NCBI GenBank assembly: GCA_035480235.1
Contig: DATIHX010000005.1
Span: 551-64,550 of the forward strand
Source of the DNA: Candidatus Saccharimonadales bacterium
GTDB lineage: Bacteria > Patescibacteriota > UBA1384 > 2-12-FULL-50-11
Length of the DNA: 64,000 bases
Direction: 5' to 3'
Shown: positions 1 to 64,000 of the stretch, piece by piece
Position numbering within the stretch: the first letter of the stretch is position 1
How the letters are laid out: each line of letters starts with the position of its first letter
Made by a program: the position numbers and the translations under genes
The notes under the pieces: generated by a model
What the model saw: only the letters and a program-made list of their open reading frames with translations
What the model was told of the DNA's origin: nothing
The model's database searches: none

Positions 1-136
1 TGGTTTTAGCGTTATTGTCATCAATTAATTGAGCGAACAAGTTGTTTAAGCTGCGGTAAACAGCCAAACGCGGCCGCTCGGCGGTGCCAGTGACGCGATG
101 GCGAATTTTGGTGTGAAGTTTTTGACGGTTTTGCAT
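1..136 (-). CDS. rplR: 50S ribosomal protein L18, N-terminal part (gene continues past the left edge)
   Basis: Own translation of minus strand from ATG 134-136: [45 protein letters not shown]; PRLxVxRS and AQxIDD are L18 hallmarks; follows rplF as in spc operon. Confidence 0.85.
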
Positions 137-141
137 TGTTT

Positions 142-684
142 TTACCCAGCCGCCTTCATGGCCTTGCCTTGTTTCATCCGGATCTGCTCACCCTGGTAGC
201 GGACGCCTTTGCCCTTGTACGGCTCTGGCGGTCGAATGGCTCGGACTTCGGCGGCAAATTGGCCGATCTCCCGTTTGTCGCGGCCAGCCACGTTAATAAC
301 GTTCTTTTCAATTTTGACGGCCAGGCCTTCGGGAATAGCCAAGCGGACGGGGTGAGTGAAGCCGAGCTGGAGAACTAATTCTTCGCCTTCAATGGCGCCG
401 CGGTAACCGATACCAACCAATTCTAATTTCTTGGTAAAACCGTCTTTGGCGCCGGTGACAGCGTTTTGCAATAACGCTCGGACAGTGCCGTGAAGAGCGC
501 GGTAGTGTTTAAGGTCGCTCACCCGGTTCACCAGTAACTGGCCGTCTTTTTCGGTGACGGTAACGCCGTGCGGCAGAGCCACTTTCAGCTCGCCTTGCGG
601 GCCTTTGACGGTTGCTTCAACCGGGCCGAGCTCAACACTGACGCCCTCTAAAATCTTAACTGGCTTGATCCCGATTCTACTCAT
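142..684 (-). CDS. rplF: 50S ribosomal protein L6
   Basis: ORF track 142..723; start moved to ATG 682-684 ([11 protein letters not shown]...) preceded by GAGGAG SD; operon position. Confidence 0.9.
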
Positions 685-790
685 CGCTTTGCTCCTCGGA
701 ATCGGGAAATATCCAATAACCAATAATTAAGTTTTAAAGATTGAATATTATTTGAATATTGATTATTGAGTATTGAAAATTTCATTATAA
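685..790. repeat. AT-rich intercistronic spacer rpsH-rplF; degenerate copy (709-785) of the 116-nt module
   Basis: Shares atatcYaataaccaataattaagttt..aaagattgaatatt...atttgaatattgattattgaRtattgaaRatttc with 1163-1278. Confidence 0.8.
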
Positions 791-1162
791 TTACCAGACC
801 TCACACAATAATTCGCCGCCAACTTTTTGTTTGCGGGCTTGGTTGCCGGTTAAAACGCCTTTGGGGGTGGTTAAAATAACCATACCGAAGCCGGTTTTTG
901 GCCGGGGAATGGCTTGGTACTTAACGTAGCGGCGGATACCGGGCTTGCTGAGGCGTTTAATGTGGTTAAACGGCATATCGGTATTTAAAACGATATCAAG
1001 TTGGGTGCCGTTTTTATCAATGGAGGCGATAAAACCTTCACTTTTCAAAACCGCCGCCATCTCTTCCACCAACTTATTAGAGCGAGCGGTAACGGTTTTT
1101 TTATCGGCCATCGAAGCGTTCCGCAAACGGGTTAAAAAGTCGCTAACGGTGTCGTTATACAT
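791..1162 (-). CDS. rpsH: 30S ribosomal protein S8
   Basis: ORF track; MYNDTVSDFLTRLRNA... typical S8 N-terminus; GGAGG SD 8 nt upstream. Confidence 0.92.
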   Translation of the reverse strand: MYNDTVSDFLTRLRNASMADKKTVTARSNKLVEEMAAVLKSEGFIASIDKNGTQLDIVLNTDMPFNHIKRLSKPGIRRYVKYQAIPRPKTGFGMVILTTPKGVLTGNQARKQKVGGELLCEVW

Positions 1163-1279
1163 ACTTCAATCCTCCGGATTGGAAGCTAATATCTAATAAC
1201 CAATAATTAAGTTTCAAAGATTGAATATTCTTTATTTGAATATTATTTGAATATTGATTATTGAATATTGAAGATTTCT
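1163..1279. repeat. AT-rich intercistronic module, copy 1 (rpsN-rpsH)
   Basis: 116 nt, 4 mismatches to 2343-2458; TGAATATT words, inverted arms, SD hairpin. Confidence 0.9.
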
Positions 1280-1459
1280 TTACCATGAGGCCTTTCTGAC
1301 ACCAGGAATCTCACCCATTTGGGCGCGCTCACGAAAACAGATCCGGCAGATACCGAACTTGCGCAAGTAACCGTGCGGCCGGCCGCACAAAGCGCACCGG
1401 TTGACGGCGCGGGTGGAAAACTTGCTGACGGCCCTGGTTGAGTATCGTTTGCTAGCCAT
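1280..1459 (-). CDS. rpsN: 30S ribosomal protein S14, short Zn-ribbon (type Z) form
   Basis: ORF track 1280..1501; conserved part MASKRY...[23 protein letters not shown]...PGVRKASW with CxxC...CxxC; start set at ATG 1457-1459. Confidence 0.85.
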
Positions 1460-1475
1460 GGTAACAGATTCAAGT

Positions 1476-2015
1476 TTAGCTCTTTTTGAAAGGAAAGCCA
1501 AGGGCCTTAAGAACGACTGCCGAGGCGGCTGGGTTAGAGTTTTTAACAGTAATTGTGACCGACAAGCCGAACGGTTTGTCCATCACGTCGTTGCCGAGTT
1601 CGGGGAAAGAGACTTGGTCTTTAAAACCGATCGTTAAGTTACCTTGTTTATCGAACTGCGTCTGCTCGATGCCGCGGAATTCCCGAATGCGGGGCAGCGT
1701 AACGTTAATCAGTCGATTTAAGAAGTCGGTCATTTTGCTACCGCGGAGCGTCACGCGCATGCCCACCAAATCGCCGGTGCGGAGTTTAAAGCCGGCGATG
1801 GCTTTGCGAGCATGGGTCATCACCGGCTTTTGGCCGGCAATTGCGGTTAACGATTGCTCGATGTAGCTAATCATTTCTTTGTTGGTTTTGTGAACGCCGA
1901 GGCCAACGTTAAGGCTAACTTTTTGGAGTTTTGGCAGAGCGTTAACATTTTTAATACTAAGCTCACTTTGCAGGGCCGCTACATTTTTCAAATAAAGTTC
2001 TTTAGTGTCGTACAT
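1476..2015 (-). CDS. rplE: 50S ribosomal protein L5
   Basis: ORF track; operon position between rplX and rpsN; L5-like sequence. Confidence 0.9.
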
Positions 2016-2341
2016 TATTTACCTTCCTTAGTAATAATCGGCTCTTTTGAGACCTTACTAATGCGTACTTTTTCTTGGCCGTTAACCCGAAACCCAACGC
2101 GCGTCGGTTTGTTACTAGCCGGGTCCAGTAACATGACGTTACTGATTTGCAGCGGCAAAGATTTGTCGATAATACCGCCCTGTGGGTTCTGTTGTGAGCG
2201 CTTGAGGTGTTTTTTAACCATATTCAGACCACTAACGATAACTTTACCGTCTTTGGCAAAAACCCGTTCAATGACGCCGGTTTTGTTGCGGTCGCGGCCG
2301 GTAATTACTAAAACTTTGTCGCCTTTTTTCAGTTTAGCCAT
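2015..2341 (-). CDS. rplX: 50S ribosomal protein L24
   Basis: ORF track 2015..2344 (first codon GTG); ATG 2339-2341 gives MAKLKKGDKVLVITGRDRNKTG, KOW motif; stop overlaps rplE start (TAATG). Confidence 0.9.
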   Translation of the reverse strand: MAKLKKGDKVLVITGRDRNKTGVIERVFAKDGKVIVSGLNMVKKHLKRSQQNPQGGIIDKSLPLQISNVMLLDPASNKPTRVGFRVNGQEKVRISKVSKEPIITKEGK

Positions 2342-2459
2342 CACTTCAATCCTCCGGATTGGAAGCTAATATCTAATAACCAATAATCAAGTTTCAAAGA
2401 TTGAATATTCTTTATTTGAATATTATTTGAATATTGATTATTAAGTATTGAAAATTTCG
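2342..2459. repeat. AT-rich intercistronic module, copy 2 (rplN-rplX)
   Basis: Ungapped alignment to 1163-1278 (offset 1180). Confidence 0.9.
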
Positions 2460-2828
2460 TCATAAGACATCCTTTGCTAAAGAAATAATTTTAGTGAAGC
2501 CTTTATCGCGCAGTTCCCGGGCGACGGGGCCAAAAATCCGGGTGCCTCGCGGCGTTCCGTCTGGGTTAATGACCACAGCGGCGTTGTCGTCGAAACGAAT
2601 GGTTGAGCCGTCAGCCCGGCGGCAGGGTTTGGTTTGGCGAACAATCACCGCTCGAACAACTTCGTGAGCTTTAACGTTAGCCCGGGGGATGGCGGTTTTA
2701 ACGGAAGCCACAACGATATCGCCGATCTCGGCGTCGTCGAAACGGCCCTGTTTGACAACCTTAATAACGCCTAGCGAACGAGCGCCAGAGTTATCGGCCA
2801 CGACCAGGCGAGTTAGAAGTTGAACCAT
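2460..2828 (-). CDS. rplN: 50S ribosomal protein L14
   Basis: ORF track 2460..2831 (first codon TTG); ATG 2826-2828 gives [16 protein letters not shown], classic L14. Confidence 0.92.
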
Positions 2829-2907
2829 CAACGATTTCCTCCGGAAATCGCAATATCCAATAACCGATAACTAAGTTTCAAGTATTGAGTATTGAGTATT
2901 GAGTATT
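2829..2907. repeat. AT-rich intercistronic spacer rpsQ-rplN with 7-nt tandem words
   Basis: agtattg x3 plus a variant at 2881-2908 facing ccaataaccgataac; SD hairpin 2832-2850. Confidence 0.85.
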
Positions 2908-3150
2908 TCATTTTGTTTTCTCAATTCGTTTCGTAATCTCCCAGCGTTTGTGACGGCTGAGCGGTTTGGTTTCAGCGATCTCAACTGTTTCGCCCATTTT
3001 GTACTCGTTATTTGGGTTTTGGGCCATAAATTTCCGGTGGCGTTGAAAGCGTTTCTTTAAGATTGGGTGAATGCGCCATAGCGATACCGCCACCACGGCC
3101 GTGTTGGTCATTTTGTCGGACACAATGATGCCGAGCTGAGTTTTACGCAT
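2908..3150 (-). CDS. rpsQ: 30S ribosomal protein S17
   Basis: ORF track; operon position, S17-like OB-fold sequence. Confidence 0.88.
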   Translation of the reverse strand: MRKTQLGIIVSDKMTNTAVVAVSLWRIHPILKKRFQRHRKFMAQNPNNEYKMGETVEIAETKPLSRHKRWEITKRIEKTK

Positions 3151-3373
3151 GAGTTTTTTCTTGAATTTGAGCGGTGACTTTTTCGTCCAAAATTGTTTTC
3201 AAGCGAGCGATGGTCTTTTTCAACTCGCCGATTTCTTTCGGGTTCTTTAGTTTGCCCAGTAATTTATCTTGGCGAAGAACCGTTAATTTCTTTTGGGCTT
3301 CTGTAATTCTACCAGAAATCTGGTTCAGCGGTAAGCCCTTGATCTCGCGCAGCTGCTCTAAACGTTTTGCCAT
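3143..3373 (-). CDS. rpmC: 50S ribosomal protein L29
   Basis: ORF track; helical 76 aa between rplP and rpsQ; overlaps rpsQ start. Confidence 0.85.
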   Translation of the reverse strand: MAKRLEQLREIKGLPLNQISGRITEAQKKLTVLRQDKLLGKLKNPKEIGELKKTIARLKTILDEKVTAQIQEKTHA

Positions 3374-3374
3374 T

Positions 3375-3788
3375 TTATCGGCTCTCCACTTTCACGAATT
3401 TGGTTTTGACAGGCAGTTTGTGAGCAGCCAAGCGCATCGCTTCGGCAGCGGTCGCTTCGTCGACGCCGGCCATCTCAAAAAGGATGGTGCCAGGTTTAAC
3501 AACAGCCACAAAGTGGTCGAGCGCGCCCTTACCGCCGCCCATGCCCACTTCAGCGGGTTTACCGGTGACGGGTTTATGCGGGAAAATTCGGACCCAAATT
3601 TTACCGCCACGTTTAATGTAGCGGGTCATCGCTCGGCGAGCGGCTTCGATCTGGCGGCTGGTGAGCCACGCCCGATCCATAGCTTTCAGGCCAAAGTCGC
3701 CAAAACTGACCGAAGCGCCGCGGGTAGCGATACCGGAAAACGTCCCCTTAGAGACTTTGCGATGTTTGAGTTTCTTGGGCAACAACAT
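3375..3788 (-). CDS. rplP: 50S ribosomal protein L16
   Basis: ORF track; [11 protein letters not shown]... and RMGGGKG-type motif (GMGGGKGA). Confidence 0.92.
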
Positions 3789-4444
3789 TATTCAGTCTCC
3801 TCGCGGTCGGTAAACAGGCCGCGGTTAATCCAGACTTTAACGCCAACAACGCCGTAGGTGGTTTGGGCGTGATAAATGCTGTAGTCGATATCGAATTTGA
3901 AGCGAGAAAGCGGGATTGAGCCGTCTTGGAATTTTTCGGTTCGGGCGATCTCGGCGCCGTTCAAGCGGCCGGAAACGATAATTTTAATCCCTTGGGCTTT
4001 GCTGGCCATCGATTTTTCGATCGACTGTTTGCAGGCGCGGCGGTACGGAATGCGGCGTTCGATCTGGTTACCGATGTTTTGAGCGACGAGTGAAGCCGAG
4101 ATTTCGGGATGGCGGTCTTCCAAAATCTCCAATCGGACGACCGGCTGGCCGGTTGGGTAGAATTTCTTTTGGAGTTGGTCTTTCAGAAGATTAATCCCCT
4201 GCCCGCCGCGGCCGATCACTAAGCCGGGTTTGCTGGTGGTAATTTTAACAGTGATTTTGCCCTGGGAACGAACAATTTCCACATCACGAACGCCAGCGTT
4301 ATTGAGCTGTTTTTTAATAAAATCGCGAATTTTGAAGTCGGTAATTAAGTAATTGCGGAACTCACTGTTGCGGGCGAACCACTTACTCTGCCAGTTGGCA
4401 GTAATGCTCATCCGGTTACTAATCGGGTTAATCTTCTGACCCAT
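3788..4444 (-). CDS. rpsC: 30S ribosomal protein S3
   Basis: ORF track; MGQKINPI..., KH-domain GRGG motif. Confidence 0.92.
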
Positions 4445-4583
4445 CAGGCAATCCTCCGGATTGAAATACTAAATTCGAAATTCGAAATCCCAAACAAATT
4501 AAAATTATTCAATGACCAAATGTTTGAAACATTGGAATTTCGGTAATTAGTTATTGTTTGGTTTTTGGGTGATTGGGATTTCA
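4445..4583. repeat. AT-rich intercistronic hairpin spacer rplV-rpsC
   Basis: aaattcg/aaatccc words 4471-4491 face tttggtttttgggtgattgggattt; 34-nt identity with 6176-6209. Confidence 0.85.
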
Positions 4584-4973
4584 TTATTTTGTTTCCTTTT
4601 TGGTGGTACGGACTTTAGCTGCTGGTTTGGCTTTAACTTTTGGGGCTTCGTCGCTGACCGTCACGTTTAAGTGAGCGATGTGTTTAAGGTAAGCGTTCGA
4701 ACGACCACGGGAGTTCGGGCGCATCCGTTTAATTTTTGGGCCTTCAGTGGCCATAATAGCGCTGATCGTCGCCTTCTCGGCGCCGAGTTCCTTCTGCTCG
4801 GCGGCGGCTTTGGCCATCAAGAGAGCTTGATGCAAATAGCGGGCCGAATCTTGGCTCATCACGGCTGTTTGATTGAGGGCAGTTTCCAAGTTTTTACCCA
4901 CTAAAAGACGGCCGACTGGGCGGAGTTTCTTAGCGGAGTGGCGCAAATAACGGAGTTTAACAGTGACTTGCAT
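4584..4973 (-). CDS. rplV: 50S ribosomal protein L22 (Lys/Ala-rich C-terminal tail)
   Basis: ORF track; operon position and L22-like core. Confidence 0.88.
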   Translation of the reverse strand: MQVTVKLRYLRHSAKKLRPVGRLLVGKNLETALNQTAVMSQDSARYLHQALLMAKAAAEQKELGAEKATISAIMATEGPKIKRMRPNSRGRSNAYLKHIAHLNVTVSDEAPKVKAKPAAKVRTTKKETK

Positions 4974-5263
4974 TACTTCTTATCTCCAACGGCTTGTTCT
5001 TTAGCCATCTTACCGCCGTGGCCTTTAAATTTGCGGGTTGGGGCGAATTCACCGAGGCGATGACCGACCATTTCTTCAACGACGGTTACTGGCAGGTGAG
5101 TTTTGCCGTTATGAACGCCAAAAGTGAAACCGACCATCTCGGGGAAGATCGTGCTGGCCCGAGACCACGTTTTCACGACGGTGCGGCTGCCGGCCGGCAG
5201 GCCTTCGATCTTCTTCAGTAATTTTGGGTCGGCCCAAGGGCCTTTTTTGAGTGATCGTGACAT
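4973..5263 (-). CDS. rpsS: 30S ribosomal protein S19
   Basis: ORF track; [10 protein letters not shown]..., [11 protein letters not shown] motif. Confidence 0.92.
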
Positions 5264-6102
5264 TACTTGCTCTTTCTCCGGGTAACAATATATTTAGTGG
5301 TTCGTTTGTTGCGGCGCGTTCGGTAACCGAGGGCTGGTTTACCCCACGGCGTTTTCGGATGTTTCAAACCGATCGAGTTAACCGCTTCACCGCCGCCGTG
5401 TGGGTGATCAATTGGGTTCATCGCTTTACCGCGAACGGTTGGCCGCCAGCCCATGTGGCGTTTCCGGCCAGCTTTGGCGATCCGGATACGGTTGTGGGTG
5501 GTGTTAGAAACCTGACCGACCGATGCCATACATTCTAACAGAACCTTCCGGATTTCTGAAGAAGCCAGCTTAATGTAAGCGTATTTGCCTTCTTTGGCGG
5601 TTAAGGTGGCGGCCGAACCAGCCGAACGAACCATCTGGCCGCCGCGGCCCGGTTGCAGCTCGACGTTATGGACTTGGTAACCAACGGGGATGTCGGCGAG
5701 CTTTAAGCGCGAGCCAAGGCCGTAGCTGCGTTTAAGTCCAGAAGTAACTTTGTCGCCCACTTTCAGGCCTTCGGGCGCTAAAATGTAGGTTTTTTGCGGC
5801 TGATCGTTAGTACTAGGGCGCTCGAGCAAGGCGATGAAAGCGCTGCGGTTTGGGTCGTATTCAAGAGCAGTGACAGTCGCTTCCCCTTCAAAGGGCAGGA
5901 ATTTAAAGTCGATCACCCGGAATAAACGCTTGGCGCCGCCGCCGCGATGGCGAACGGAAATCGAACCGCTGTCGTCGCGACCGGCGTGTTTGCGCAGTTT
6001 AATAGTTAAAGATTTTTCCGGGCGCTTTTTGGTGAGCGTGCCAAAGTCGCCGTAGGTTAAATGACGGATGGCGGGGCTAGTTGGTTTAACGGCACGGGGC
6101 AT
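5263..6102 (-). CDS. rplB: 50S ribosomal protein L2
   Basis: ORF track 5263..6105 (first codon TTG); ATG 6100-6102; [11 protein letters not shown] motif. Confidence 0.93.
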
Positions 6103-6205
6103 CAAGCAATCCTCCGGATTGAAAAACCAATTTCAAAATCCCAAATCCCAAACATATTGAAAATTTGGTAATTGATTATTGTTTGGTTTTTGGGTGATTG
6201 GGATT
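6103..6205. repeat. AT-rich intercistronic hairpin spacer rplW-rplB
   Basis: Same right arm and SD hairpin as 4445-4583. Confidence 0.85.
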
Positions 6206-6517
6206 TCATGTATTTTTTTCCTTCTTTTTGTCGTCTTTTTCGGTTAAACTCTCGAAACCGGGGATTTTTTGTTTGGGCGGCAACTGAACGTAAGCTTTAC
6301 GGATTTGAGCCCGAACACCTGGGCGGCGTTTAAAGTTAACTTTTTTGGCCGGCAAATTGACGATCCGGACCGAGAGCGGTGTGACAGCGTAGAGCTGGTG
6401 AAGCTCTTTGGTGACGGTGGTTTTGTTAGCATCTTTTTCGATCAAAAAGACATACAAACCTTTGTCGATGGCGGCGGCCGATTTCTCTGTTAAATACGGT
6501 TGGATAACACGGTTCAT
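6206..6517 (-). CDS. rplW: 50S ribosomal protein L23
   Basis: ORF track; operon position between rplD and rplB. Confidence 0.88.
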   Translation of the reverse strand: MNRVIQPYLTEKSAAAIDKGLYVFLIEKDANKTTVTKELHQLYAVTPLSVRIVNLPAKKVNFKRRPGVRAQIRKAYVQLPPKQKIPGFESLTEKDDKKKEKNT

Positions 6518-7143
6518 GCGGCCTCTTTCTTCGTTGCGGTTTTAGCTTTAGCGGCTGGTTTCGCCTGTCCTGAGCTTGTCGAAGGGGTTTTCAGTAAACC
6601 GCGCGTGGTCGCAGCAGTTTTTTCCATCACAATTTTTTGGGCCTTTGATAGATCTAAAATGGAGAGGTTTTTATCCACAACAACCGTCACGTTTGGTAGA
6701 TTGCGGCAAGCCAGAATGAGTTGCGGTTGGAACTCGCTGGTGACTAAAACGATGTTGTTGCCGGTAATTTCCAGTTTTTTCAGCAACGTTAGCGCTTGCT
6801 TGGTTTTAGCGTCGGTTAAAGCCAAGCTATCGGTGACGAGCAGCTGTTTTTGTTCGTAGAGGTGGTTCAATAATTGATTAAAGGCGGCTTTGGCCATCTT
6901 TTTCGGCAGAACTTGTTTGAAGGTTCGCTCTTTTTGCGGACCAAAAGTAATACCGCCGCCGACCCAAATTGGGCTACGCCGCGAACCGGCCCGAGCGTTA
7001 CCGGTCCCTTTTTGCTTCCAGGGTTTGCGGCCGCCACCTCGAACGTTACCGCGAGTTTTGGTGTGCGAGTTAGTCTGCCGGCTATTAGCCTCGGCGGCTA
7101 AGACGGCTTGTTTAACTAAAGAAATATTGAGTTTGGTGGCCAT
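6514..7143 (-). CDS. rplD: 50S ribosomal protein L4
   Basis: ORF track; GGGRKPWKQKGTGNAR motif. Confidence 0.92.
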   Translation of the reverse strand: MATKLNISLVKQAVLAAEANSRQTNSHTKTRGNVRGGGRKPWKQKGTGNARAGSRRSPIWVGGGITFGPQKERTFKQVLPKKMAKAAFNQLLNHLYEQKQLLVTDSLALTDAKTKQALTLLKKLEITGNNIVLVTSEFQPQLILACRNLPNVTVVVDKNLSILDLSKAQKIVMEKTAATTRGLLKTPSTSSGQAKPAAKAKTATKKEAA

Positions 7144-7145
7144 CT

Positions 7146-7721
7146 TTACGCGTTTTTGATGATAACTCGGCCGCGAGCCGGGCCAGGAATCGGGCCGCTA
7201 ATAATAATGAGGTTTTCGGCTGGTTTAACGTCAACCACTTTGGCGCCGCGAATGGTTAAATTCTCGCCGCCCATTCGGCCGCTCATTTTTTGGCCTTTTG
7301 GCACCCGTTGTGGGCGCTGAGCGCCGATCGAACCCGGACCGCGGTGATTATCGCCGCCGTGGGTCATCGGACCGCGAGAGAAGTTGTGACGCTTGATGGT
7401 ACCGGCCATACCTTTGCCTTTGGTGACGCCGGAAACTTTGACTTTTTCGCCGACGGTAAATTGGGAAACACTAACTTTTTCTTGGTCGGCTTCTAACTCG
7501 GTGGCTTCTTTCAGCCAAACGCCGCGTTTCGAACCAGTTTTTTCGGCTAATTTTTTTTGAGCCTTAACGGTTTTTCCGGGCACGGCAACGGCGAGCTGGA
7601 TTCGCTCGCCGGTTTTAATTACACTGTTAGGCTCGGCAAAAACGACCGTTGCCCCAATCAGACGACCTTTGTCGTCCCATACTTGGGTCATGCCAATTTT
7701 TTGACCGAGCAGTAGCTTCAT
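7146..7721 (-). CDS. rplC: 50S ribosomal protein L3
   Basis: ORF track; KGKGMAGTIKRHNF motif; first gene of this operon segment with its own promoter. Confidence 0.92.
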   Translation of the reverse strand: MKLLLGQKIGMTQVWDDKGRLIGATVVFAEPNSVIKTGERIQLAVAVPGKTVKAQKKLAEKTGSKRGVWLKEATELEADQEKVSVSQFTVGEKVKVSGVTKGKGMAGTIKRHNFSRGPMTHGGDNHRGPGSIGAQRPQRVPKGQKMSGRMGGENLTIRGAKVVDVKPAENLIIISGPIPGPARGRVIIKNA

Positions 7722-7775
7722 TAAATTTAATAGATAGTATGTCGCACCCCAACGTATAGCTGAACATGCTTAATT

Positions 7776-7804
7776 ATTATGCATTAATCGGGTTCAAGAG
7801 TCAA
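7776..7804 (-). promoter_or_regulatory. promoter-like TTGACT-17-CATAAT upstream of rplC
   Basis: Hexamers and spacing read on the minus strand. Confidence 0.55.
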
Positions 7805-7823
7805 GATCGGATTCGGGTCCGCC

Positions 7824-8339
7824 CTACTTTAATAACTCACCGAATTGTTTTTTAACTTTGTCGAGTTTGGGGTTGATGACAATTTGGCAGTACGGTTCGC
7901 GACTATGGTTAGAAAAGTAGTCACGATGGTAATTTTCGGCCAGGTAAAAGTGGTCAAGCGGCTGAACCTTGGTGACAACGGAATTGCCATCTTGATTGGA
8001 AGCATTAATTTCCACGATAAACTTTTCAGCTGCCGTTTTTTGCTCCTCAGTCGTGTATAAAACTAACGATCGGTACTGCGGGCCGACGTCAGCACCTTGG
8101 CGGTTAAGGGTAGTTGGGTCGTGAGTGGCGAAAAAGACGGTGAGAAGTTTTTCGTAATCAATCTCAGCGGGATCATACTCAATTTTCACCGCTTCGGCGT
8201 GATCGCCAATTGAATGATAATTTGGGTTTGGTGTTATGCCGCCAGCGTAACCAGGTTCAACACTCTTGACGCCTTTCAACATCTTAAAGATGGCTTCGGT
8301 ACACCAGAAACACCCGCCAGCAAAAACCGCTACTGCCAT
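7824..8339 (-). CDS. msrA: peptide-methionine (S)-S-oxide reductase
   Basis: ORF track; AVFAGGCFWCTE active-site motif and GYAGG. Confidence 0.88.
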   Translation of the reverse strand: MAVAVFAGGCFWCTEAIFKMLKGVKSVEPGYAGGITPNPNYHSIGDHAEAVKIEYDPAEIDYEKLLTVFFATHDPTTLNRQGADVGPQYRSLVLYTTEEQKTAAEKFIVEINASNQDGNSVVTKVQPLDHFYLAENYHRDYFSNHSREPYCQIVINPKLDKVKKQFGELLK

Positions 8340-8345
8340 GTTCGT

Positions 8346-8354
8346 ATTGTAACA
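8346..8354 (-). promoter_or_regulatory. extended -10 (TGTTACAAT) 6 nt upstream of the msrA ATG; leaderless candidate
   Basis: No SD; -10 to ATG distance fits a leaderless start. Confidence 0.45.
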
Positions 8355-8471
8355 ACAAATTGCGGTGCTACGATGAGCGTGTTAGGTGCGGAGTTCCGGA
8401 GAGCTCCCAGTTGGCAAAATGGTCCCGGCCGTCTCACCGTTTGAGGCATTCCCCGCCCGCAAGGCGGGGTC

Positions 8472-8870
8472 TTACTCGCTGGTTTTACCTTCGAATTTGT
8501 CGGTTTGGTCGGCTTCGCCTTGGGCTTTCGTGGCGTGGATCACCCGGTCGCGGTGGTTGGGCGGCGAGTAGATTGTGTAAAGCTTGAGTGGTTCAGTGGC
8601 CGAGGTATTGATCACGTTATGGCGGGTTCCGGCCGGCACGATCACCACGTCGCCGTCGCCCACTATTTGTTCCACGCCGTCCAGAACAGTTTTGCCGTCG
8701 CCTTTTTCAAAGCGGAAAAACTGATCAACGGTGTGAACCTCTTCGCCGATCTCTTCATTCGGCAATAAATTCATCAGCACTAATTGGCTGTGCTCGGCGG
8801 TGTAGAGCACCTCGCGAAAATTATTATTTTCCAGCGTCAGGTGTTCGACATTAGCTTTGTAACCCCTCAT
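8472..8870 (-). CDS. cupin-domain protein
   Basis: ORF track; 132 aa with cupin-like GxxxxHxH-type region (EEIGEEVH...) and PAGTRHN motif. Confidence 0.6.
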   Translation of the reverse strand: MRGYKANVEHLTLENNNFREVLYTAEHSQLVLMNLLPNEEIGEEVHTVDQFFRFEKGDGKTVLDGVEQIVGDGDVVIVPAGTRHNVINTSATEPLKLYTIYSPPNHRDRVIHATKAQGEADQTDKFEGKTSE

Positions 8871-8903
8871 CCCTCAACATTAGCACAAATATAACGAAGC
8901 GGG

Positions 8904-8932
8904 TGGAAATGTTCCTCAATTTCCGCTACTAT
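8904..8932 (+). promoter_or_regulatory. promoter-like TGGAAA-17-TACTAT
   Basis: Upstream of ORF 8969-9334. Confidence 0.4.
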
Positions 8933-8968
8933 ACAACCAGCGAAATTGTCGCGGAGGTACTTTTATTT

Positions 8969-9334
8969 ATGGCTATTAGTTCAAAAGACTTAGAAGTTGC
9001 TGCTGGGAATTGCCTACCGGAGCCAACTCCGGAAGCCGCGGCTGCTTTCCGAGCAGCGTTAGTTGGGAGGGGTAATCGACTCCTTGAAGGCAGTAACGCC
9101 GGTAGAACGATTGAGCTTTGTATCAGAGCGTCTGTTGCGATATCTGAAACTTCTCTCTGCCCGGAAGCAACCAACTTTTTACACATTCAGTTGCGTGGTC
9201 GAGAAAATGTTGAACTGCGATCGAAAATGCTTCAGTGGGTGGTTCAAGACGCTGAAGAACCGCCCGGCTATCGCGTTAACCTCACAGAAAATAGCCGATC
9301 GGCAGCGAGACTGCCCGACCGCGTTTCCTCCTAA
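8969..9334 (+). CDS. hypothetical protein (orphan cassette)
   Basis: ORF track 8903..9334; ATG 8969 follows GGAGG (8953-8957); promoter-like TGGAAA-17-TACTAT at 8904-8932 and hairpin terminator 9341-9364; no family recognised; start uncertain (ATG 8909 possible). Confidence 0.45.
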   Translation: MAISSKDLEVAAGNCLPEPTPEAAAAFRAALVGRGNRLLEGSNAGRTIELCIRASVAISETSLCPEATNFLHIQLRGRENVELRSKMLQWVVQDAEEPPGYRVNLTENSRSAARLPDRVSS

Positions 9335-9340
9335 TAACTT

Positions 9341-9364
9341 TCCCGCCTTTGGCGGGATTTCTTT
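9341..9364 (+). terminator. intrinsic terminator-like hairpin
   Basis: tcccgcc ttt ggcggga followed by tttcttt. Confidence 0.6.
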
Positions 9365-10643
9365 AATTGCCGCTGCGGGTATAAATTTTGGCGGCGGCCG
9401 TGAAAGCTGCAACTTGAGTAGGGGTTTGGCCTGGGAAAACTTCAACCTTGAGCGTGTTAGCATCGGTTAATTGGAGTAGGGCGGTGGCCTGTGAAACACC
9501 ATTAGTCGGCATGGTAACGGGGCCGGTTGGTGTACTCATTTGATTCCATTGTTGGCCGTTAGCGTATTGATACTGGCCGCCTTGCAACAGTTCGTACTTA
9601 ACCATGCCCGTGTCAACGCCGATGGTGGCCGGATCGGTGACTAGCGGCTTGATGATGAATTGCTTGGCATCCCCGCCGTTGTAGGCGCCCACCGAGAACC
9701 CCCAAACCGTTGGGTCGATCCAGTCTGGCGTGATTGCTAAATGACCGGCCCAGTAGCTCCCGCTTGGCGGCTTAGTTGGATCGTTATAGCCGCCGCTGCC
9801 TTTGAGAAACCACGAACCAATCAACTTACCAGCCACGTCGTAAGCATAGTAGCCGTCACGCGGTTCGGCTTGACGAGCATAGAACGGCAAAATACTGGTT
9901 TTAACAGCCGCCGAAAAGTAATCGAGCGGCGCGACAGTATGGATTTTCCAGGCTTCGCCGGCGTAGGCCGCTGGCACTAGAAGCTTCGGGTTATTTTTGG
10001 TCATATCCCAGACGGCGAAATCGAGCGACTGGCCGCCCATTTTGGCAATCGCTTGGCCAGCTTTGACCGGAATATTAATATCGGTGTTACCGTTACTGCC
10101 GTGGCCGTTTTGCTCCCAACCCTTGGGCAATTGGGCCTCGATATCCGGCGCCAAAGAAGTCGCTAAATCGAAGTAACTCATAAAGGTACAAGTGTAACTA
10201 ATTGTTACTCGGTAGTCGCCAGCCACGCCGTTGCGGGCGGCATCGTTAGCGCTGTGCGGCCGATACTCGATATCAGCCAAAGTACCGTCGGCTAGCGCCA
10301 GTACATCGCTCGAGTCTTTGACGTTATTTTTGGCCCAGTAGTATTCGTGATCAACGGGGGTGACATGGCCACCGACCGTCAAGCCGTACGGATCGATAAT
10401 ACTGATGTCGGCTGGCTTCATCGGAGCGTAGTTTAGCGCCACAGTGCCAGTGCCCGAACAGTGGTTAGCTGTGAGTTGCTTGCCGGCGGCCACCGCTACT
10501 GAATCTGTTGCGGCAACACTGGCCGGTTGAGGTGAGGTTGAAATTGTTGGGTGTTTAGCGTTTTGACGAGCAACAACAGCGACTATCCCCCCGCCCACTG
10601 CCACAACAACGATCAGCCAAACCCACCACTTTTTCCACCACAT
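9363..10643 (-). CDS. hypothetical membrane-anchored extracytoplasmic protein
   Basis: ORF track 426 aa; N-terminal hydrophobic anchor WWVWLIVVVAVGGGIVAVVA; no family recognised. Confidence 0.65.
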   Translation of the reverse strand: MWWKKWWVWLIVVVAVGGGIVAVVARQNAKHPTISTSPQPASVAATDSVAVAAGKQLTANHCSGTGTVALNYAPMKPADISIIDPYGLTVGGHVTPVDHEYYWAKNNVKDSSDVLALADGTLADIEYRPHSANDAARNGVAGDYRVTISYTCTFMSYFDLATSLAPDIEAQLPKGWEQNGHGSNGNTDINIPVKAGQAIAKMGGQSLDFAVWDMTKNNPKLLVPAAYAGEAWKIHTVAPLDYFSAAVKTSILPFYARQAEPRDGYYAYDVAGKLIGSWFLKGSGGYNDPTKPPSGSYWAGHLAITPDWIDPTVWGFSVGAYNGGDAKQFIIKPLVTDPATIGVDTGMVKYELLQGGQYQYANGQQWNQMSTPTGPVTMPTNGVSQATALLQLTDANTLKVEVFPGQTPTQVAAFTAAAKIYTRSGN

Positions 10644-10681
10644 AGTTTTATGCTGAAGGAAAGTAGAAGGCTGTCAAATAT

Positions 10682-12412
10682 TCAAAGAAATAACCGAACC
10701 GTGCGGATCTCGTCGAAACTATACTCGTTACCCAGGCGTTCACGGGCTTGGGACAAAAACATCTGACCTTCTTTGGCTTTGACGGCCAGCAGTGCCGTTT
10801 TAATCGGTTGGAAACGGTCGGTTTTTGGTTTAAATTTAGCCAAGTCAACCGCCGGCACAATTTTGCCGTCTTCAACGAGTTTTTCCAGATGGCCGATGAT
10901 GGTGCCGAATGTCATACCGCGGTGTTTGGCGATGCCGGAGGGCGTCATTTTTTGGTCGATGAGTAACTCACGAGTAATTTCTTGGGTGGGGATTTTTGGC
11001 ACAGCTTTGGCTGGTTCGGCGCCCGGTCCCCCACCGCAAGCTTTCACAAAATTGGCTTGACGTTTAATTAAAACTGTTGGGTCGAGCGATTGAAGCTGGC
11101 GAACGGCGGTCATCGAGGCTTCACGGAACTTGGCGTCCTCAGCCGAGACTTCCGGGTGAACTTCCAGCGCCCGTTCGTTAAAACCGAGTAAATAGAGGCC
11201 GTCGAGGGTCCGGACTCTGGAGAGCGCCACGTAACCTTGGCCAAATTCGAAGGCTTGGCGCAGGTCCATGACAGCGGCATCCAGCGACATCCCTTGGCTT
11301 TTGTGAACGGTAATCGCCCAGGCTAACCGGAGCGGGAATTGACTGATAGCGGCCAGGACTTTGCCGCCGTCGTCAATCGCCCATTCGGCCGGTTCAGCCA
11401 CAATCACTTTACCGCCGCGGGTTTTAATAATCGGCCAGCTATTGGCTCTGTTAAAGCCGATAATCTCGCCCAAAGTGCCGTTGACGTATTGACGCTCCTG
11501 ATGGTTCTTTGTGAACATTACTTTAGCCCCGACTTTAAGAGTTAAAGTCTCAGGCGAGAGGCAGTTGCGTTTGAGGCTATCGATCAACGGTGGCGCGCCG
11601 CGGCTATTCATAGCAAACGATTTGGAAATAGTTGTTAATTTGCCAAGTTCGGTTTCGTTGAGCTGATCAACATTAGCGTTGTGCGGGAACAATTTAGTGA
11701 CAGTGGCGGCCGGCAGGGCGGTGACAATCCGAGCCGTAAACGTGGCGCGAGCTTCGTTAGTTAATTCATTCCGGCGAATAGCGTTGAGGGCACCGAGAAA
11801 AGCCAAGTCGTCTTGACGGTGCTGCTCCAGCAAGTAACAAACGGTGGGGTCGAGCTCCTTCCAGGCCGGCGAAGCGAAGGCGAAAAGGCTGGTGACTTCG
11901 TCGCCAAAGAGGCTTTGTTCCGTTGATTCCTGAGATTGCACCGGCCGGCGAGTGACCGGTGGCAGCTGGAAGAAATCGCCGACTAAAACCACCTGCAAAC
12001 CGCCGAACGGTTGGTTGCCTTGAGTAGAACCGGGCACCTTGGAGGTGCGAACGGCCCGGCAAACCCGTTCTACCGTGGTGAAAGTTTCAGCTGAGAGCAT
12101 AGAAATTTCGTCGATAATTAAGACCTTGGTTTTTTTGATACGGTTAGCAACGCGGCTGTTGGTTACGATATTGGCCAGTTCAGATTTGGTAAGGGTACTT
12201 TTAATGCCGATACCGCTCCAGGAGTGAATGGTCAGCCCGCCGATGTGGGTGGCGGCGATGCCGGTGGAAGCGGTGATCGCCGGTTCGACACCGTTGGAAC
12301 GTAAATATTTGACGTATTCGTTAATAGTATACGTCTTGCCGCTGCCCGGTTCACCCGTTAAAAAGACGTTGTTGCCAGTTTTCAAGATTTCTAAGGCTTC
12401 TTTTTGGGTCAT
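10682..12412 (-). CDS. PIF1/RecD-like superfamily-1 DNA helicase with C-terminal helix-turn-helix
   Basis: ORF track 576 aa; Walker A GEPGSGKTY, Walker B LIIDEISM, VGDFFQLPPV and TVHKSQG motifs typical of the PIF1/RecD clade; C-terminal HTH-like segment (MTPSGIAKHRGMTFGTIIGHLEKL). Confidence 0.8.
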   Translation of the reverse strand: MTQKEALEILKTGNNVFLTGEPGSGKTYTINEYVKYLRSNGVEPAITASTGIAATHIGGLTIHSWSGIGIKSTLTKSELANIVTNSRVANRIKKTKVLIIDEISMLSAETFTTVERVCRAVRTSKVPGSTQGNQPFGGLQVVLVGDFFQLPPVTRRPVQSQESTEQSLFGDEVTSLFAFASPAWKELDPTVCYLLEQHRQDDLAFLGALNAIRRNELTNEARATFTARIVTALPAATVTKLFPHNANVDQLNETELGKLTTISKSFAMNSRGAPPLIDSLKRNCLSPETLTLKVGAKVMFTKNHQERQYVNGTLGEIIGFNRANSWPIIKTRGGKVIVAEPAEWAIDDGGKVLAAISQFPLRLAWAITVHKSQGMSLDAAVMDLRQAFEFGQGYVALSRVRTLDGLYLLGFNERALEVHPEVSAEDAKFREASMTAVRQLQSLDPTVLIKRQANFVKACGGGPGAEPAKAVPKIPTQEITRELLIDQKMTPSGIAKHRGMTFGTIIGHLEKLVEDGKIVPAVDLAKFKPKTDRFQPIKTALLAVKAKEGQMFLSQARERLGNEYSFDEIRTVRLFL

Positions 12413-12555
12413 GCATAGCCGAGCGTAGCAATAATTTCTTGTTCGGGAAACTTTCGGCTTACTGAAAATTTACGATGAGTCCTGGAATTTCATCCAAAAC
12501 TTGATTATACTTTCTTCACTGCGCAAGCAGAATTTCCTGAAGAGGCACTTTAACA

Positions 12556-13191
12556 ATGAACGAAATTAGAATTTTTCCTGCGAATGACGGTTCTCTAGGA
12601 CTTCCCTCCTCACAATCTTTGGCTGCTTTGACTCGCGAAGGTCAATTGATATTTCCAATGACTACTCACAGCCTCGAGCAATCGATCGCTACATTCGCCC
12701 TACTGCCCGATGATTTTGAACTTCGTCTGGAAAGTGGACACTTTATTTCCACGGGCAATCTCCGGCGACAACTCCGTGACGCTCAGAGGCGTGAACTGGG
12801 AAGCAACATTTTCGGCTACACTGGCAATATTCTCTATATGGATGCTGGGCCCAACGGCGACGAAAAAGCGGAAATTTGGCCATTCCTCCGCTTATCGTTT
12901 GATTACGGCGTTCAGGTGGTGGTGCAATCCATGTTTGAGCGAAATTACTATCCTTACCGAATTCAGCTGAGATCGGTGGAAGTTGAGGGCAAAACCCTCA
13001 AAATCAAACTCCAATGTTGCACTCCCTTAGGGAATTGCGAGCTAATTCTCACCACCTATCCTGATATCTACCCACATCGGATTCGCGAAGCAGTCCGTAG
13101 TTACGCTTCACCGAGCGTGACATTTGGGACACAGCAATTCACCTTTTCTCCAGATGGTAATCGGCTCAGCTGCGAGCAGGTTCCTCGATAG
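12556..13191 (+). CDS. hypothetical protein (orphan cassette)
   Basis: ORF track 211 aa; followed by clean terminator 13199-13221; weak SD; no family recognised. Confidence 0.5.
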   Translation: MNEIRIFPANDGSLGLPSSQSLAALTREGQLIFPMTTHSLEQSIATFALLPDDFELRLESGHFISTGNLRRQLRDAQRRELGSNIFGYTGNILYMDAGPNGDEKAEIWPFLRLSFDYGVQVVVQSMFERNYYPYRIQLRSVEVEGKTLKIKLQCCTPLGNCELILTTYPDIYPHRIREAVRSYASPSVTFGTQQFTFSPDGNRLSCEQVPR

Positions 13192-13198
13192 CATTTTC

Positions 13199-13221
13199 TC
13201 CGCCGCAAGGCGGATTTTTTT
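13199..13221 (+). terminator. intrinsic terminator
   Basis: tccgcc gcaa ggcgga + T7. Confidence 0.75.
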
Positions 13222-13294
13222 ATCTTTTCCTGGGTTATTACAAAAAGTCCAAGCTTTCACCTGGAACTTTTTGTGCTTAACTTGAGAGTTCTTG

Positions 13295-13630
13295 TTACGT
13301 CTTGATTTCAATATCCACACCAGCTGGCAGATCGAGGTTCATCAACGCATCCAAGGTTTTAGGATTTGGGTCTAAAACATCGATGATTCGTTTGTGAACG
13401 CGGATTTCGAACTGTTCGCGGGCGTCTTTGTGGACGAACGTCGAACGGTTAACGGTGACCAAACTCTTCTCGGTTGGCAGCGGGATCGGGCCGGCGGTGA
13501 CGGCGCCAGTTCGCTCAGCGGCTTCCATGATTTTCTTAGCGCTTCGGTCGATCACTCGGTAATCGTAGGCTTTCAGCTTGATGCGGATGATCTGTTTAGC
13601 AGTGTCACGAGCGGTTTTTGGTGTGGCCAT
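13295..13630 (-). CDS. rpsJ: 30S ribosomal protein S10
   Basis: ORF track; IRIKLKAYD...GPIPLPT motif; follows tuf. Confidence 0.92.
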
Positions 13631-13684
13631 TCAATTAGTTTTCAATTTTCAGTTATCAGTTTTCAAGTAAGGTGCAAATACTGA
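13631..13684. repeat. AT-rich spacer tuf-rpsJ with 4 x 7-nt phased words
   Basis: agttttc aattttc agttatc agttttc at 13637-13664; no SD before rpsJ. Confidence 0.75.
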
Positions 13685-14866
13685 TTACTTGATGATCTTT
13701 GTTACCACACCGGCGCCGACGGTCTTGCCGCCTTCGCGGATAGCGAAGCGGAGTTTCTCTTCCATGGCGATCGGCTGAATCAAAGTGACTTTGAAGGTGG
13801 TGGTATCGCCTGGGACGACCATTTCTTGGCCTTCCGGCAGAATAACTTCACCGGTCACGTCCGTGGTGCGGAAGTAGAACTGCGGTTTGTAACCCTTAGC
13901 AAACGGGGTGTGGCGGCCGCCTTCTTCTTTTTTAAGGATGTAGCACTCGGCTTCAAACTCGGTGTGTGGGGTAACCGAACCTGGTTTGGCCAAGACTTGG
14001 CCGCGTTCGACGTCGGCGCGCTCTAAACCACGAACTAGCAAACCAACGTTGTCGCCGGCTTGGCCTTCGTTTAAGAGTTTGCGGAACATCTCCACGCCCG
14101 TCACGACGGTTTTAGCGGTGGCTTTCAGGCCAACAACTTCCACGTCGTCGCCAACTTTAACCATACCGCGCTCGATTCGGCCGGTTACAACGGTGCCGCG
14201 GCCTTTGATAGAGAAGACATCTTCAACCGGCATCAAGAACGGTTTGTCGGTTTCGCGAACTGGGTCTGGGACGTAGGTGTCCAGGGCGTTAATGAGTTCG
14301 TGAATCGATTTCTCGGCTTCGGCGTCGCCTTCCAATGCTTTTAGGGCCGAGCCTTTGATGATCGGGGTGTCTTTGCCTGGGTAATCGTTTTTGGTTAGAA
14401 GATCGCGGACCTCTTCTTCAACGAGCTCAAGCAGCTCTGGGTCGGAAACTTGGTCGCATTTGTTCAAATAAACCACGATGTACGGCACGCCAACCTGTTT
14501 GGCCAGCAAGATGTGTTCGCGGGTTTGCGGCATCGGGCCATCTGGAGCAGAAACAACCAGGATAGCAGCGTCCATTTGGGCGGCGCCGGTAATCATGTTC
14601 TTCACGTAGTCGGCGTGGCCCGGGCAGTCGACGTGAGCGTAGTGGCGCTTGTCGGATTCGTACTCAACGTGATAGGTGGCGATGGTGATACCGCGCTGTT
14701 TTTCTTCTGGGGCGTTATCGATCTGGTCGACGGCGCGCTTTTCGGCGTGACCGTCCTTCGCCAACACGTTGGTGATGGCGGCAGTCAGGGTAGTTTTACC
14801 GTGGTCGACGTGGCCGATTGTGCCAACGTTAACGTGCGGTTTGTTGCGTTCAAATGTTGCTGCCAT
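13685..14866 (-). CDS. tuf: elongation factor Tu
   Basis: ORF track 393 aa; [18 protein letters not shown] motifs. Confidence 0.97.
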
Positions 14867-14919
14867 GAATCTCCTTTGTTATTTTTATTTCCCTATGCGG
14901 GCTTTATTTACTTGTAATT

Positions 14920-14948
14920 ATTGTAACAGAATTTGAGTTCAATTGTAA
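14920..14948 (-). promoter_or_regulatory. promoter-like TTACAA-17-TACAAT upstream of tuf
   Basis: Read on the minus strand; AAAGGAGA SD follows. Confidence 0.5.
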
Positions 14949-14987
14949 CTGGTTTGGTGCAATGGCGTCAACCCCGAGACAGGTGGG

Positions 14988-15016
14988 TTGAAATTTTAAG
15001 CTAAAAATGCGATAAT
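14988..15016 (+). promoter_or_regulatory. promoter-like TTGAAA-17-GATAAT
   Basis: Upstream of ORF 15044-15559. Confidence 0.55.
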
Positions 15017-15043
15017 TTCGCTAGATTGTTTCGGGAGGAACAA

Positions 15044-15559
15044 ATGCAACTTGAGAATCAGGTTAATAACTTCGTTCTTGGCGTTAAAAGGGTAGAAAAG
15101 GCTCTAGTGTCTCGGCAGAATCATCCGGGATCCGCCAGATCTCAAAGATATCTTTTCGTTAGCTTGTTGCGTCTCAGAAACGTCTTTATGGGAAGAAACC
15201 CTGGACCGCTGAAAATAAGAAATACGCGTTCTTTCGTTATGGCCCTAGGCATCCCGTGGGATAATTGGACACCGGAGAAAGCGAGCATCAGCATGGATGA
15301 TATTACAAGACTAACGTCCTTTGACGTACGTCTGATGACCTTTGCCAAATTTGGGAAAGAGGGAGTATTCGATATTCTGTTCAGCCAAATTGGCGCGCAG
15401 TGGCCGTCCTTTTGTAATGACTATGGCGATCTAAATGAAATTGCCAGAATGACATTTCTCTGGCGAGTTCGAGAGGCTTGCAATCTGCCGCTGATTTCGT
15501 CTGATTATGAGTGGTTACTTGAACGATTCAACGCAATCAATAATCTTGGTCCGGGGTAA
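15044..15559 (+). CDS. hypothetical protein (orphan cassette between tuf and fusA)
   Basis: ORF track 15026..15559 (TTG); ATG 15044 sits 5 nt after GGAGG; promoter TTGAAA-17-GATAAT 14988-15016; terminator 15551-15571. Confidence 0.55.
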   Translation: MQLENQVNNFVLGVKRVEKALVSRQNHPGSARSQRYLFVSLLRLRNVFMGRNPGPLKIRNTRSFVMALGIPWDNWTPEKASISMDDITRLTSFDVRLMTFAKFGKEGVFDILFSQIGAQWPSFCNDYGDLNEIARMTFLWRVREACNLPLISSDYEWLLERFNAINNLGPG

Positions 15560-15571
15560 CCCGGGCTTTTT
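15551..15571 (+). terminator. intrinsic terminator
   Basis: ccggg gtaa cccgg, then gc + T5; the stop codon lies in the loop. Confidence 0.6.
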
Positions 15572-15620
15572 AGTTCTTAGCGTTTTTGCAGATTTTACGA
15601 AGCCCGCGGAGTAAAACGGG

Positions 15621-17708
15621 TTAGGAGGCCCTAGCCGACTTCCCGATAATTGTCTCGGCAATCGAGCGCGGGACGTCTTCGTAGTGATCAAATTCCATCG
15701 TATAAGAGGAGCGGCCTTGGCTCATGCCCCGCAGATCGGTGATGTAGCCGAACATTTCGCTCAAGGGCACCATCGCATCGATAACTTTGGAGTTGCCGCG
15801 TTCGTCGGTACCCATCACTCGGCCGCGGCGGGAGTTCAAGTCACCAACAACGTTACCGAAGAATTCGTCCGGCGAGATGACTTCTACTTTCATGATCGGT
15901 TCCAAAATAACCGGCCCAGCGTTTTTAACGCCATCGCGCATCGCCATGGTGGCGGCGATTTGGAAGGCGATGTCCGAGGAGTCGACGTCGTGGTACGAAC
16001 CGTCATAAACGGTGACTTTGACGTCAACTAATGGGTAGCCGGCGATAACACCCTTGGATACGGAGTCTTTGACGCCTTTTTCCACCGACGGAATAAACTC
16101 GCGTGGGATAGTTCCGCCGAAGATTTTATTCACAAATTCAAAGCCTTTACCGCGTTCTTGCGGTTCGATCTCCAACCAAACGTGACCGTACTGGCCTCGG
16201 CCGCCGGATTGTTTGATGTATTTACCCTCTTGTTTGACGGTTTTGGTGATCGCTTCTTTGTAAGCGACCTGTGGCTGGCCCTTGGTAGCTTCAACGCCGA
16301 ATTCGCGCTTCATCCGATCGACGATAATATCCAGGTGAAGCTCGCCCATGCCCTCGATAAGAGTTTGGTTGGTGGTGTCGTCTTGGCTGAGACGCAAAGT
16401 TGGGTCTTCAGCCGCCAAACGTTGCAGAGCGGCGCCCATCTTTTCTTGGTCGGCTTTGGTTTTTGGCTCGATCGACATTTTTAGCACCGGCTCAGGAACG
16501 GAAATCCGCTCGAGAATAATCGGCGAAGATTCCACACACAGCGTGTCACCGGTCGTGGTATTTTTCAGGCCGACGGCAGCAGCGATTTCGCCGGTGTAAA
16601 CTTCTGTGACGTCTTCGCGGGAGTTAGCGTGCAGCCGAACGATCCGGCCGACGCGTTCTTTGTCGCCCTTCGAACTATTTAAAACGTACGAGCCAGCGGC
16701 CAGTTTACCAGCGTAGACGCGGAAGAAGGTTAATGAGCCGACAAACGGGTCGGTGGCAACTTTGAAGGCCAGGGCCGTAAACGGCTCGGAGTCGTCAATT
16801 TTTCGGACGATTTCTTTTTCTGGGTCTTTTGGGTCGGTGCCGACGACCGGCGGTTTTTCCAGTGGTGACGGCAAATAATCAACCACGGCGTCAAGCATCG
16901 GCTGAACGCCTTTATTTTTGAGGGCCGAGCCGGCCAGAACTGGGAAAATTTCGACGGCAATGACGGCTTTGCGAAGGGCTTTTTTCAAGTCTTCGATCGG
17001 CAGCTCTTCGCCGGCAAAGTATTTTTCGAGCAAGGCTTCGTCAGTTTCGGCGATTTGTTCGATCAGTTTATTGCGGTACTTCTCCACGTCTTCTTTCATA
17101 TCGGCCGGGACGTCTTCTTCCACCGCTTCTTTGCCGAGATCGTCAGAATGCCAAACGATCGCTTTATTTTTCAGTAAATCGACGACGCCCTTGAGGTTTT
17201 CTTCGGTGCCGATCGGTAACTGCATCACCGCGACTTTGGCACCCAAGCGGTCTTGGATGGTTTTAACGACGTATTTGAAATCGGCGCCGATGCGGTCGAG
17301 CTTATTCACAAAACAAATCCGGGGGACTTTATATTTGTCGGCTTGGCGCCAGACCGTTTCGCTTTGCGCTTCAACGCCGGCGACGCCGTCAAAAACGGTG
17401 ACCGCACCGTCGAGAACCCGTAACGACCGTTGGACTTCAATGGTAAAGTCGATGTGGCCGGGGGTGTCGATAATGTTGATGGTGTGATCGGCCCAGAAAC
17501 AAGTGGTAGCGGCGGCGGTAATGGTAATCCCCCGCTCTTTTTCCTGCTCCATCCAGTCCATCGTGGCGGCGCCTTCGTGCACTTCGCCGATTTTGTAGTT
17601 TTTGCCGGTGTAGTACAAAATCCGTTCGGAAACGGTGGTTTTACCAGCGTCGATGTGGGCAATAATACCAATATTTCTCACTCTTTCGAGTGGGTATTCA
17701 CGAGCCAT
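15621..17708 (-). CDS. fusA: elongation factor G
   Basis: ORF track 695 aa; [18 protein letters not shown] motifs. Confidence 0.97.
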
Positions 17709-17889
17709 TTTTCTTTAATAAAAAGATAATTAATGGCACTGCAATGGCTAAGGTTACTATTGCAATCACAATAGACCCGACACTAAGTCCAGCAAAAGCG
17801 ACTGACATTTGAAATAGTAATATTCCAACGAATAATTCTACAATAACGACAATACTAACTAACAACTTAAAGATTCCAGGGACTTTCAT
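17698..17889 (-). CDS. putative small two-helix membrane protein between rpsG and fusA
   Basis: ORF track 17698..17913; ATG 17887-17889 lies 1 nt after the rpsG stop, and the stop overlaps the fusA start by 11 nt; two hydrophobic stretches; AT-rich, so an open frame by chance is possible. Confidence 0.4.
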
Positions 17890-17890
17890 C

Positions 17891-18364
17891 TTAGTATCTC
17901 GCGAAGTGAGCAAAAGCCCGGTTGGCTTCGGCCATTTTGTGCAGATCTTCGCGTTTTTTCATAACAGTGCCGGTGTTATCGAGAATATTTTTCATCTCGG
18001 TATACAGCTTGGCTTCCATCGGCTGGCCTTTAGCGTTACGGCAGGCATCCAGCAGCCAGCGCATAACAAGCAAGGTTTTGCGGCTGGGGCGGACTTCCAT
18101 CGGCACTTGGTAAGTAGCACCACCAACTCGGCGGGAACGAACTTCCAATATGGGCGAGGCTTTTTCGATAATTTCACGAATCAGCTGCGGTACTTCGACG
18201 TTGCGTTCTTTGGCCAATTTTTCAGCGGCAGTGTAAACAATTGCTTGAGCGGTCGATTTCTTGCCGTCCCACATCACTTTATTGATGAGTTTACTCACGA
18301 GCGGGTCCTGAAACTTCGGCTCTAGCACTAGAGTCGGTTTTTTAAAGTTAGAACGACCACGCAT
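17891..18364 (-). CDS. rpsG: 30S ribosomal protein S7
   Basis: ORF track 157 aa; S7-like sequence, str operon position. Confidence 0.93.
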   Translation of the reverse strand: MRGRSNFKKPTLVLEPKFQDPLVSKLINKVMWDGKKSTAQAIVYTAAEKLAKERNVEVPQLIREIIEKASPILEVRSRRVGGATYQVPMEVRPSRKTLLVMRWLLDACRNAKGQPMEAKLYTEMKNILDNTGTVMKKREDLHKMAEANRAFAHFARY

Positions 18365-18459
18365 TAGACTGCGCTCCCGCTCGAATTACTGAATTTTCGA
18401 ATTACTGAATTACTGAATTGATTTAGTAATTTAGTAATTAAGTTATTTAGTAATTCCAT
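18365..18459. repeat. AT-rich spacer rpsL-rpsG built from nine phased 8-nt words
   Basis: 18383-18454: gaattact-type x5 then ttagtaat-type x4; the two halves are imperfect reverse complements. Confidence 0.85.
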
Positions 18460-18876
18460 TTACTTGCCTTTCTTAGTCCCATATTTGGAACGGCCTTGTT
18501 TGCGGTTTTCCACGCCCTCAGCGTTCAAAACGCCGCGAACGATGTGATATTTGACACCTGGCAGGTCTTTGACCCGACCGCCGCGAATAATCACCAACGA
18601 GTGCTCTTGAAGGTTATGTTTGATGCCTGGGATGTATGCCGTTACTTCTTGGCCGCTGGTCAACCGCACCCGAGCAATTTTCCGCAAGGCCGAGTTCGGC
18701 TTTTTCGGCGTCATAGTGGTGACTTTAGTGCAGACGCCACGCATAAATGGCCGACCTTTTGGGTAATCGACGGGCCGGTTCTTGAGTGTATTGATGCCCT
18801 TATGCAGCGCTGGCGACTTGGATTTCGCTTTAGTTCGAGTTCGGCTGTGCTTAATTAGCTGATTAATGGTTGGCAT
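18460..18876 (-). CDS. rpsL: 30S ribosomal protein S12
   Basis: ORF track; MPTINQLI..., [10 protein letters not shown] motif. Confidence 0.96.
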
Positions 18877-18957
18877 TAATTAGTTAATCTCCTTTAGGCC
18901 GGTCAATTGGTTGATCGTAGGCATTAGGTCTAATTCTACCGGGTTCTCGTGTTAATC

Positions 18958-21900
18958 TCAAGCCTTGGCTTCGCGGATTTGCTTTTCTTCGGCCACAGCT
19001 TCGGCAACCGTCTCTTCCGCCGGGGCTTCGGTAGCACTGACGTCAGAGTCGTGTTCGTCGTCTTTAGCGGCTTTAACGATTTCGTCGGTAGCGATGTCGT
19101 CGGGCGCTTCGCCCTCAAGCCCAGATTGGCCGAGTAATGATTCGGCGTAACCGGTACCGGCTGGGATAAGTTTACCGATAATGACGTTTTCTTTGAGTCC
19201 GCGGAGCGGATCGACAGCGCCTTTGGTGGCAGCTTCGATCAAAACGCGAGTTGTTTCTTGGAACGAAGCAGCCGAAAGGAAGCTATTGGTTTGCAGCGAA
19301 GCCCGGGTGATGCCAAGAATGATTTGGTCAAACTCAATCGGCCGCTCTCCCGCTTTTTTCATGGTTTCAACCATCCGAATGGCATCGAGTTTAGCGATGA
19401 CTTGGCCGGGCAAGAATGTTGAGTCACCACCATTAACGATCCGAACCTTCGAGAACATTGACCGAGCGATAATCTCGATGTGTTTTTCGTTGACACCGGC
19501 GCCGTGGCCAGAGTAAATGTTTTGAACTTCTTTGATGATATAGTCTTGGGTGGCTTGTAAACCTTGTAACTCGAGCGACATAGCGGGGTCGACGTGGCCT
19601 TCTGTTAGCTGCTGGCCTTTGGTAACCTTGCCGCCGTTTTCCACCCGTAACGTAACATCGCCGGCTAAGGTGTAGCTGGCTTTAACTGGCTCCAGTGAGG
19701 TGATGGTAATTTTCTTCCCCTTAATATCGACGCGGCCGCCGACCGAGGCCCGGATGGCCTTTTTGTCGGGCGCGGTGGCCACGGCTTGCTTCGGCTTGAT
19801 GATGGCTTTGTCTTTAACAGCCGGTTCGTAGTCTTCTACCAACTGATGGGTTTCGGTTTCAATTTCCGAACTTAAAATCTCTAAGTGGGTAGTGTCCTTA
19901 ACTTCATGAATAATCACCTTGCCGTCGATTTCGGCCAGGACGGCCGGGTTGTGCGGCGGGCGGGCTTCGAAGATTTCTTCAACCCGCGGCAAACCGCTGG
20001 TAACGTCGCCACCCGAGAAAACGCCGCCCATATGGAAGGTTTTCATCGTCAGTTGCGTACCCGGTTCACCGATGGCTTGAGCGGCCATGATACCGGCAGC
20101 GATGCCGATAGCGGCCATTTGACCAGTGGAGAGATCGCGGCCGTAGCAGTGGCGACAGACGCCCCACTCGGCTTGGCAGTGCAAGACCGAGCGAACTTTC
20201 ACTTCGGTGACGCCAGCTTCCAGAATACTATTGAGGTTGTCTTCGGTAATTTCTTTCTTAGCGCCCAACACAACTTTGCCATCTTTGCCTTTAATGGCTT
20301 CCAGGGTAACTCGGCCGATAAGCCGGTCGGCGTATGGCTCGCCGTATTCGGCGCTGTTGGCTTCACGAATAGTCACGCCTTCTTTAACACCGCAGTCTTC
20401 AACGGTGATCACCACGTCCTGGGAGACGTCGACTAACCGACGGGTTAAGTAACCAGCGTCGGCCGTTTTCAGCGAAGTATCAGACTTACCTTTACGCGAA
20501 CCGTGGGTGGAGATAAAGTATTCCAACACGTTGAGGCCTTCTTTGTAGTTAGAGGTAATCGGCACGTCGATAATGCCGCCCTGCGGGTTAACCACTAAGC
20601 CTTTCATACCGGCTAGCTGTACCAACTGGTTCGAAGAACCCCGAGCGCCGGACGTAACCATTGTCCAAATTGAAGAGTTTTTATCGAATGAGTTCTTCAC
20701 TTCAACTTCCATTTGGTTGCGGATCTCGCTCCATTTTTCGATGGATAGCTTCTTACGCTCGTCGTCGGTAATCAAGCCGCGGCGGTAGCGCTTGGAAATT
20801 TCATCGATAGCGTCGTCGCCGGTTTTCAGCAGCTCTTTGCGTTTTTCCGGCACGTTAATGTCGAAAATCGACATCGTCATACCGGATTTTTCCGAGAAGC
20901 GGAAACCGAGTTGCATTAAATCGTCAGCCATCTTGGCCGTGGCGGCTTTGCCGAAGAGCTTGTAGATCTCTCGCATAATTTGCTTGAGACGTTTGGTATC
21001 CAGCGCCTCGTTGACGTAACCGTAGCCATTGGGGAAAATCGCGTTAGTTAAAGCGCGACCAACAGTCGTGTCCAAGCGCTCGTCGCCAACTCGCAGGCTG
21101 ATTTTGGCTTGGGGGTGAAGATTGCCACGTTGATAGTCAACTTTAACGTCTTGGATACTGGCGTAGCTGCGGCCTTCGCCTTTGACGCCGGCTTTTTCGT
21201 TGGTTAGGTAGAAAAGACCGAAGACAATATCAAGACGAGGGGCGTTCAACGGTTCGCCGGAAGCTGGTTTGAGCAAGTTATTGGTCGAAGCCATTAAGGT
21301 TCGGGCTTCTTCTTTGGCTTTGTCGGAGAGCGGAACGTGAACGGCCATTTGGTCGCCATCAAAGTCAGCGTTATAGGCGGCGCAGACCAGCGGGTGCAGC
21401 TGGATCGCTTTCCCTTCAATCAGGATCGGCCGGAAGGCTTGAATGCCGAGCCGGTGAAGGGTCGGGGCGCGGTTCAACAGGACGTGGGCTTTCGAAGTGA
21501 CTTCTTCTAAAATCTCCCAAACTTCCGGCGTGCCGCGCTCGATTAAACGAGCGGCGTTTTTGACGTTATGAACGTATTCGTCGCGAATTAATCGGCTGAT
21601 CACAAACGGTTTGAAGAGTTCGAGAGCCATGACTTTCGGTAAGCCGCATTGATCGAGTTTCAAATTCGGGCCAACGACGATAACGGAACGGCCCGAGTAA
21701 TCAACCCGTTTACCGAGTAAGTTTTGGCGGAAACGGCCTTGTTTGCCGCGAAGCATATCGGAGAGCGAGCGCGGCTGACGGCCGGTCACCCCCTGGGTTT
21801 TTCGGGCCGAGTTATCGATTAACGAATCGACCGCTTCTTGCATCATTCGTTTTTCGTTACGGGCAATCACATCCGGCGCACTTTGGTTTAATAATCGCTT

Positions 21901-22869
21901 TAAGCGGTTATTACGGTTAATAACCCGGCGGTAGAGGTCGTTTAAGTCGCTGGAAGCGAACCGGCCACCGTCCAGTTGAACCATCGGCCGTAAATCCGGC
22001 GGCAGTACCGGCAATTTAGTAATAATGAACCACTCCGGCTTGATGCCGGCCATTTTCAAATCGGTGAGCAAGCGCAAACGCTTGGTGAGACGGCGGGCGG
22101 CGGCGGGCAAACTCAGGCGTAATTCACCACGAATCTTGCTAATTTCGGCATCGACATCGATTTTCTTCAAGAGATCCAAAATCGCCTCGGCGCCGATACC
22201 GACTTTAATAACGTTGCCGAAGCGCAACGAGATTTCTTGATATTTGCCTTCGGAAATAATTGACTTGGCTTCCAAGCTGGTTAAATCGGCCTTGGCGGCT
22301 TTGTAATTCAGCTCCAGTTGCTCAAGCCGTTCCGCGGAATCTTTCAGTAAGGTTTTGGCGGCTTTGTACTCGCTCTCCAATTGTTCCAGGGCTTGGGCCT
22401 TCAACTCATCGTTAACCGAAAGAATAATGAAGCTGGCGAAATAAATTACTTTTTCCAGTTCGCCAACCGGGACATCTAGAACGGTGGAGGCGGTGTACGG
22501 TACGCCGCGGACGTACCAAATGTGGGCGACCGGAACAGCCAAGTCGATATGACCCATTCGCTCCCGACGAACCGAGCTACGGGTGACTTCCACGCCGCAC
22601 TTGTCGCAAATTACGCCTTTGTAACGGATCCGTTTATACTTGCCGCAGTAACACTCCCAGTCTTTAGTTGGGCCGAAAATTCTTTCGTCAAACAAACCGT
22701 CACGCTCGGGTTTTTGGGTCCGGTAGTTGATAGTTTCTGGTTTGAGAACTTCACCGAAGCTCCATTTTTCAATATCTTCCGGGCTGGCAACGCGAACACG
22801 CAAGCCTTCAAGATTGAGTAAATTGAACTCCGGTTTTTCGTTCCGGACGGACATTTTTAGTTCGCTCAT
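18958..22869 (-). CDS. rpoC: DNA-directed RNA polymerase subunit beta-prime
   Basis: ORF track 1303 aa; Zn-finger CYCGKYKR...CDKCGVEV and NADFDGD catalytic motif. Confidence 0.97.
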
Positions 22870-25800
22870 TCTGTCTCCTTTACTTTTGCGCTACTAGTGG
22901 CTGCGACTTCGCTTTCTTCCTCTTCTTCAACGATCGGGACAGTGGGGATATAGGCTTCCATCATCGGTAGAGCTTCGGATTCCAGTAGCGACCGGCCGGC
23001 CTCGATTTTTTTCATCTCTTCCAGGGTCTCGATAACTTCTACATTCAAGCCCAAACTCTGGAGCTCGCGAACCAGAACAGCAAACGAAGCCGGGATTTGC
23101 GGTTTCTGAATAGTCTCACCCTTAATGATCGCTTCATAGGCTTTAGCCCGGCCGATGACGTCATCGGATTTAATCGTCAGCATCTCTTGCAGGGAGTGAG
23201 CGGCGCCGTAAGCTTCGAGCGCCCAAACTTCCATTTCGCCGAACCGTTGGCCGCCGAATTGGGCTTTTCCACCGAGCGGCTGCTGGGTGACCATCGAGTA
23301 CGGTCCGGTTGAGCGGGCGTGCATCTTGTCATCAACCAAGTGAATGAGTTTCAAAATATATTTGACGCCGATGGTGGTTTGTTCGTCGTAACCTTCGCCG
23401 GTTCGGCCGTCGCGAAGTTGAATTTTACCGTTCGTCGGCAGATTAGCTTTTTTCAACTCCTCTTCGATATTAGCCACTGGGACGCCGAAGAAAGCCGGGG
23501 TGGCAACATTGTAGCCGAGTTTGTCAGCCGCCCAGCCGAGGTGGGTTTCCAAGATTTGACCGAGATTCATCCGGGAGATAACGCCGAGCGGGTTCAAGAT
23601 GATATCAACCGGGGTGCCGTCCGGCAGAAATGGCATGTCTTCTTCCGATACGACCCGGGAGATGACGCCTTTATTACCGTGACGGCCGGCCATTTTATCA
23701 CCAACGGTAATCTTGCGCAGTTGAGCCACTGAAACCTCAATTTGCTGGTAAACGCCAGCCGGTAGCTCGTCGCCGTTTGGTTTTGAGAAGATCTTAACAC
23801 CGACAATTTTACCGCGTTCGCCGTGCGGTAAGCGCAAGGAAGTATCCTTAACGTCTTTGGCTTTTTCGCCAAAGATCGCTCGCAGGAGTTTTTCTTCGGC
23901 CGTCAATTCGGTCTCGCCGCGGGGGGTAATTTTACCGACCATAATGTCGCCGGGGCCGATTTCGGCGCCGATCCGAACAATGCCTTGTTCATCAAGGTTA
24001 GCCAGCGCTTCATCACCGACGTTTGGAATGTCTCGGGTAATCAGCTCCGGTCCGAGTTTCGTGTCACGGACTTCGGCCGAGTATTTTTCGATGTGAATTG
24101 AGGTGAACCGGTCGTCTTTAACCAGCCGCTCGGAAATAATAATGGCGTCTTCGTAGTTGTAGCCGCCCCAGCTCATATAAGCCACTGTAACGTTTTGGCC
24201 GATCGCCAGTTCACCGTTTTCAGATGCCGATGAGTCGACAATCACTTGACCGGCTTTGACTTTATCGCCCACTAAAACAGCGGGACGTTGGTTAATACAG
24301 GTCGATTGGTTGGAACGGACAAATTTCAATAAATCGTATGTCCGGTCGCCTTTTTTGCCCTTAATAACAATTCTATTACTGTCGACGGCTGTCACTAGCC
24401 CTTCTTCTTCGGCCACAATGAGCTGGCCAGAATCTTTAACGGCGCCTTCCAGGCCGGTACCGATAATTGGCGCTTGCGGGCGAACTAATGGTACCGCTTG
24501 CCGTTGCATGTTCGAACCCATCGAGGCCCGAACGGCTTCGTCGTGCTCAACAAAAGGAATTAGGGCCGTGGAGATGGAAACGGTTTGCTGCGGCGAGATG
24601 TCGATATAATCAATGTTAGTCACTGATTCGACGATTGGCTCACCCGACCGACGAGCAACAATTTTGGCTCCAGAGAGAAAGCCTTTATCGTCAATTTTAG
24701 TTGAGAACGGCGCCAGCGTGTATTTTTCTTCTTCAAAGGCGTCGAGGTATTCGACAGTAGTACTGAGTTTAGCTTTACCGTCTTTGGTTTTGTCAATTTT
24801 CCGGTACGGCGTCTCGATGAAACCGTACTCGTTGACTCGGGCAGAAGCAGCTAAATAGCCGACCAAACCGATATTCTGGCCTTCCGGGGTAGTAATCGGG
24901 CAAATCCGGCCGTAGTGCGAGCGATGAACGTCGCGAACATCAAAACCAGCGTGTTCGCGGGCGATACCACCAGGACCGGTAGCCGAGAGGGTTCGCTTGT
25001 GCTCCAATTCAGCCAGCGGATTGGTTTGGTTCATGAATTGGCTCATTTGGCTGGAGGCGAAGAATTCTTGCAGCACGGCAGCAACCGGCCGGCTGTTAAT
25101 GAGGGCGATCGGATTAACTTCGTCGGGCTCCACCACTTGGCTCATCCGGTCTTTAATAATCCGCTCCATCCGCATCAAACCGACGCGTAATCGCGACTGA
25201 ACGAGCTCACCGACCGCCCGAACGCGGCGATTCTTCAAGTGGTCAACGTCATCCGGCAAGGCGCCCGGTGTGTTATTAAGTTTAATCACCTCTTTTATGG
25301 TTTCGATAATATCTTCCACCCGCAGAACCCGATTTTTAGCGGTGTTAGGGATGTTCATTTCCAGTCGTTGGTTAATTTTGTAGCGGCCAACTCGGCCCAA
25401 ATCGTAACGTTTAGCGTTAAAGAAGACGTTTTGAACAAAAGTTTCAGCCGTTTCCGGCGTTACCAAATCGCCGGGGCGGATCCGTTTGTAGACTTCGACG
25501 ATGGCTTCTTCAAAGGTCTTAGCCGGGTCGCGGGCCAGCGTGCTCTCGATGTATTGGTGGTCCTTATTAGTATCGACGTCTTTGAAGAAATTCCGGATTT
25601 GTTTGTCGTCGTATTTGCCCAGCGCTCGCAGGAAAGTAGTCACGGGAATGCGGCGTTTACGGTCGACTTTCACCGAGACAACATCGCGTGAGTTGGTTTC
25701 AAACTCCAGCCAAGCGCCGCGATTCGGGATGATTTTGGCGCCAAACAGCCGGCGGCCGGAGATCTCCTCGGCCACAAATAAGACGCCGAACGACCGGATA

Positions 25801-26180
25801 ATTTGGGAGACGACGACGCGTTCGACGCCGTTAATAATAAATGTGCCGCGCTCGGTCATCAGCGGATAATCGCCCAAGAAGACTTCCGCGGTTTTAACTT
25901 TTTTAGTTAATTTATTGGTTAATTTAATTTGGCAGCGGAGCGGCGCTTTAAAAGTGAGATTTTTGTCTTTGGCGGTTTTTTCGTCGTATTTCGGCTTATC
26001 TAATGAATAAGCGCCCAGTTCGAGTTCAAAGAGCTTGCCGGTAAAGTCGGAAACTGGCGAAATCTCATTCAACAACTCACCGATCCCCTCTTCAAACAGC
26101 CAGTGATAACTTTTTAATTGCACCTCGATGAGGTTACTTAGGGCAGTACTCGTTTCGAGCGGACGAAAATATTTACGCAG
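22866..26180 (-). CDS. rpoB: DNA-directed RNA polymerase subunit beta (start probably CTG at 26178-26180)
   Basis: ORF track 22866..26123 (GTG). The frame stays open upstream and encodes RKYFRPLETSTALSNLIEV, conserved-looking RpoB N-terminal residues; GGGAGG SD (26186-26191) lies 5 nt before the CTG. Confidence 0.9.
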   Translation of the reverse strand: MRKYFRPLETSTALSNLIEVQLKSYHWLFEEGIGELLNEISPVSDFTGKLFELELGAYSLDKPKYDEKTAKDKNLTFKAPLRCQIKLTNKLTKKVKTAEVFLGDYPLMTERGTFIINGVERVVVSQIIRSFGVLFVAEEISGRRLFGAKIIPNRGAWLEFETNSRDVVSVKVDRKRRIPVTTFLRALGKYDDKQIRNFFKDVDTNKDHQYIESTLARDPAKTFEEAIVEVYKRIRPGDLVTPETAETFVQNVFFNAKRYDLGRVGRYKINQRLEMNIPNTAKNRVLRVEDIIETIKEVIKLNNTPGALPDDVDHLKNRRVRAVGELVQSRLRVGLMRMERIIKDRMSQVVEPDEVNPIALINSRPVAAVLQEFFASSQMSQFMNQTNPLAELEHKRTLSATGPGGIAREHAGFDVRDVHRSHYGRICPITTPEGQNIGLVGYLAASARVNEYGFIETPYRKIDKTKDGKAKLSTTVEYLDAFEEEKYTLAPFSTKIDDKGFLSGAKIVARRSGEPIVESVTNIDYIDISPQQTVSISTALIPFVEHDEAVRASMGSNMQRQAVPLVRPQAPIIGTGLEGAVKDSGQLIVAEEEGLVTAVDSNRIVIKGKKGDRTYDLLKFVRSNQSTCINQRPAVLVGDKVKAGQVIVDSSASENGELAIGQNVTVAYMSWGGYNYEDAIIISERLVKDDRFTSIHIEKYSAEVRDTKLGPELITRDIPNVGDEALANLDEQGIVRIGAEIGPGDIMVGKITPRGETELTAEEKLLRAIFGEKAKDVKDTSLRLPHGERGKIVGVKIFSKPNGDELPAGVYQQIEVSVAQLRKITVGDKMAGRHGNKGVISRVVSEEDMPFLPDGTPVDIILNPLGVISRMNLGQILETHLGWAADKLGYNVATPAFFGVPVANIEEELKKANLPTNGKIQLRDGRTGEGYDEQTTIGVKYILKLIHLVDDKMHARSTGPYSMVTQQPLGGKAQFGGQRFGEMEVWALEAYGAAHSLQEMLTIKSDDVIGRAKAYEAIIKGETIQKPQIPASFAVLVRELQSLGLNVEVIETLEEMKKIEAGRSLLESEALPMMEAYIPTVPIVEEEEESEVAATSSAKVKETE

Positions 26181-26352
26181 CTTAGCCTCCCTTGCAGTGG
26201 TTAATTTTTTTTGTAGTAATAAAGTGGGTCGTTCGGTGAGGAAAGAAGCCCGCAGCTGAACCTGAGCCTAACAGATATCTTAGCTCCGAGCGGAGCATAT
26301 AACAAGCGGCTTGTGGTCGCAATATTGCCTTTTTCCTCAACTAACTGTTACT

Positions 26353-26381
26353 AGAATAACCTTTAATCATTGACGTGTCAA
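26353..26381 (-). promoter_or_regulatory. promoter-like TTGACA-17-TATTCT for rpoB (about 165-nt leader)
   Basis: Its -35 is the right half of the palindrome TTGACGTGTCAA. Confidence 0.5.
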
Positions 26382-26398
26382 GGTTTTTTCTCTAAGCT
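26370..26398 (+). promoter_or_regulatory. promoter-like TTGACG-17-TAAGCT
   Basis: Upstream of ORF 26437-26961; back to back with the rpoB promoter. Confidence 0.5.
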
Positions 26399-26436
26399 GG
26401 CATTAGCACTTTTAAATTGCGTACCAGGAGAAGAAC

Positions 26437-26961
26437 ATGTGGTTTAGAAAAAGACTGCCGGAGCCTGTGAATACTGTGACGGCGACACCTATTCCAAATT
26501 CAGTGGCCATCCTTGTTGTTGGTCTAGATGATATATCTAGGGAAGACGTCAATTCTCTTTCGAAATCATTGGAATATGTCTCGGACGACAGAAAGTCGGG
26601 TAAGCATTGGCTTGAGAAGCAAGGCCTTTCAAAAGGCTTACGGATTATTCCTGTCCCATTGGATTGGGTTAAGTGGCGACTTTCAAGGAAGATAGGGAGA
26701 GAAGTTCGGCCAACTGACCCAGAATTAATCATTGAGGCCGAAATCGGATCATACACACCGAGAAAGAATTGTCGTCCGTGGTGGTCTGTTCGATTACGAG
26801 TTTTTTATCCTGATGGTCGGCAAAAATCTGCGACAGTTTGTAGAACTAAGGATTTTAACCAAGTATCGAGTGTGGCGTATGATTTAGCTTTGGCTGATGA
26901 TTTAGCCAGAAGTGCTGACATTCTCTTTAGAGAGGTTTCGGCAGACGCACCACCCTCATAA
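26437..26961 (+). CDS. hypothetical protein (orphan cassette)
   Basis: ORF track 174 aa; promoter TTGACG-17-TAAGCT, AGGAG SD, terminator 26964-26982; no family recognised. Confidence 0.55.
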   Translation: MWFRKRLPEPVNTVTATPIPNSVAILVVGLDDISREDVNSLSKSLEYVSDDRKSGKHWLEKQGLSKGLRIIPVPLDWVKWRLSRKIGREVRPTDPELIIEAEIGSYTPRKNCRPWWSVRLRVFYPDGRQKSATVCRTKDFNQVSSVAYDLALADDLARSADILFREVSADAPPS

Positions 26962-26963
26962 CA

Positions 26964-26982
26964 AGCCCTCCGGGGCTTTTTT
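26964..26982 (+). terminator. intrinsic terminator
   Basis: agccc tccg gggct + T-run. Confidence 0.7.
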
Positions 26983-27949
26983 AATTAAGCCTGACCTGTT
27001 CAGCCACAAAGCGGGTTAGCTGATCGATATTTTCCCTGGTGGTAGCGCTCACAAATAAAACGTTTTTGAATTGTTTTTTGAGCTCATTTAACTCTTCGGG
27101 GCTAAGGAGATCGATTTTATTAATAACCAGTTGGCGAGGTAGTTTAGCCAGTTTCGGGTCGAACATTTTTAGTTCTTTTTCGATCACCGAGCGCGAGTCG
27201 TTGATTGGCAACGTGGCGTCAACAATATGGAGAATCGCCCGGACTCGAGTGGCGTGTTTTAAAAATTCGTCGCCGAGGCCCCTGCCGTGGTGAGCGCCGG
27301 CCAGCAGACCAGGCAAATCAACCAACGTCACGGTCCGATCACCGCGGCGCATTACCCCCAGAACCGGTTGGTGGGTGGAAAATGCGTAAGCGCCGATTCG
27401 GCCTTCGACGCCAGTCAAAGCCGCCAACAACGATGACTTGCCGGCGTTTGGTTCGCCAATTAAGGCCACGTCAGCCACTAAGCGAAGCTCTAATTTGACC
27501 TTCTGGCTTTCGCCCGGCTCCCCTTCGGTAAATTCGGTCGGATGTTGGTGGGTGGAGCTGACAAAATGCGGGTTGCCGAGGCCGCCGTTGCCGCCTCTGG
27601 CGATTAAGTATGTTTCGTCGCCCCTGGTGAAATCGTGAACCATCGCCCCGGTTTGGACGTCGGTAACGACGGTGCCGACTGGTACCAGCAGCTCCAAATC
27701 GGCGCCGCCACGACCGGCCATTTTTTTACTCCGGCCGTTTTCCCCCGGCTCAGCTTGAAAAACTTTCCGGTAACGAAACGAACTTAAGGTGTCGAGGTTA
27801 TTTGTTGTTCGCAGTACAATATTACCGCCGCGACCGCCGTCACCGCCGTCCGGCCCACCTTTGGGAACGTATTTTTCCCGCCGCCAAGAAACCTTGCCGT
27901 TACCGCCGTTGCCAGCTTTAATAGTAAGTTCGACCGAGTCGATAAGCAT
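26981..27949 (-). CDS. obg: GTPase Obg (short form)
   Basis: ORF track 322 aa; Gly-rich Obg fold KAGNGGNG...GGPDGGDGGRGG and G-domain GEPNAGKSS. Confidence 0.93.
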   Translation of the reverse strand: MLIDSVELTIKAGNGGNGKVSWRREKYVPKGGPDGGDGGRGGNIVLRTTNNLDTLSSFRYRKVFQAEPGENGRSKKMAGRGGADLELLVPVGTVVTDVQTGAMVHDFTRGDETYLIARGGNGGLGNPHFVSSTHQHPTEFTEGEPGESQKVKLELRLVADVALIGEPNAGKSSLLAALTGVEGRIGAYAFSTHQPVLGVMRRGDRTVTLVDLPGLLAGAHHGRGLGDEFLKHATRVRAILHIVDATLPINDSRSVIEKELKMFDPKLAKLPRQLVINKIDLLSPEELNELKKQFKNVLFVSATTRENIDQLTRFVAEQVRLN

Positions 27950-28090
27950 AAGTCCATTATACCTTAGTAAAGGTAAAAAATTTTCAATAATTAATATTTA
28001 AGTTACAAGTAATACTTAGAGAATTAATAATTAAGTATTAGAACATTGAATATTATTTGTAACTTAGTTATTGAATATTGGTTATTTCTT
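27950..28090. repeat. AT-rich imperfect long hairpin spacer upstream of obg
   Basis: taagttacaa/ttgtaactta and aatactta/taagtatt complementary blocks; contains TATAAT 6 nt before the obg ATG. Confidence 0.75.
27956..27961 (-). promoter_or_regulatory. consensus -10 TATAAT 6 nt upstream of the obg ATG; leaderless candidate
   Basis: No SD between the -10 and ATG 27947-27949. Confidence 0.45.
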
Positions 28091-29608
28091 TTAGTTCGTT
28101 GTGCTGAATACCACTTTCAACAGCTCTTGATAGAGGACCGTTGGGTTAGCGCCGAAGGTATCGTCGTAGTTAATAGCGTAGCTAACAGTCGGTAAGAGTG
28201 ACGGCAAGCGAACCGAGTGGCCGGCCACAAAAATGCCTTTAGCCGACAAACCGTTGCTGGGCACTTGGTAGCCAAAGGTGATATCGCTGTTGGTGCCGAT
28301 GGCCGCGTAGGCGCCGCAACCGATGGCTGGGCTAACGAAATTGATACTGCCAGTGGCGATAATCCCCAACCGGGTGCCGGGCGCACAGGTGATGTTGCCG
28401 TCCAACTCGACCGAGCCGTTAACGGCGATGGTCCCACTGCCGGTAAAGGTGATGTTGCCGGGGATTCGCAAGAAACTGTTGCTCTGCAAATACCAGAGTT
28501 TGCCCTCGGGTGGCGTCGAAAAACTACTGACGGCCGGGTTGGCTGGGTCGTTGGTGCTGGAATTGAGGTTCCAGGTGCCACCGCTGAAAGTGGTACCGCT
28601 TTGGAAATTAGCGCCGCCTGGTACGGTACCGCCGGTTCGCTTAGCGAAAAGCGTATTCAGCTCCGGCTGAACATTAGCCCAATTAAACTTGGTAGCGCTC
28701 TGGTTGAGGTAATTTTGAATTTTTTGGCTGGCGTTGGCGATGTTACCGACGGTGCCGCCGATGGCGATAGCGTTGGAGACGGCGTTGAAATCGAAGCCGT
28801 CAATGGTTCCGGCAGCCGCCACGTTGCCTTGGATGTTAATGGCACCGGTGACGCCCAGCGGGATCGCCTGAAGGGTATAAATTGGGCCAGTGGTGCCGCG
28901 TTCGGTCGTATCAAATTTCACATTTTCTTTGAGGCAGAGAAAGCCGCCACCGATATCGACGGCGCCGGTGTTGGTACAAATATAAGTGTCGTTGAGGTCG
29001 TTATGGCGCGGAAAAGTGGTGACAAATTGCTGGTAACTGGCGACGGCCGTTTTGGGCAAAGTAGTAGCGCCCCCGCCGGATTTGAAGGTCAGCCGGTAAG
29101 GAAAAACAATTTTGGCGCAGACCGCAAAACAGGGAAACGGCGGAGCAAAAGCTTGAGCGGTTAACGAGCTTTGGAGTTTTTTCTCAAGCGTTGCCAGTAA
29201 ACTGCCGCCCTTTTGGTTATGTAAAGCCAGCTGGCCGCCGCCCTTGACGAAACCCTGAACGGTGATGATGTAGCCCTGCGAACGAGTATTGTCGAGATTG
29301 CTGGAATCGTAATGAGTGGTGGTGTTGACGGTGTACGGCCCAGCCGTGGTTGGCGCAAATTGGCCGGTCGCTGGGTTAAAAGTGAAAGTTTGAGTGCCAA
29401 CGTTGCCGGCGTTACCGATCCGCAGTTGATCCGGAGTTAACAGCTCTTTAGCCGGCAAATAAATGGTGAGGGTACCGGTGGTTGTGCCCCCGCCACCAGT
29501 ACCGCCGCCGATGCCGCCTACTTGGGCGGCGCTACGTTTGGGCGCTAAAGTGAAAATAACGGCGACAAGCCCGAGCGCTAAAATAATTTGCCAGAGTCGT
29601 TTGGTCAT
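28091..29608 (-). CDS. hypothetical secreted Gly/Thr/Asn-rich protein
   Basis: ORF track 505 aa; N-terminal signal/anchor LWQIILALGLVAVIFTLA then GGIGGGTGGGGTTTG; repetitive G-x-I/V segments suggest a beta-rich surface protein; overlaps upstream ORF by 4 nt. Confidence 0.65.
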   Translation of the reverse strand: MTKRLWQIILALGLVAVIFTLAPKRSAAQVGGIGGGTGGGGTTTGTLTIYLPAKELLTPDQLRIGNAGNVGTQTFTFNPATGQFAPTTAGPYTVNTTTHYDSSNLDNTRSQGYIITVQGFVKGGGQLALHNQKGGSLLATLEKKLQSSLTAQAFAPPFPCFAVCAKIVFPYRLTFKSGGGATTLPKTAVASYQQFVTTFPRHNDLNDTYICTNTGAVDIGGGFLCLKENVKFDTTERGTTGPIYTLQAIPLGVTGAINIQGNVAAAGTIDGFDFNAVSNAIAIGGTVGNIANASQKIQNYLNQSATKFNWANVQPELNTLFAKRTGGTVPGGANFQSGTTFSGGTWNLNSSTNDPANPAVSSFSTPPEGKLWYLQSNSFLRIPGNITFTGSGTIAVNGSVELDGNITCAPGTRLGIIATGSINFVSPAIGCGAYAAIGTNSDITFGYQVPSNGLSAKGIFVAGHSVRLPSLLPTVSYAINYDDTFGANPTVLYQELLKVVFSTTN

Positions 29609-29985
29609 TTATACTCCAACTGACCCTGGAGGCGGAAAAGGTTAATATTATTTTGGTTACCAGTTAAAAGGGTGGTGGCGGTTAGGGCGTTATCGGCCAG
29701 GCATGGCACGGTGTTGTCAGCTAAGGAATTTGGCAGCGGTAAACGGGTATCGCTACCGGGGCAGGTCGGGTGGGGCGGCGGCGGGTTGTTGGAAATTGGC
29801 TCGGAATAATCACTAACTCGCAAGATTACCGTGGTGCCACTCGCGCTATTATTCAACTGTGGTGAAATGAGCGTTAAGATCCGCCAGGCGGCGAAACTGC
29901 CCACCACCAGCGCCACCGCCGCAATCATCCCGTAATAAGCCAGGCGTTCCGCCCGAATATCTATTTTGAGTTTTGGCAGCCGCAT
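29605..29985 (-). CDS. hypothetical single-pass membrane protein
   Basis: ORF track 126 aa; TM segment YYGMIAAVALVVGSFAAWRIL; no SD seen. Confidence 0.5.
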   Translation of the reverse strand: MRLPKLKIDIRAERLAYYGMIAAVALVVGSFAAWRILTLISPQLNNSASGTTVILRVSDYSEPISNNPPPPHPTCPGSDTRLPLPNSLADNTVPCLADNALTATTLLTGNQNNINLFRLQGQLEYK

Positions 29986-30026
29986 TTATTCGTAATTCTT
30001 AATTCGTTATTCTTAATTCTTTGCCG
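29986..30026. repeat. AT-rich spacer with 14-nt tandem repeat
   Basis: Minus-strand sense gaattaagaataac gaattaagaattac gaataa then ATG. Confidence 0.7.
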
Positions 30027-31565
30027 CTATTTATTACTCACTGTAACACTGATGGCCGACGGTAGGAAACTGACTAAAGAAATGCCGTTCGGCAGGGTGA
30101 AATTGCCGTTCAGAATGGTCAGGATATAGGTGCCGGCCGATTTGTACGGCGAAAGGTCAAGGGTAATTTTGACGTCACCGTCCAGTAGGCTACTCAAAGC
30201 CGGGCTGGCGCCGCTGACGATCGCGCTGATACTGGTGGGGCTGGTGGCGGTAACTTGTAAATTACTGCTCAAGCCGCCGTAAACTAACTGCGGTGTGATG
30301 GTTTTGGTGGTGGCAGTGGGAGCGATAGTTAAGACGACGCTGACCGTACTGGTGCTGCCGGCGATACTAATCCCACTGGGTAAATTCAACGTCAGAGTTT
30401 GGGTTTTGTCAGTGCTTAAGCCGTCCACACTCAGGGCAACGGTAGGAATTTGGGTTAAACTCGCCAGTTGGTCAACCGGCCCGGTCACGTCCACGACGGT
30501 GGGATTAATCGCCACGGTTTGCACCCAATAACCGCTTTTCGGTTGACCGGTCAGCGTGGCGACTACCGGGACGGTTTTAATTTTGCCAGATTTGACCAGT
30601 GCCACCTTCACTTCGGCTTGATTTGGGACGATAGTGACGGTGTTGATGGCGCCGCCGTCCGGGGTTTGGGCTTGGAGGTCAATTTTTTGGTCGATGTCGG
30701 TGGTTTGGTTGTCCAGCTTCAGCGGCGCCGCCACCTGGGTGAGGGTGCTAATGACTGATTTTGGCCCGGTAATGTCCACCGTCGCCGGGGTAATGTCCGG
30801 TGTATCAGGTATTAGATTGTTGCCGGCTTTACCGCTAAAGGCGACGACCACTGGGACGGTTTTTTTGATAACTGGCTCCACGGTCACTACTACTGAGCCA
30901 GGGTCGGTTTTAATCACTTTAATACCGTTCACCTTGCTGGTGACGTTGACGGCAAGCGTGTAGGTACCTTCTTTTTGCTGGCCTAAATCGACAGCGGCCG
31001 AAAACGAATCGCCGGTCAGGCTTTGCCATTTTTCCCGGGGCGCGGAAATTAACACGTCAACGGTTTGAACGCTGCCAAAGCTAGCCGACAGACCGTCCGG
31101 CACGTTGACAGCCGCTAACTTAATCCCGTCCGGGAATGTGCCGGTGCGGGTAGTGATGCCTGTACTAACACCAACGACCAGCAGGGAAAATAACACGGCC
31201 AAGCCCCCGACGGCAGCGTTATTGAAGGCTTTAACCGGCTGGCTGCCGATTTCGTTAACGGCCGCTTTTGGCTCAAGCATCTGTTGCCAGCGGTCTTTGA
31301 ACAAAATTGGCAAGGCAACTACGAGGCCGATAATGTTGGCCTGGGCAAATAAATGTAAGCCCGGCAAAGCCACCAGCGAGCTGATGATCAAAAGCGCTAA
31401 ACCGCCGGCCAGAAATAGTAAGTAGCGCGCGCCGCGCGGTGTATTAATCGCCTGAATTACTACGTAAGCCGCTACAGCCGTGAAAATGACATCTAAAACA
31501 ATATAAAACAGGCTGCCCGTTCCAAACGAACCGATCTGCAACAGCCCGAACCAGATTTCTCGCAA
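30027..31565 (-). CDS. membrane protein with CdaA-like N-terminal TM region fused to four YbbR-like repeats (no diadenylate cyclase domain)
   Basis: ORF track 512 aa (TTG start; start uncertain). N-terminal ~100 aa resemble the three-TM region of CdaA as I recall it; the rest is repeated P..V.V.V....K.VPV......G units typical of YbbR/CdaR. Confidence 0.7.
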   Translation of the reverse strand: MREIWFGLLQIGSFGTGSLFYIVLDVIFTAVAAYVVIQAINTPRGARYLLFLAGGLALLIISSLVALPGLHLFAQANIIGLVVALPILFKDRWQQMLEPKAAVNEIGSQPVKAFNNAAVGGLAVLFSLLVVGVSTGITTRTGTFPDGIKLAAVNVPDGLSASFGSVQTVDVLISAPREKWQSLTGDSFSAAVDLGQQKEGTYTLAVNVTSKVNGIKVIKTDPGSVVVTVEPVIKKTVPVVVAFSGKAGNNLIPDTPDITPATVDITGPKSVISTLTQVAAPLKLDNQTTDIDQKIDLQAQTPDGGAINTVTIVPNQAEVKVALVKSGKIKTVPVVATLTGQPKSGYWVQTVAINPTVVDVTGPVDQLASLTQIPTVALSVDGLSTDKTQTLTLNLPSGISIAGSTSTVSVVLTIAPTATTKTITPQLVYGGLSSNLQVTATSPTSISAIVSGASPALSSLLDGDVKITLDLSPYKSAGTYILTILNGNFTLPNGISLVSFLPSAISVTVSNK

Positions 31566-31628
31566 AAGCTCGATGTCCCCTCCTTATATATTCACTCTAA
31601 CAATCTGCCGAAAAAGGGCAAGAAACTG

Positions 31629-31657
31629 TTGACTTTTTGATCCGAACACGGTATATT
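31629..31657 (+). promoter_or_regulatory. promoter-like TTGACT-17-TATATT
   Basis: Upstream of ORF 31685-31933. Confidence 0.6.
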
Positions 31658-31684
31658 TTGCCCACGACCCAGAAGGAGGGAAGT

Positions 31685-31933
31685 ATGCACGAAGAGCTTA
31701 GTATTGTTAATGGGCCTGGTTCAGTTGCCATCGGCGACGTATGTCGATTTCTTGTCATGGAAGCACCGGGAGCCGAACAAAGCGAGGTGGTGCGAATAAT
31801 GGACCTTCGTAAGGTTTCTGATGGTGTACATTTCCAGGGCATCGTCGAAACCGAGGGAGCATTAAGCGTCATTAACGTCGAAGGGGTCTATGACCCAAAA
31901 ACGTCTGCCGGCACTCTTCGGTATGAAGCCTAG
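31685..31933 (+). CDS. hypothetical small protein (orphan cassette)
   Basis: ORF track 31637..31933 (TTG); ATG 31685 after GAAGGAGGG; promoter TTGACT-17-TATATT 31629-31657; terminator 31937-31969. Confidence 0.55.
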   Translation: MHEELSIVNGPGSVAIGDVCRFLVMEAPGAEQSEVVRIMDLRKVSDGVHFQGIVETEGALSVINVEGVYDPKTSAGTLRYEA

Positions 31934-31936
31934 ACC

Positions 31937-31969
31937 AGCCCCAAGCGCAATCGCGCCGGGGCTTTTTTT
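31937..31969 (+). terminator. intrinsic terminator
   Basis: agcccc...ggggct with inner gcgc/gcgc stem + T7. Confidence 0.75.
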
Positions 31970-31993
31970 ATACAAATAGTAATTCTAAAGCGA

Positions 31994-32143
31994 GAAATAT
32001 CCTTCTTTGCCGATCCTGTTGAGCCGCCCGGCCAGCCGGGTCTCCAGCCTGCTAATCCGTAGGATAAGGCTGGAGTGGCCAGGCGAGACAAGTTCGACGA
32101 GACCGCTGGGCCGAGGAGATGTATCGGCGGGGAAGGATATTTC
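31994..32143 (+). ncRNA. candidate structured RNA / REP-like GC-rich repeat, copy A
   Basis: 21-bp closing helix (31994-32014 with 32123-32143), inner hairpins 32042-32075; second copy at 61309-61455 on the other strand with compensatory substitutions. Confidence 0.5.
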
Positions 32144-32148
32144 GAGCG

Positions 32149-33852
32149 CTATTCTTCTTTCGTCTCAACAAACGCTAAAATATCGCCTTTGTCGATTTCA
32201 ACGGTTTCACCCTCAACGGAAACACCGCACTGCTCGCCTTTTTCCACTTTGTCGGTTTCGATTTTGCCCAGTTTAAGCGAGCTGGCCTTGGCAGTACCAA
32301 TTTCCTCTTTGTCGCGATAAATAACCAAATCTAAATTCTGGCGGGCTTCGCCATCGATGACTTCGCCGCCGACAATTGCTTGGCCTTTAGCTCGGCTGAA
32401 AACAGCCAGTACTTTGAGGCGGCCAACTTCAGTTTTCACCAAGACCGGCGTGGCGATCCGTTTAATTTCGCTCTGCAAAAATTCGATAACTTCGTAAATA
32501 ATGCCGTATTCCTTAACCACGACACCCTCTTTTTCGGCCAATTCCACCATCCGTTTATTGACCAGGACGCGGAAAGCTACAATTAAAGCCTTTGAGGGCT
32601 TAGCGAGGTTGATGTCGTTTTCCGTCACCGCCCCGATACCGCCGGAGATAATTTCCACAAAAGCATCTTTGTTTTTAAGTTTGGAAATTGAGCCCTCCAG
32701 CGCCGAGAGCGAGCCGCCGACGTCGGCCTTAATAATAATCCGGTAGGTGTTGGCGTCTTCGGCCGCACCAGTTTTGGCTTTGGCGAACGTTTGGGTCATC
32801 GCCCGGGCGACTTTTTCGTTGGGCACGACTTCTAACCGATCGCCAAATTTTGGCACGTCTTTGAGGCCTTGGATCTGCACCGGCATCGCCGGGCCAGCAT
32901 GGTTGATAGTGCCACCTAAATCGTTCAAAATAGCCCGAACCCGGCCAAAAGCTTTGCCCACCACCACCACTTGGCCGGTTCGGAGCGTGCCGTTATACAT
33001 TAGTACGACCGCTAGCGGACCAACTTGTTTGTCGAGGTTGGCTTCGATGACAATGCCCTCGGGTAAAGCTTCCGCGTCAGCTTTCAGTTCCAGTAAATCA
33101 GTGGTTAGTAAAACAATTTCCAGCAGGTTGTCCACGCCGTCGCCGGTTTTGGCCGATACCGGCACCATACTGACTGGCCCGCCCCACTCCTCTGGCACCA
33201 GGCCGGCGTCGGAGAGCTGTTGTTTGACGCGATCGGGGTTAGCGCCCGGCAGATCGGCTTTATTGATGGCCACCACTATCGGCACGTTAGCGCCCTTAGC
33301 GTGTTCAATGGCTTCCAAGGTTTGGGGCTTGACGCCGTCGTCGGCGGCTACTACTAAAATAACCACGTCGGTTAAAGCCGCGCCGTGGGCCCGCAGCGCC
33401 GAAAAAGCTTCGTGGCCCGGCGTGTCCACAAAGGTAATTTTTCGTTTTGGGCCTTCTTTGGTTTTGAAATCTATTTGGTAGGCGCTGATGTGCTGGGTAA
33501 TACCGCCGGTTTCGCCGGCCGCAACGTTGGCCGAACGGATGAAGTCGAGCAAACTAGTCTTACCGTGGTCAACATGGCCCATAATGGTGACAATTGGGGC
33601 GCGTTCGGTAGCATTTTTACTGACGGTGACGGTTTTATTAACGACTTTTTGGGTTTCCGGTTCGGCGACGTAGCCAAATTCTTCCGCAATCAAAGCCGCT
33701 GTGTCGTAATCGAGCGACTGGTTAATTGTCGCCATAATGCCGCCATTAATGAGCGCCGTGATAATTCTAGTCGGGTCGTATTTCAATAAACTTGAAAGTG
33801 ACCGGACGGAAATTTCTTCCGGTAGTTGGATAACTTTCTTTTCGTCAGCCAT
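32149..33852 (-). CDS. infB: translation initiation factor IF-2 (short N-terminus)
   Basis: ORF track 32149..33855 (TTG then ATG); [18 protein letters not shown] motifs. Confidence 0.95.
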
Positions 33853-33999
33853 CAACCCGCTCCGTCTCTGAAATTTTCAAGTAGAAATAACTAAGTGGCA
33901 AATAATACTTAAAGTTTAAATATTTAAAAGATTGATTATTATTGCGAAGCAAATTGGTACGCCAGTCAATATTTGTAACTTGACTATTGGATATTAATT
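33853..33999. repeat. AT-rich spacer gyrA-infB
   Basis: Visibly AT-rich ~145 nt with local hairpin ccaatagtcaa...ttgactgg and a promoter-like TTGACT-17-CGCAAT in minus-strand sense. Confidence 0.65.
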
Positions 34000-36627
34000 T
34001 CATTTTGCCGCCTGTTCCTCATCCGCTTCCGCCACTACCGCCATCGTACTGACGCGGTCGTCGCCGTTCATCCGGATCAAGATGACGCCAGAGGCTTGGC
34101 GGGAGAGTTTCTTGACTGATCCCACCGAAATCCGAATGACTTGCCCGCTAGTAGTGGCAATCACTAGGTCGTGGGCAGCGGCGTCCAGCACTTCACCAGC
34201 GGTCAGTTTGCCAGTTTTGTCGGTGAGTTTAGCGATTCGAATACCGGAACCGCCGCGATGTTGATTGCGAAATTCTTTAATATCCACTTTTTTGCCGATG
34301 CCTTTTTCACTAAGGACGCAAACGGCTTGGGCCGATTCGGCTAGCACGGCCGTTTCGATGACTTCGTCGTTGCCTTTGAGGTTGATGCCGCGCACGCCGG
34401 CCGCCGAGCGGCCCATCGGCCGGACGTCGTTTTCGTTGTACATAATGACTTGACCGCCGCGAGTAATTTGAGCGATCTCATCGTCGCCGGAGGTTTGGCG
34501 GACCCAAATCAGTTGATCGTTTGGCCGCAAGCCAACGGCGGTAACACCGCTTTTGCGGACGTTCTCGAATAGGTCTTTAGCAACCCGTTTGACGACGCCT
34601 TTTTTGGTGGCGAAGAAGAAATATTTGAAATCGGCCGCTTTGCCGATGTTCACCATGGCGGTGACTTTTTCGTCAGGATTAATCCGGACGACGTTGGGCA
34701 ACGCGATGCCTTTACTTTGGCGGCTGGAAACCGGGATCTCAAAGGCTTTAATTTTGAAGGCCCGGCCTTTGTTGGTGAACAGCAAAATGTCGTCGTGCGT
34801 CGAGGCGAAAATCATCTCCATTACTTGATCATCTTCGCGCACCGAGGTGCCGATGACGCCCTTACCGCCGCGTGACTGGCTTTTGTAGGTGTCTGGCAGG
34901 AGCCGTTTAATGTAGTTATTAGCAGTAATTGAAATCAAAACGTCTTCTTCGGCGATCAAATCCAGGGCCGTTAGTTGACCTAAAGCCTCTGGCCGGATTT
35001 CGGTTCGGCGGGGATCGTCGTATTTCTTTTTAATTTCCAAAAGTTCGTCGGTAATGATTTTCTGGATTCGGGCGGGTTTGGCTAGGATATCTTCCAAGTC
35101 TGCGATCAGTTTCATCACCGCGTCGTACTCGTCGTAAATCCGCTGACGCTCAAGGTTGGCCAGCTGCGACAAGCGCATATCCAGAATCGCGTTGGCCTGG
35201 ATTTCGGAGAGTTTGTACTTCTCCATCAAAGCCGTTTTGGCGGCGTCGCGGTTAGCTGATTCTCGAATCAGTTTGATGATGGCGTCCAGATGATCGAGGG
35301 CAATTTTCAAGCCTTCTAAAATGTGGGCCCGGGCTTGAGCAATTTTCAGCTCGTATTCGGTTCGCCGAGTGACAACCGTGGTTCGGTGAGCCAAGAATTC
35401 CACCAAGATTTCGGTTAAATTCAAAAGTTTTGGCTGAATGCCATCGATCAGCGCCACCATATTGTAATGAATGACCGTTTGGAGCTCAGTGAGATCGTAA
35501 AGTTGGTTGAGGATTTTGCTGGACGGGGCCCCAACTTTGAGTTCAATAACCACCCGCACCGCCTCTTTACGGTCGGATTCGTCGCGAATATCGCTGATAC
35601 CTTCGATTTTTTTAACTTTGACGAGCTCGGCGATGTGGCGGATCCAGTTGGATTTATTGACTTGGTACGGCAAAGCCGTTACCAAAATAATCTCGCGTTT
35701 TTTATCTTCTTCGATTGAAGCGACGCCGCGGACAATCACTCGGCCGCGACCAGTTGAAAGCGCTTCTTTAATATCAACCTGGCTGTAGGCGACGCCGCCG
35801 GTCGGAAAGTCCGGACCGGTGATAATCTCGATTAATTCATCGATTGTTGCTTCCGGGTTTTTTTGGAGTAAGAGTAAACCGTCGATAATCTCGCCGGGAT
35901 TATGGGTGGGGATGTTAGTCGCCATGCCAACAGCGATGCCCTGCGAGCCGTTAATCAGGAGATTGGGTAAACGAGTCGGTAGAACGACCGGCTCTTGGCG
36001 GGTGCCGTCGTAGTTCTCGCGGAAATCGACGGTCTCTTTTTCAATATCGGCGAGCAGCGCGTCGGACGGCGGCGCTAGGCGGGCTTCCGTGTAACGCGGG
36101 GCGGCCGCTGAATCGCCGTCCATCGAGCCGAAGTTACCTTGGCCGTTGACGAGCGGTAAGCGTAAACTCCACCACTGGGCCATCCGGACCATTGAGTCGT
36201 AAACAGCTAATTCGCCGTGCGGATGGAAGCTACCTAAAACTTCACCGGTGATTTTAGCCGATTTCCGGTGTTTAGCGCTTGGCGTTAAGCCCATCTCGCT
36301 CATGGCGAAAAGAATCCGCCGGTGCACTGGCTTCAAGCCGTCGCGAACGTCCGGTAAGGCGCGCATCACAATAACGCTCATGGCGTAGTCGAGATAGCTC
36401 TCGGTCATCTCGTTGGTAATCGACCGCGAGCGGATCAGGCCGTTAATCGTTTTTTCTTCCGTCACTTCGTCGCTGCCGGCGGTATGATAACCGCGAGTGG
36501 TCGTTGGCTCAGCTGCAACTGACGGTTCGGTTTGGTCGTCGCCGCTCTCAACTTCTTCAACAATAGCGTCCAGCGTCTCTTCCGGCTCGGTGTTTTCTGG
36601 CTGTGGAATTACTTTGTCGTCTTCCAT
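34000..36627 (-). CDS. gyrA: DNA gyrase subunit A
   Basis: ORF track 875 aa; [22 protein letters not shown] and AAPRYTE (catalytic Tyr) motifs; acidic N-terminal extension. Confidence 0.96.
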
Positions 36628-36758
36628 TAGTTATTTAAATCCGAATATCGAATATCGAAATGCGAAACAATTTCAAAATTCAAATGTTTAAAAATTTGAG
36701 AATTAGGATTTTCGGTTTGTTTCGGATTTCGGATTTCGTGCTTCGAATTTTTCATTAT
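36628..36758. repeat. AT-rich hairpin spacer gyrB-gyrA with 7-nt CG-anchored words
   Basis: cgaatat cgaatat cgaaatg cgaaaca (36642-36669) faces cggattt cggattt cgtgctt cgaattt (36723-36750). Confidence 0.85.
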
Positions 36759-38783
<2,025 letters not shown>

Positions 38784-38798
38784 TTAGGTAAAAGTATG

Positions 38799-38826
38799 AA
38801 AAAAGCGGCCGGGAGTTCCCGACCGC
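38799..38826 (-). terminator. intrinsic terminator
   Basis: Minus-strand sense gcggtcggg aact cccggccgc + T6. Confidence 0.75.
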
Positions 38827-38835
38827 GACTGAGCA

Positions 38836-39144
38836 TTACTGTAGAAATTCTTCGATGGGCGGCAAATGCTGTCGCCAGGTTTCATCGGCAATCCTTTCTG
38901 CCTCTTTGCGGCGTACGGCCTGAATTGCTTCCATTTCATCGCCGTATTTGTTGACAAACTCACACTGCTTTTTCGTCAGTTCAATCAGTTCGTCCCGAAA
39001 ACGCTCGGCATCACGTCGTAAAGTCCCCCCCTCTGGCAAGGTCTCTATTTTGCGATTCCACTCTTCGGTCGCCTCCATCAAATTGGGGAGACGATGAATC
39101 ATGAACAATAAGGCCCATTCCTGCTCTGGTGTTCGTGCAGCCAT
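38836..39144 (-). CDS. hypothetical helical protein (orphan)
   Basis: ORF track 102 aa; GTGAGG SD; strong terminator 38799-38826; no family recognised. Confidence 0.5.
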   Translation of the reverse strand: MAARTPEQEWALLFMIHRLPNLMEATEEWNRKIETLPEGGTLRRDAERFRDELIELTKKQCEFVNKYGDEMEAIQAVRRKEAERIADETWRQHLPPIEEFLQ

Positions 39145-39199
39145 TTTCTTACCTCACTTTGTGCGTCTTCAGCGCGGGCTAAAGAATGAGGCAATAGTA

Positions 39200-40342
39200 C
39201 TAGCTTTGTTGGGTTTTGTCAATGATCTGGCGGATTTTTTGTTTAAAAACCTCTTTGTCGAATTTCATCGCGTGGGCCCGGATTTTTTGGGAATCGTATT
39301 TGGACGCGTCGAAGTTTTTGATGGCGGCGGCTAAACTTTCAACGGTTTGCTCTTGAAAGAATTCACCGGTTTCGCCCGCCACGACTGATTCCAAAGCGCC
39401 GCCTTCGGCGTAAGCGATCACCGGCCGGCCGGAGGCCATTGCCTCAAGCGGCGTGATCCCAGCGTCCTCTTTCGGTGGGAAAATAAAGGCCAGGCAGTTA
39501 GAATATAAACCGTTTAATTCTTCGTCACTAACTCGGCCAGTAAATTCTACCGTCGGACCAGCGATCTTTTTGAGCGCGTCCATTTTGGTGCCGCCGCCAA
39601 CAATTTTTAATTTAAAGCCAAGTTGGTTGGCCGCTTGAATCGCTAAGTCGGTCCGTTTGTACGGTTCTTGCCGGCCAACAATTAAAAAATAATCACTAAT
39701 TTTGGGTGAAATGCTAAAACGTTTCCCGTTGACCGGCGGCCATAAAACGTAATCGGGGTTGCGGTGGTAGTATTTCCGGGTTCGCTCGGCGATATACTCG
39801 GAATTAGCGATAATGACATCTGGCCGTTTGGCAGCTTCAAGGTCCCATTTCCGTAAATGTTTAATAATCGCCTTAACAACCGGCTGGCCGATGAGTGGAG
39901 TCGGGATCGGCGCAGAGGCGATATAACTTTCGTAATCGCTCCACATATAACGAGTTGGGGTGTGTAAGTAACAAATGTGTTTCGTAGGAGGCTTAGTAAT
40001 CACCCCCTTTGCGTAGGCCGACGAATCAGAGAGTATCAAATCAAAACCCCTCAAATCCTCGGCCGTTATACCTCGGAGTTCTCGCCTCGGCGGCTCGAAA
40101 TCGAAAGACTCGATGGCTTTGGGCATCCACAGCAGATAGTATTTAAATTTCTTCGGCATGCCTGGCCAGTTTTGCAAAAAGCTGGTGCGAACATCAACGC
40201 CTGGGAAAAACTCGTCGACGATCTTTTGGTCGGCTGTGATAGTAAAAACTGGCGCCTCCGGGAACATTTCGGTAAAAACTTTGAGAACGTACTCGCCGCC
40301 GCCCCAGGTGTTTAAAAAATCGTGAACTAACGCGACACGCAT
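39200..40342 (-). CDS. glycosyltransferase, GT4-like
   Basis: ORF track 380 aa; C-terminal EDAGITPLEAMASGRPVIA motif typical of GT-B/GT4 enzymes. Confidence 0.8.
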   Translation of the reverse strand: MRVALVHDFLNTWGGGEYVLKVFTEMFPEAPVFTITADQKIVDEFFPGVDVRTSFLQNWPGMPKKFKYYLLWMPKAIESFDFEPPRRELRGITAEDLRGFDLILSDSSAYAKGVITKPPTKHICYLHTPTRYMWSDYESYIASAPIPTPLIGQPVVKAIIKHLRKWDLEAAKRPDVIIANSEYIAERTRKYYHRNPDYVLWPPVNGKRFSISPKISDYFLIVGRQEPYKRTDLAIQAANQLGFKLKIVGGGTKMDALKKIAGPTVEFTGRVSDEELNGLYSNCLAFIFPPKEDAGITPLEAMASGRPVIAYAEGGALESVVAGETGEFFQEQTVESLAAAIKNFDASKYDSQKIRAHAMKFDKEVFKQKIRQIIDKTQQS

Positions 40343-41712
40343 TAGCTAGCCTTTTTTCCAAATAATTGCCGGAGAATAAAGATCGGTGTCGCTAAAATAA
40401 TTCTGATATCGAACCAAATCGTCCAGTGTTCGATATAATAAATATCGTATTTAACGCGCTCTGAAACCGGCGTATTGCCGCGAGCGCCGTTAATTTGGGC
40501 CCAGCCAGTCAGCCCAGTTTTGAGATGATGCCGTTTTAAATAGTCTGGCACTTCTTGAGAAAACTTTTCCACGTATTTAGGTTGCTCTGGCCGGGGGCCA
40601 ACAATACTCATCGTACCCTTCAAAACATCCCAAAGCTGCGGGATTTCGTCCAAATTAGTTTTGCGCAAAATACGACCGAGTTGGGTGATTCTAATGTCCG
40701 TTGCCTCATCAGCCGACCAATCTTGAACGTTGGGAAATCTTTTTCGCCAGTCGGCGTACATACTACGAAACTTTCCGACCATAAATTCCTGGCCGTCTTG
40801 ACCAACTCGTTTTTCTTTGTAGATAACTGGACCCGGTGACAAAATTTTTACCAGCAGCGCTATAACAAGATAGACTGGTGAAAGAATAATAATCGCTGGG
40901 ACTACCAAAACGAGATCGAGGAGTCGCTTGAAAATCCGTCGCCAACCTTCCAGCGGTGTTCGCGGGAAAAACATCACCGGCGTTCCGGCCAGCGTGACCG
41001 TCTCGACGTTGGTGGCGCGGACGCTCAAAAAAGACGGCACCGTCCCAAAATTAGCGCCGTGAAGCTCAGCCCAATTGAGGATGGCCAGGGTTTGGTTTTC
41101 CGTCAGGCTTGGTCGGTCAACAATTACCTCGTCGATCTTTTCGGTTCGGGCCAGCGCCGCCAACTTTTCCAAAGCCAGTTCGGCCGGAAAAACACCAACT
41201 ACTTTTCGGCCGTTGCGCCAGTTATTAAGATCGCGAGCAAAATGATTTTCGGCGTTGCCGTCGATGACCACTGTTTTCAAAAGACCAGCGCCACTGCGAT
41301 ATAAAATAGTAATTAAGGCACCAATAATTGTTCGGCCAAGCAGAACGATACCCGAAGTTAGTAAAATGGCGTAAATCATTAGCAGACGCGACAAAGTGGC
41401 AGTTTGGGGCGTTCGTAAAAAGTACAGCAAAATCAGTACTACGCCCCAGCCGCCGATCAACCCGACCAATAGCCGGCCCAGACCGTTCCAGCCGCGCGGT
41501 AACTCCCGAGCGTTATAAAGGCCTTGGCTAGCAAAAAACAGTAACCAGACGGGCGTGGCGATAATCGCCCAATGCCAAAAAGTGGTAAACGGCAAGTTAA
41601 ACAGCTCGCCGCCGTGCGTCCGAACGATATAGGCCAGGATGATTCCCAAGAATATCGCCACGGCGTCAACTAAAAATGAGACAAGGGCGAGGTAGAGGTT
41701 GAGAGCCTTCAT
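40342..41712 (-). CDS. polyprenyl-phosphate sugar phosphotransferase (WbaP/bacterial sugar transferase family)
   Basis: ORF track 456 aa; N-terminal TM helices; C-terminal KRLLDL...SPGPVIYKEKRVG...KFRSM...DEIPQLWDVLKGTMSIVGPRPE signature. Confidence 0.85.
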   Translation of the reverse strand: MKALNLYLALVSFLVDAVAIFLGIILAYIVRTHGGELFNLPFTTFWHWAIIATPVWLLFFASQGLYNARELPRGWNGLGRLLVGLIGGWGVVLILLYFLRTPQTATLSRLLMIYAILLTSGIVLLGRTIIGALITILYRSGAGLLKTVVIDGNAENHFARDLNNWRNGRKVVGVFPAELALEKLAALARTEKIDEVIVDRPSLTENQTLAILNWAELHGANFGTVPSFLSVRATNVETVTLAGTPVMFFPRTPLEGWRRIFKRLLDLVLVVPAIIILSPVYLVIALLVKILSPGPVIYKEKRVGQDGQEFMVGKFRSMYADWRKRFPNVQDWSADEATDIRITQLGRILRKTNLDEIPQLWDVLKGTMSIVGPRPEQPKYVEKFSQEVPDYLKRHHLKTGLTGWAQINGARGNTPVSERVKYDIYYIEHWTIWFDIRIILATPIFILRQLFGKKAS

Positions 41713-41815
41713 GAAGTATCCTTATTGTAAGGCTATCCAACCTTTTTGCCTAGAACGCAAAAACCCGCCGTTTTCAGGCTGGTTTTTGCTTCACGAACAA
41801 TTTTGAGCAGTCAGC

Positions 41816-42019
41816 TTACGCGGACTTTTTCAACATCGGTAGACCGGTTCGAGCGTTTTCCATTACTTCGTAACCAGCCGGGACGGCGTCAAGGGCGCCA
41901 TCGCGGACGTCTTGAGCAAAGAAGAAGATCATCTGCTGGCGACCGCCACGCAAGGTGACGTTGCGAGAGTGCAGGTAGTAGGTTTTGCCGGACTTTTTAG
42001 AAACTGTGCTAAATGCCAT
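41816..42019 (-). CDS. conserved-looking small hypothetical protein
   Basis: ORF track 41816..42031 (GTG inside the SD); ATG 42017-42019 after GGAGGTG gives MAFSTVSKKSGKTYYLHS...; promoter TTGACA-17-TACAAA 42092-42120. Confidence 0.55.
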   Translation of the reverse strand: MAFSTVSKKSGKTYYLHSRNVTLRGGRQQMIFFFAQDVRDGALDAVPAGYEVMENARTGLPMLKKSA

Positions 42020-42091
42020 GAATTTGTTCACCTCCTCCCCCGCAAGACTTAATTTCGTTTTCTTACACCTTATTACAGGTTGACTCTTCTA

Positions 42092-42120
42092 TTTGTAGAT
42101 ACCTGAAAGGGGGCTGTCAA
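42092..42120 (-). promoter_or_regulatory. promoter-like TTGACA-17-TACAAA
   Basis: Upstream of ORF 41816-42019. Confidence 0.5.
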
Positions 42121-42167
42121 GCTTTGTGGAAGATTTTCAGGTTTGAACCTGGAGAAATTGAAGTAAG

Positions 42168-42198
42168 AAAAAGCCCCGAGCGCGTTAGCACTCAGGGC
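42168..42198 (-). terminator. intrinsic terminator
   Basis: Minus-strand sense gccctgag...ctcggggc + T5. Confidence 0.65.
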
Positions 42199-42204
42199 GA
42201 CTAG

Positions 42205-42516
42205 TTAGTGAGATATTTCGACCCACCCCTTTCGGGTCTTGTCACTGTATTCACCGTGGGCGTTTTGCCAGTTCCGTCGTTCATTTCCGCTCTGCTGCTC
42301 TCCGGTCCAATATCCCGTGAATAGCCAGCTTAACTTCGAATCGAAAGAGTTTCGCGTGAGACCGTTGATCACAAAGTATTTTTTCGTTCGTTCTTTGCTC
42401 TCAATCCCCTCTAGCTGAAACGCCAGCTTCAGTTGTCCGTAATATCCACCACCGACAAAGAGAGCTGTCATTAGGTCAAACTTGCTTGGCCCTTCAATAA
42501 TTGTCCAGCGTGCCAT
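42205..42516 (-). CDS. hypothetical protein (orphan)
   Basis: ORF track 42205..42540; ATG 42514-42516 after GGGGGTG SD (MARWTIIEG...); promoter TTGACA-17-TATATT 42589-42617; terminator 42168-42198. Confidence 0.55.
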   Translation of the reverse strand: MARWTIIEGPSKFDLMTALFVGGGYYGQLKLAFQLEGIESKERTKKYFVINGLTRNSFDSKLSWLFTGYWTGEQQSGNERRNWQNAHGEYSDKTRKGWVEISH

Positions 42517-42588
42517 CCGGCACCCCCTAAATGTGCACATACCGATAATTCGGCGACCTGCTCATAACGAGTCAGGAATTATGGGCAA

Positions 42589-42617
42589 AATATACCATAT
42601 TTTCCTCGATTTGTCAA
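42589..42617 (-). promoter_or_regulatory. promoter-like TTGACA-17-TATATT
   Basis: Upstream of ORF 42205-42516. Confidence 0.6.
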
Positions 42618-42640
42618 CGGTTTTCAGGTAAGATTTCGGT

Positions 42641-42781
42641 ATGGAGACTTCGGGAAAATTTGAAATAAATGCCAACGTCACACCGGCTGGCGACCCAGCA
42701 CAGCAACTTACTGGCTTACAGAATTCCATTCTGTCACGCCGTGCGTTGTATGCTGGGCAGGTCCAGCCAAACGCGAAATGA
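42641..42781 (+). CDS. 46-codon upstream ORF whose first ~30 residues are a paralog of the UvrB N-terminus
   Basis: Own translation: [46 protein letters not shown]; its TGA overlaps the uvrB ATG (ATGA at 42778-42781); below the ORF-track size cutoff. Confidence 0.45.
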
Positions 42782-44772
42782 CTACCGGCAAGTTTGAAAT
42801 CAATTCGGCGGTAACACCCGCAGGAGACCAACCCCGGGCGATTGAATCGCTGGTTAACGGCGTTAACAAAGACCTTAAACATCAAGTACTCTTCGGCGTC
42901 ACCGGTTCTGGTAAAACGTTCACAGCCGCTAATATTATTCAACAGGTCCAAAAACCGACGCTGGTGATCGCTCACAATAAAACTTTGGCGGCGCAGCTAA
43001 CCAGCGAATACCGCCACTTTTTCCCCAAAAATGCGGTGGAATATTTTGTGAGTTATTACGATTACTACCAGCCGGAAGCCTATATGCCCAATTCTGATAC
43101 CTATATAGAAAAAGAGGCCCAAATTAACGACGAAATCGATCGGCTGCGCCACGCCGCCACCCAAGCGATCCTGAGCCGCCGCGACGTCATTGTTGTTGCT
43201 TCCGTTTCCTGTATTTACGGGTTAGGTTCGGCCGAAGAGTACCAAAAAGCGACGTTGGTCATTCGCAAAGGCGACAAACTTGACCGCGATATCCTGCTGG
43301 ATAAACTGGTCTTCCTGCAGTACCAACGCAACGACGTAGCGCTGGAACGCGGTAATTTCCGAGCCCGCGGCGAGATTATTGAAGTGATGCCGGCCAACAG
43401 CCAGCGAATTATTCGCATTACGTTGAACGGCGACGTCATTGAAGACATTGAGGAAATTGACCCGGTCACCAATTCGCCGCTCCAAACGCTGCGCGTCGCG
43501 GTGATTTACCCGTCGCGCCACTTCGTCACCCCACCCGACAAGATTGAAGCGGCGGCGAAGTCAATTGAAGCTGAGCTGGAAGACCGCCTCAAAGTCTTAA
43601 AAAGCCAAGGAAAGTTGCTGGAAGAAGAGCGCCTCCGCCGCCGGACCCGCTACGACCTCGAGATGATCCGCGAAGTCGGTTACTGCAACGGCATCGAGAA
43701 TTATTCACGGCATTTTGACGGCCGCGCGCCAGGTTCAACCCCCAATACTCTTATGAACTACTTCCCCGACGATTTTTTGATGATTATTGACGAATCGCAC
43801 GTCACCGTGCCGCAAATTAACGGCATGTACAACGGCGACCGGGCTCGCAAAGACGTATTAGTGGAACACGGTTTCCGCTTGCCTTCGGCTAGAGATAACC
43901 GGCCGCTAAAATTCCCCGAATTCGAAGAAAAAATTAACCAAGTTATTTACACTTCCGCCACCCCCGGCCAGTACGAAATTACCAAAACCGAAAATACCGC
44001 CGAACAGATTATCCGGCCAACCGGCTTGATTGACCCCGAGCTAATTATCGTGCCAGTCAAAGGCCAAGTGGGCGACTTAATGGAGCGCGTCCGCGGCCGA
44101 ATTGAAAAGGAAGAGCGGGTATTGGTGACAACGCTCACCAAGAAAATGGCCGAGGATTTAGCCGACTATATGCAGGAGCAAGGCATTAAAGTCCGGTACT
44201 TGCACAGCGATATTGAAACGCTTGAGCGCGTCGAGATTCTGCGCGAGCTCCGCAAAGGCACCTTTGATGTGCTAATCGGCGTTAACCTGCTCCGTGAAGG
44301 CTTGGACTTGCCCGAAGTCTCCCTCGTTGCCATTCTCGACGCCGACAAAGAAGGCTTCCTGCGCAGTGAACGGTCGCTGATTCAAACCATCGGCCGAGCC
44401 GCCCGAAACGTCCAGGGCCAAGTAATTTTATACGCCGACGTGATGACTGACAGCCTGAAAAAAGCGATCGGCGAAACCAACCGCCGCCGAGCGATCCAAG
44501 TGAAATACAACACCGAGCACGGCATTACGCCGACGTCTGTTAAAAAAGAGATTACTTCAATTATTGAGCGGGAATTGTCGAATTCCGTCGGCCTCGACAA
44601 AATCGAGAAAGAATTAGCCAAAGGTAATATTGAAGCAATGATTAAAGATAAATCTCGGCAGATGAAACTGGCCGCCCAAGAACTGCAGTTTGAATTGGCC
44701 GCTATCCTGCGCGACGAAGTGGCAAAGCTCAAAAAAATGCAAAAAGACCGCGACGAGCTAACTAACCATTGA
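42778..44772 (+). CDS. uvrB: excinuclease ABC subunit B
   Basis: ORF track 664 aa; [29 protein letters not shown] motifs. Confidence 0.97.
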
Positions 44773-44870
44773 CATCGGCCAGTATTTTCCGCAAACTTGT
44801 GGTGGCTCAACAGCCATTGCAGGTGCGTTGCCCTCCGCTTCAAAGAGGGAAAGGAGATTAATAAATTAAC

Positions 44871-45191
44871 GTGAGGCAAGACGAAGAAACGCTTGTCAAA
44901 GTGGGAAGCCGCCTCAAGGCGATGCGTACTCAGGCTTTGTCGCTGTTTGATCGCGACTTCCCTAACGAGAGTCTGATCGATGAGTTCATCGATACCCTAG
45001 AACAGTGCCACCGACTAATTCTGCGAGTTCGGGCTAATCTAAGCGATGAGGACATCGTTTCATTTGCCACAACCGTCTTCGATGACTTGCGCACCGAGCT
45101 GACTCCGGAACAAGAGCCGGACCGCTCACTCCTCCAAATCCTCGCCGATGATTGGGATGCCCCGATGGGTCTCGTCAAAGGCGCCGCCTAA
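44871..45191 (+). CDS. hypothetical acidic helical protein (orphan)
   Basis: ORF track 106 aa with GTG start; GGAGA 14 nt upstream (long spacing, start uncertain); terminator 45200-45227. Confidence 0.4.
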   Translation: MRQDEETLVKVGSRLKAMRTQALSLFDRDFPNESLIDEFIDTLEQCHRLILRVRANLSDEDIVSFATTVFDDLRTELTPEQEPDRSLLQILADDWDAPMGLVKGAA

Positions 45192-45199
45192 TGCCCTTA

Positions 45200-45227
45200 C
45201 GCCCTTGCCTCTGGCTTGGGCTTTTTT
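45200..45227 (+). terminator. intrinsic terminator
   Basis: gcccttgcc tct ggcttgggc + T7. Confidence 0.65.
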
Positions 45228-45242
45228 TGATAAGGTAAAAAG

Positions 45243-46862
45243 ATGACCCGGCACAGTAGAATTGTCATCGCCATTATTATCGCGGTGCTGGTTATTAGTT
45301 ATCTGGTAATTCGCTTCGGCCGGCCGTCGCTTAATGCCCTAACCAATCCCGCGATTCCCGCCGTTCAAGCTAAAAGCGCCAATTCGTTTATCCAATCGAT
45401 CGGCATTAATGTGCACGCCTACTGGTGGACGCCGGCCCAGAGCGCCGCTTACCTTAACGACCTGAAAGATTTGCACATTCATTATATTCGCGACGAGTTA
45501 GTGTACCCCTACGCCAGTTACCAACAAAATAACGGCTACGGCAGCGGTTGGCTGGAGCGGCTGCAACAGTTTCAACAAGCCAGTATTAGTAGCGAAGTCA
45601 TTGCCAACGAGTTGATTGTTTCACCCACTGACGTGGTCAATTACGTCAAACAAGCCAACCAGGTGCCAGGAACGATTTCGGCGGTGGAAGGCCCAAATGA
45701 AGTAGACTTTCAGTGCGCGCCAACTGGCAGCACTTTTACCGGCCAAATTTTCTACCCCTGCCCAACGACGACCTGGCAAGCCCGGACAGAAAATTACGTT
45801 ATGGCCTTAAAAAACGCTATGAAAGCCGACTCGGCGACCCGAGCGGTGGCGATTACCTCGCCCTCAATTATTGATTTGAATACCAACTCGGCGGTTTTCG
45901 CCGGCCAAGCCGATAGTGGCAACATCCATTACTACCCTTACTTACAAGCCGCCAACACTACTACAATTAGCCAACAACTTAACCAAGCCGTTCACCTTTA
46001 CAGCGCTAAACCAATAATCGTCAGCGAAGAAGGCTATCCAACCAGCGTCGGTAGCGCTGGCCGGCCGGCCAGCGAAACTATTCAAGCCGAAGTACTGCCG
46101 GCTTATCTGCTAACCAATTACGCCACTGGCGTCAAACGAACGTTTTTATATCAGTTAGTGGACGACTCAAACTTTAGCGACTTCAACGGCTTAATCTCTG
46201 ATACCAGTGGGCAAAAAAAGCCAGCTTTTACCGCTTTAAAAAATTTAACCGCTTTACTTAACGACGACGGCGCTAATTTCAGTCCGAACCAATTGCGCTA
46301 CCAGCTCAGTGGCGCAACTGACGGCATTTCTAGTTTGCTGCTCCAAAAAAGCGACGGCCGTTTTTACCTGGTTTTGTGGCAAAAAAGTTTAGCGGAAAGC
46401 CCCACGCCGTTACCCGGGCAAACGGTTAATATTAAAACTATCGGCATCCAATTCGGCGACTCAATTGACTCCGCTAGCGAATTTCAGCCGACTACCGCCG
46501 CCGCGAGCGTCCAAAATTTTAGCCAACCCACAGAGCTCGGCACTATTTCGGTTGGCAGCAGCCCCGTGGTTTTGGAAATTACACCCGGTGCCGCCAGCGC
46601 TAGCAGTACCAACTCGGGCAACGGCAGTCCGGCGTCTACCGCCAAAAAGACAGTGAAAACCCCAATCATCAAAAAGCCGATCACTAATTCAACCGGTAGT
46701 TCCGTCACAACACCTCCAACCGCCGCTCCAGCCCAACCCCCAGCCAGCCCCGACTTCGTTTTGCCGGGCGCCAAAAACCAACCAATCCAAAGTTGGTGGG
46801 AAAATATCTCGGGATTTTTCAGCCGAAGTTGGCAGTGGCTCAAGCATTTATTTACTGCTTGA
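45243..46862 (+). CDS. membrane-anchored putative glycoside hydrolase (TIM-barrel, GH5/GH39-like) with Pro/Ser/Thr-rich C-terminal region
   Basis: ORF track 539 aa; N-terminal anchor IVIAIIIAVLVISYLVI; candidate acid/base VEGPNEVDF and nucleophile VSEEGYP motifs; assignment from motif memory only. Confidence 0.55.
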   Translation: MTRHSRIVIAIIIAVLVISYLVIRFGRPSLNALTNPAIPAVQAKSANSFIQSIGINVHAYWWTPAQSAAYLNDLKDLHIHYIRDELVYPYASYQQNNGYGSGWLERLQQFQQASISSEVIANELIVSPTDVVNYVKQANQVPGTISAVEGPNEVDFQCAPTGSTFTGQIFYPCPTTTWQARTENYVMALKNAMKADSATRAVAITSPSIIDLNTNSAVFAGQADSGNIHYYPYLQAANTTTISQQLNQAVHLYSAKPIIVSEEGYPTSVGSAGRPASETIQAEVLPAYLLTNYATGVKRTFLYQLVDDSNFSDFNGLISDTSGQKKPAFTALKNLTALLNDDGANFSPNQLRYQLSGATDGISSLLLQKSDGRFYLVLWQKSLAESPTPLPGQTVNIKTIGIQFGDSIDSASEFQPTTAAASVQNFSQPTELGTISVGSSPVVLEITPGAASASSTNSGNGSPASTAKKTVKTPIIKKPITNSTGSSVTTPPTAAPAQPPASPDFVLPGAKNQPIQSWWENISGFFSRSWQWLKHLFTA

Positions 46863-46865
46863 GCC

Positions 46866-46894
46866 TTGACATGTTTTAAGAGTTACGCTAGACT
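46866..46894 (+). promoter_or_regulatory. promoter-like TTGACA-17-TAGACT
   Basis: Upstream of ORF 46935-47234. Confidence 0.6.
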
Positions 46895-46934
46895 AACGAT
46901 GTTTGATTGTACTTAAGAACTAAAGGAGGCTTTA

Positions 46935-47234
46935 ATGATTGGACCACTGGAGATTCAAACCAATTGGTTAAGTAAGCGACTTTTGGCTGCTCATCAGCGA
47001 GCCGAAACTGAGGTTGAAAGCTGCTTGGAAAGAGAGCTTTTACTAGTTGTCCTTGATGGCTTCTTGGTCCGCTCAACAATTTACGGGGTAGCCCTGCCGT
47101 CGCCGGAATTGGTCCACGACTATTCGATTCGCATGAATGTTTTGCGACAACGCTTCTCCGCCATCAATAGCATTGAGGCCCAAAAGATGGTTGAAATTAT
47201 CGACCACTTACTCAAAGCCAAGAACTTTCACTAG
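46935..47234 (+). CDS. hypothetical helical protein (orphan cassette)
   Basis: ORF track 99 aa; promoter TTGACA-17-TAGACT 46866-46894, AAAGGAGG SD, terminator 47234-47254. Confidence 0.55.
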   Translation: MIGPLEIQTNWLSKRLLAAHQRAETEVESCLERELLLVVLDGFLVRSTIYGVALPSPELVHDYSIRMNVLRQRFSAINSIEAQKMVEIIDHLLKAKNFH

Positions 47235-47254
47235 CGCCCTCGGGTGCTTTTTTT
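47234..47254 (+). terminator. intrinsic terminator
   Basis: gcgcc ctcg ggtgc + T7. Confidence 0.65.
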
Positions 47255-47255
47255 G

Positions 47256-47285
47256 TTGACACGATATTTTTTTTAGTAGTAGATA
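47256..47285 (+). promoter_or_regulatory. promoter-like TTGACA-18-TAGATA
   Basis: Upstream of ORF 47329-47511. Confidence 0.5.
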
Positions 47286-47328
47286 AGAATACGAGAGAAA
47301 GTAAAAATGGTAATTTTAAGGAGGATAA

Positions 47329-47511
47329 ATGACTGAGTTTATGAAACCTGATATGGAGCAAAGCGGAGCAGGCGTCAGTGAGAGTGAATTTGATGAGATG
47401 CGAGCTAAAGCTGGCTTACTTTCGACAGAGCAGGTTAACGAGCTGCTGGCCCAACTTCACGCTCCCGATAAAGGCGTCGATCACTGGACTAACCCTGCCT
47501 CAAACAGTTAA
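47329..47511 (+). CDS. hypothetical small acidic protein (orphan cassette)
   Basis: ORF track 60 aa; promoter TTGACA-18-TAGATA 47256-47285, TAAGGAGG SD. Confidence 0.5.
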
Positions 47512-47563
47512 TTAGTTAGAGATAACCAATGGCGGCCGAAAGCCGTTTTTGGAAGATTGCGGC

Positions 47564-47592
47564 CTGACTTTTCGGGTTTTGTTTGGTAGAAT
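47564..47592 (+). promoter_or_regulatory. promoter-like CTGACT-17-TAGAAT (TGG extended -10) 9 nt before the uvrA ATG
   Basis: No SD; near-leaderless geometry. Confidence 0.45.
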
Positions 47593-47601
47593 GGGCTTAC
47601 C

Positions 47602-50460
47602 ATGGCTTCGACAGAGCGGATTTTTATTAAAGGCGCCCGTGAACACAATCTCAAGAACATTGATCTCGAGTTGCCACGCGGTAAATTAATCGTCTTCACT
47701 GGTTTGTCCGGTTCGGGTAAATCCAGCTTAGCTTTCGACACAATTTACGCCGAAGGTCAGCGGCGTTATATGGAATCACTGTCATCGTACGCTCGGCAGT
47801 TTTTGGGCCAGATGGAAAAGCCGGATGTCGATTATATCGAGGGCTTGTCGCCGGCCATCTCCATCGACCAAAAAGCTAGTGGCCATAACCCCCGCTCGAC
47901 GGTCGGAACTGTGACCGAAATTTACGACTACTTGCGATTGCTGTTTGCCCGCATCGGCGTCCCGTACTGCCCGAACTGCGGCCGGCCAATTTCCCGCCAA
48001 AGCGTCGACCAAATGGTCGAAATAGTTACGAATTTGCCGGAAGGCAGCCGGATTACGGTTTTTGCGCCGGTGGTGCGCGGCCGAAAAGGCGAGTATCTCC
48101 AACTTTTGTATGATTTATACAAAGGCGGCTTCGGCTCGGCCCGGATTAACGGCGAAATCAAGGGCTTATCGGACCGAATCGAGCTCGATCGCTACAAAGC
48201 TCACACCATTGAAGTTTTGATCGACCGTTTGACGATCGGCTCGTCGTCAAGAACGCGGTTAACCGACGCGCTGGAAACAGCTTTAAAGCTGGCGAAACGA
48301 ACAGCCTTAGTGGTGGTACAAGGCGAGAACGGTCAGAAAGACGAGGAAATCTTAATTTCTGAAGATTTAGCTTGCCCCTACGACGGCTTTTCACTCGGCG
48401 AGATCTCGCCGCGCTCCTTTTCCTTCAACAGCCCGTATGGCGCTTGCGAAGATTGCCACGGCTTGGGCGTCAAAAAGGAATTGTCGGAAGAGCTAATTAT
48501 TCCGGACAAAAAATTATCGATTAACGAAGGGGCGGTGTTGCCGTGGACGTTTTCGCAAAATAATTACTACGGCGTTTTGCTCAAAAGCCTGGCCGAGCTG
48601 CTGGATATCGCACCCGACCAGCCACTGAAAGACGTCGATGCCAAAAAAATCGACAAATTACTGCACGGTTTCGGCGAACCGCGGCAAATTCGACTGAAAT
48701 ATTTTAGCGCCGGGCACGCCCAACATTTTACGGTCTGGTTTAACGGGTTGGTTTCGCATCTCGATCGCCGGTACAAAGAAACCGAAAGCGACTCGGTCCG
48801 GGAAGAGATCGAAAAATATATGTTGAGCAAAGAATGCCAGACTTGCCACGGCGCCCGACTAAAAATCCAAGCCTTGATTGTGAAAGTCGGCGGCAAGAAT
48901 ATCGCCGAGATCGCCCAACTCTCGATCGACAAAGCCTTCGCCTTTTTCAAGAGCCTGGATTTGAACGAGCGTGACCTGGCCATCGCCGAGAAAGTGTTGT
49001 TTGAAATTTTGAACCGGTTGGAGTTCTTGAGCAAAGTTGGTTTGAATTACCTCACTATCGACCGAACGGCCACCACGCTGGCCGGCGGCGAATCGCAGCG
49101 AATCCGGCTGGCTTCGCAAATTGGCTCAGCGCTGGTGGGTATTCTTTATGTGCTGGACGAACCGACGATCGGCCTCCATCCGACCGATAACGCCCGCTTA
49201 ATTGAGACTCTGAAGCGGCTCCGCGACCTGGGCAACACGGTGATTGTGGTTGAACACGACGAAGAAACGATGCGAGCGGCTGATTATTTGGTGGATATCG
49301 GGCCGGGTGCCGGCGAAGCCGGCGGGCAGATCGTGGCAGCGGGAGCGTACGACGAATTTATCAAAAACCCGGCCTCAATTACGGCGCCATATCTAACCGG
49401 CGTGAAGACCTTAGCCGTACCGGAGCGGCGAAAGGTTGCTAAAGGCCAAGATTTTATGACGGTTCACGGCGCCACTGCCAACAACTTAAAGAATGTAACT
49501 GTTAATTTTCCAAAATCCCGCTTAACGGTGGTGACCGGTGTTTCCGGCAGCGGTAAATCAACGCTCGTCACCGAAATTCTAAGTAAAGCCGTTGCTCAAA
49601 AAATCCATCGCGTCGCCGCCCTACCGGGGGCCCACAAAGGCATCAGTGGCACCGAAAACATCGATAAAATTATCGAGATTGACCAGTCGCCGATCGGCCG
49701 GACGCCTAGAAGTAACCCCGTCACCTACACCAAGTCGTTCGACATTATCCGCCAACTTTTTGCCGCCACGCCAGCCGCTCGGTCACGCGGCTACAAACCC
49801 GGTCGGTTCAGTTTTAACGTCCCTGGCGGCCGCTGCGAGAATTGCCAGGGCGACGGCCAGATTAAAATTGAGATGAACTTTTTACCGGATGTGTATATTA
49901 CTTGCGACGTCTGCAAAGGCACCCGCTACAACCGCGAAACGTTGGAAGTGCTATGGAAAGGTAAAAATATCTCCCAGGTTTTGAATTTAACCATCGACCA
50001 AGCGATTGAGTTCTTCGAACACGTCCCGACGCTGACCGACAAACTCACTACCCTTCAGCAAGTTGGCTTGGGCTACGTCCGGCTCGGCCAACCAGCACCG
50101 ACACTTTCTGGCGGCGAAGCCCAGCGGATTAAACTGGCGGCCGAATTATCGCGGCGCGATACCGGCAAAACCCTTTATATTTTAGACGAGCCGACGACCG
50201 GACTGCACTTTGCCGACGTCGAAAAACTGCTCGGCGTCTTGCAGCAACTGGTGACTCGCGGCAACACCATCATTATTATTGAACACAATTTAGACGTCAT
50301 TAAATCGGCCGATTATTTAATCGACCTCGGCCCCGGCGGCGGCGAAAACGGCGGCCAGATCATCGCCAAAGGTTCGCCTGAAGAAGTGGCGCTGACCAAA
50401 GCATCGCTGACTGGCCAAGCGCTCGAGCCGATGCTTTTTGGCCAGAAGAGGCGAAGCTAA
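47602..50460 (+). CDS. uvrA: excinuclease ABC subunit A
   Basis: ORF track 952 aa; two ABC ATPase modules ([23 protein letters not shown]), Zn-finger CxxC pairs. Confidence 0.97.
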
Positions 50461-50479
50461 TCACTGGAGACTGACAGTG

Positions 50480-52126
50480 ATGTCGATCAATAAAAAACTT
50501 TATCAAAATTTGCCAGCCAAGCCGGGGGTTTATCTTTTTAAAGACGAAACCGGCGTTATTTTGTACGTCGGTAAGGCCAAAAACTTAAAAAAACGAGTCA
50601 GTAGTTATTTTGCTAAAACCCACACCGATCGGCCGTGGACAACGGTGATGGTGGAATTAATTAAAAGCGTTGAAACGATCGTCGTCACCAACGAAACCGA
50701 GGCGCTGATGTTAGAATCAACGCTGATTAAGCAGCATCTGCCGCGTTTTAATATCCAATTAACTGACGACAAGTCGTATCCGTTCATCAAATTGGTGGAG
50801 AACGAAGCCGTCCCCCGCTTTACGATCGTCCGCCAACGTGAACGGACCGTCTTGCAGAAAAAAGGCGAAAAAGCCCGCTATTTCGGACCGTATCTTTCGG
50901 GTTGGGCGGCCAAAAGCGCGCTGGAATTTCTGCGATCACTGTACGGCGTTCATCTCTCTCCCACCCCGCTCAAACACAAAGACCGGCCGTGTTTGAACTG
51001 CCAGCTTGATGGTTTCACCTGCCCGCTCAACGACGAAATTAGCCCGGAAAAATATCAAGAGCGAATTAACTCGGCGATCGCTTTTCTTCAGGGCAAACGG
51101 AAAGACTTGGTGAACAATTTAGAGGTTCGGATGGAAGCGGCCGCTGGGAACGAACAGTTCGAACTAGCCGGCAAACTGCGTGATCGGCTGAAGGGCTTGC
51201 GCCAAACCTTCAGTCGCCAACAAGTGATTTCTTCTAATGATGACGATTACGACGCTATTGGTGTTTTTCAGACTAGCAGTCGGGCAGCGGTCAGCTTACT
51301 GCGAGTCCGGGAAGGCCGCGTCGTCGGCCAAGATAGCTGCTTTTTCAGTATCCTCGAGCAGAAGGAGAGCGATGTTATTCGGGAATTCTTACTCAGCCTT
51401 TACGCCACCAATAATGAACTTCCCGAGTTGGTGGTGATACCGGTAGTGATTGAAGACCAAGCCGAGATCGCCACATTACTGGGAGAAAACGCCGGTCACG
51501 TTGTCGAGTTGCGCGTCCCAGAGCGCGGAGATAAATATCAAATCGTGGAATTAGCTGTTAAGAACGCCGAAGCCAAACTGGCCGACAAACTCTTGAAATC
51601 CGGCCAGGCTCAGGGCGCCGTCGTCGCCTTGAAAGAATTATTGAAACTAGATTTTTTCCCAACCCGCATTGAGGCGGTGGATATTTCCAACCTTGGTACC
51701 AGCGAGCCGGTCGGCGCGACGGTTTGTTTCAGTAACGGTTTACCCGACAAAAACGAGTACCGTCGTTACAAAATTAAAACCGTATCTGGCCAAAACGATT
51801 TCGCGATGATCGCCGAGGTTACAAAACGGCGGTTTAGCGATACGTCCCGAAACACCCCCGATTTGTTTGTAGTTGATGGCGGCCCAGAGCAGCTGAGATC
51901 GGCCTTGAAGGGTTTAATGGACGCGCCGATGGAACCGCGAGCAATTATTTCGCTGGCTAAAAAACCGGATCGGATTTTTCGGCCTGATTTTAAGCGACCG
52001 CTCCCAACCAAACGCGGCGATAAAGGTTTACTGCTGCTCGCCCGGATTCGCGACGAAGTCCACCGTTTTGGCATCGGTTTTCAGCGTACTCGCCAACGAA
52101 AAAAGTCGCTAGCAGTAGAAGATTAG
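50480..52126 (+). CDS. uvrC: excinuclease ABC subunit C
   Basis: ORF track 50438..52126; ATG 50480 after GGAGA gives MSINKKLYQNLPAKPGVYLFKD (GIY-YIG start). Confidence 0.93.
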   Translation: MSINKKLYQNLPAKPGVYLFKDETGVILYVGKAKNLKKRVSSYFAKTHTDRPWTTVMVELIKSVETIVVTNETEALMLESTLIKQHLPRFNIQLTDDKSYPFIKLVENEAVPRFTIVRQRERTVLQKKGEKARYFGPYLSGWAAKSALEFLRSLYGVHLSPTPLKHKDRPCLNCQLDGFTCPLNDEISPEKYQERINSAIAFLQGKRKDLVNNLEVRMEAAAGNEQFELAGKLRDRLKGLRQTFSRQQVISSNDDDYDAIGVFQTSSRAAVSLLRVREGRVVGQDSCFFSILEQKESDVIREFLLSLYATNNELPELVVIPVVIEDQAEIATLLGENAGHVVELRVPERGDKYQIVELAVKNAEAKLADKLLKSGQAQGAVVALKELLKLDFFPTRIEAVDISNLGTSEPVGATVCFSNGLPDKNEYRRYKIKTVSGQNDFAMIAEVTKRRFSDTSRNTPDLFVVDGGPEQLRSALKGLMDAPMEPRAIISLAKKPDRIFRPDFKRPLPTKRGDKGLLLLARIRDEVHRFGIGFQRTRQRKKSLAVED

Positions 52127-52131
52127 AAAAA

Positions 52132-52156
52132 AGAAAAACGGGCGATTATCGCCCGT
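52132..52156 (-). terminator. intrinsic terminator for nfo, about 110 nt past its stop
   Basis: Perfect 8-bp stem acgggcga tta tcgcccgt; T-run on the minus strand. Confidence 0.7.
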
Positions 52157-52269
52157 GAAATTGGCGGAGGCCCCTACAAAGAATAAACCCCCCATAGAGT
52201 TTTCCCGGAGCCCCCTGACTGTAGAGGGTTTAGCCCCCTGAGGAACCTTAGTAACAACTGGCAGTTTTG

Positions 52270-53103
52270 TCAAATTTTTCGCCGCTTTTTCAGGATTTCC
52301 ACATTTTTCAAATCGGGACCCTGGTCGTCGAAGCCGGGCACCTCTAAATAGCCGGCGGTTTTTTCCCAGCGTGGATCGTTCATTAAAAGCTCGAAGACCT
52401 TCGTCCCCAGCTTCCCTTCGCCGATGTTTTCGTGGCGATCGCGTTTTTCGCCGACGCCGAATTTCGAGTCGTTTAAGTGCCAAGCGACGACGTTTTTGAG
52501 GCCGACTGCCACGTCGACTTGCTTCATATAGTCTTCGTAACCGCCTTCATCTTGAATTGGGTAACCGGCGGCAAAAGCGTGGCAAGTGTCAAGGCAGAAG
52601 CCAATCCGGCTTTTGTCTTTGGTGACATCGGCTAAAAATGTTAAATCTTCCAACGTGCCGCCGATCGTCGAACCGGCGGAGTTTTCAAAAATCAGCTTGG
52701 CTTCTTTTGGTGTGTTATCCAGGATGTTATTGATGGTGTCGGCAATTTGTTTTTTGTTAACTTCGATGCCGCCGTTATAGGTGCCAGGGTGAAAAATAGT
52801 GTGGACGACACCGATTTTCGGTGCTAGTTGGAGCGTTTCAATTAAAGCGGTTTTGGTTTTCTCTAAATTTTCAGCCGAAGCGCCAGCCAAATTGGTTAAA
52901 TAAATACCGTGAAAAACTACCTCTTTGAATTCTTTCGGCCAGGTTTCTAGGAAACTAGCGCAGGCTTCGTCCGACCAACCCCGGATTTTCCACTGCAACG
53001 GCGCCGACGGGAAAATTGCCAACGCCTCCGCACCAATCTCCCGGCCCTTTTTCAAAGCTGTGTCGAGGCCACCAGCGGTGGGGACGTGAGCGCCAATTAG
53101 CAT
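52270..53103 (-). CDS. nfo: endonuclease IV (AP endonuclease)
   Basis: ORF track 52270..53106 (TTG); ATG 53101-53103 overlaps the sodA stop (TGATG); LIGAHV..., DTCHAFAAGY, WHLNDSK motifs. Confidence 0.9.
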   Translation of the reverse strand: MLIGAHVPTAGGLDTALKKGREIGAEALAIFPSAPLQWKIRGWSDEACASFLETWPKEFKEVVFHGIYLTNLAGASAENLEKTKTALIETLQLAPKIGVVHTIFHPGTYNGGIEVNKKQIADTINNILDNTPKEAKLIFENSAGSTIGGTLEDLTFLADVTKDKSRIGFCLDTCHAFAAGYPIQDEGGYEDYMKQVDVAVGLKNVVAWHLNDSKFGVGEKRDRHENIGEGKLGTKVFELLMNDPRWEKTAGYLEVPGFDDQGPDLKNVEILKKRRKI

Positions 53104-53690
53104 CAATTAAACTCGTGGTTAACGAAGCTCTTTTCGATTACTCCCCAATCGAGATTATTGAAGAATGCCTCAATATAATCGGCGCGCCTGGTTTGAAAAT
53201 CTAAATAATAAGCATGTTCGTAGACATCGAGAGCCACTACGGGGGTAGCGTTCCAAATCGGGAAAGTGTTCTGAGCATCGCCAATGTAGTTCATCAACTT
53301 TTTCAGATCCCAATCATACGCCAGCCAGGCCCAGCCGCGAGCCGCCAGCGCTGTCGCTTTTATATCTGCCTGCCACTTTTCAAAGGAGCCAAAATCTTTG
53401 GCAATTTGCTCAAGCAGTTTGCCCGAAGGTTGACCGCCTTCACCGCCGAGATGGCCAAAATAAATTTCATGGTTTTTAACACCGCCAAGGGCGAAGCTTA
53501 AATCAACTTTCAGCGACCGAATATCGCTAAAGGCCTGATTAGCCGAAGCCAAATCGACCGTCGCCAACTTTCCCATAATTTCGTTAGTTTTCTTAACGTA
53601 ACCCTCGTAGAGCTTGTAGTGCTCCGTCATCGTTTGAACGCTAATGCCGTTCAATTCTTTGATGCTATCGAATTTTTTGGCCTCAATCAT
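53103..53690 (-). CDS. sodA: Fe/Mn superoxide dismutase
   Basis: ORF track 53103..53702 (TTG); ATG 53688-53690 after GGGGGTG SD; DVYEHAYY motif. Confidence 0.9.
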   Translation of the reverse strand: MIEAKKFDSIKELNGISVQTMTEHYKLYEGYVKKTNEIMGKLATVDLASANQAFSDIRSLKVDLSFALGGVKNHEIYFGHLGGEGGQPSGKLLEQIAKDFGSFEKWQADIKATALAARGWAWLAYDWDLKKLMNYIGDAQNTFPIWNATPVVALDVYEHAYYLDFQTRRADYIEAFFNNLDWGVIEKSFVNHEFN

Positions 53691-53707
53691 TTTCACCCCC
53701 AAATCTC

Positions 53708-53736
53708 TTGACTTTTGATACTATATATGGTAGAGT
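53708..53736 (+). promoter_or_regulatory. promoter-like TTGACT-17-TAGAGT
   Basis: Upstream of the 47-codon ORF. Confidence 0.55.
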
Positions 53737-53765
53737 TTGCGTATCAAAGCGCAAGGGGCGCTTGA

Positions 53766-53909
53766 ATGAAAATGAAAATTACCAAGAATATTCAAATCGC
53801 CTGGCAGAACGGCCGGATCGGTGTTGCTCTAATGGTTATTGGCATCATCGCGGCCATCGCCCCCTCACCGGGTTTCCGGATGGGGGGGCAGAAGCGGTCG
53901 CCAAGATGA
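53766..53909 (+). CDS. putative 47-aa single-TM peptide
   Basis: Own translation: MKMKITKNIQIAWQNGRIGVALMVIGIIAAIAPSPGFRMGGQKRSPR; promoter TTGACT-17-TAGAGT 53708-53736, AAGGGG SD 7 nt upstream, hairpin 53931-53953 downstream. Confidence 0.4.
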   Translation: MKMKITKNIQIAWQNGRIGVALMVIGIIAAIAPSPGFRMGGQKRSPR

Positions 53910-53930
53910 TTCGTTAGCCACGCCAACAAT

Positions 53931-53953
53931 GCCCCGGTGTAATCCGGGGCTTT
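53931..53953 (+). terminator. hairpin after the 47-codon ORF
   Basis: gccccgg tgtaat ccggggc + tttc (short T tract). Confidence 0.45.
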
Positions 53954-53957
53954 CGCC

Positions 53958-53986
53958 TTGAAAAAGTGATAATTTGGAACTATACT
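53958..53986 (+). promoter_or_regulatory. promoter-like TTGAAA-17-TATACT
   Basis: Upstream of the RuvC-like gene. Confidence 0.6.
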
Positions 53987-54007
53987 TCGACTGTTAAGGA
54001 GGGAAGT

Positions 54008-54550
54008 ATGCACCTTTCAATTGCTATTGATCCTGGCACCGTGTTCCAAGGCGTAGCTTATCGTCGTAACAATGAGATGCGTGTCAACTACGGCTCAATC
54101 GTTCTGCCAAGCGCTCAATATGCCGATCTTGAGTTATTTAAGGAGCGGATCGATTCAGAGAAATTTGGCCGAGAGTTAATCTGGCAGCTGCCAGACTGTA
54201 CCAGCGTTACCGTTTTCATCGAAAGACCTGATCGTCGACTCGCCCTAAACGATAGGCGGACAGGTGGAAACCAACAAGACTATCGGGATCTGAAAAGCGT
54301 TATAAGTTGTTGGAAGCAGTTATTTCTGTCTTATCTGATGGAAGCTTCTGTGATTGAAGTTGATTCGCTGAAGTGGCAAAAACGGCTGCTTGGCAGAGAT
54401 TGGAGCGGCAAAGACAGCGCCAAGCGTTTGTCGCTGCATTACGCTCGTCAGCGGGTTCCAACACTGTCACCCAATTCCTCTGATCACATTACAGACGCCG
54501 TATGTTTGTTAATTTACGCTGAAGGAATCTGTCGCTCTAACTCGCCTTAA
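54008..54550 (+). CDS. RuvC-like (RNase H fold) nuclease, divergent
   Basis: ORF track 53966..54550; ATG 54008 after TAAGGAGGG; IAIDPGT (Asp), VFIERP (Glu), VIEVDSLKWQKRLLG and SSDHITDAVCLLIYA align by eye with the RuvC catalytic motifs. Confidence 0.6.
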   Translation: MHLSIAIDPGTVFQGVAYRRNNEMRVNYGSIVLPSAQYADLELFKERIDSEKFGRELIWQLPDCTSVTVFIERPDRRLALNDRRTGGNQQDYRDLKSVISCWKQLFLSYLMEASVIEVDSLKWQKRLLGRDWSGKDSAKRLSLHYARQRVPTLSPNSSDHITDAVCLLIYAEGICRSNSP

Positions 54551-54564
54551 CTGGCGAGTTTTTT
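54541..54564 (+). terminator. intrinsic terminator shared by convergent genes
   Basis: ctcgcc ttaact ggcgag + T6; both stop codons lie in the loop. Confidence 0.7.
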
Positions 54565-55683
54565 AATAATCGCCGAAGCGACGCGCTGAATATCCTGTTT
54601 CTTTGTTTGGCGACCAAATGAGACTCGGATCGTTGCGGAAATTTGTTCGTTGGTTAGGCCGATTGCTGTAAGTACATGGGAATCGCCAAGCGATTTGGAG
54701 CTGCAAGCGCTGCCGGCGGAAACGGCGATCCCCTGTTGGTCGAGCTCCTTGACTAAGTCACGGTTTTTGATGCCAGGTAACGTTACCGAAAGATGATTCG
54801 GCAGCCGGTTAGTTTTTTTGGCGTTAATAAGTACGCCGGGTAGTTTTTCCAGTTCCGCTTGCAGCCAATCACGCAATTGGCCGATTTTTTTGCTATCCAA
54901 ATCGCGGTTTTTTTCGATAATTTTGGCGGCCTCGGCCAGGCCGACGATACCCGGCACATTTTCGGTGCCGCTGCGTAAACTTTGTTCTTGACCGCCGCCG
55001 TACACCAATGGAAAAATCGAAACCCCTTGGCGAACGTACAATAAGGCCACACCGCGCGGACCGTACATTTTAGTACCATTGATCGTTAGTAGGTCCGCAC
55101 CCAATTCCTGTATATCAAGTTTGATATACGACGAAGCTTGGCAGGCATCGACGTGAATAAGAGTATTCGCGTTTTTGGCTTTAACGGCTTTGGCGATATC
55201 GGCAATATTTTGGACAACACCGATTTCCGAGTTAGCTAAGTGGGTGGTAACTAAAATAGTCTCTTTGGTGACGGCTTCGGCAATTGCTGTAGCCGCCACA
55301 ACACCATTTTTATCAGGCGAAACATATGATATTTGCCAACCATCTTTTTCCAGCGCCCGGCAAGCGTTAAGAATGCTCGGATGCTCGATTGTCGTTGTGA
55401 CGATATGTTTGCCGCGGCTTTTGTTGGCCTTAGCGACACCTAATATCGCCAAGTTATTACTTTCGGTGCCGGAAGATGTGAAATAAATTTCATCGGTTTT
55501 GGCGTTCAAAAATTTTGCCAGCTCCTCACGGGCGGCGTTCAGTTCAATCCAGGCGGCGTGGCCGAAGCCGTGAGCGCTGGACGGATTACCAATTAGGGCG
55601 TCAGAAATTGCCCGAACTCGGTCGGTTACTTTCGGGTCAATTGGAGTTGAGGCGGCGTAATCGGCGTAAATTTTGGGGGTCAT
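54547..55683 (-). CDS. cysteine desulfurase (NifS/IscS class V aminotransferase)
   Basis: ORF track 378 aa; PLP-lysine region INGTKMYGPRG and C-terminal SAGSACSS active-site Cys loop. Confidence 0.88.
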   Translation of the reverse strand: MTPKIYADYAASTPIDPKVTDRVRAISDALIGNPSSAHGFGHAAWIELNAAREELAKFLNAKTDEIYFTSSGTESNNLAILGVAKANKSRGKHIVTTTIEHPSILNACRALEKDGWQISYVSPDKNGVVAATAIAEAVTKETILVTTHLANSEIGVVQNIADIAKAVKAKNANTLIHVDACQASSYIKLDIQELGADLLTINGTKMYGPRGVALLYVRQGVSIFPLVYGGGQEQSLRSGTENVPGIVGLAEAAKIIEKNRDLDSKKIGQLRDWLQAELEKLPGVLINAKKTNRLPNHLSVTLPGIKNRDLVKELDQQGIAVSAGSACSSKSLGDSHVLTAIGLTNEQISATIRVSFGRQTKKQDIQRVASAIIKKLAS

Positions 55684-55827
55684 TAGTGTGAATACTACCT
55701 CTTTCGCCCTTAAAAGTTAAGGCCCAGGGGTGGAATTATTAGTGATAATATAGTAAAATTTTGCGGTACCTTAACCTAAAGAAACCAGTGCCTTTAACGT
55801 TGTTTGGAGGGCTTGGAAGGATAAAGA

Positions 55828-56631
55828 ATGTTTGAACTATTAGCTATCGGCAGCGTCGTAGTAATGGGACTGATCGCTACGACGATGAGTAAAATTGGCA
55901 GTCAAAAAAAGCGCATCAGTGCGCTGGAATCTGAGAAGCGAAGGCAAGAAGAACTAGCAGCTAGTCTCTACGGGATTACTGGAGGGGTTTGGATTCGTCG
56001 ACCGGATGGCAACGCCCACCCAATCCAGAACTTGCTTGAACAAGAGCTAAGTGCGAGAGGCATGGCTCTATTCAACCTCCGAAGAGAACCCGCCGAAAAT
56101 CTAATCAAAAATGGTGAATGGGATTCTATGATTGCTGTAAAGCATCTAGATGTCGCTATTTTGGGGAAACTTATCACTCACCAAATAACCACCGACCGGG
56201 TTCACTATATTTCGGTCCAACATGTTCACACTAAGACCGGCGTTCGATTTCATGAGCTGGGTAAGAATCATTCAGACTATAGAATGCCTAACAGCATTTG
56301 GCTGGATGACTATGAGGCGGCTTCGCTGGATCCAGACGACGAAGAAGAGAATCTCTACTATTTCGAGCACGACGAGCATTTTGCTCTCAGGAAAGAGAAA
56401 GAAAAGATTGTTGAACCGATCTCAACTGAACAATATACAGTTGATGTTAGGTTCTACGGTTCAGATGGTTCTGTTCGAGGCGGCTACATCGGCACAAAAA
56501 TCAAAGACATAGATAGCGAACCCACCCAAACCCTCACCGCGGAACTAGTCACAGCAGTGTCAAAAAGCGTCAAAAGATCGCTTTTAGCTCACGAAAATTC
56601 CACATCTCGCTTTGAGCTTGACGGAAAGTAA
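55828..56631 (+). CDS. hypothetical membrane-anchored protein (orphan)
   Basis: ORF track 267 aa; N-terminal TM LLAIGSVVVMGLIATTM then coiled-coil-like segment; terminator 56650-56674. Confidence 0.55.
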   Translation: MFELLAIGSVVVMGLIATTMSKIGSQKKRISALESEKRRQEELAASLYGITGGVWIRRPDGNAHPIQNLLEQELSARGMALFNLRREPAENLIKNGEWDSMIAVKHLDVAILGKLITHQITTDRVHYISVQHVHTKTGVRFHELGKNHSDYRMPNSIWLDDYEAASLDPDDEEENLYYFEHDEHFALRKEKEKIVEPISTEQYTVDVRFYGSDGSVRGGYIGTKIKDIDSEPTQTLTAELVTAVSKSVKRSLLAHENSTSRFELDGK

Positions 56632-56649
56632 GACAGTTATCACCCACTT

Positions 56650-56674
56650 GCTCGGCTTAAACCGAGCTTTTTTT
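56650..56674 (+). terminator. intrinsic terminator
   Basis: gctcgg cttaaa ccgagc + T7. Confidence 0.75.
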
Positions 56675-56681
56675 AAAAATT

Positions 56682-57356
56682 TTATTCGGCGGTTAAAACA
56701 GTGACGGCAATCTTATCTTTCAGTAAATCGCGAAAACGGTGAGCGTCCATGACGCTGCCCAGGAGTTTGCCAAAATGCATCGGGATCGCAAGTTTCGGTT
56801 GAATTAATTCAGCGGCTTGAACCGCTTCTTCAACCGTCATCACGTAGGTGCCGGAGATCGGCAGAAGGGCGACGTCAATTTTCTTTAAGGTTTCCATTTC
56901 GGGCGTCACATCGGTGTCGCCAGCGTGATAAATGCGGGTCGAGCCAACCTCAACAATGAAACCAACACCACCGAGCTCTTTCGGGTGAAAAACTTCGGTT
57001 GGCGTGCGGAATTTATTGACGTTATACGCCGGAATCGCCCAATAAGTTATTTTTTCAAGTTTCACCTTGTCGGTGCCGTCGTAAAAAGCAACTTTATCGC
57101 CGAATTCGGCGAGTTCATTTTGGAAGGCGTTCGAAGCCACTATGACGGTTTTTTCGTGCGATAGTTTGCGAATGCTGTCGGGGTCGCAGTGGTCAAAATG
57201 GCCGTGCGAAACAAAAATATAATCGGCTTTTTTGTCGATGGGAGCGATTTGAAACGGGTCAAAAGCAAGTGTTAAATTCTCGTTTGGAAATTCAACCAAA
57301 AACCCATCATGGCCCAGGGCAGTGATAATTGCGCCTTCAAAAGTTGTTTGTTGCAT
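56682..57356 (-). CDS. metallo-beta-lactamase-fold hydrolase
   Basis: ORF track 224 aa; SHGHFDHCD metal-binding motif. Confidence 0.8.
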   Translation of the reverse strand: MQQTTFEGAIITALGHDGFLVEFPNENLTLAFDPFQIAPIDKKADYIFVSHGHFDHCDPDSIRKLSHEKTVIVASNAFQNELAEFGDKVAFYDGTDKVKLEKITYWAIPAYNVNKFRTPTEVFHPKELGGVGFIVEVGSTRIYHAGDTDVTPEMETLKKIDVALLPISGTYVMTVEEAVQAAELIQPKLAIPMHFGKLLGSVMDAHRFRDLLKDKIAVTVLTAE

Positions 57357-57429
57357 ACAGTCACTAAAACAAAATATTCATCACCCCACAACCGGCTAAT
57401 AATTCAGGGGCTTGAAATTTCTTAATTCC

Positions 57430-57451
57430 CGTATACGTTATAACGTATACG
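57430..57451. promoter_or_regulatory. 22-bp perfect palindrome CGTATACGTTATAACGTATACG abutting the HTH gene start
   Basis: Read directly; self-complementary; 20-bp core repeated at 57786-57805. Confidence 0.8.
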
Positions 57452-57772
57452 ATGCGTTTAGAACGTGAATATACTTACGAGGGCGGCCCAACGCTTTATA
57501 AAAAGCGTAAAAAGTTGAAGAGTATTCGTTGGGTTAAGGGCAACGAGCTTGATAAAATAACGATTTCAGAAAAATGGTACTTGGAGCTATGTCATGAGTT
57601 TCGTAACGCACGCTTGGCTAAGCGCTTAACACAAAAAGAGCTAGCCCACGATTTACTAACAACTCAGGCATGGATTTCAGATTTAGAAAACGGCAAGCAT
57701 AATCTAACTATCGGTTCGCTGTTGGGAGTTGCTTCACATTTAAGAATCAAACTAACAATCCTCGCAAAGTAG
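57452..57772 (+). CDS. XRE-family helix-turn-helix protein
   Basis: ORF track 106 aa; C-terminal LTQKELAHDLLTTQAWISDLENGKHNLTIGSLLGVA is a Cro/C1-type HTH; no SD; flanked by identical palindromes. Confidence 0.7.
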   Translation: MRLEREYTYEGGPTLYKKRKKLKSIRWVKGNELDKITISEKWYLELCHEFRNARLAKRLTQKELAHDLLTTQAWISDLENGKHNLTIGSLLGVASHLRIKLTILAK

Positions 57773-57781
57773 TGCAACTAA

Positions 57782-57809
57782 CACTGTATACGTTATAACG
57801 TATACAGTG
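57782..57809. promoter_or_regulatory. 28-bp perfect palindrome CACTGTATACGTTATAACGTATACAGTG just after the HTH gene stop
   Basis: Read directly; same 20-bp core GTATACGTTATAACGTATAC. Confidence 0.8.
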
Positions 57810-57853
57810 CACTAGGTTGATATTGACAATCACTTTCTATAAAGAAAGCGAGA

Positions 57854-58849
57854 TTAACGGCCGACGAGGAGCGCCAGTTCGACGAGGCGGCAAGAGTAGC
57901 CGTATTCGTTATCGTACCAAGCGACAACTTTGACGAGATCGCCGTCAACAACTTTGGTCAGTTTTAGATCAACAATCGCTGAGGCCGGATTGCCTTTGAA
58001 ATCCGAGGAAACAAGCTCTTCGTTGGTTACTTCCAAAATGCCTTTGTAGCGCGGGTTCTTGGCGGCTTCGGTCAGCACTTCGTTAACTTCCTCAACGGTC
58101 GTTTTTTTCTTAGTGACGAAAGTGAAATCGGAGAGTGAGACGACCGGCGTCGGAACACGAATGGATAAGCCGTCGAACAAACCTTTGAGCTCGGGGATGA
58201 CTTCGCCAGCCGAAATAGCTGCACCGGTGGTGGTAGGCACGATGTTTTCAGCGGCACCGCGAGCCCGGCGCAGATCTTTGTGCGGCCCGTCCTGGAGGTT
58301 TTGGTCAGCAGTATAGCTGTGAATCGTGGTCATCATCGCTTTTTGAACGCCGAAATGGGCAGTGATCACGGCGGCGACGGGCGTAATGCAGTTGGTGGTG
58401 CAGGAGGCGTTACTAATAACATCGCCCTCACCAATTTTATCTTCGTTGACGCTTAAAACGTGGGTCGGTACCTCGCCGCCTTTGGGCGGAGCGGAGATTA
58501 TTACATGTCGAGCACCGGCCGTAATATGGCCGCTAGCGCCGGCTTTATCGGTGAAGTGGCCGGTGCACTCCAGTACCACGTCCACGTTATGTTCGTGCCA
58601 CGGTAATTTGGTCGGGTCTTTTTCGGAGTAAACTTTAACCCTCTGGCCGGCAATTATTAAGTCGTCACCATCGGCCTTCACTTCCAGCCCGAACGTGCCG
58701 TAATTACTGTCGTGCTTTAATAAATGGGCCAGGGTTTTGACGTCAGTCAGGTCGTTAATCGCTACCAATTTAGCGTCTTTGTGGCGCTCAAAAATAATCC
58801 GGGCGCTGGTTCGGCCGATTCGGCCGAAGCCGTTAATTGCGATGTTCAT
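57854..58849 (-). CDS. gap: glyceraldehyde-3-phosphate dehydrogenase
   Basis: ORF track 57854..58945; conserved start MNIAINGFGRIGR at ATG 58847-58849; SNASCTTNC active site. Confidence 0.95.
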   Translation of the reverse strand: MNIAINGFGRIGRTSARIIFERHKDAKLVAINDLTDVKTLAHLLKHDSNYGTFGLEVKADGDDLIIAGQRVKVYSEKDPTKLPWHEHNVDVVLECTGHFTDKAGASGHITAGARHVIISAPPKGGEVPTHVLSVNEDKIGEGDVISNASCTTNCITPVAAVITAHFGVQKAMMTTIHSYTADQNLQDGPHKDLRRARGAAENIVPTTTGAAISAGEVIPELKGLFDGLSIRVPTPVVSLSDFTFVTKKKTTVEEVNEVLTEAAKNPRYKGILEVTNEELVSSDFKGNPASAIVDLKLTKVVDGDLVKVVAWYDNEYGYSCRLVELALLVGR

Positions 58850-58856
58850 TGTTACT

Positions 58857-58885
58857 AACATAACTTTTGTTATTATTTTGAGCAA
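58857..58885 (-). promoter_or_regulatory. promoter-like TTGCTC-17-TATGTT ending 7 nt before the gap ATG; leaderless candidate
   Basis: No SD before ATG 58847-58849. Confidence 0.5.
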
Positions 58886-58908
58886 GCGTCTAAATACCAA
58901 TATTCGCG

Positions 58909-58937
58909 TTGATTTAATCAAGAAAGCTGTGTATGAT
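58909..58937 (+). promoter_or_regulatory. promoter-like TTGATT-17-TATGAT
   Basis: Upstream of ORF 58979-59395. Confidence 0.6.
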
Positions 58938-58978
58938 TTGTGCATAACTTTGGGTAAGTACCCGAGTTCGGAGGCGGT

Positions 58979-59395
58979 ATGAAGTTTAGGAATTTAACAC
59001 TGGGGAACTACCAGGTGCATTTCGCACCGGGGGCCTACAAAGATAACGACTTTGACATTGTGAAGTCTGACGACCGTGACCCTGAAAAGGCTGTCCCTGT
59101 TGGTCGAGACAACTGCATGTTTCGATACTATAATGTCGTCGAAGGAGAAGTGGAGATCGAAGGGAAGTATGTTCCTTTCCGATCAGAACCGATGAATTAT
59201 TCGGCCTACTACTTCTTCGGCGGCGATGTGATTACTCCAGGAAACCCATATTGGGAAGCAGCTAAAGCCGACAATCGAAGGCTAAGCCTCAAAGAAGGCA
59301 TTCCCCAAAGGATCTGGAAGAGCCCACTCGGGACATATTGGGCGCTTGCGCCTGATGATGTCCTTATGCCGGCCCGCGAAACATTGGCAACATGA
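58979..59395 (+). CDS. hypothetical protein (orphan cassette)
   Basis: ORF track 138 aa; promoter TTGATT-17-TATGAT 58909-58937, GGAGG SD, terminator 59405-59433. Confidence 0.55.
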   Translation: MKFRNLTLGNYQVHFAPGAYKDNDFDIVKSDDRDPEKAVPVGRDNCMFRYYNVVEGEVEIEGKYVPFRSEPMNYSAYYFFGGDVITPGNPYWEAAKADNRRLSLKEGIPQRIWKSPLGTYWALAPDDVLMPARETLAT

Positions 59396-59404
59396 ACTAA
59401 CTAC

Positions 59405-59433
59405 CCCGAGCTAAAAATGCTCGGGATTTTTTT
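59405..59433 (+). terminator. intrinsic terminator
   Basis: cccgagc taaaaat gctcggg a + T7. Confidence 0.75.
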
Positions 59434-60277
59434 ATGCTTTGTTATCCGACCCGAACAGGCGGATTTTTTCGATAACAACCTCTTTTATTTCGCCGATTGT
59501 TGAGCGGAGTTCGTCGCGGGGGTCGTAGAGGTTTTTGTCACCGGCCAAGGTGGCGCGGAGCTCTTTGGTGAAGGCTAAACGCAAATCGGTATCGATATTG
59601 ATTTTGCAAACACCACGGCTAATGGCGTCGCGAATTAAATGATCCGGCGTTGACGAAGCACCGTGCAAAACCAACGGACAGCTGACGGCTTGGTTAATTT
59701 CGCTGAGGAGTTTTAAATCGAACGTTTCGTGCGGCTGGGGCTTACCATGCGAGTTGCCGATCGAGACGGCGAAAGCGTCGCAACTGGTTTCTTTGGCGAA
59801 CGAGGCCGCCCGGGCGGGGTCGGTGAAATGCCAGTGCTTGCCGTCGACGTAGTCCTCTTTGCCGCCGATGATATCTTCTTCCACTTCCACAGTAACACCG
59901 CGGTGGCGGGCGGTTTTAGCGAAGGTTTTCACAAATGGGATCCGCTCACTTTCCGGCATTTTCGAGACGTCGAGCATCACCGAGCTAAAACCAATCTTGA
60001 CAGCGTCTTCAACCAGCGGGAAATTCCGGCCGTGGTCAAAGTGAATCACTACCGGCACCGACGAATTGTCGGCCAGGGTTTTGGCGATGGCGAAAGCGAC
60101 GTCTAGGCCCATGTAGTCGATAGTTTTTTCAGTAATTTGTAAAATAACAGGCGACTTTTCGGCTTCGGCAGCTTCCACTATTCCCAGCGCCGATTCGAGG
60201 GTGGTCATATTAAAACCACCAACGGCATACCTCTCTTCGTCAGCCTTCTTTAAAATGTGTGACAGATTTACGAGCAT
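59432..60277 (-). CDS. fba: class II fructose/ketose-bisphosphate aldolase
   Basis: ORF track 59432..60304 (TTG); ATG 60275-60277 after GGGGAG; YAVGGFN, HFDHG, HGASS motifs. Confidence 0.9.
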   Translation of the reverse strand: MLVNLSHILKKADEERYAVGGFNMTTLESALGIVEAAEAEKSPVILQITEKTIDYMGLDVAFAIAKTLADNSSVPVVIHFDHGRNFPLVEDAVKIGFSSVMLDVSKMPESERIPFVKTFAKTARHRGVTVEVEEDIIGGKEDYVDGKHWHFTDPARAASFAKETSCDAFAVSIGNSHGKPQPHETFDLKLLSEINQAVSCPLVLHGASSTPDHLIRDAISRGVCKINIDTDLRLAFTKELRATLAGDKNLYDPRDELRSTIGEIKEVVIEKIRLFGSDNKA

Positions 60278-60316
60278 TTGTTCTCCCCAAATTTTGTTTG
60301 CCAAAATTTGAAATTC

Positions 60317-61288
60317 TTAACGAGCATTTTTGCGTCTCATTACTTTCTCGACTGCAGCCAGGACGTCGTCGACACCGAGTTTGTAGTGCTCCAGCAGCTC
60401 GTCTGGTTCACCAGACTCACCGAACGTATCGCGAACGCCCACAAACTCAATCGGGACTGGATGATGAGCGGCAACGACTTCGGCCACCGCGCTACCCATC
60501 CCGCCAGCCACTTGGTGTTCTTCGGCCGTGACGATCGCTCCGGTTGCTTTGGCGGATTCGATGATGGCGGTTGAGTCAATTGGTTTAATGGTGTGAAGGT
60601 TAATAACGGCGACACTGACCTTGCCGTCAAGCTGTTTGGCGGCTTTCAGAGCCGTGGCGACCATGACGCCACAAGCGAAAATCGTCACGTCGTCACCGGC
60701 GGTCAGTTTTAAGGCCTTGCCGATTTCAAACGGGGTTTTTTCGGAGGTGATAACCGATACTTTTGACCGACCGAGCCGCAAGTATGCCGGACCGATGTGA
60801 TTAGCTAAAGCCAGGGTCGCTTTGCGGGCTTCAATAGAATCGGCTGGCACAATTACGGTCATATTTGGCAAAACCCGGGTGATGGCGATGTCTTCTAAGG
60901 CTTGGTGAGTAGCGCCGTCCGGCCCGACGGTGAGGCCAGCGTGAGCGCCGACGATTTTCACATTCAAATCAGAATAGCATATGCTAACGCGAATTTGATC
61001 CCAGTTTCGCCCCGGTGAAAAAACGGCGTACGACGCCATAAACGGAATTTTGCCGCCGAGCGCTAAGCCAGCCGCAATGCCAGCCATGTTTTGCTCGGCC
61101 ACGCCGACTTCGATAAAGCGCTCCGGGTAGGCTTTGGCGAAGGCTTCAACGCGCGTGCTTTCGGTTAAATCGGCCGTTAAGGCAACAACGTTCTGATTAT
61201 TTTTGCCCAGTTCCAACAGCCCCTGGCCGAAGCCATCACGGGTGGCAACTTCGATATGTGTTTCGCTTAAGGGGGTTAAATATTTCAT
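60317..61288 (-). CDS. transketolase, C-terminal (pyrimidine-binding) subunit
   Basis: ORF track 323 aa; split-type transketolase second half (EVGVAEQNMAG motif). Confidence 0.9.
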   Translation of the reverse strand: MKYLTPLSETHIEVATRDGFGQGLLELGKNNQNVVALTADLTESTRVEAFAKAYPERFIEVGVAEQNMAGIAAGLALGGKIPFMASYAVFSPGRNWDQIRVSICYSDLNVKIVGAHAGLTVGPDGATHQALEDIAITRVLPNMTVIVPADSIEARKATLALANHIGPAYLRLGRSKVSVITSEKTPFEIGKALKLTAGDDVTIFACGVMVATALKAAKQLDGKVSVAVINLHTIKPIDSTAIIESAKATGAIVTAEEHQVAGGMGSAVAEVVAAHHPVPIEFVGVRDTFGESGEPDELLEHYKLGVDDVLAAVEKVMRRKNAR

Positions 61289-61308
61289 AATAATTCAGCT
61301 CTTCGCTC

Positions 61309-61455
61309 AAAATATGCTTTCCTGCCGACACATCTCCTCGGGCCTGCGCCCTCGTCAAACTTGTCTCGCCTGGCCACTCCAGCCTTATGCTGCGCATTAG
61401 CAGGCTGGAGACCGGCTGGCTGGCGGCTCACAGGGTCGGCAAAAAAGATATTTTT
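61309..61455 (-). ncRNA. candidate structured RNA / REP-like GC-rich repeat, copy B (between the two transketolase genes)
   Basis: Reverse complement aligns with 31994-32143 over the whole length, with compensatory changes in three helices. Confidence 0.5.
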
Positions 61456-61480
61456 CGCTCGCAAGAATGTCGTTGTTGCT

Positions 61481-62323
61481 TTATTCATGTTCACTCGTTA
61501 TTTTACCCCGGAGCGTCCGGAGTTCTTTGATGGCCAGATGGGCTTGCTCGGCGTTGGGCGGTGTCCCATGCCAGTGATAATCGTTCTCCATAAAATCAAC
61601 GCCTTTGCCGGGAATGGTATGGGCGATAATGACGGTTGGTTTTTCAAAAACCGAGCGGGCGTGGCGCAAGGCGCCGATAATTTCATCAAAATTGTGGCCG
61701 TCAATTTCTAAAACGTGCCAATTGAAAGCCCGGTATTTATCAGCCAGCGGTTCGAGCGGCATAATATTTTCGGTGAAACCGTCAATTTGAATGTTATTGC
61801 GATCAACAATCGCCGTGAGGTTATGAAGTTTGTTTTTACCGGCGAACAAAATCGCCTCCCACGTCTGGCCTTCGTCGTGTTCGCCATCAGATAAAATAGC
61901 ATATGTTCGCCACTTTTTAGCGTCCATCGCGGCCCCTAAACTCAGCCCGATCGCTTGGCTCAAGCCTTGGCCGAGCGGCCCAGAAGAGTTTTCGACGCCG
62001 GGTAACTCGCCAAAATGCGGGTGGCCTTGCAGCGGGCTGCCGAGTCGGCGGAGCGTCGCTAGCTCGGAGAGCGGGAAAAAACCGCGGTGAGCCAGCGTGG
62101 CGTACAAAACTGGACAAATGTGACCACAGGAAAGAATCAACCGGTCGCGGTCCGGCCAGTTCGGTTTCTTGGGTTCGATATTCAACACTTCAAAGTAAAG
62201 GGCGGTAAAAACGTCGGCCATTCCCAATGGCCCAGCCGAGTGACCGGAACCGGCCTTCAGCAGCATTTCGATAATCGATTGCCTAATGGCGTTAGCCGTA
62301 ATTTCTAGATTTTTAGTGGTCAT
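61481..62323 (-). CDS. transketolase, N-terminal (TPP-binding) subunit
   Basis: ORF track 280 aa; GSGHSAGPLGMAD and SDGEHDEG motifs. Confidence 0.9.
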   Translation of the reverse strand: MTTKNLEITANAIRQSIIEMLLKAGSGHSAGPLGMADVFTALYFEVLNIEPKKPNWPDRDRLILSCGHICPVLYATLAHRGFFPLSELATLRRLGSPLQGHPHFGELPGVENSSGPLGQGLSQAIGLSLGAAMDAKKWRTYAILSDGEHDEGQTWEAILFAGKNKLHNLTAIVDRNNIQIDGFTENIMPLEPLADKYRAFNWHVLEIDGHNFDEIIGALRHARSVFEKPTVIIAHTIPGKGVDFMENDYHWHGTPPNAEQAHLAIKELRTLRGKITSEHE

Positions 62324-62976
62324 GCGTGTTTCGGTTCGTTAATTAATTCCAGCAGCTGCTGGTAGGCCTCGTCTTTGTTAACGGCATCAAAAACCGCGTG
62401 GCTGACCACAAAATAATTGGCGCCGGCGAGTTTTAGTTCTGAAATAGTTTCAGTTGAGACACCGCCGTCCACCGTCACCGTCAAGCGCCGGCTGGGAATC
62501 CGTTTTAAATACGCCACTGCCGTTGGCGTAGTGTCGATCATCAACTGCGCCGAGTGGCCAGGGTGAACGCCCATTACTTGAATGTACGAGCTGGTTTCGT
62601 AAAGCGACCGGAGCTTATCGAGATCGGTGTCGGGGTTAACGGCCCAGCCGAGGAGTAAATCGAGCGACTTAGCTTTTTCTGCTAGCTGTTTGAGGTCAAA
62701 AATCGATTCAATATGAATAATTGCCCGAGTAACTTTCTTAGCTGCCAATGGCTCCAAATATTCGATAGGGTTATTAACCATCAAATGGGCTTCGGAGTAA
62801 TCTAGGTCAATAATCGGCCAAGCGTCGATTGGTAAGGTGCGGCCTTCACAAAAATTATTGTCGATCACGTCCAAATGGACCGACTTGGTAACAGCTTTGG
62901 CATATGCTAACTTTTCCGTAAATTCTTCAGCAGTAGCAGTGAGGATCGATAAAATTAGTGGGGATTTAGAAAGCAT
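62320..62976 (-). CDS. rpe: ribulose-phosphate 3-epimerase-like protein
   Basis: ORF track 62320..63030; ATG 62974-62976 (MLSKSPLILSIL) chosen; HLDVIDNNF, AHLMV, VDGGV motifs; divergent. Confidence 0.7.
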   Translation of the reverse strand: MLSKSPLILSILTATAEEFTEKLAYAKAVTKSVHLDVIDNNFCEGRTLPIDAWPIIDLDYSEAHLMVNNPIEYLEPLAAKKVTRAIIHIESIFDLKQLAEKAKSLDLLLGWAVNPDTDLDKLRSLYETSSYIQVMGVHPGHSAQLMIDTTPTAVAYLKRIPSRRLTVTVDGGVSTETISELKLAGANYFVVSHAVFDAVNKDEAYQQLLELINEPKHA

Positions 62977-63394
62977 CGGTTTGTTCAATTCGGCGTTTGT
63001 AACGATCGAGATGGGCGAATGACGTGGCAAGAAAAGTGGAAACGATCTCCCAACCCTCTTCGTTGGTCACTAAGCGAGCGGGGAGCGAAAGAATGTTAGC
63101 GTCTTCTTCTTCTCGGCCTCTTTTGGCCGCCTCGGCATTCCAAGCGGTAATGGCCCGAACGCCTTTAAAACGGTTAGCAACGATGGTCATGCCGTGACCC
63201 GAACCACAGACTAAAATACCGCGGCCGTGATGCTTGACTACTTCTTTGGCAACCCGCAGCGCGTAACCAGGGAAGTCGTCCATTTTTTCGGAAAATGTCC
63301 CAAAATCCTCAAAGGCAACGCCGCGTTCATGGAGACGCAGGTGGATATGTTCTTTCAGTTCGTACCCGGCATGATCTGAGGCGAGAAATAGCAT
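62966..63394 (-). CDS. rpiB: ribose-5-phosphate isomerase B
   Basis: ORF track 142 aa; ASDHAGYELK and CGSGHGM motifs. Confidence 0.9.
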   Translation of the reverse strand: MLFLASDHAGYELKEHIHLRLHERGVAFEDFGTFSEKMDDFPGYALRVAKEVVKHHGRGILVCGSGHGMTIVANRFKGVRAITAWNAEAAKRGREEEDANILSLPARLVTNEEGWEIVSTFLATSFAHLDRYKRRIEQTDAF

Positions 63395-63399
63395 ATGCT

Positions 63400-64000
63400 T
63401 TATTGATTAACGATATTAGTTGCGTCGCCAGTCATCATCCCTACAATGTTATCGACCGTAGTTTGAAGAATATTATGAAGCGATTCTTTACTATTAAAAG
63501 CATTGTGCGGCGTAACGATTACCCGTGGGTCGCGCATCAAAACATGATCGGCCATCGCTGTTTGGTAGTCATGAAGGTTAAAATATTTGGAAAAAAGCTG
63601 GCGTTCTTCTTTGAGGATATTTTCGTCTTCCAGTACATCTAGGCCGGCCTGGGCGACGGTGCCGTTATCCAACGCTTCAATGAGCGCGTTAATATCTACT
63701 AAACCGCCCCGAGCGGTATTAATGAGCACGGCGCCTTTTTTCATTTGTTTAAATTGTTCGGTGGAAAGCATATGCTTTGTTTCGTCACAGAGCGGAACGT
63801 GAAGGGTAATAACGTCGGACTGCTTCAGCAGCTCTGGCAAGGGCATATACTCTAAACCTGTTTTTTGGGCAACTGCCGGATTTGGTTTCGGGTCGTAGCC
63901 AACAACTTTCATTCCCAACCCTTTGGCGGCTTGGGCGACCAGCGCGCCAATCTTACCCGTGCCAACCACGCCGATGGTTTTGCCATTCAAGTCCCAACCG
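63400..64000 (-). CDS. D-isomer-specific 2-hydroxyacid dehydrogenase, C-terminal part (gene continues past the right edge)
   Basis: ORF track 63400..63990; the frame stays open to 64000 (GWDLNGKTIGVVGTGKIG Rossmann motif). Confidence 0.85.
   Translation of the reverse strand, partial: GWDLNGKTIGVVGTGKIGALVAQAAKGLGMKVVGYDPKPNPAVAQKTGLEYMPLPELLKQSDVITLHVPLCDETKHMLSTEQFKQMKKGAVLINTARGGLVDINALIEALDNGTVAQAGLDVLEDENILKEERQLFSKYFNLHDYQTAMADHVLMRDPRVIVTPHNAFNSKESLHNILQTTVDNIVGMMTGDATNIVNQ

Follow-up and report, generated by a model that had tools for sequence, protein, structure and literature searches.

In the window, by which we mean the whole stretch of 64,000 nt of DNA analysed, from an uncultured Patescibacterium, the minus strand carries a ribosomal-protein operon in which the S14 and S8 genes, and likewise the L14 and L24 genes (all assigned through Pfam, as an earlier sequence-only reading of this DNA had named them), are separated by spacers of 117 and 118 nt, respectively. 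That reading had described a 116-nt repeat filling both gaps, which description stood up well: the copies at 1163–1278 and 2343–2458 occupy all but 1–2 nt of the spacers, align without gaps, and differ at exactly four positions (1208, T/C; 1263, G/A; 1265, A/G; 1273, G/A), their identity breaking off abruptly at both ends. The word TGAATATT, said to occur three to four times per copy, is present four times in the former and three times in the latter, with 15 occurrences in the window versus 1.75 expected, and both copies have a GC content of 23.3%, versus 50.3% in the window. The list of abutting or overlapping junctions drawn up for the remainder of the operon was likewise correct, so that long spacers are not the default there.

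The near identity of the two copies had been attributed either to recent copying or gene conversion or to strong constraint. Recent copying is supported by their divergence of 3.4%, as compared to the ~45% of third codon positions at which orthologous genes differ in the nearest syntenic genome; whereas strong constraint on a conserved spacer does not agree with the relatives, where the same junctions mostly measure 0–6 nt. The two near-identical copies are the latest copying or conversion event in the repeat family that we designate A.

Repeat families and modules of the same build

A diverged copy that the sequence-only reading had placed at 709–785 proved genuine, the S8–L6 spacer (junctions are named from the upstream to the downstream gene) extending from 685 to 790. 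All three copies listed were thus real, but the total was too low: family A comprises four copies (S8–L6, S14–S8, L14–L24, and S17–L14), to which are to be added the two copies of a family B (L22–S3 and L23–L2) and five non-homologous modules of the same build (S12–S7, gyrB–gyrA, gyrA–infB, hyp505–obg, and SecY–next gene). The family A copy at 2829–2907, family B (4445–4583 and 6103–6205), and the same-build modules elsewhere in the window had been omitted. Our census, covering ~74 kb of one MAG, contains 11 modules; those with listed coordinates, together with two spacers of related composition, are as follows, "relay ORF" denoting the bridging open reading frame treated in the next section.

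1163–1279, minus strand: family A, S14–S8 spacer; 97% identical to 2343–2458; period-7 words; hairpin z = −2.4
2342–2459, minus strand: family A, L14–L24 spacer; 97% identical to the S14–S8 copy; hairpin z = −2.7
685–790, minus strand: family A, S8–L6 spacer, diverged; nhmmer E = 3e-28; 15-nt and 3-nt in-frame deletions
2829–2907, minus strand: family A, S17–L14 spacer, short; nhmmer E = 3e-21
4445–4583, minus strand: family B, L22–S3 spacer; one 33-nt indel relative to the other B copy
6103–6205, minus strand: family B, L23–L2 spacer; repeat homologous to the L22–S3 copy
18364–18459, minus strand: S12–S7 module; 8-nt word arrays; hairpin z = −4.1; 31-codon relay ORF
33845–34003, minus strand: gyrA–infB module; 52-codon relay ORF
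36627–36758, minus strand: gyrB–gyrA module; GAAAUCC arrays; hairpin z = −3.8; 42-codon relay ORF
27950–28090, minus strand: hyp505–obg module; same-style hairpin, z = −3.7; without relay ORF
13631–13684, minus strand: EF-Tu–S10 spacer; direct-only heptamer array YUGAWAA ×4 reaching the start codon
29986–30026, minus strand: YbbR-like–p126 spacer; direct-only heptamer array AAGAAUU ×5 reaching the start codon

The modules are AT-rich (GC ~23–34%, versus 50% in the window) and are built of 7-nt words in two complementary arrays, which arrangement yields an imperfect hairpin with predicted stems of 22–51 pairs. The words are CAAUAUU and UUAUUGG in family A, AAUCCC and AUUUCGA in family B; the S17–L14 module contains a perfect (AATACTC)×4 array, and TRF detected period-7 arrays in every ribosomal module as well as the direct arrays at 13639–13666 and 29988–30021. 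The EF-Tu–S10 array, which lacks both an SD and a relay ORF, includes among its units the only occurrence of TAACTGA, while the published words CCCCAGT, TTGGTCA, and CAACAGT are not those of families A and B. The sense strand is in general rich in A+C. Every module separates two genes of a housekeeping operon that share a strand, none being located in a divergent or convergent spacer, and the four plus two copies of families A and B are all contained within 5.5 kb. In the genome, family B, the gyrA–infB module, and that before obg were matched only marginally by the family A nhmmer profile (E of 0.003–0.03), which matches could reflect a shared composition and not homology.

A GGAGG precedes the start codon in six ribosomal-operon modules; and in five of these, as in the SecY–next gene module, that motif is enclosed in a small covarying hairpin, of which we found three stem variants with compensatory changes (−5 to −10.5 kcal/mol). 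TCCGGAGGA occurs five times, exclusively within modules, versus 0.49 expected. The hairpins located were:

1167–1181, minus strand: CAAUCC-GGA-GGAUUG before the S8 start, at 7–8 nt; −5.9 kcal/mol
2347–2361, minus strand: CAAUCC-GGA-GGAUUG before the L24 start
2832–2850, minus strand: CGAUUUCC-GGA-GGAAAUCG before the L14 start; compensatory stem variant, with stem pairs changed on both sides; −10.5 kcal/mol
4449–4463, minus strand: CAAUCC-GGA-GGAUUG before the S3 start
6107–6121, minus strand: CAAUCC-GGA-GGAUUG before the L2 start

Bridging reading frames

The sequence-only reading had treated these modules as untranslated spacers and had overlooked that 10 of the 11 contain, on the sense strand, an ORF of 27–52 codons that bridges them from end to end. 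Each such relay ORF starts between −4 and +8 of the upstream stop, where the typical arrangement is ATGA or TAATG, and stops between −2 and +5 of the downstream start, mostly as TGATG. For each junction we calculated as P the chance that a dinucleotide-shuffled spacer would bridge, which values ranged from 0.001 to 0.12. In the ribosomal-protein operon the ORFs are:

1155–1286, minus strand: S14–S8, 43 codons; ATG 4 nt before the S14 stop, stop 5 nt into S8; P = 0.041
2341–2463, minus strand: L14–L24, 40 codons; ATGA with the L14 stop, TGATG with the L24 start; P = 0.035
681–785, minus strand: S8–L6, 34 codons; ATG 8 nt from the first base of the S8 stop codon (5 nt past that codon), stop overlapping the L6 start (ATGA); P = 0.016
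2828–2911, minus strand: S17–L14, 27 codons; ATGA with the S17 stop, TGATG with the L14 start; P = 0.059
4444–4584, minus strand: L22–S3, 46 codons; TAATG with the L22 stop, TGATG with the S3 start; P = 0.0095
6102–6209, minus strand: L23–L2, 35 codons; ATGA with the L23 stop, TGATG with the L2 start; P = 0.12

Elsewhere, the S12–S7 ORF (31 codons; P = 0.001) begins with an ATG immediately after the TAA and ends in TAATG, the gyrA–infB ORF (52 codons; P = 0.027) begins with an ATGA overlap and stops 5 nt into infB, and the gyrB–gyrA ORF (42 codons; P = 0.001) has its ATG at +6 and ends in a TAATG overlap. Taken over six unrelated families, the product of the bridging probabilities amounts to ~1e-11; copies of one family (four in A, two in B) do not count as independent observations. 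In each module exactly one of the three sense frames is open and no antisense frame is; flipped spacers never bridge; and among the five unrelated families in the window, all 38 stop triplets fall outside the relay frame. The ordinary co-directional spacers taken as a control contained no bridging ORF. The sole module without a relay ORF, hyp505–obg, is followed by a TATAAT box, which is separated by 6 nt from the ATG of obg. An ORF at S7–EF-G, counted as a module at first, was subsequently excluded; it resembles a small membrane protein.

The indels that distinguish the module copies measure 15, 3, 18, 3, and 33 nt, all of them multiples of three despite the 7-nt words. The frame is conserved, but the peptide is not: the pN/pS of the relay ORFs is 0.5–0.9, all four differences between the near-identical copies alter the peptide, and the peptides are of low complexity, unrelated between families, and without a Pfam match or a homologue in 5.8 billion proteins. 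The L14–L24 ORF, which the NCBI record annotates as a gene of 40 aa, found only itself in that search. Synonymous changes in the last sense codons of L14 (CTC in the relative L101, TTA here) and S14 (TCG in L101, TCA here) create the relay ATG. Because comparable spacers with heptamer hairpins from other phyla (L005, L031, and L037) have no bridging ORFs, such an ORF is not intrinsic to hairpins of this type.

The same junctions in related genomes

The syntenic relatives L101 and L102 have 0–6 nt at L23–L2, L22–S3, S17–L14, L14–L24, and S8–L6; among these, the S17–L14 spacer is of 1–5 nt, and the two sites of family B measure 0–5 nt (L22–S3) and 0 nt (L23–L2). At S14–S8, L102 has 2 nt, and L101 an unrelated spacer of ~66 nt. 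In L101 the L14 TGA directly adjoins the L24 ATG, with 0 nt between, and the S8–L6 junction reads TGA ATAATA ATGAGT; in L107 the TAA of S12 and the ATG of S7 are likewise contiguous (0 nt). In relatives with empty sites the upstream gene contains the SD within its own 3′ end. Since related genomes have 0–6 nt at the same junctions, the modules are insertions and not conserved regulators; at least ten such lineage-specific hairpins lie between closely spaced essential genes.

In the filled S8–L6 site ATGA is present at both flanks, the old ATG being kept at its old spacing, and the filled S12–S7 site shows a direct repeat of ATG, with TAA ATG at one end and ATG at the other. Clear target-site duplications are limited to these two sites (ATGA and ATG, respectively); at the others only TGA or ATG triplets recur, which recurrence would also result from selection for overlapping signals. 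At S12–S7, the module of the relative L106 shares its 3′ end and its bridging frame with the one described here, although the interior is different, which speaks for persistence across species. In L107, the spacer between the hypothetical gene and obg is of 32 nt with the same TATAAT-N7-ATG as here, and the EF-Tu–S10 spacer is of 24 nt without the heptamer array.

The search for further copies proposed in the sequence-only reading was rewarded inside the genome, where family A had additional members, but not in the relatives, among which the nhmmer profile of that family found no match. Outside this genome, pattern scans and profile and protein searches gave no copy of family A. The organism itself is represented in SRR9179560, in which a contig of 1,740 nt matches at 100% identity. 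A pattern scan with the family's core CTTRRTTATYGGTTATTRGATATT, which is too low in complexity for a good probe, returned 12 metagenome-contig and six viral-contig matches; all proved to be unrelated low-complexity (GGTTATT)n arrays in GC-rich contigs and phages, and accordingly provide no outside copy. A blastn search of the module against plasmids gave one weak 63-nt match that was not significant. As to copying machinery, no transposase or other candidate was seen in the 74 kb, of which the window proteins were scanned; no partner IS was found, and no Y1 transposase was among the proteins scanned.

Persistence of the modules and competing explanations

We propose that the 116-nt module, rather than being a conserved regulatory spacer, is a lineage-specific insertion element, or relay mini-cistron, and that elements of this kind are selfish or neutral insertions that persist because the mini-cistron preserves translational coupling; to which proposal we assign a probability of roughly 0.6. 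The ancestral junctions were tight (0–6 nt), with a downstream gene that relied on termination–reinitiation coupling and on an SD contained in the final part of its upstream neighbour; every module occupies precisely such a junction, at or adjoining the downstream start codon. The AT-rich unit of roughly complementary 7-nt word arrays changes by slippage and has been copied from one junction to others nearby within the operon. The 27–52-codon ORF opens with an AUG that lies at the upstream stop or overlaps it, passes through the hairpin and the module's GGAGG, and closes where its stop codon overlaps the genuine start of the next gene, mostly as TGATG. With an AUG in that position and a single open frame, ribosomes leaving the upstream cistron would translate across the insert and thus probably be handed on to the next gene, since the ORF spans the distance from one stop to the next start; in passing they would melt both the long hairpin and the small one that hides the SD, and then reinitiate. 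In this way the coupling would be kept, together with the stoichiometry and feedback of the whole operon. A spacing of ~20 nt nearly abolishes termination–reinitiation coupling (PMC10666635). The sequences show the insertions, the bridging frame with its statistics, the in-frame indels, the lack of peptide conservation, and the covarying SD hairpin; from them we infer translation of the relay ORFs, selection for coupling, and the mode of copying. Of the ideas in the sequence-only reading, re-initiation came closest, but as a translational and not a transcriptional event. Several observations speak against our proposal: the copies of a family are clustered locally instead of being dispersed; clear target-site duplications are confined to two sites, and no copying machinery was seen in the 74 kb; the bridging ORF is absent from the similar hairpin spacers of other phyla; the copies within families A and B are not independent of one another; and the modules have their own GGAGG at a good spacing, so that independent initiation could suffice and the ORF would then be unnecessary.

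A first alternative, implied by the processing or attenuation envisaged in the sequence-only reading, is that the AU-rich hairpin is itself the functional part—as an RNase III-type processing site, a stabiliser, or an attenuator—and the ORF incidental. REP/BIME, ERIC, and Correia elements and the T7 intercistronic RNase III sites are precedents; the modules are confined to co-transcribed junctions; and several fold better on the sense strand than their shuffles (z = −2.4, −2.7, −4.1, −3.8, and −3.0). The six ribosomal modules, however, range from +0.1 to −2.7, with four of them between +0.1 and −1.9, so that sense-strand folding surpasses the shuffles only modestly; for 11 of 12 modules the complementary strand folds at least as well; G–U wobbles on the transcript strand are not enriched, their mild bias being opposite to that of selection at the RNA level; and covariation was found in the small SD hairpin only. 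Rfam 15 gave no match in the whole window at the gathering score nor in 600–6300 at E ≤ 1, and a scan for tRNA and tmRNA found nothing. None of the modules has a terminator-like site on the gene strand, for which reason the terminator or attenuator reading was rejected. Canonical terminators do occur elsewhere, one of them at 38763–38835, downstream of the gene ending at 38836 and between that gene and gyrB. Moreover, close relatives lack the modules, and a functional hairpin would leave unexplained the single open frame, its overlapping start and stop, and the indels in multiples of three. We consider this explanation unlikely.

Rather unlikely too, in our estimation, is that slippage or template switching simply inflated the spacers with neutral simple-sequence DNA, a new SD driving downstream translation and the open frame being a by-product. 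Period-7 arrays do dominate the modules, similar arrays without ORFs exist in unrelated phyla, and the A+C-richness of the sense strand is general; heptamers, furthermore, are the commonest class of long bacterial simple-sequence repeats and are sporadic in distribution, according to what PMC4679880 cites from Mrazek (2007). Yet shuffles preserving dinucleotides seldom bridge, the sole open frame of the three is always the one by which the overlapping start and stop are connected, and indels come in multiples of three and not of seven. The family A copies at four junctions are homologous, and must therefore have been copied and not grown in place.

The 7-nt words might instead be bound by a protein with affinity for single-stranded nucleic acid (a cold-shock protein, S1, or CsrA) that would tune the translation of the next gene, which possibility we hold to be improbable. 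It would suit the heptamer arrays directly before start codons, some without an SD (13631–13684 and 29986–30026), the ATTGG/CCAAT words in the hairpin arms, and the GGA displayed in the loop of the SD hairpin, which we take to resemble a CsrA site. A protein-binding role has been proposed for the TAACTGA repeats of the Beggiatoaceae (PMC4679880) and for Nostoc (10.1101/2022.06.06.494920). Nevertheless, the words differ between families (CAAUAUU, AAUCCC, GAAAUCC, and AAUUACU), and so a single binder is unlikely; the arrays are absent from relatives, and the bridging ORF would be left unexplained.

Two further explanations have a very low probability. The first is an internal promoter, TTGAAA-18-GATATT, that would restart transcription from family A with a short leader beginning with the SD hairpin. 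It is present on the gene strand in three A copies, fits 9 of 12 positions, and has both hexamers in mostly conserved columns of the alignment; but promoter-like matches are not enriched in the region (14 versus 8.8 ± 3.0 expected), on which ground we rejected it as the main explanation, and it is weaker than the TTGACT-17-CATAAT before L3 (10 of 12), absent from the S8–L6 copy and from family B, and silent about the ORF. The second, that functional peptides were duplicated within the operon as genuine small-protein genes, can cite ORFs of 27–52 codons beginning ATG-AAA downstream from an SD-like sequence, one of them annotated in the public record, but was rejected on the pN/pS, the non-synonymous differences of the young copies, and the orphan, low-complexity, family-specific peptides, the DNA-level palindrome and 7-nt words sufficing to account for the sequence.

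Known systems and significance

Returning to the relay mini-cistron, we regard the mycobacterial MIRU as the closest known analogue. As far as the work of Supply et al. (1997) is summarised in PMC3184786 and PMC12548453, MIRUs insert at start codons and have an internal ORF coupled to the downstream gene. Both are short repeats (tens to ~100 bp) within operons, co-oriented with co-directional genes, and occupy sites that in related genomes are vacant; and in both a small internal ORF overlaps the upstream stop and the downstream start, which overlap is read as keeping the coupling and rendering the insertion harmless. To judge from composition and organisation, the two nonetheless have no sequence relationship. 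The modules are AT-rich in a genome of 50% GC, whereas MIRUs are GC-rich; they consist of 7-nt words forming a long hairpin, and most of those in the ribosomal operon have their own GGAGG, usually in a small hairpin; their usual downstream overlap is TGATG (1 nt) instead of ATGA (4 nt); each site has a single unit and no tandem VNTR, only the 7-nt words being repeated in tandem; copies of one family lie within ~2 kb; and their host is a Patescibacterium, with sites in its ribosomal-protein, gyrase, and secY operons.

The cyanobacterial STRR, the TAACTGA repeats of the Beggiatoaceae (MacGregor, 2015; PMC4679880), and other long simple-sequence repeats are similarly composed of tandem 7-nt words in intergenic DNA, including that of ribosomal-protein operons; they often stop just short of a start codon (by a few nt), in many cases with no SD, and are sporadic across lineages; the EF-Tu–S10 array here even includes TAACTGA. 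The modules differ in pairing an array with its complement as a hairpin, in being copied as units of 80–140 nt, and in having one frame open, which three properties are not described for STRR or TAACTGA arrays. Analogous arrays in Chloroflexi, Abditibacteriaceae, and another Patescibacterium, unlike the modules, have no bridging ORF.

With MITE-like repeats (Rickettsia palindromic elements, Correia/NEMIS, ERIC, and Neisseria REP2) the modules share the character of small, non-autonomous, co-transcribed palindromes with long hairpins. Rickettsia palindromic elements also persist by staying in frame, but by fusing into the host protein and not as a separate mini-cistron; the Neisseria REP2 carries an RBS and an ATG (PMC3184786). 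The modules, in contrast, are low-copy and local instead of dispersed (within 74 kb), have clear target duplications at two sites, and lack clear terminal inverted repeats apart from the hairpin, whose arms could serve as such. REP/BIME elements are GC-rich imperfect palindromes of 20–40 nt with a conserved head tetranucleotide and a RAYT gene, whereas the modules are AT-rich, of 80–140 nt, and without a GTAG-type head.

That the act of translation matters and not its product is a principle shared with delivery or relay uORFs and with translated but dispensable cistrons, such as comEB–comEC and bicistronic design elements: there, translation of a short upstream ORF that stops at the following start codon both drives downstream expression and clears inhibitory structure (PMC12548453; 10.1101/2020.12.30.424838). 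Those, however, are single cases, evolved or engineered, while in this genome a family of inserted repeats shows the arrangement again and again, at many junctions.

A wider proposition, doubtful though we think it, is that Patescibacteria carry an undescribed class of self-propagating relay-cistron elements that target the start codons of coupled essential genes, bring their own SD masked in a hairpin, and survive only by being translated. If true, the MIRU strategy would have been invented a second time, independently, on a chassis of heptamer-array hairpins; that hairpin would serve for propagation, in the form of single-stranded DNA from the non-coding strand; and the heptamer repeats beside start codons in cyanobacteria, Beggiatoaceae, and other phyla could be products of the same process that have decayed or were left unbridged.

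A single unbridged insertion at a junction of coupled, essential ribosomal-protein genes should break translational coupling, and the finding points to a route by which a compact genome may absorb insertions of 80–140 nt there. Should the relay reading be true, this would be a second, phylogenetically remote case of the MIRU principle of a repeat made harmless by an internal ORF, recognisable from sequence by one open frame, ATGA or TGATG at both ends, and indels of multiples of three in 7-nt repeats; the poorly understood intergenic heptamer repeats would become linked to translation; "spacers" and 40-aa "hypothetical proteins" of this kind in CPR genomes would be neither regulatory RNAs nor real proteins; and the modules would offer natural parts for insulating cistrons while coupling is kept.

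Modules in the ribosomal operon and elsewhere

The window, whose nearest species representatives by L14 are Berkelbacteria- and Saccharibacteria-labelled Patescibacteria, has a GC content of 50% and carries in its first 8 kb, on the minus strand, the genes L3-L4-L23-L2-S19-L22-S3-L16-L29-S17-L14-L24-L5-S14-S8-L6. The sequence-only reading had reported here a 116-nt AT-rich spacer occurring twice along with a shorter third copy, an observation that we confirmed and widened. The two long copies align without gaps, mismatch only at 1208, 1263, 1265, and 1273, lose identity sharply at both edges, have a GC content of 23%, and occupy the spacers S14>S8 (117 nt) and L14>L24 (118 nt), where X>Y denotes a junction with gene X upstream of gene Y. 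The third copy is real, and the TGAATATT words are strongly enriched (15 observed versus 1.75 expected). That reading had missed a fourth copy of the same family (A) as well as a second family (B), so that the ribosomal modules are the following:

685-790 (-), S8>L6 spacer, third copy of family A
1163-1278 (-), S14>S8, family A
2343-2458 (-), L14>L24, family A
2829-2907 (-), S17>L14, fourth copy of family A
4445-4583 (-), L22>S3, family B
6103-6205 (-), L23>L2, family B

AT-rich modules of similar style are found elsewhere in the window at S12>S7, gyrB>gyrA, gyrA>infB, and hyp>obg, and one more lies just beyond its edge, between SecY and the next gene. Within a family the copies are close to one another in the operon, an arrangement suggestive of short-range copying or gene conversion and not of dispersal.

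According to Tandem Repeats Finder, the modules are composed of period-7 words (period-8 at S12>S7) such as UCAAUAA/CAAUAUU, AAUACUC (x4), AUUUCGA, UUUGGGA, and GAAAUCC, with the 5'-proximal array being roughly complementary to the 3'-proximal one, giving an imperfect hairpin of 22-51 predicted pairs. Compared with dinucleotide shuffles, folding varied from module to module (sense-strand z from +0.1 to -4.1), the values being -2.4, -2.7, +0.1, -1.9, -0.9, and -1.0 for the six ribosomal modules and -4.1, -3.8, -3.7, -3.0, and -1.1 for the remaining ones. Because folding of the complementary strand was at least as good in 11 of 12 modules, the conserved property looks like a DNA-level palindrome and not a tuned mRNA structure. 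In addition, five of the ribosomal modules, and that of SecY, have a small 3'-terminal hairpin (-5 to -10.5 kcal/mol) in which the SD has its GGA in the loop and the next GG paired, and whose stem exists in three versions differing through compensatory changes: CAAUCC-GGA-GGAUUG (at four junctions), CGAUUUCC-GGA-GGAAAUCG, and CCAAACC-GGA-GGUUUGG. Many other genes of the window have no obvious SD.

The GC and AT skews track gene orientation on both halves of the window (sense strand C>G and A>T), and the modules show the same skew as the sense strand, the 5' arm being G-poor and the 3' arm G/U-rich. S10 does not adjoin L3: it comes after EF-Tu, at 13295-13630, and the gap of about 5.5 kb between the two (7722-13294) holds genes for a Pif1-like helicase, a cupin, and PMSR along with unknown genes; among the promoter-like matches of the region, that of L3 ranks best (TTGACT-17-CATAAT, 7776-7804, -).

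Junctions in relatives and the insertion of the modules

Through S8 and S7 homologues we obtained four syntenic loci from related genomes:

L101, GCA_034680565.1, S8 89% identical
L102, S8 76% identical
L106, S7 93% identical
L107, GCA_964463625.1, S7 83% identical

The spacers at L23>L2, L22>S3, S17>L14, L14>L24, and S8>L6 measure 0-6 nt in both L101 and L102, that at S14>S8 measures 2 nt in L102, and in L107 the ATG at S12>S7 directly follows the TAA, its EF-Tu>S10 and hyp>obg spacers being 24 and 32 nt long. A downstream gene in these relatives has its SD embedded in the final codons of the gene before it (e.g., aaggagactaagTAAatg), and no heptamer arrays were found in the 19-20 kb covered per locus in L101, L102, and L107. 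To judge from these sequences the modules are insertions, and the strong constraint that had been proposed was not upheld for a regulatory spacer, L101 and L102 having no counterpart at these ribosomal junctions; searches with family A, which covered relatives, metagenome and viral contigs, and plasmids, likewise located no copy elsewhere. The other explanation offered, recent copying, held: the two long A copies are 96.6% identical, versus a third-codon-position identity of about 55% between the window and L101, from which we infer that the latest copying or conversion event took place long after the species had separated.

The S8>L6 site retains its old spacer and ATG, with ATGA on either side of the unit, and at S12>S7 the unit is placed after the old TAA ATG, so that both sites fit a start-codon insertion. 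At the remaining junctions there is no more than a recurrence of TGA or ATG triplets, a pattern that selection for overlaps would equally yield.

A reading frame across the modules

In every hairpin module located at a co-translated junction there is one sense-strand ORF, hereafter the relay ORF, whose ATG lies at or overlaps the upstream stop and whose stop overlaps the downstream start.

Relay ORFs: offset of the ATG from the first base of the upstream stop, offset of the stop from the first base of the downstream start, and length.
S8>L6: +8, +1, 34 codons
S14>S8: -4, +5, 43 codons
L14>L24: -1, -2, 40 codons
S17>L14: -1, -2, 27 codons
L22>S3: +2, -2, 46 codons
L23>L2: -1, -2, 35 codons
S12>S7: +3, -2, 31 codons
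gyrA>infB: -1, +5, 52 codons
gyrB>gyrA: +6, -2, 42 codons
SecY>next gene: -1, -2, 50 codons

The junction motifs, ATGA or TAATG in front and mostly TGATG behind, are classical coupling overlaps. Every module has exactly one open frame out of three in the sense direction and none in antisense; a dinucleotide-shuffled spacer would bridge with a probability of 0.001-0.12 per junction, which amounts to a joint chance of about 1e-11 as the product of the weakest value per family over six unrelated families. Bridging was never obtained with reverse-complemented spacers, nor was a bridging ORF found in ordinary co-directional spacers of the same genome. The sole module without a relay ORF is that of hyp>obg, a 141-nt hairpin module immediately upstream of a TATAAT box located 6 nt ahead of the obg ATG (27949-27970, -); because the box is kept in L107 (990-1010), obg probably has its own promoter and would not need coupling. 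That spacing, 6-7 nt across the two genomes, also suggests a leaderless transcript.

Indels among the A copies (15, 3, 18, and 3 nt) and between the B copies (33 nt) are all multiples of three, whereas slippage of a 7-nt word would step by 7 nt. The relay ORFs have a pN/pS of 0.5-0.9, and each of the four mismatches that separate the two young A copies alters the peptide. The relay peptides are of low complexity and unrelated across families; that of family A had no homologue but itself among 5.8 billion proteins, and those scanned had no significant Pfam match. Such substitutions and gaps indicate that the frame is maintained and the peptide is not. L106 has an S12>S7 module too, with an interior unlike that of the window (AGUUUCC x3.7), a similar 3' end, and again a bridging ORF (offsets +2/-2). 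With respect to L101, relay ATGs arise from synonymous last-codon changes (L14 CTC to TTA, S14 TCG to TCA).

The window S17 (2908-3150, -; 80 aa) is without the Lys-rich C-terminal tail of 13-15 residues found in both relatives (L101 8219-8500, L102 8290-8577), and its TGA falls within the ATGA at which the relay ORF begins; the insertion at S17>L14 may have replaced that tail. L101 has at S14>S8 (9935-10000) an unrelated insert of its own, of about 60 nt and normal GC, directly past the S8 start codon and bordered by the direct repeats ATGTATAC/ATGTATAAC; its 22-codon ORF begins at the old ATG and reaches a TAA 5 nt into S8, the bridging logic being shared and the insert different. At L2>S19 (6186-6239) the same locus has a 54-nt spacer resembling a duplicated L2 3' end, in which a 13-codon remnant ORF (MIQRIIINRRKSK) stops at the old stop, 1 nt upstream of the S19 start. 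Finally, a small ORF bridges S7>EF-G in three genomes (window 17698-17889, -, 63 aa; L106 4826-5105, 93 aa; L107 10313-10507, 64 aa), with no recognisable similarity among the three; that of the window is strongly hydrophobic and resembles a two-helix membrane peptide, and the ORF may encode a small membrane protein that evolves fast, or else be an older relay ORF.

Known repeats and the proposed relay

Descriptively, the relay modules belong with the intergenic heptamer repeats, among which are the cyanobacterial STRR. Heptamer repeats have also been reported ahead of start codons as well as within ribosomal operons of Beggiatoaceae (TAACTGA; PMC4679880) and near start codons in Nostoc (10.1101/2022.06.06.494920). 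Surveying 80 L14 loci with Tandem Repeats Finder, we found paired complementary arrays in ribosomal operons, namely in a cyanobacterium (Chamaesiphon, L040, 10 arrays) and, yielding long hairpins on folding, in the following:

L037, Chloroflexi MAG: 700-774, 1469-1522, 4671-4757
L031, Abditibacteriaceae MAG, S17>L14: 2157-2222, with an SD after the hairpin
L005, another Patescibacterium: 3520-3612, 5057-5141

Bridging ORFs were absent from the arrays checked in these three loci. The window also has two direct-only arrays that reach a start codon without SD, hairpin, or relay ORF, one before S10 (13631-13684, -; YUGAWAA x4, including one TAACTGA) and one before the gene of a 126-aa protein (29986-30026, -; AAGAAUU x5). 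Non-coding arrays of the type (GGTTATT)n then (GCATTGCGTTC)n occur in GC-rich phage and metagenome contigs (L095-L100, from IMG/VR, and L083-L094), of which L086 and L087 form a long hairpin from TTGGNNA heptamers and their complement.

Termination-reinitiation coupling requires an overlap or a very short distance and is nearly abolished at a spacing of about 20 nt (PMC10666635); therefore, an insert of 80-140 nt in a junction of 0-6 nt should uncouple the downstream essential gene, parted also from its embedded SD. The module would offer two remedies: a fresh GGAGG 8-10 nt ahead of the start, and a single frame left open, so that ribosomes leaving the upstream gene would translate across the insert, opening both hairpins on the way and terminating at the start codon that follows, with the masked SD tying downstream initiation to ribosome passage. 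To this relay mechanism, which we propose on sequence grounds, we assign a probability of about 0.6.

The nearest known kind is the mycobacterial MIRU. Two sources (PMC3184786; PMC12548453 citing Supply 1997) describe MIRUs as intercistronic repeats whose sites may be filled or empty and whose ORF ends overlap the flanking genes, and the latter, a 2025 review, describes insertion at start codons with an internal ORF coupled downstream, which minimises the impact of the insertion. The relay modules share this coupling-preserving internal-ORF logic, but differ in sequence, composition, and hairpin-plus-heptamer architecture, in having their own SD and a single-unit organisation, and in their host. 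Most likely they constitute a family of MIRU-like relay-cistron insertions, a variant of that kind.

Follow-up and report, generated by a model that had tools for sequence, protein, structure and literature searches.

Predicted Shine-Dalgarno hairpins and bridging open frames in spacers inserted into the ribosomal-protein operons of a Saccharimonadales bacterium

Spacers of the ribosomal-protein genes

The window considered here, that is, the whole 64,000-nucleotide stretch of DNA that was analyzed, comes from a Saccharimonadales bacterium and carries ribosomal-protein genes that are separated at several junctions by AT-rich spacers. These spacers contain an open frame that bridges the two genes (a mini-ORF), and in several of them a hairpin is predicted over the Shine-Dalgarno sequence (SD) of the downstream gene. 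The features are as follows.

681 to 785, minus strand: rpsH-rplF (L6) spacer, a 34-codon bridging mini-ORF; repeat families D1 and D2, frame open
1155 to 1286, minus strand: rpsN (S14)-rpsH (S8) spacer, a 43-codon bridging mini-ORF; SD hairpin at 1167-1181
2341 to 2463, minus strand: rplN-rplX (L24) spacer, a 40-codon bridging mini-ORF from the ORF call; stop at -2, SD hairpin at 2347-2361
2828 to 2911, minus strand: rpsQ (S17)-rplN (L14) spacer, a 27-codon bridging mini-ORF from sequence and frame analysis
2831 to 2851, minus strand: rplN SD hairpin, GCGATTTCC-GGA-GGAAATCGT, 9 pairs; -10.5 kcal/mol in a 25-nucleotide window, CM score 29.5 bits
4444 to 4584, minus strand: rplV (L22)-rpsC (S3) spacer, a 46-codon bridging mini-ORF; SD hairpin at 4449-4463, stop at -2
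6102 to 6209, minus strand: rplW (L23)-rplB (L2) spacer, a 35-codon bridging mini-ORF; SD hairpin at 6107-6121
28046 to 28095, no strand assigned: further AT-rich palindromic repeat copy (families D1 and D4) in a spacer that is not operon-internal

The mini-ORF between rpsQ and rplN begins with an ATG (2911-2909) that overlaps the rpsQ stop as ATGA and ends with a TGA (2830-2828) that overlaps the rplN start as TGATG; the stop lies at -2, 30 codons are open, the remaining frames are closed, and a period-7 array, AGTATTG repeated 3.9 times, occupies 2881-2907. The rplN-rplX spacer (family D3) is 97% identical to 1163-1278. In the rpsN-rpsH spacer the ATG of the mini-ORF lies within the final codons of S14, whose gene occupies 1280-1465, and its stop falls 5 nucleotides beyond the rpsH ATG. 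The mini-ORF preceding rplF stops at +1, overlapping the rplF start as ATGA; this spacer is without a clear SD hairpin, its SD, GAGGAG, being held in a 3-bp stem only, the best triloop stem at this site. The rplV-rpsC spacer has TAATG at its 5' end and TGATG at its 3' end, where relatives have an empty site, TAATG; it contains GAAATTC repeated 3.7 times at 4463-4488, and the rplW-rplB spacer (D6, D9), with AAATCCC repeated 2.4 times at 6136-6152, is 80-86% identical to it. The copy at 28046-28095 (C5:28596-28641) has all frames closed and is without an SD hairpin.

The preliminary description of this DNA had named the genes downstream of these hairpins, and NCBIfam equivalog models assign them to S8, L24, L14, S3, and L2 as it had proposed. 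It had also placed the sequence CAATCC-GGA-GGATTG before four of them, and the element is found exactly there, at 1167-1181, 2347-2361, 4449-4463, and 6107-6121. The corresponding plus-strand pattern, CAATCCTCCGGATTG, matches all four sites exactly, and a search that tolerated up to two mismatches returned these 4 matches against 0.15 expected, a number reached in none of 100 shuffles. The four copies fall in spacers that are themselves repeats, one pair 97% and the other 80-86% identical (families D3, D6, and D9), so the independent evidence for the structure comes from the differing arms found elsewhere in the genome and in relatives. At rplN, where the plus strand reads CGATTTCC-TCC-GGAAATCG at 2832-2850, an 8-bp stem around GGAGG had been described; it is present and is longer than claimed, with 9 pairs over 2831-2851 including a terminal G.U. 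Its loop is the GGA of the SD, and its 3' arm is made of the following GG and the spacer to the start codon. In the rplX hairpin one bulge lengthens the stem to CTT(C)CAATCC/GGATTGAAG; the stability predicted for this hairpin is -8.7 kcal/mol.

The general form of the hairpin is a stem of 6-9 bp closed by a GGA loop, with a 3' arm that takes in the final GG of the SD together with most of the sequence up to the start codon. Among 24 aligned hairpins GGAG is invariant and stands 5-9 nucleotides before the start codon, the closing pair is C-G in 20, and the hairpin is present in the predicted minimum free energy structure of 23 of the 24 25-nucleotide windows. Predicted stabilities run from -1.2 to -10.5 kcal/mol in these windows, a range that includes the GGAGG:CCUCC pairing itself (-7.0), and most of them lie between -4 and -10. 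The anti-SD was taken from the 16S rRNA of a relative (G007), whose 3' end reads CCTCC; the 16S rRNA gene is absent from the present, 87%-complete assembly, and the 3' end of a second relative (G011) looked aberrant and was left out of this reading. Curated RNA families gave no match at the Rfam gathering score on either strand of the 64-kb window. Both DNA strands fold about equally well, with no strand asymmetry of folding. Template-switch mutation, moreover, can keep a palindrome perfect even where the RNA is under no selection.

Pairing around the Shine-Dalgarno sequence

Pairing is enriched at SDs relative to other occurrences of the same motif. With SD sites defined as GGAGG 4-10 nucleotides before the start of an ORF that spans 60 codons or more, and the hairpin as six or more uninterrupted Watson-Crick pairs around a loop of 3-4 nucleotides, its 3' arm beginning inside GGAGG, the whole 680-kb genome has hairpins at 13 of 150 SD sites and at 5 of 630 other GGAGG sites. 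Shuffling the flanks of the 150 SD sites 200 times gave a mean of 0.27 hairpins and a maximum of 2. A looser measure, with loops of 3-7 nucleotides and G.U pairs allowed, separated SD sites poorly from controls (stems of at least 8 bp at 12 of 150 SD sites, 108 of 3000 shuffled sites, and 23 of 630 other sites) and was replaced by the strict one.

That the pairing is kept while the arms change, the central proposal of the preliminary description, is borne out by an alignment (A1) of 24 hairpins from seven related genomes. The arms are wholly different, yet 87.5% of cells are paired, against 57.4% after shuffling, and covariation scores 0.764, compared with 0.219 when shuffled; neither value was equalled in any of 500 shuffles. 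The rows of this alignment were selected for having a hairpin, and the genomes are related and hence non-independent samples. Changes on both sides are seen at 8 of the 9 stem pairs, the inner six pairs are formed in 142 of 144 cells, and sliding the partners by 1-3 columns leaves only 29-51% of cells paired. On this comparative evidence the stem is selected or maintained.

Inserted spacers and their mini-ORFs

The preliminary description had treated the hairpin as a trait of ribosomal-protein genes, and here it has to be corrected. None of 216 tight junctions in 18 related operons has the hairpin, and of the spacers of 40-69 nucleotides 1 of 7 does. Among inserted spacers measuring 70 nucleotides or more it is present in 15 of 21; the six that miss a clear hairpin still keep the ORF. 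It is found also before genes for YidC, a membrane protein, and EF-Ts-like, enolase-like, and sigma-factor-like proteins. The same junctions in most relatives are without a spacer, and 11 of 17 related operons sampled have all measured junctions below 40 nucleotides. Among congeners an empty site reads TAATG-gene and a filled one TAATG-[spacer]-TGATG-gene, with the insertion point exactly at the start codon. The SD hairpin is best described as the module at the 3' end of an insertion between cistrons, and we call such an insertion a relay spacer. Only the ATG is duplicated at the spacer ends, and an ATG shared by both ends is required by function, so that this is no demonstration of a transposition mechanism.

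The body of the spacer measures 70-190 nucleotides and is AT-rich, consisting of arrays with a period of 7 nucleotides followed by their imperfect reverse complement, which together are predicted to form a long weak hairpin between co-directional genes. Tandem Repeats Finder (TRF) reports period 7 in every spacer of the window and in 24 of 38 rows for L074, and the rplV-rpsC spacers of two congeners differ in length by 21 nucleotides, or three heptads. A BLAST search with one spacer gave 22 matches in this genome (G000), three of them at 90-97% identity; most spacers in relatives have the architecture in common, not the sequence. The sequencing runs in which this organism was found are four DNA runs of one soil-metagenome study, with no RNA run among them. 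Their contigs confirm the junctions between spacers and genes with no differences, for example over 600-1192, 1233-2372, 2413-3313, and 4270-4584; these contigs end within the repeated cores, and joints with sides of 18-39 letters were excluded as presence/absence alleles.

The bridging mini-ORFs in the inserted spacers had escaped the preliminary description. The sense frame is open in 21 of 21 inserted spacers and the antisense frame in 3 of 21, whereas 300 dinucleotide shuffles left 5.7 open on average and never more than 11. An in-frame ATG lies at the upstream stop in 20 of 21, between -11 and +16 nucleotides from the end of that stop, and an SD-like motif precedes it in 13 of 20. At the other end, the stop overlaps the downstream ATG in 18 of 20 mini-ORFs (16 at -2 and 2 at +1), with TGATG, TAATG, and ATGA as the types of overlap. 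Counted over spacers, 20 of 21 have a stop at -2, +1, or +5 from the ATG of the next gene, which sets the hairpin within the last codons of the mini-ORF. The mini-ORFs are 23-57 codons long.

The same asymmetry appears across the genome, where AT-rich co-directional spacers are open in the sense direction in 16 of 28 cases against 2.33 expected, compared with 3 of 28 in antisense and 1 of 14 for divergent or convergent spacers; genes were called for this purpose with a home-made codon-score caller, which gave 767 genes and missed S14. An earlier census of all spacers (84 of 165 open against about 60 in shuffles) included GC-rich false spacers that came from crude start calls, and the restriction to AT-rich spacers followed. 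Where copies of the repeat families do not lie between coupled genes, stops occur in all frames, which suggests that openness is kept only where it matters. Among hairpin-bearing spacers of this genome 7 of 8 have a bridging ORF, the exception being C8:121165-121189, and the frame was found at 18 of 18 further CM matches inspected in relatives of the same family. In other families of the class 4 of 6 CM matches are without a bridging ORF, and a CM scan of 150 other genomes in the phylum returned four single matches, about the chance rate: two genuine look-alikes in other classes, upstream of S12-like and EF-P-like genes and without a bridging ORF, and two within coding sequence.

A possible translational relay and its alternatives

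We favor, with moderate confidence, the view that mini-ORF and hairpin-masked SD would together make up a translational relay. Ribosomes leaving the upstream gene would reinitiate at the mini-ORF and read across the spacer, melting both hairpins as they pass and stopping at the overlapping stop codon; at termination the SD would be single-stranded and lie under the anti-SD, and the terminated ribosomes could then start again on the gene that follows. In intervals without a passing ribosome the hairpin would re-form and limit independent initiation. The outcome would be that the stoichiometric coupling of originally overlapping genes outlasts an insertion of 100 nucleotides. The observations behind this proposal are the anatomy of the spacers, the statistical excess of hairpins, the covariation of the stem, the sense-specific open frame, and the insertion at start codons against empty sites in congeners. 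The SD and start region of the downstream gene is predicted to be sequestered, backed by the covariation; the upstream mini-ORF overlaps this predicted inhibitory structure, as in coupling by RNA unfolding; and stop and start codons overlap with the SD inside the upstream ORF, as in termination-reinitiation. The preliminary description had suggested coupling or repression within the operon. Coupling has become much more plausible, with the hairpin in the last mini-ORF codons and the stop on the downstream ATG; for repression, no evidence of autogenous control was found, and no ribosomal-protein autoregulatory leader was matched by Rfam in the 64-kb window. The hairpin module occurs also at sites without a bridging ORF, so coupling cannot be its sole role. 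The six inserted spacers that have the ORF but no clear hairpin, the equal folding of both DNA strands, the possible upkeep of palindromes by template switching, and the promoter-like sites with predicted starts at the 5' arm likewise count against the relay.

An unlikely alternative, itself compatible with the relay, is that the spacers are internal promoter cassettes, placing AT-rich promoters with a UP-like region, a -35, and a -10 before highly expressed genes; the palindrome at the transcription start would then be a 5'-terminal stabilizing hairpin or a DNA feature of the initially transcribed region, and the open frame would merely let read-through ribosomes pass. Promoter-like sequences, TTGAAA-N18-GATATT on the gene strand, occur at 1217-1188, 2397-2368, and 2881-2852, and the region holds 14 such sites against 6.6 ± 2.5 in shuffles, although matches to a promoter consensus in sequence of 25% GC are weak evidence. 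The same motif family stands 6 nucleotides before SD-less ATGs in other spacers, for instance those of a sigma-factor-like and a response-regulator-like gene, which fits leaderless mRNAs, and divergent spacers hold copies in both orientations. However, the scan found no site in the rpsC or rplB spacers, which have both hairpin and ORF, and none is evident in most relatives' spacers, which also have both. The -10-like motif stands at varying distances from the hairpin (7 nucleotides at rpsH, rplX, and rpsI, 0 at rplN and rplT), and a promoter alone leaves the start/stop overlaps at both ends and the sense-only open frame unexplained. In three spacers the predicted start lies at or inside the 5' arm of the hairpin, so that such transcripts would be without part or all of the stem.

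Less likely again is a general structured-SD module that acts independently of coupling, with the mini-ORF as a secondary adaptation of operon-internal copies; it might serve as a standby site with an AU-rich landing pad, as a thermometer-like switch, or as protection of the initiation region. GGA-loop hairpins without a bridging ORF, in this genome, in other families, and in other classes, would fit such a module, as would the moderate stability of the hairpins (most windows at -4 to -10 kcal/mol) and the AU-rich sequence that always lies upstream of them. Against it stands the bridging ORF at all 18 relatives' CM matches inspected and at 7 of the 8 hairpin spacers of this genome. Known fourU-type thermometers use U-rich pairing, unlike the C-G closing pairs of 20 of the 24 hairpins, and neither an RNA thermometer nor any other Rfam family was matched in the window.

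We consider it improbable that the palindrome acts at the level of DNA with no role in RNA, as the end or recognition hairpin of a mobile element or as a template-switch quasi-palindrome, its overlap with the SD being incidental. The equal folding of both strands, the 90-97% identical copies that speak of recent copying, the presence or absence of the insertion among congeners, and the long palindromes of which the element body consists are all in keeping with that idea. But the arms are completely different between copies even within one genome (G004), which argues against recognition by a sequence-specific enzyme, and every palindrome is centred on the SD (GGAG in 24 of 24), a set distance away from the start codon. 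Wobble pairs possible only in the sense RNA outnumber A.C or C.A mismatches by 5 to 0 at the two innermost pairs and by 16 to 3 overall, a weak difference in the same direction. It is hardly credible that the mini-ORFs encode functional small proteins with the hairpin as an ordinary part of their 3' coding region: the frames are open with start codons and one mini-ORF is a called protein in the protein collection, through the window's own entry only, but the peptides are low-complexity translations of 7-nucleotide repeats that are unrelated between spacers, the conserved hairpin falls in a different frame in each of the two repeat families (QSGGLK and SIRRIA), conservation tracks nucleotide sequence and not codons, and a word-based search, by which weak relatives could be missed, found only the query itself among proteins of 22-70 residues.

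The proposed relay has partial counterparts in known systems. The available text of PMC12548453 describes coupling by RNA unfolding at E. coli rpmI-rplT, at genes VII-IX of phage f1, and at the coat and lysis genes of MS2; the likeness lies in the pairing of downstream SD and spacer, in an upstream ORF that runs across the structure, in stop and start codons that are close or overlapping, and in the setting of ribosomal-protein operons. Unlike the cases set out there, the upstream ORF here is no real gene but a filler of 23-57 codons in an inserted spacer, and what recurs, at dozens of junctions and with differing arms, is a minimal local hairpin whose GGA loop never changes. Short ORFs of integrons (ORF-11, ORF-17, ORF-18, and those internal to attC) allow ribosomes to cross the hairpins of attC/attI sites by termination-reinitiation, and the spanning ORF restores translation of the next cistron, as far as the excerpted text of PMC8876359 describes them. 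In both systems a hairpin-forming palindrome lies between cistrons and is spanned by a short nonfunctional ORF, but the present spacers occupy core housekeeping operons and are AT-rich, with 7-nucleotide periodicity and a masked SD of their own.

A further likeness in architecture is that to the period-7 "beads-on-a-string" palindromic arrays of cluster #156,623, mostly from Patescibacteriota (bioRxiv 10.64898/2026.10.21.760802). According to the accessible portion of that preprint, these share an array of a fixed 4-mer and a variable 3-mer followed by the reverse-complement array, co-directional flanks, and the phylum; compared by description, our spacers have TRF period 7, predicted long imperfect hairpins, and co-directional neighbors. 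That portion proposes no function and mentions neither an SD hairpin, a bridging ORF, nor insertion at start codons. Heptamer direct repeats, TAACTGA, stand just before start codons in marine Beggiatoaceae, including inside ribosomal-protein operons, and a translational role has been suggested for them (MacGregor 2015, PMC4679880). [quoted passage not shown] No published description of masked-SD bridging mini-ORFs in Patescibacteria was found in the texts searched; figure S11B of the preprint may bear on the point.

It is tentatively possible that these spacers are insertion elements that spread by themselves, target start codons, and remain transparent to translation. With every copy would come a start codon, a stop-free frame, a masked SD, and a stop-start overlap, so that it could settle in the most essential and closely coupled operons of a 0.7-Mb genome and leave the hand-over of ribosomes intact; the 7-nucleotide arrays would change copy number in frame-keeping steps only, as the rplV-rpsC pair differing by 21 nucleotides fits. 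Rickettsia palindromic elements and repeats of the MITE, REP, and Correia types are likewise short palindromes that spread in small genomes and are tolerated in or near essential genes by staying translatable. Rickettsia palindromic elements insert in frame inside genes and have their sequence in common; relay spacers, in contrast, are separate mini-cistrons between genes, and most copies are alike in architecture, not in sequence. If true, such insertion elements would represent a novel type of tie linking a repeat element with the machinery of translation.

Few known gene arrays are as conserved and as tightly packed as ribosomal-protein operons, and spacers of 70-190 nucleotides that break them in a genome of about 0.7 Mb are unexpected. 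The spacers follow a common grammar, in which an ATG sits at the stop of the preceding gene, the frame stays open, the SD is masked, and the stop falls on the ATG of the next gene. It has the look of a natural solution, evolved more than once, for keeping translational coupling over an insertion. The mini-ORFs are called as hypothetical genes, which is a warning for annotation. To our knowledge, gene regulation in Saccharibacteria is almost unstudied; these spacers provide a natural test set of dozens of hairpins with free arm sequence for models of RNA unfolding and reinitiation, and they suggest a concrete role, open to testing, for some of the period-7 palindromic arrays in Patescibacteriota.

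A hairpin around the Shine-Dalgarno sequence

The first 7.7 kb of the window hold a minus-strand ribosomal-protein cluster of the S10/spc type, in which S8, L24, L14, S3, L2 and L6 were named by NCBIfam. The motif CAATCC-GGA-GGATTG noted in the preliminary description lies exactly at 1167-1181, 2347-2361, 4449-4463 and 6107-6121 (four matches against 0.15 expected, a number reached in none of 100 shuffles), and the rplN variant at 2832-2850 is present with an even longer stem, of nine pairs. In mRNA sense each site reads 5' arm-GGA-3' arm, where the loop is the GGA of the Shine-Dalgarno (SD) sequence GGAGG and the 3' arm opens with the last GG of the SD, then runs into the spacer before the ATG. 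The arms vary among the sites of this genome (CAAT, CTCAAT, AAATCG, ACAAATT, AATT, CCAAA). Among promoter-like sites of the region the best one (TTGACT-17-CATAAT, 7776-7804, minus strand, 10/12 matches) is found directly upstream of rplC, and upstream of this lies an ORF of 171 codons (7824-8339, minus strand) that is not rpsJ, so that S10 is not adjacent to L3 in the window; we take its GCFWC motif to suggest a methionine sulfoxide reductase.

Pairing is enriched at the SD. Across the whole 680-kb assembly, GGAGG is placed 4-10 nt ahead of the start codon of an ORF with 60 codons or more at 150 sites. At 13 of these it is part of a stem of 6 bp or longer with Watson-Crick pairs throughout, in which the loop measures 3-4 nt and the 3' arm begins within GGAGG, against a mean of 0.27 with shuffled flanks (maximum 2 in 200); among GGAGG sites outside the SD position, 5/630 have such a stem. 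The proposal that the stem is selected was judged by covariation in a gapless alignment of 24 hairpins, to which this genome contributed 11 and five relatives 13. Its rows were picked for having the hairpin and so show that the arms are free rather than how frequent the hairpin is, for which an 18-operon tally was used. All rows share GGAG, and beyond it the arms have nothing in common (for example TTTTGCCC/GGGCAAAA, CTTAATTAC/GTAATTAAG and GCACAACC/GGTTGTGT). Over the nine-pair stem 87.5% of cells are paired, against 57.4% with shuffled partners, and the covariation score reaches 0.764, compared with 0.219; none of 500 shuffles is as high in either measure, and sliding the partners by 1-3 columns leaves 29-51% of cells paired. 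Both sides change at 8/9 stem pairs, and the six inner pairs are paired in 142/144 cells. On this covariation the structural proposal was right. Wobble pairs that can form only in the sense RNA are more numerous than A.C/C.A, with 5 to 0 in the two innermost pairs and 16 to 3 overall, which hints weakly at pairing at the RNA level.

The predicted stability of 25-nt windows ranges from -1.2 to -10.5 kcal/mol, the value for GGAGG:CCUCC being -7.0; the 16S rRNA of a relative ends in the canonical CCTCC, the gene being absent from the window's own assembly. In the related genome G011 (loci L190/L191, G011:C2:80818-85019) the match to the 16S rRNA model is split in two; the full-length score is low (693.8 bits vs 1418.7 in G007) and the span longer, at 2153 nt, which points to an insertion or intron within the gene.

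Inserted spacers in the operon and its relatives

The four CAATCC sites are not independent, as the intergenic spacers that hold them are repeats: identity is 97% between 1163-1278 and 2343-2458 and 80-86% between the spacers of rpsC and rplB. The six long spacers of the cluster have a GC content of about 25-34% in a genome of 51%, and all six contain tandem arrays with a 7-nt period.

Long spacers of the minus-strand ribosomal-protein cluster
rplW to rplB, 103 nt
rplV to rpsC, 139 nt
rpsQ to rplN, 79 nt
rplN to rplX, 118 nt
rpsN to rpsH, 117 nt
rpsH to rplF, 104 nt

Each is predicted to fold into a long imperfect hairpin with the small SD hairpin directly after it, the two strands folding about equally and without preference. 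With one spacer as BLAST query, 22 matches were found in this genome, several in other intergenic regions and some in both orientations. Within the core of the rplN-rplX spacer (2388-2420), contigs from two sequencing runs of a soil-metagenome study (X1 and X2) carry a block of seven linked substitutions, most likely cross-placement of a near-identical paralogous spacer and not an allele.

The same operon was taken from 17 same-family genomes and every junction measured; those with N runs (loci L069, L071 and L177) do not enter the counts. Most junctions span -23 to +10 nt; long spacers are sporadic (G004, G014, G011, G015, G007, G010), with seven junctions of 57-162 nt in G004, and some share window junctions (rplW-rplB, rplV-rpsC, rplN-rplX, rpsN-rpsH) while others lie elsewhere. 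The rpsC junction of congeners is found both empty (...TAATG-rpsC) and filled (...TAATG-spacer-TGATG-rpsC), and the spacer was therefore placed exactly at the ancestral start codon. In an unbiased count covering all 18 operons, a hairpin with a GGA triloop and a stem of 6 bp or more within the final 35 nt of the junction occurs in 15/21 spacers of at least 70 nt, in 1/7 of 40-69 nt and at 0/216 tight junctions below 40 nt. The hairpin is thus a property of the inserted spacer and not, as first described, of ribosomal-protein genes. The excluded N runs lie inside long spacers (L069, G012 rplC-rplD; L071, G014 rplE-rpsN; L177), are flanked by duplicated gene ends and are probably scaffolding gaps at repeats.

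A covariance model built from the hairpin gives 13 sites in this genome with E < 0.1, including two new ones. In a class sample of 150 other genomes it matches 7/18 of the same family (G004, 16 matches; G007, 6; G011, G015 and G014, 5 each; G006 and G008, 1 each) and 6/132 of other families, one match each, about the rate set by the E-value threshold. All 18 same-family matches inspected have a frame open across the spacer, and such matches precede housekeeping genes, named from their first residues only (S12-, S13-, L35-, L20-, EF-Ts-, enolase-, sigma-factor- and pilus-ATPase-like). Five of the six other-family matches have the AT-rich heptad-plus-hairpin look and two the bridging frame; phylum-wide, 4/150 other genomes gave one match each, two being genuine look-alikes, both lacking the bridging ORF.

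Section 2.3 of a 2026 preprint describes a period-7 cluster, mostly from Patescibacteriota, with fixed 4-mers and variable 3-mers followed by a reverse-complement array between co-directional neighbours, and proposes no function (10.64898/2026.10.21.760802); the body of the spacers agrees with this description. In Beggiatoaceae, heptamer arrays precede start codons, also inside ribosomal-protein operons (PMC4679880). On the strand opposite the genes, the heptad array of one G004 spacer (L074, 13622-13652 and 2986-3012) reads as TAACTGA in circular permutation, the same heptamer as in the direct repeats of Beggiatoaceae, a match that may be coincidence.

An open frame bridging the spacers

A feature missed in the preliminary description is a bridging mini-ORF. 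Of the 11 spacers of this genome that were examined, 10 have a single open frame, which begins with an ATG at the stop of the upstream gene and runs to a stop codon placed two bases ahead of the downstream ATG (TGATG/TAATG), the remaining two frames being closed; in the eleventh, that of rpsH, the open frame ends 5 nt past the ATG. Among 21 spacers of at least 70 nt from seven genomes, including one (G014 rplC-rplD) whose start may have been called wrongly, a sense frame is open in every one and an antisense frame in 3, while dinucleotide-shuffled spacers give 5.7 on average (maximum 11 in 300). An in-frame ATG lies -11 to +16 nt from the end of the upstream stop in 20/21, and the mini-ORF stop overlaps the downstream ATG in 18/20 (16 at -2, 2 at +1). 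An SD-like motif precedes the mini-ORF ATG in 13/20; it is the former SD, located in the tail of the preceding gene. S14 (1280-1465, minus strand) is a short 61-residue form with two CxxC pairs, whose last codons, TCA TGG TAA, hold the mini-ORF ATG in both the window and G004.

With our own crude gene calls, the sense strand is open in 16/28 AT-rich co-directional spacers of 90-260 nt in this genome, where 2.33 would be expected (maximum 7 in 300); 3/28 are open in antisense and 1/14 of divergent or convergent spacers are open. Copies of the repeat family that do not lie between coupled genes are interrupted by stops in every frame. The encoded peptides simply mirror the 7-nt arrays, are of low complexity and are unrelated between spacers; a search for homologues among proteins of 22-70 residues found none, and the frame in which the hairpin is read differs between the two repeat families. 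Together this argues that openness is selected and not the peptide.

A possible translational relay

The anatomy of the spacers fits a translational relay, the steps from anatomy to function being our inference. A ribosome leaving the upstream gene would restart at the overlapping ATG, using the ancestral initiation region, translate the spacer, unwinding the SD hairpin as well as the long weak one, and halt at the stop overlapping the ATG of the real gene, with the SD 8-9 nt upstream, from where it would reinitiate on the downstream gene. Without a passing ribosome the hairpin would re-form and restrain independent entry. Both halves correspond to established kinds of translational coupling, RNA unfolding and reinitiation or scanning (PMC12548453), and the nearest analogue is the short ORF within integron attC hairpins (PMC8876359). 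Against the relay, the hairpin module is also found without a bridging ORF, and six inserted spacers keep the ORF with no clear hairpin.

An internal-promoter role of the spacers is a live alternative compatible with the relay, since TTGAAA-N18-GATATT occurs in three spacers, with the expected start site at or inside the 5' arm of the hairpin, and in related spacers this motif stands 6 nt ahead of ATGs that have no SD, suggesting leaderless transcripts. If true, this would give two classes of mRNA, read-through with a masked SD and locally started with a free SD. AT-rich spacers with no SD at the 3' end lie at C3:116012-116121 (+), C9:65798-65906 (-) and C9:6094-6205 (+) of this genome and at 27950-28090 of the window (C5:28500-28640); they have a -10-like hexamer (GATATT, AAAATT, GCTATT, TATAAT) exactly 6 nt before the ATG, some with TTGnAA 18 nt upstream of it, which suggests leaderless mRNAs for, among others, sigma-factor-like and response-regulator-like genes. 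A purely DNA-level palindrome is less likely, because the SD forms the centre in every case, its distance to the start codon is fixed, and the arms are free.

In the literature searched, a masked SD, a bridging ORF and insertion at start codons were not described; supplementary files could hold relevant detail. The sequence statistics are solid, and the spacers with masked SD and bridging ORF would represent a mechanism of known kind in a new form. The structure belongs to a class of inserted intercistronic spacers confined to one lineage, and the grammar that these follow points to a translational relay.

Follow-up and report, generated by a model that had tools for sequence, protein, structure and literature searches.

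The rplV–rpsC and rplW–rplB spacers of a Candidatus Saccharimonadales bacterium, both read on the minus strand of the 64,000-nucleotide stretch of DNA analyzed here (the window), share an identical sequence that overlaps the upstream stop codons in different registers, which raises the question of what kind of element occupies these junctions and how it is accommodated between the genes. As originally predicted, positions 4551–4584 and 6176–6209 were identical at 34 of 34 nucleotides; a window-wide search allowing up to three mismatches gave no other match, and 100 shuffles gave none. The shared sequence (ATGAAATCCCAATCACCCAAAAACCAAACAATAA; minus-strand start ATGAAATCCCAATCACCC) is A/C-rich, encodes MKSQSPKNQTI and forms the 5′ arm of both spacers. 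The stop registers were exactly those claimed, as the rplW TGA (6208–6206) lies inside the shared sequence and the rplV stop is a TAA (4586–4584) whose final A is the first A of the arm. Both spacers also carry the expected left-arm word aaatcccaaaca (4485–4496 and 6143–6154) and the SD block caatcctccggattg (4449–4463 and 6107–6121), and their alignment, with a mean column identity of 84% and one 33-nt indel, indicated two related copies from one repeat subfamily. The indel itself had been misread as an extra internal segment of the 4445–4583 copy. This apical segment (4497–4529) occurs in the rplV–rpsC copy and in other family members, and is absent from the rplW–rplB copy; because the long form proved to be shared on alignment with four further members, an in-frame deletion is placed in the rplW–rplB copy rather than an insertion in the rplV–rpsC copy, and the segment is probably ancestral.

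The difference in register arises because the arm common to both spacers opens with a start codon, whose ATG overlaps the rplW TGA as ATGA and the rplV TAA as TAATG, the two classical coupling overlaps. From this ATG, a single ORF crosses each spacer on the sense strand, here termed a relay ORF. That of the rplV–rpsC spacer (4584–4444; 46 aa, MKSQSPKNQTITNYRNSNVSNIWSLNNFNLFGISNFEFSISIRRIA) starts at 4584–4582, its first base being the last A of the rplV stop, and ends in a TGA at 4446–4444 that overlaps the rpsC ATG (TGATG); that of the rplW–rplB spacer (6209–6102; 35 aa, MKSQSPKNQTIINYQIFNMFGIWDFEIGFSIRRIA) starts at 6209–6207 and ends in a TGA at 6104–6102 that overlaps the rplB ATG in the same way (TGATG). 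The original prediction had described the sequence correctly and overlooked both start-to-stop frames. An AAGGA lies 9 nt before each relay AUG, within the 3′ ends of rplV (4594–4598) and rplW (6219–6223), and may mark the position at which relatives carry the SD AAGGAG of the abutting gene.

The remaining two frames of the rplV–rpsC spacer hold 2 and 4 stops, and the probability of its relay frame being open was 0.11 by dinucleotide shuffle and 0.05 by local shuffle. Individual relay ORFs are weakly significant (P = 0.01–0.28 each), because the A/C-rich and G/U-rich arms are intrinsically stop-poor; the per-ORF dinucleotide-shuffle probabilities multiply to about 1e-10, the copies not being independent. 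Over the long spacers of this genome and its relatives, a relay ORF was found in 22 of 26, vs. about 1.9 expected from a local-composition shuffle that kept the ends, a census that takes in 15 spacers of relatives picked without regard to ORFs. As the local-composition shuffle yielded just 0–0.23 relay ORFs per spacer, the open frame was rejected as a mere by-product of the arm composition. By the criteria used, four of the 26 spacers are without a relay ORF, including window positions 27950–28090. The frame is also kept by the indels between homologous copies, 33 nt between the two spacers above and 15 nt in subfamily 1.

The relay layout recurs in seven more AT-rich spacers of the window and in one just outside it (L015). 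Altogether, the window holds 10 AT-rich elements and L015 one more, all of them between co-oriented genes, about 80–150 nt in size and of 23–34% GC in a genome of 50% GC. In nine of the 10 window elements, the relay ORF overlaps or adjoins the stop codon of the gene before it and the start codon of the gene after it; seven of the 10 lie in r-protein operons. On the minus strand, the further copies comprise the rpsQ–rplN element (2828–2911), with a 27-aa relay ORF running from ATGA to TGATG, AATACTC repeats (×3.9) and the SD hairpin GCGAUUUCC-GGA-GGAAAUCGU; the rplN–rplX element (2341–2463), whose 40-aa relay ORF, also from ATGA to TGATG, is gene-called in the NCBI record; the rpsN–rpsH element (1155–1286; 43 aa), which is 97% identical to the rplN–rplX copy over 116 nt; and the rpsH–rplF element (681–785; 34 aa), which ends in an ATGA overlap with rplF. 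Beyond these, the rpsL–rpsG element (18364–18459; 31 aa, TAAATG to TAATG) has arms made of 8-nt repeats, the gyrA–infB element (33845–34003; 52 aa, ATGA start) ends 5 nt into infB, and the gyrB–gyrA element (36627–36755; 42 aa, TAATG end), a subfamily 2 copy, precedes a gyrA without a preceding SD. Six members of subfamily 2 come from two genomes with 76% rpsC protein identity between them, and L025 (rpsC 72% identical) has a related left arm, GAAATCCCAATCACCCAAA. The subfamily-2 HMM matched the rplN–rplX element, a subfamily 1 copy, at E = 4e-7. Internal periodicities of 7–26 nt were detected by TRF, and whole-element tandem arrays were not seen.

In 11 relatives, the spacing at the same junctions was mostly −4 to +5 nt (TAATG or TGATG), and the upstream gene contained AAGGAG. 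Where long spacers did occur, they were sporadic and sat at different junctions in different genomes, which points to insertions rather than conserved leaders. Judged against these relatives, which are distant (rpsC at most 76% identical), the spacers are insertions of a lineage-specific family at normally tight junctions; an rpsC scan of genome and metagenome contigs for closer relatives gave a best identity of 76%. The original prediction had named absence of the spacers from relatives as evidence against it, and it gives way in part here, since most relatives are spacer-free at these two junctions and a conserved cis-regulatory leader is thereby disfavored. Models of target-site duplication (TGA, ATG, ATGA or none) each fitted some copies only, in comparison with relatives of at most 76% rpsC identity. 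A 3-nt TGA or ATG(A) at both ends of several copies is indistinguishable from the codons that end and begin the flanking genes, and 8–10-nt duplications of the downstream gene start were found at L010 rpsN–rpsH and L001 rpsH–rplF. The inverted repeat is internal (arm vs. arm) and not clearly terminal. In the window, which takes in 64 kb from a contig at least 227 kb long, Pfam matched none of six hypothetical ORFs, and neither a transposase nor a RAYT-like ORF was found among them. In two relatives, N-run spacers flanked by duplicated sequence (L006 rplE–rpsN and L011 rplC–rplD) look like scaffolding artefacts.

The SD block of both spacers is predicted to form the stem-loop CAAUCC-GGA-GGAUUG. 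At 4449–4463, where it appeared in every fold, GGAGG is shared between the loop and the 3′ stem and lies 4 nt ahead of the rpsC AUG; at 6107–6121, the same stem-loop lies upstream of the rplB AUG. Elements bear one such hairpin each, with a 3-nt GGA loop that overlaps the SD, and it is absent from the gyrB–gyrA and rpsH–rplF copies. A stem of 6–9 bp directly flanking GGA was present in 13 of 27 long spacers (14 when one 4-bp stem is included), while the maximum at 182 tight junctions was 3 bp; the probability of a stem of at least 6 bp in shuffles was about 0.009. Among the 13 elements, 11 different stem sequences were found. Paired cells amounted to 86% vs. 57% in shuffles and cells changed on both sides to 33 vs. 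12.7, values reached by none of 500 shuffles and subject to an ascertainment bias in that the hairpins were selected for having stems.

A repeat family inserted at tight junctions, with open frames overlapping the flanking genes and a covarying SD hairpin, is likely to represent a dispersed set of AT-rich intercistronic insertions (about 80–150 nt) at ancestral stop/start overlaps, built to preserve translational coupling. A ribosome terminating on rplV or rplW would meet an AUG that overlaps the stop codon, at which translation of the downstream gene would originally have started, with AAGGA still 9 nt upstream. It would then translate the relay ORF of 46 or 35 codons across the element, melting the AT-rich inverted repeat and the SD stem-loop, and terminate at the UGA overlapping the rpsC or rplB AUG, where it could re-initiate with the aid of the element's GGAGG, otherwise half-sequestered in the stem-GGA-stem hairpin. 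The relay peptide itself is probably irrelevant, frame openness alone being what matters. Relay translation, re-initiation and mobility by transposition are inferred, and the design could be either encoded by the element or what selection has left among survivors. A stronger version, in which the family is actively mobile, specifically targets TRATG/ATGA overlaps of coupled genes and has moved between divergent Patescibacteria lineages, with relay ORF and SD-triloop hairpin as element-encoded adaptations, appears doubtful. If it held, the elements would be a natural portable "bicistronic design" cassette whose insertion into essential operons is nearly neutral, and their strand asymmetry (A/C-rich arm first, antisense folding better) would mark single-strand IS200/IS605- or RAYT-like transposition.

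The original prediction had proposed a long AT-rich hairpin spanning each spacer. The G/U-rich 3′ arm of the rplV–rpsC spacer (4464–4497; sense UUUGUUUGGGAUUUCGAAUUUCGAAUUUAGUAUUU) consists of period-7 repeats (GAAATTC ×3.7; TRF 4463–4488), and the predicted pairing joins its GGGAUUU and UGUUU to AAAUCCC and AAACA in the 5′ arm; the corresponding arm of the rplW–rplB spacer (6122–6159; UGUUUGGGAUUUGGGAUUUUGAAAUUGGUUUUU; AAATCCC ×2.4 at TRF 6136–6152) has about 20 bp of predicted pairing with its 5′ arm. The imperfect inverted repeat and a predicted fold were thereby recovered, and other members retain the core stem CCAAACA/TGTTTGG, in which a single C-G to G-C exchange is compensatory. On the mRNA strand, the long hairpin is of low thermodynamic stability. 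Relative to shuffles, the two spacers gave z = −1.74 and −1.72 for the sense RNA, −2.97 and −2.41 for the antisense RNA and −1.57 to −1.93 as DNA. Subfamily-1 copies folded with z = −2.4 to −3.7, and the antisense strand was more stable than the sense strand in 9 of 10 elements. By these folding models, the long hairpin is not clearly a selected mRNA structure, and selection on it in sense-strand RNA was rejected as the main explanation on account of the modest z-values and the better antisense folding.

Searches for other RNA signals were negative. No terminator-like site was found in either spacer and their stems are AT-rich, so that an intrinsic terminator or attenuator was rejected. Rfam at the gathering score matched nothing in the whole window, and across the spacers (4380–6300, E up to 10) it returned chance-level matches alone, all at E > 3 (MIR2599, E = 3.1; rteR, E = 7.9); a ribosomal-protein autoregulatory leader or an Rfam cis-regulatory RNA was likewise rejected, given the lack of an Rfam match and the missing spacers in most relatives. 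The tRNA/tmRNA search found none. Promoter-like sites were not found in the two spacers, and subfamily-1 copies showed only weak 9/12 matches. Against this background, it is improbable that the spacers are functional structured mRNA elements (RNase III/E sites, stabilizers, thermosensors or attenuators tuning r-protein stoichiometry) in which the open frame is secondary. Such a role would suit the inverted repeat in all copies with its compensatory core-stem change, the strong covariation of the SD hairpin, the subfamily-1 folding and the enrichment in highly expressed operons (seven of the 10 window elements), but a sense hairpin that barely beats shuffles (z = −1.7), better antisense folds, element-free junctions in most relatives and the lack of Rfam and terminator-like matches all speak against it, and the start/stop overlaps and frame-preserving indels would be left unexplained.

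CsrA/RsmA sites classically present GGA in a hairpin loop that overlaps the SD, and the invariant GGA in the loop of a covarying hairpin could accordingly be taken as the binding site of a CsrA-like or other RNA-binding regulator, or of a ribosomal protein, that controls downstream translation. We regard this as very unlikely. The invariance follows from GGA being the core of the SD GGAGG, the loop is just 3 nt, several elements are without the hairpin, and those that have it carry a single one, whereas CsrA dimers typically bridge two sites.

It is just as unlikely that the relay ORFs encode genuine functional micro-proteins co-expressed with ribosomal proteins, even though they are open, have start codons with upstream SD-like motifs, include one called as a gene by NCBI, and share the N-terminus MKSQSPKNQTI in two copies with a similar KSQSPKSQT in L025. 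A search of 5.8 billion clusters with the 46-aa peptide returned no protein homologue, which makes a protein family unlikely; the peptides are wholly different between subfamilies and vary in length between 27 and 52 aa owing to large indels, the few differences between the 97%-identical copies are non-synonymous, and conservation is at the level of the DNA repeat (7-nt periodicity) rather than of codons.

Finally, the contig comes from a MAG and some N-run spacers of relatives resemble scaffolding artefacts (L006, L011), but the probability that random matching in AT-rich sequence or faulty assembly accounts for the similarity is negligible, as the 34-nt identity never arose in shuffles, the copies differ among themselves and the same architecture recurs among assemblies made independently in separate studies (L001, L006, L010, L023, and L025).

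A coupling-preserving insertion would explain how insertions of about 100 nt are tolerated in the essential coupled operons (S10/spc, str and gyrBA–infB) of a streamlined CPR genome, the inserted sequence re-creating coupling by a relay cistron with its own SD. A principle known until now from mycobacterial MIRUs would thereby extend to an unrelated phylum, which suggests that "translation-transparent" selfish repeats are a recurrent solution. The elements would also give rise to spurious "hypothetical protein" calls of 27–52 aa in Patescibacteria and would be natural candidates for insulating coupling cassettes, and the covarying SD-in-hairpin would offer a natural variant set for probing how local structure ties downstream initiation to upstream termination.

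Among known systems, MITEs and the Correia/NEMIS, ERIC, RUP, BOX and REP/BIME repeats are similar in being short, non-autonomous, multi-copy inverted repeats that are co-transcribed in operons and form hairpins; in the present elements, neither terminal inverted repeats nor a target-site duplication are clear-cut, and the six window ORFs compared with Pfam included no cognate transposase. To our knowledge, a relay ORF running from start to stop has not been reported for the classical MITE and palindromic families. REPs are far shorter and GC-rich, and assignment to REP/BIME (20–65-nt GC-rich imperfect palindromes with a conserved 5′ tetranucleotide and a RAYT) was rejected for elements of 80–150 nt and 23–34% GC with no RAYT-like ORF in the window. 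A literature search on MITEs with translational coupling and on Patescibacteria/CPR repeats retrieved nothing describing these elements.

Rickettsia palindromic elements, as reviewed in PMC3184786 (Ogata et al., 2000), are palindromic selfish repeats tolerated via one open frame. Like the present elements, they are translated through and survive in a gene-dense genome, but they lie within coding regions and their translated sequence ends up in the host protein, whereas the elements described here are separate coupled mini-cistrons between genes that supply an SD and a stop/start overlap. In bicistronic designs and coupling uORFs, a short leader ORF ends on the gene start and carries the SD of the gene, and the ribosome unfolds the structure and re-initiates (PMC12548453). 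The synthetic version likewise has a leader ORF with an internal SD ending on the start codon; such leaders are engineered or gene-specific, while the present cassette is natural, repeated and apparently mobile.

The closest counterpart is the mycobacterial MIRU, for which PMC12548453 and PMC3184786, citing Supply et al. (1997), give an account of an ORF coupled to the gene via insertion at start codons. Compared by description, both are short dispersed repeats (about 40–100 bp in MIRUs), intercistronic in operons and placed at start codons, with a small ORF that maintains coupling by overlapping the stop codon on one side and the start codon on the other, with short direct repeats (putative in the present elements) at filled sites, imperfect inverted repeats and absence from the homologous site of relatives. 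MIRUs differ in belonging to Actinobacteria (Mycobacterium), in being GC-rich and arranged in tandem VNTR arrays, and in their −4 downstream overlap, whereas the Patescibacteria elements are AT-rich single units with arms of 7–8-nt repeats, mostly a TGATG (−1) overlap and a covarying SD stem-GGA-stem hairpin. We know of no description of such a hairpin for MIRUs. Sequence homology to MIRU proper is unlikely given the AT-rich vs. GC-rich composition, the likeness being one of description. The present elements share with MIRUs three features of a functional class, namely a multi-copy intercistronic repeat, an overlapping internal ORF, and filled vs. empty sites (relatives at most 76% identical in rpsC), and by this analogy the rplV–rpsC and rplW–rplB spacers are best read as MIRU-like intercistronic repeats that leave translational coupling intact.

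The S10/spc ribosomal-protein operon occupies the minus strand of the window, with rplC (7146-7721), rplD (6514-7143), rplW (6206-6517), rplB (5263-6102), rpsS (4973-5263), rplV (4584-4973) and rpsC (3788-4444), and rplP to rplF onward at lower coordinates. GC content was 27-33% in the rplV-rpsC and rplW-rplB spacers vs. 50% in the genome. The two spacers were predicted to share an identical 34-nt arm, and indeed 4551-4584 and 6176-6209 (sense orientation, ATGAAATCCCAATCACCCAAAAACCAAACAATAA) matched at 34/34 positions, with no further match at ≤3 mismatches in the window and 0/100 shuffles giving a match. The words aaatcccaaaca and caatcctccggattg were likewise both found in each spacer. Aligned pairwise, the spacers have a mean column identity of 84% and differ by just one indel, of 33 nt (a multiple of three); their similarity is real and far beyond chance. 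Assuming ~15% divergence in the remainder, 34 straight identities would be unexpected (0.85^34 ~ 0.004), which points to gene conversion, a recent common origin of the arm, or constraint on the arm. The 'extra internal segment' ascribed to the rplV-rpsC copy is better read as an in-frame deletion in the rplW-rplB copy, since the apical 33 nt of the former are common to other members.

Each spacer is spanned by a short sense-strand ORF, here called a relay ORF, of 46 aa in rplV-rpsC (4584-4444) and 35 aa in rplW-rplB (6209-6102). Both ORFs overlap their neighbours at either end, the ATG with the upstream stop (TAATG or ATGA) and the TGA with the start codon of the downstream gene (TGATG). As predicted, the rplW stop is the TGA (6208-6206) within the leading ATGA of the arm, while the rplV stop, a TAA (4586-4584), ends on the A of the arm's ATG; the different registers arise because the arm opens with a start codon, and both are classical overlap geometries of translational coupling. 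Further relay ORFs were found on the minus strand at rpsQ-rplN (2911-2828), rplN-rplX (2463-2341), rpsN-rpsH (1286-1155), rpsH-rplF (785-681), rpsL-rpsG (18459-18364), gyrA-infB (34003-33845) and gyrB-gyrA (36755-36627), and an element of the same layout occupies the junction 3' of secY, shortly beyond the window (17500-17647 of locus L015). The sole AT-rich hairpin spacer in the window without an open frame is 27950-28090. This spacer, 18% GC, nearly palindromic and akin to the subfamily of the rpsQ-rplN, rplN-rplX and rpsN-rpsH copies (subfamily 1), carries a promoter-like TTTACC...TATAAT just 5' of the next gene.

In dinucleotide shuffles, the probability of an open frame was 0.02-0.28 per ORF, individually weakly significant; the product was 1e-10, to be read with the copies being related and forming about five independent families. 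A/C-rich and G/U-rich arms are intrinsically stop-poor, therefore a second null was built by local shuffling in 12-nt blocks with the terminal bases also kept. Under this null, the relay-ORF probability was 0-0.23 per spacer, and about 1.9 were expected over 26 long spacers vs. 22/26 observed, 18 of the 22 having an ATG ≤9 nt from the upstream stop. Fifteen of the 26 came from relatives and were picked irrespective of ORFs, and 12 of these qualified. The counts omit L006 7324-7611 and L011 5323-5476, where N runs are flanked by duplicated gene ends and which resemble artefacts of scaffolding in those MAGs. The remaining two frames of each element contained 1-8 stops, and the frame was kept in all six homologous copies of the rplV-rpsC and rplW-rplB type (subfamily 2), with lengths of 35-50 codons.

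The 11 closest related loci, from Patescibacteria, Saccharimonadales and 'Berkelbacteria' MAGs, have rpsC 69-76% identical to that of the window. At nearly all of their operon junctions the spacing is -4 to +5 nt; the typical sequence is ...AAGGAG...TAATG, and the downstream gene has its SD within the upstream gene. Long spacers were sporadic, at junctions that differ from genome to genome: rplW-rplB, rpsH-rplF and rpsL-rpsG in L001; rpsN-rpsH in L002/L003; many junctions in L006; rplW-rplB, rplV-rpsC and others in L010; rplV-rpsC in L023; and rplC-rplD, rplW-rplB, rplV-rpsC and rpsN-rpsH in L025. By this comparison, the spacers have been inserted and are not conserved leaders. AAGGA is retained 9 nt 5' of the relay ATG in both rplV (4598-4594) and rplW (6223-6219), so the relay ORF appears to start where translation of the displaced gene was initiated ancestrally. 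Two short insertions in relatives, L010 13096-13134 (rpsN-rpsH) and L001 13388-13469 (rpsH-rplF), sit between two copies of the 8-10 nt with which the downstream gene begins (ATGTATAA; ATGTCGCG.AT). A short ORF now runs from the original start, and the new start has a new SD in front of it. These two cases hint that some insertions have a longer target-site duplication.

The elements form a repeat family extending across genomes. Two subfamily-1 copies in the window are 97% identical over 116 nt, and subfamily 2 is represented at least four times in this genome (rplV-rpsC, rplW-rplB, secY-downstream and gyrB-gyrA) and twice in L001 (rplW-rplB and rpsL-rpsG). Searching with an HMM of these six brought up the subfamily-1 copies as well (E = 4e-7 to 5e-3), together with elements of L025 and of L006. 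L025, whose rpsC is 72% identical, has GAAATCCCAATCACCCAAATCCCAAACAAAT, nearly the same as the 34-nt arm, as the left arm of a truncated subfamily-2-like element (10820-10912). This element has no start codon; with TAG replacing ATG and an interrupting stop, it looks like a decayed copy. As synonymous sites of these genomes must be saturated, such DNA-level likeness points to mobility, to horizontal spread or to strong constraint. Each subfamily-1 copy also carries a weak sigma-70-like match on the sense strand (TTGAAA-18-GATATT, 9/12; 2881-2852, 2397-2368 and 1217-1188, minus strand), and these elements might act as internal promoters by analogy with Correia elements.

The arms consist of period-7 units (AAATCCC, GAAATTC, AGTATTG x3.9), or of 8-nt units in the rpsL-rpsG copy. 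The original prediction of a long AT-rich hairpin is partly right: folding recovered the hairpin, and its core stem CCAAACA/UGUUUGG is kept across the family, where a single change, C-G to G-C, is compensatory. Its support is weaker than that of a small SD hairpin which that reading overlooked, along with the relay ORF and the insertion nature of the spacers. For the two spacers, RNA folds gave z = -1.74 and -1.72 in sense and -2.97 and -2.41 in antisense, and DNA folds z = -1.57 to -1.93. In 9/10 window elements, the more stable fold is that of the antisense (+) strand, not of the mRNA strand, and the A/C-rich arm comes first on the sense strand in all 10, an asymmetry for which either avoidance of stop codons in the sense strand or a single-stranded DNA intermediate could be responsible.

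The small 3' hairpin was present in every predicted fold of both spacers and is, as modelled, a well-supported structure. In 13/27 long spacers (14/27 if one 4-bp stem is included), a 6-9 bp stem directly flanks a GGA triloop 2-7 nt before the start codon, vs. ≤3 bp flanking GGA at tight junctions (n=182) and a probability of ~0.009 for ≥6 bp in flank shuffles. The SD is GGAGG, GGAGA or GGAAG, with GGA in the loop and the remainder in the 3' stem. Pairing is maintained by 11 different stem sequences, e.g., CAAUCC/GGAUUG, GCGAUUUCC/GGAAAUCGU, CUUAAUUAC/GUAAUUAAG, CCAAACC/GGUUUGG and CUCAAUUUU/GAAAUUGAG. Among sequences selected for having stems, 86% of cells were paired vs. 57% in shuffles, 33 vs. 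12.7 were changed on both sides, and the covariation score was 0.75 vs. 0.24; 0/500 shuffles reached the observed values, and slid controls were far lower.

We propose that termination of the upstream gene would be followed by re-initiation at the overlapping AUG via the ancestral SD, that relay-ORF translation would unwind the AT-rich repeat and the SD stem-loop, and that termination at UGAUG/UAAUG would lead to re-initiation on the displaced gene, helped by the element's SD. Independent initiation would be limited by the SD hairpin, which would keep translation of the downstream gene tied to that of the upstream gene. The gyrB-gyrA copy, with no SD before gyrA, fits pure termination-reinitiation. 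The relay peptides themselves are unlikely to matter, because a homologue search found none, the peptide sequences of the two subfamilies are unrelated, and near-identical copies differ by non-synonymous changes.

Several other features of the window were recorded. Between rpsJ (13295-13630) and rplC, a non-ribosomal gene block (7824-13191) encodes a PIF1-like helicase (10682-12412), a 426-aa unknown, a cupin, MsrA and, on the opposite strand, a 211-aa unknown; a promoter-like TTGACT-17-CATAAT lies 5' of rplC (7804-7776). Between rpsG and fusA, a hydrophobic 63-71-aa ORF (17698-17913, minus strand) starts a few nt past the rpsG stop and overlaps the fusA start by 11 nt; its product might be a small membrane protein, or the ORF might be a further coupled insert. 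A separate GC-rich repeat of ~115 nt occurs as two inverted copies 89% identical, 32034-32148 (+), just past infB (32149-33855) on the opposite strand, and 61304-61420 (-), within a 69-aa ORF call. The consensus fold of this repeat contains 38 pairs, including 2 compensatory ones (e.g., AUCC/GGAU vs. AUGC/GCAU), and nothing in Rfam matched it above chance; it may be a structured sRNA or a repeat that lacks annotation.

No paper on such intercistronic elements in Patescibacteria was found in open-access text. Rickettsia palindromic elements also keep one frame open, but are located inside genes, and the classical terminal inverted repeats, target-site duplication and transposase of MITEs are not established for the present elements. 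The closest analogue is the mycobacterial MIRU: a review (PMC12548453, citing Supply et al. 1997) suggests that insertion with a coupled ORF minimises the impact on expression, and an earlier one (PMC3184786) mentions ORFs, an overlap with neighbouring genes, and both tetranucleotide direct repeats and imperfect inverted repeats. The present elements would function in the manner of MIRUs. Unlike MIRUs, they are AT-rich, single-copy per site and built of 7-8-nt repeats, belong to an unrelated phylum, and have a covarying SD-triloop hairpin. Homology is unlikely, and the spacers are best filed as MIRU-like intercistronic repeats predicted to be translated and thereby translation-transparent.
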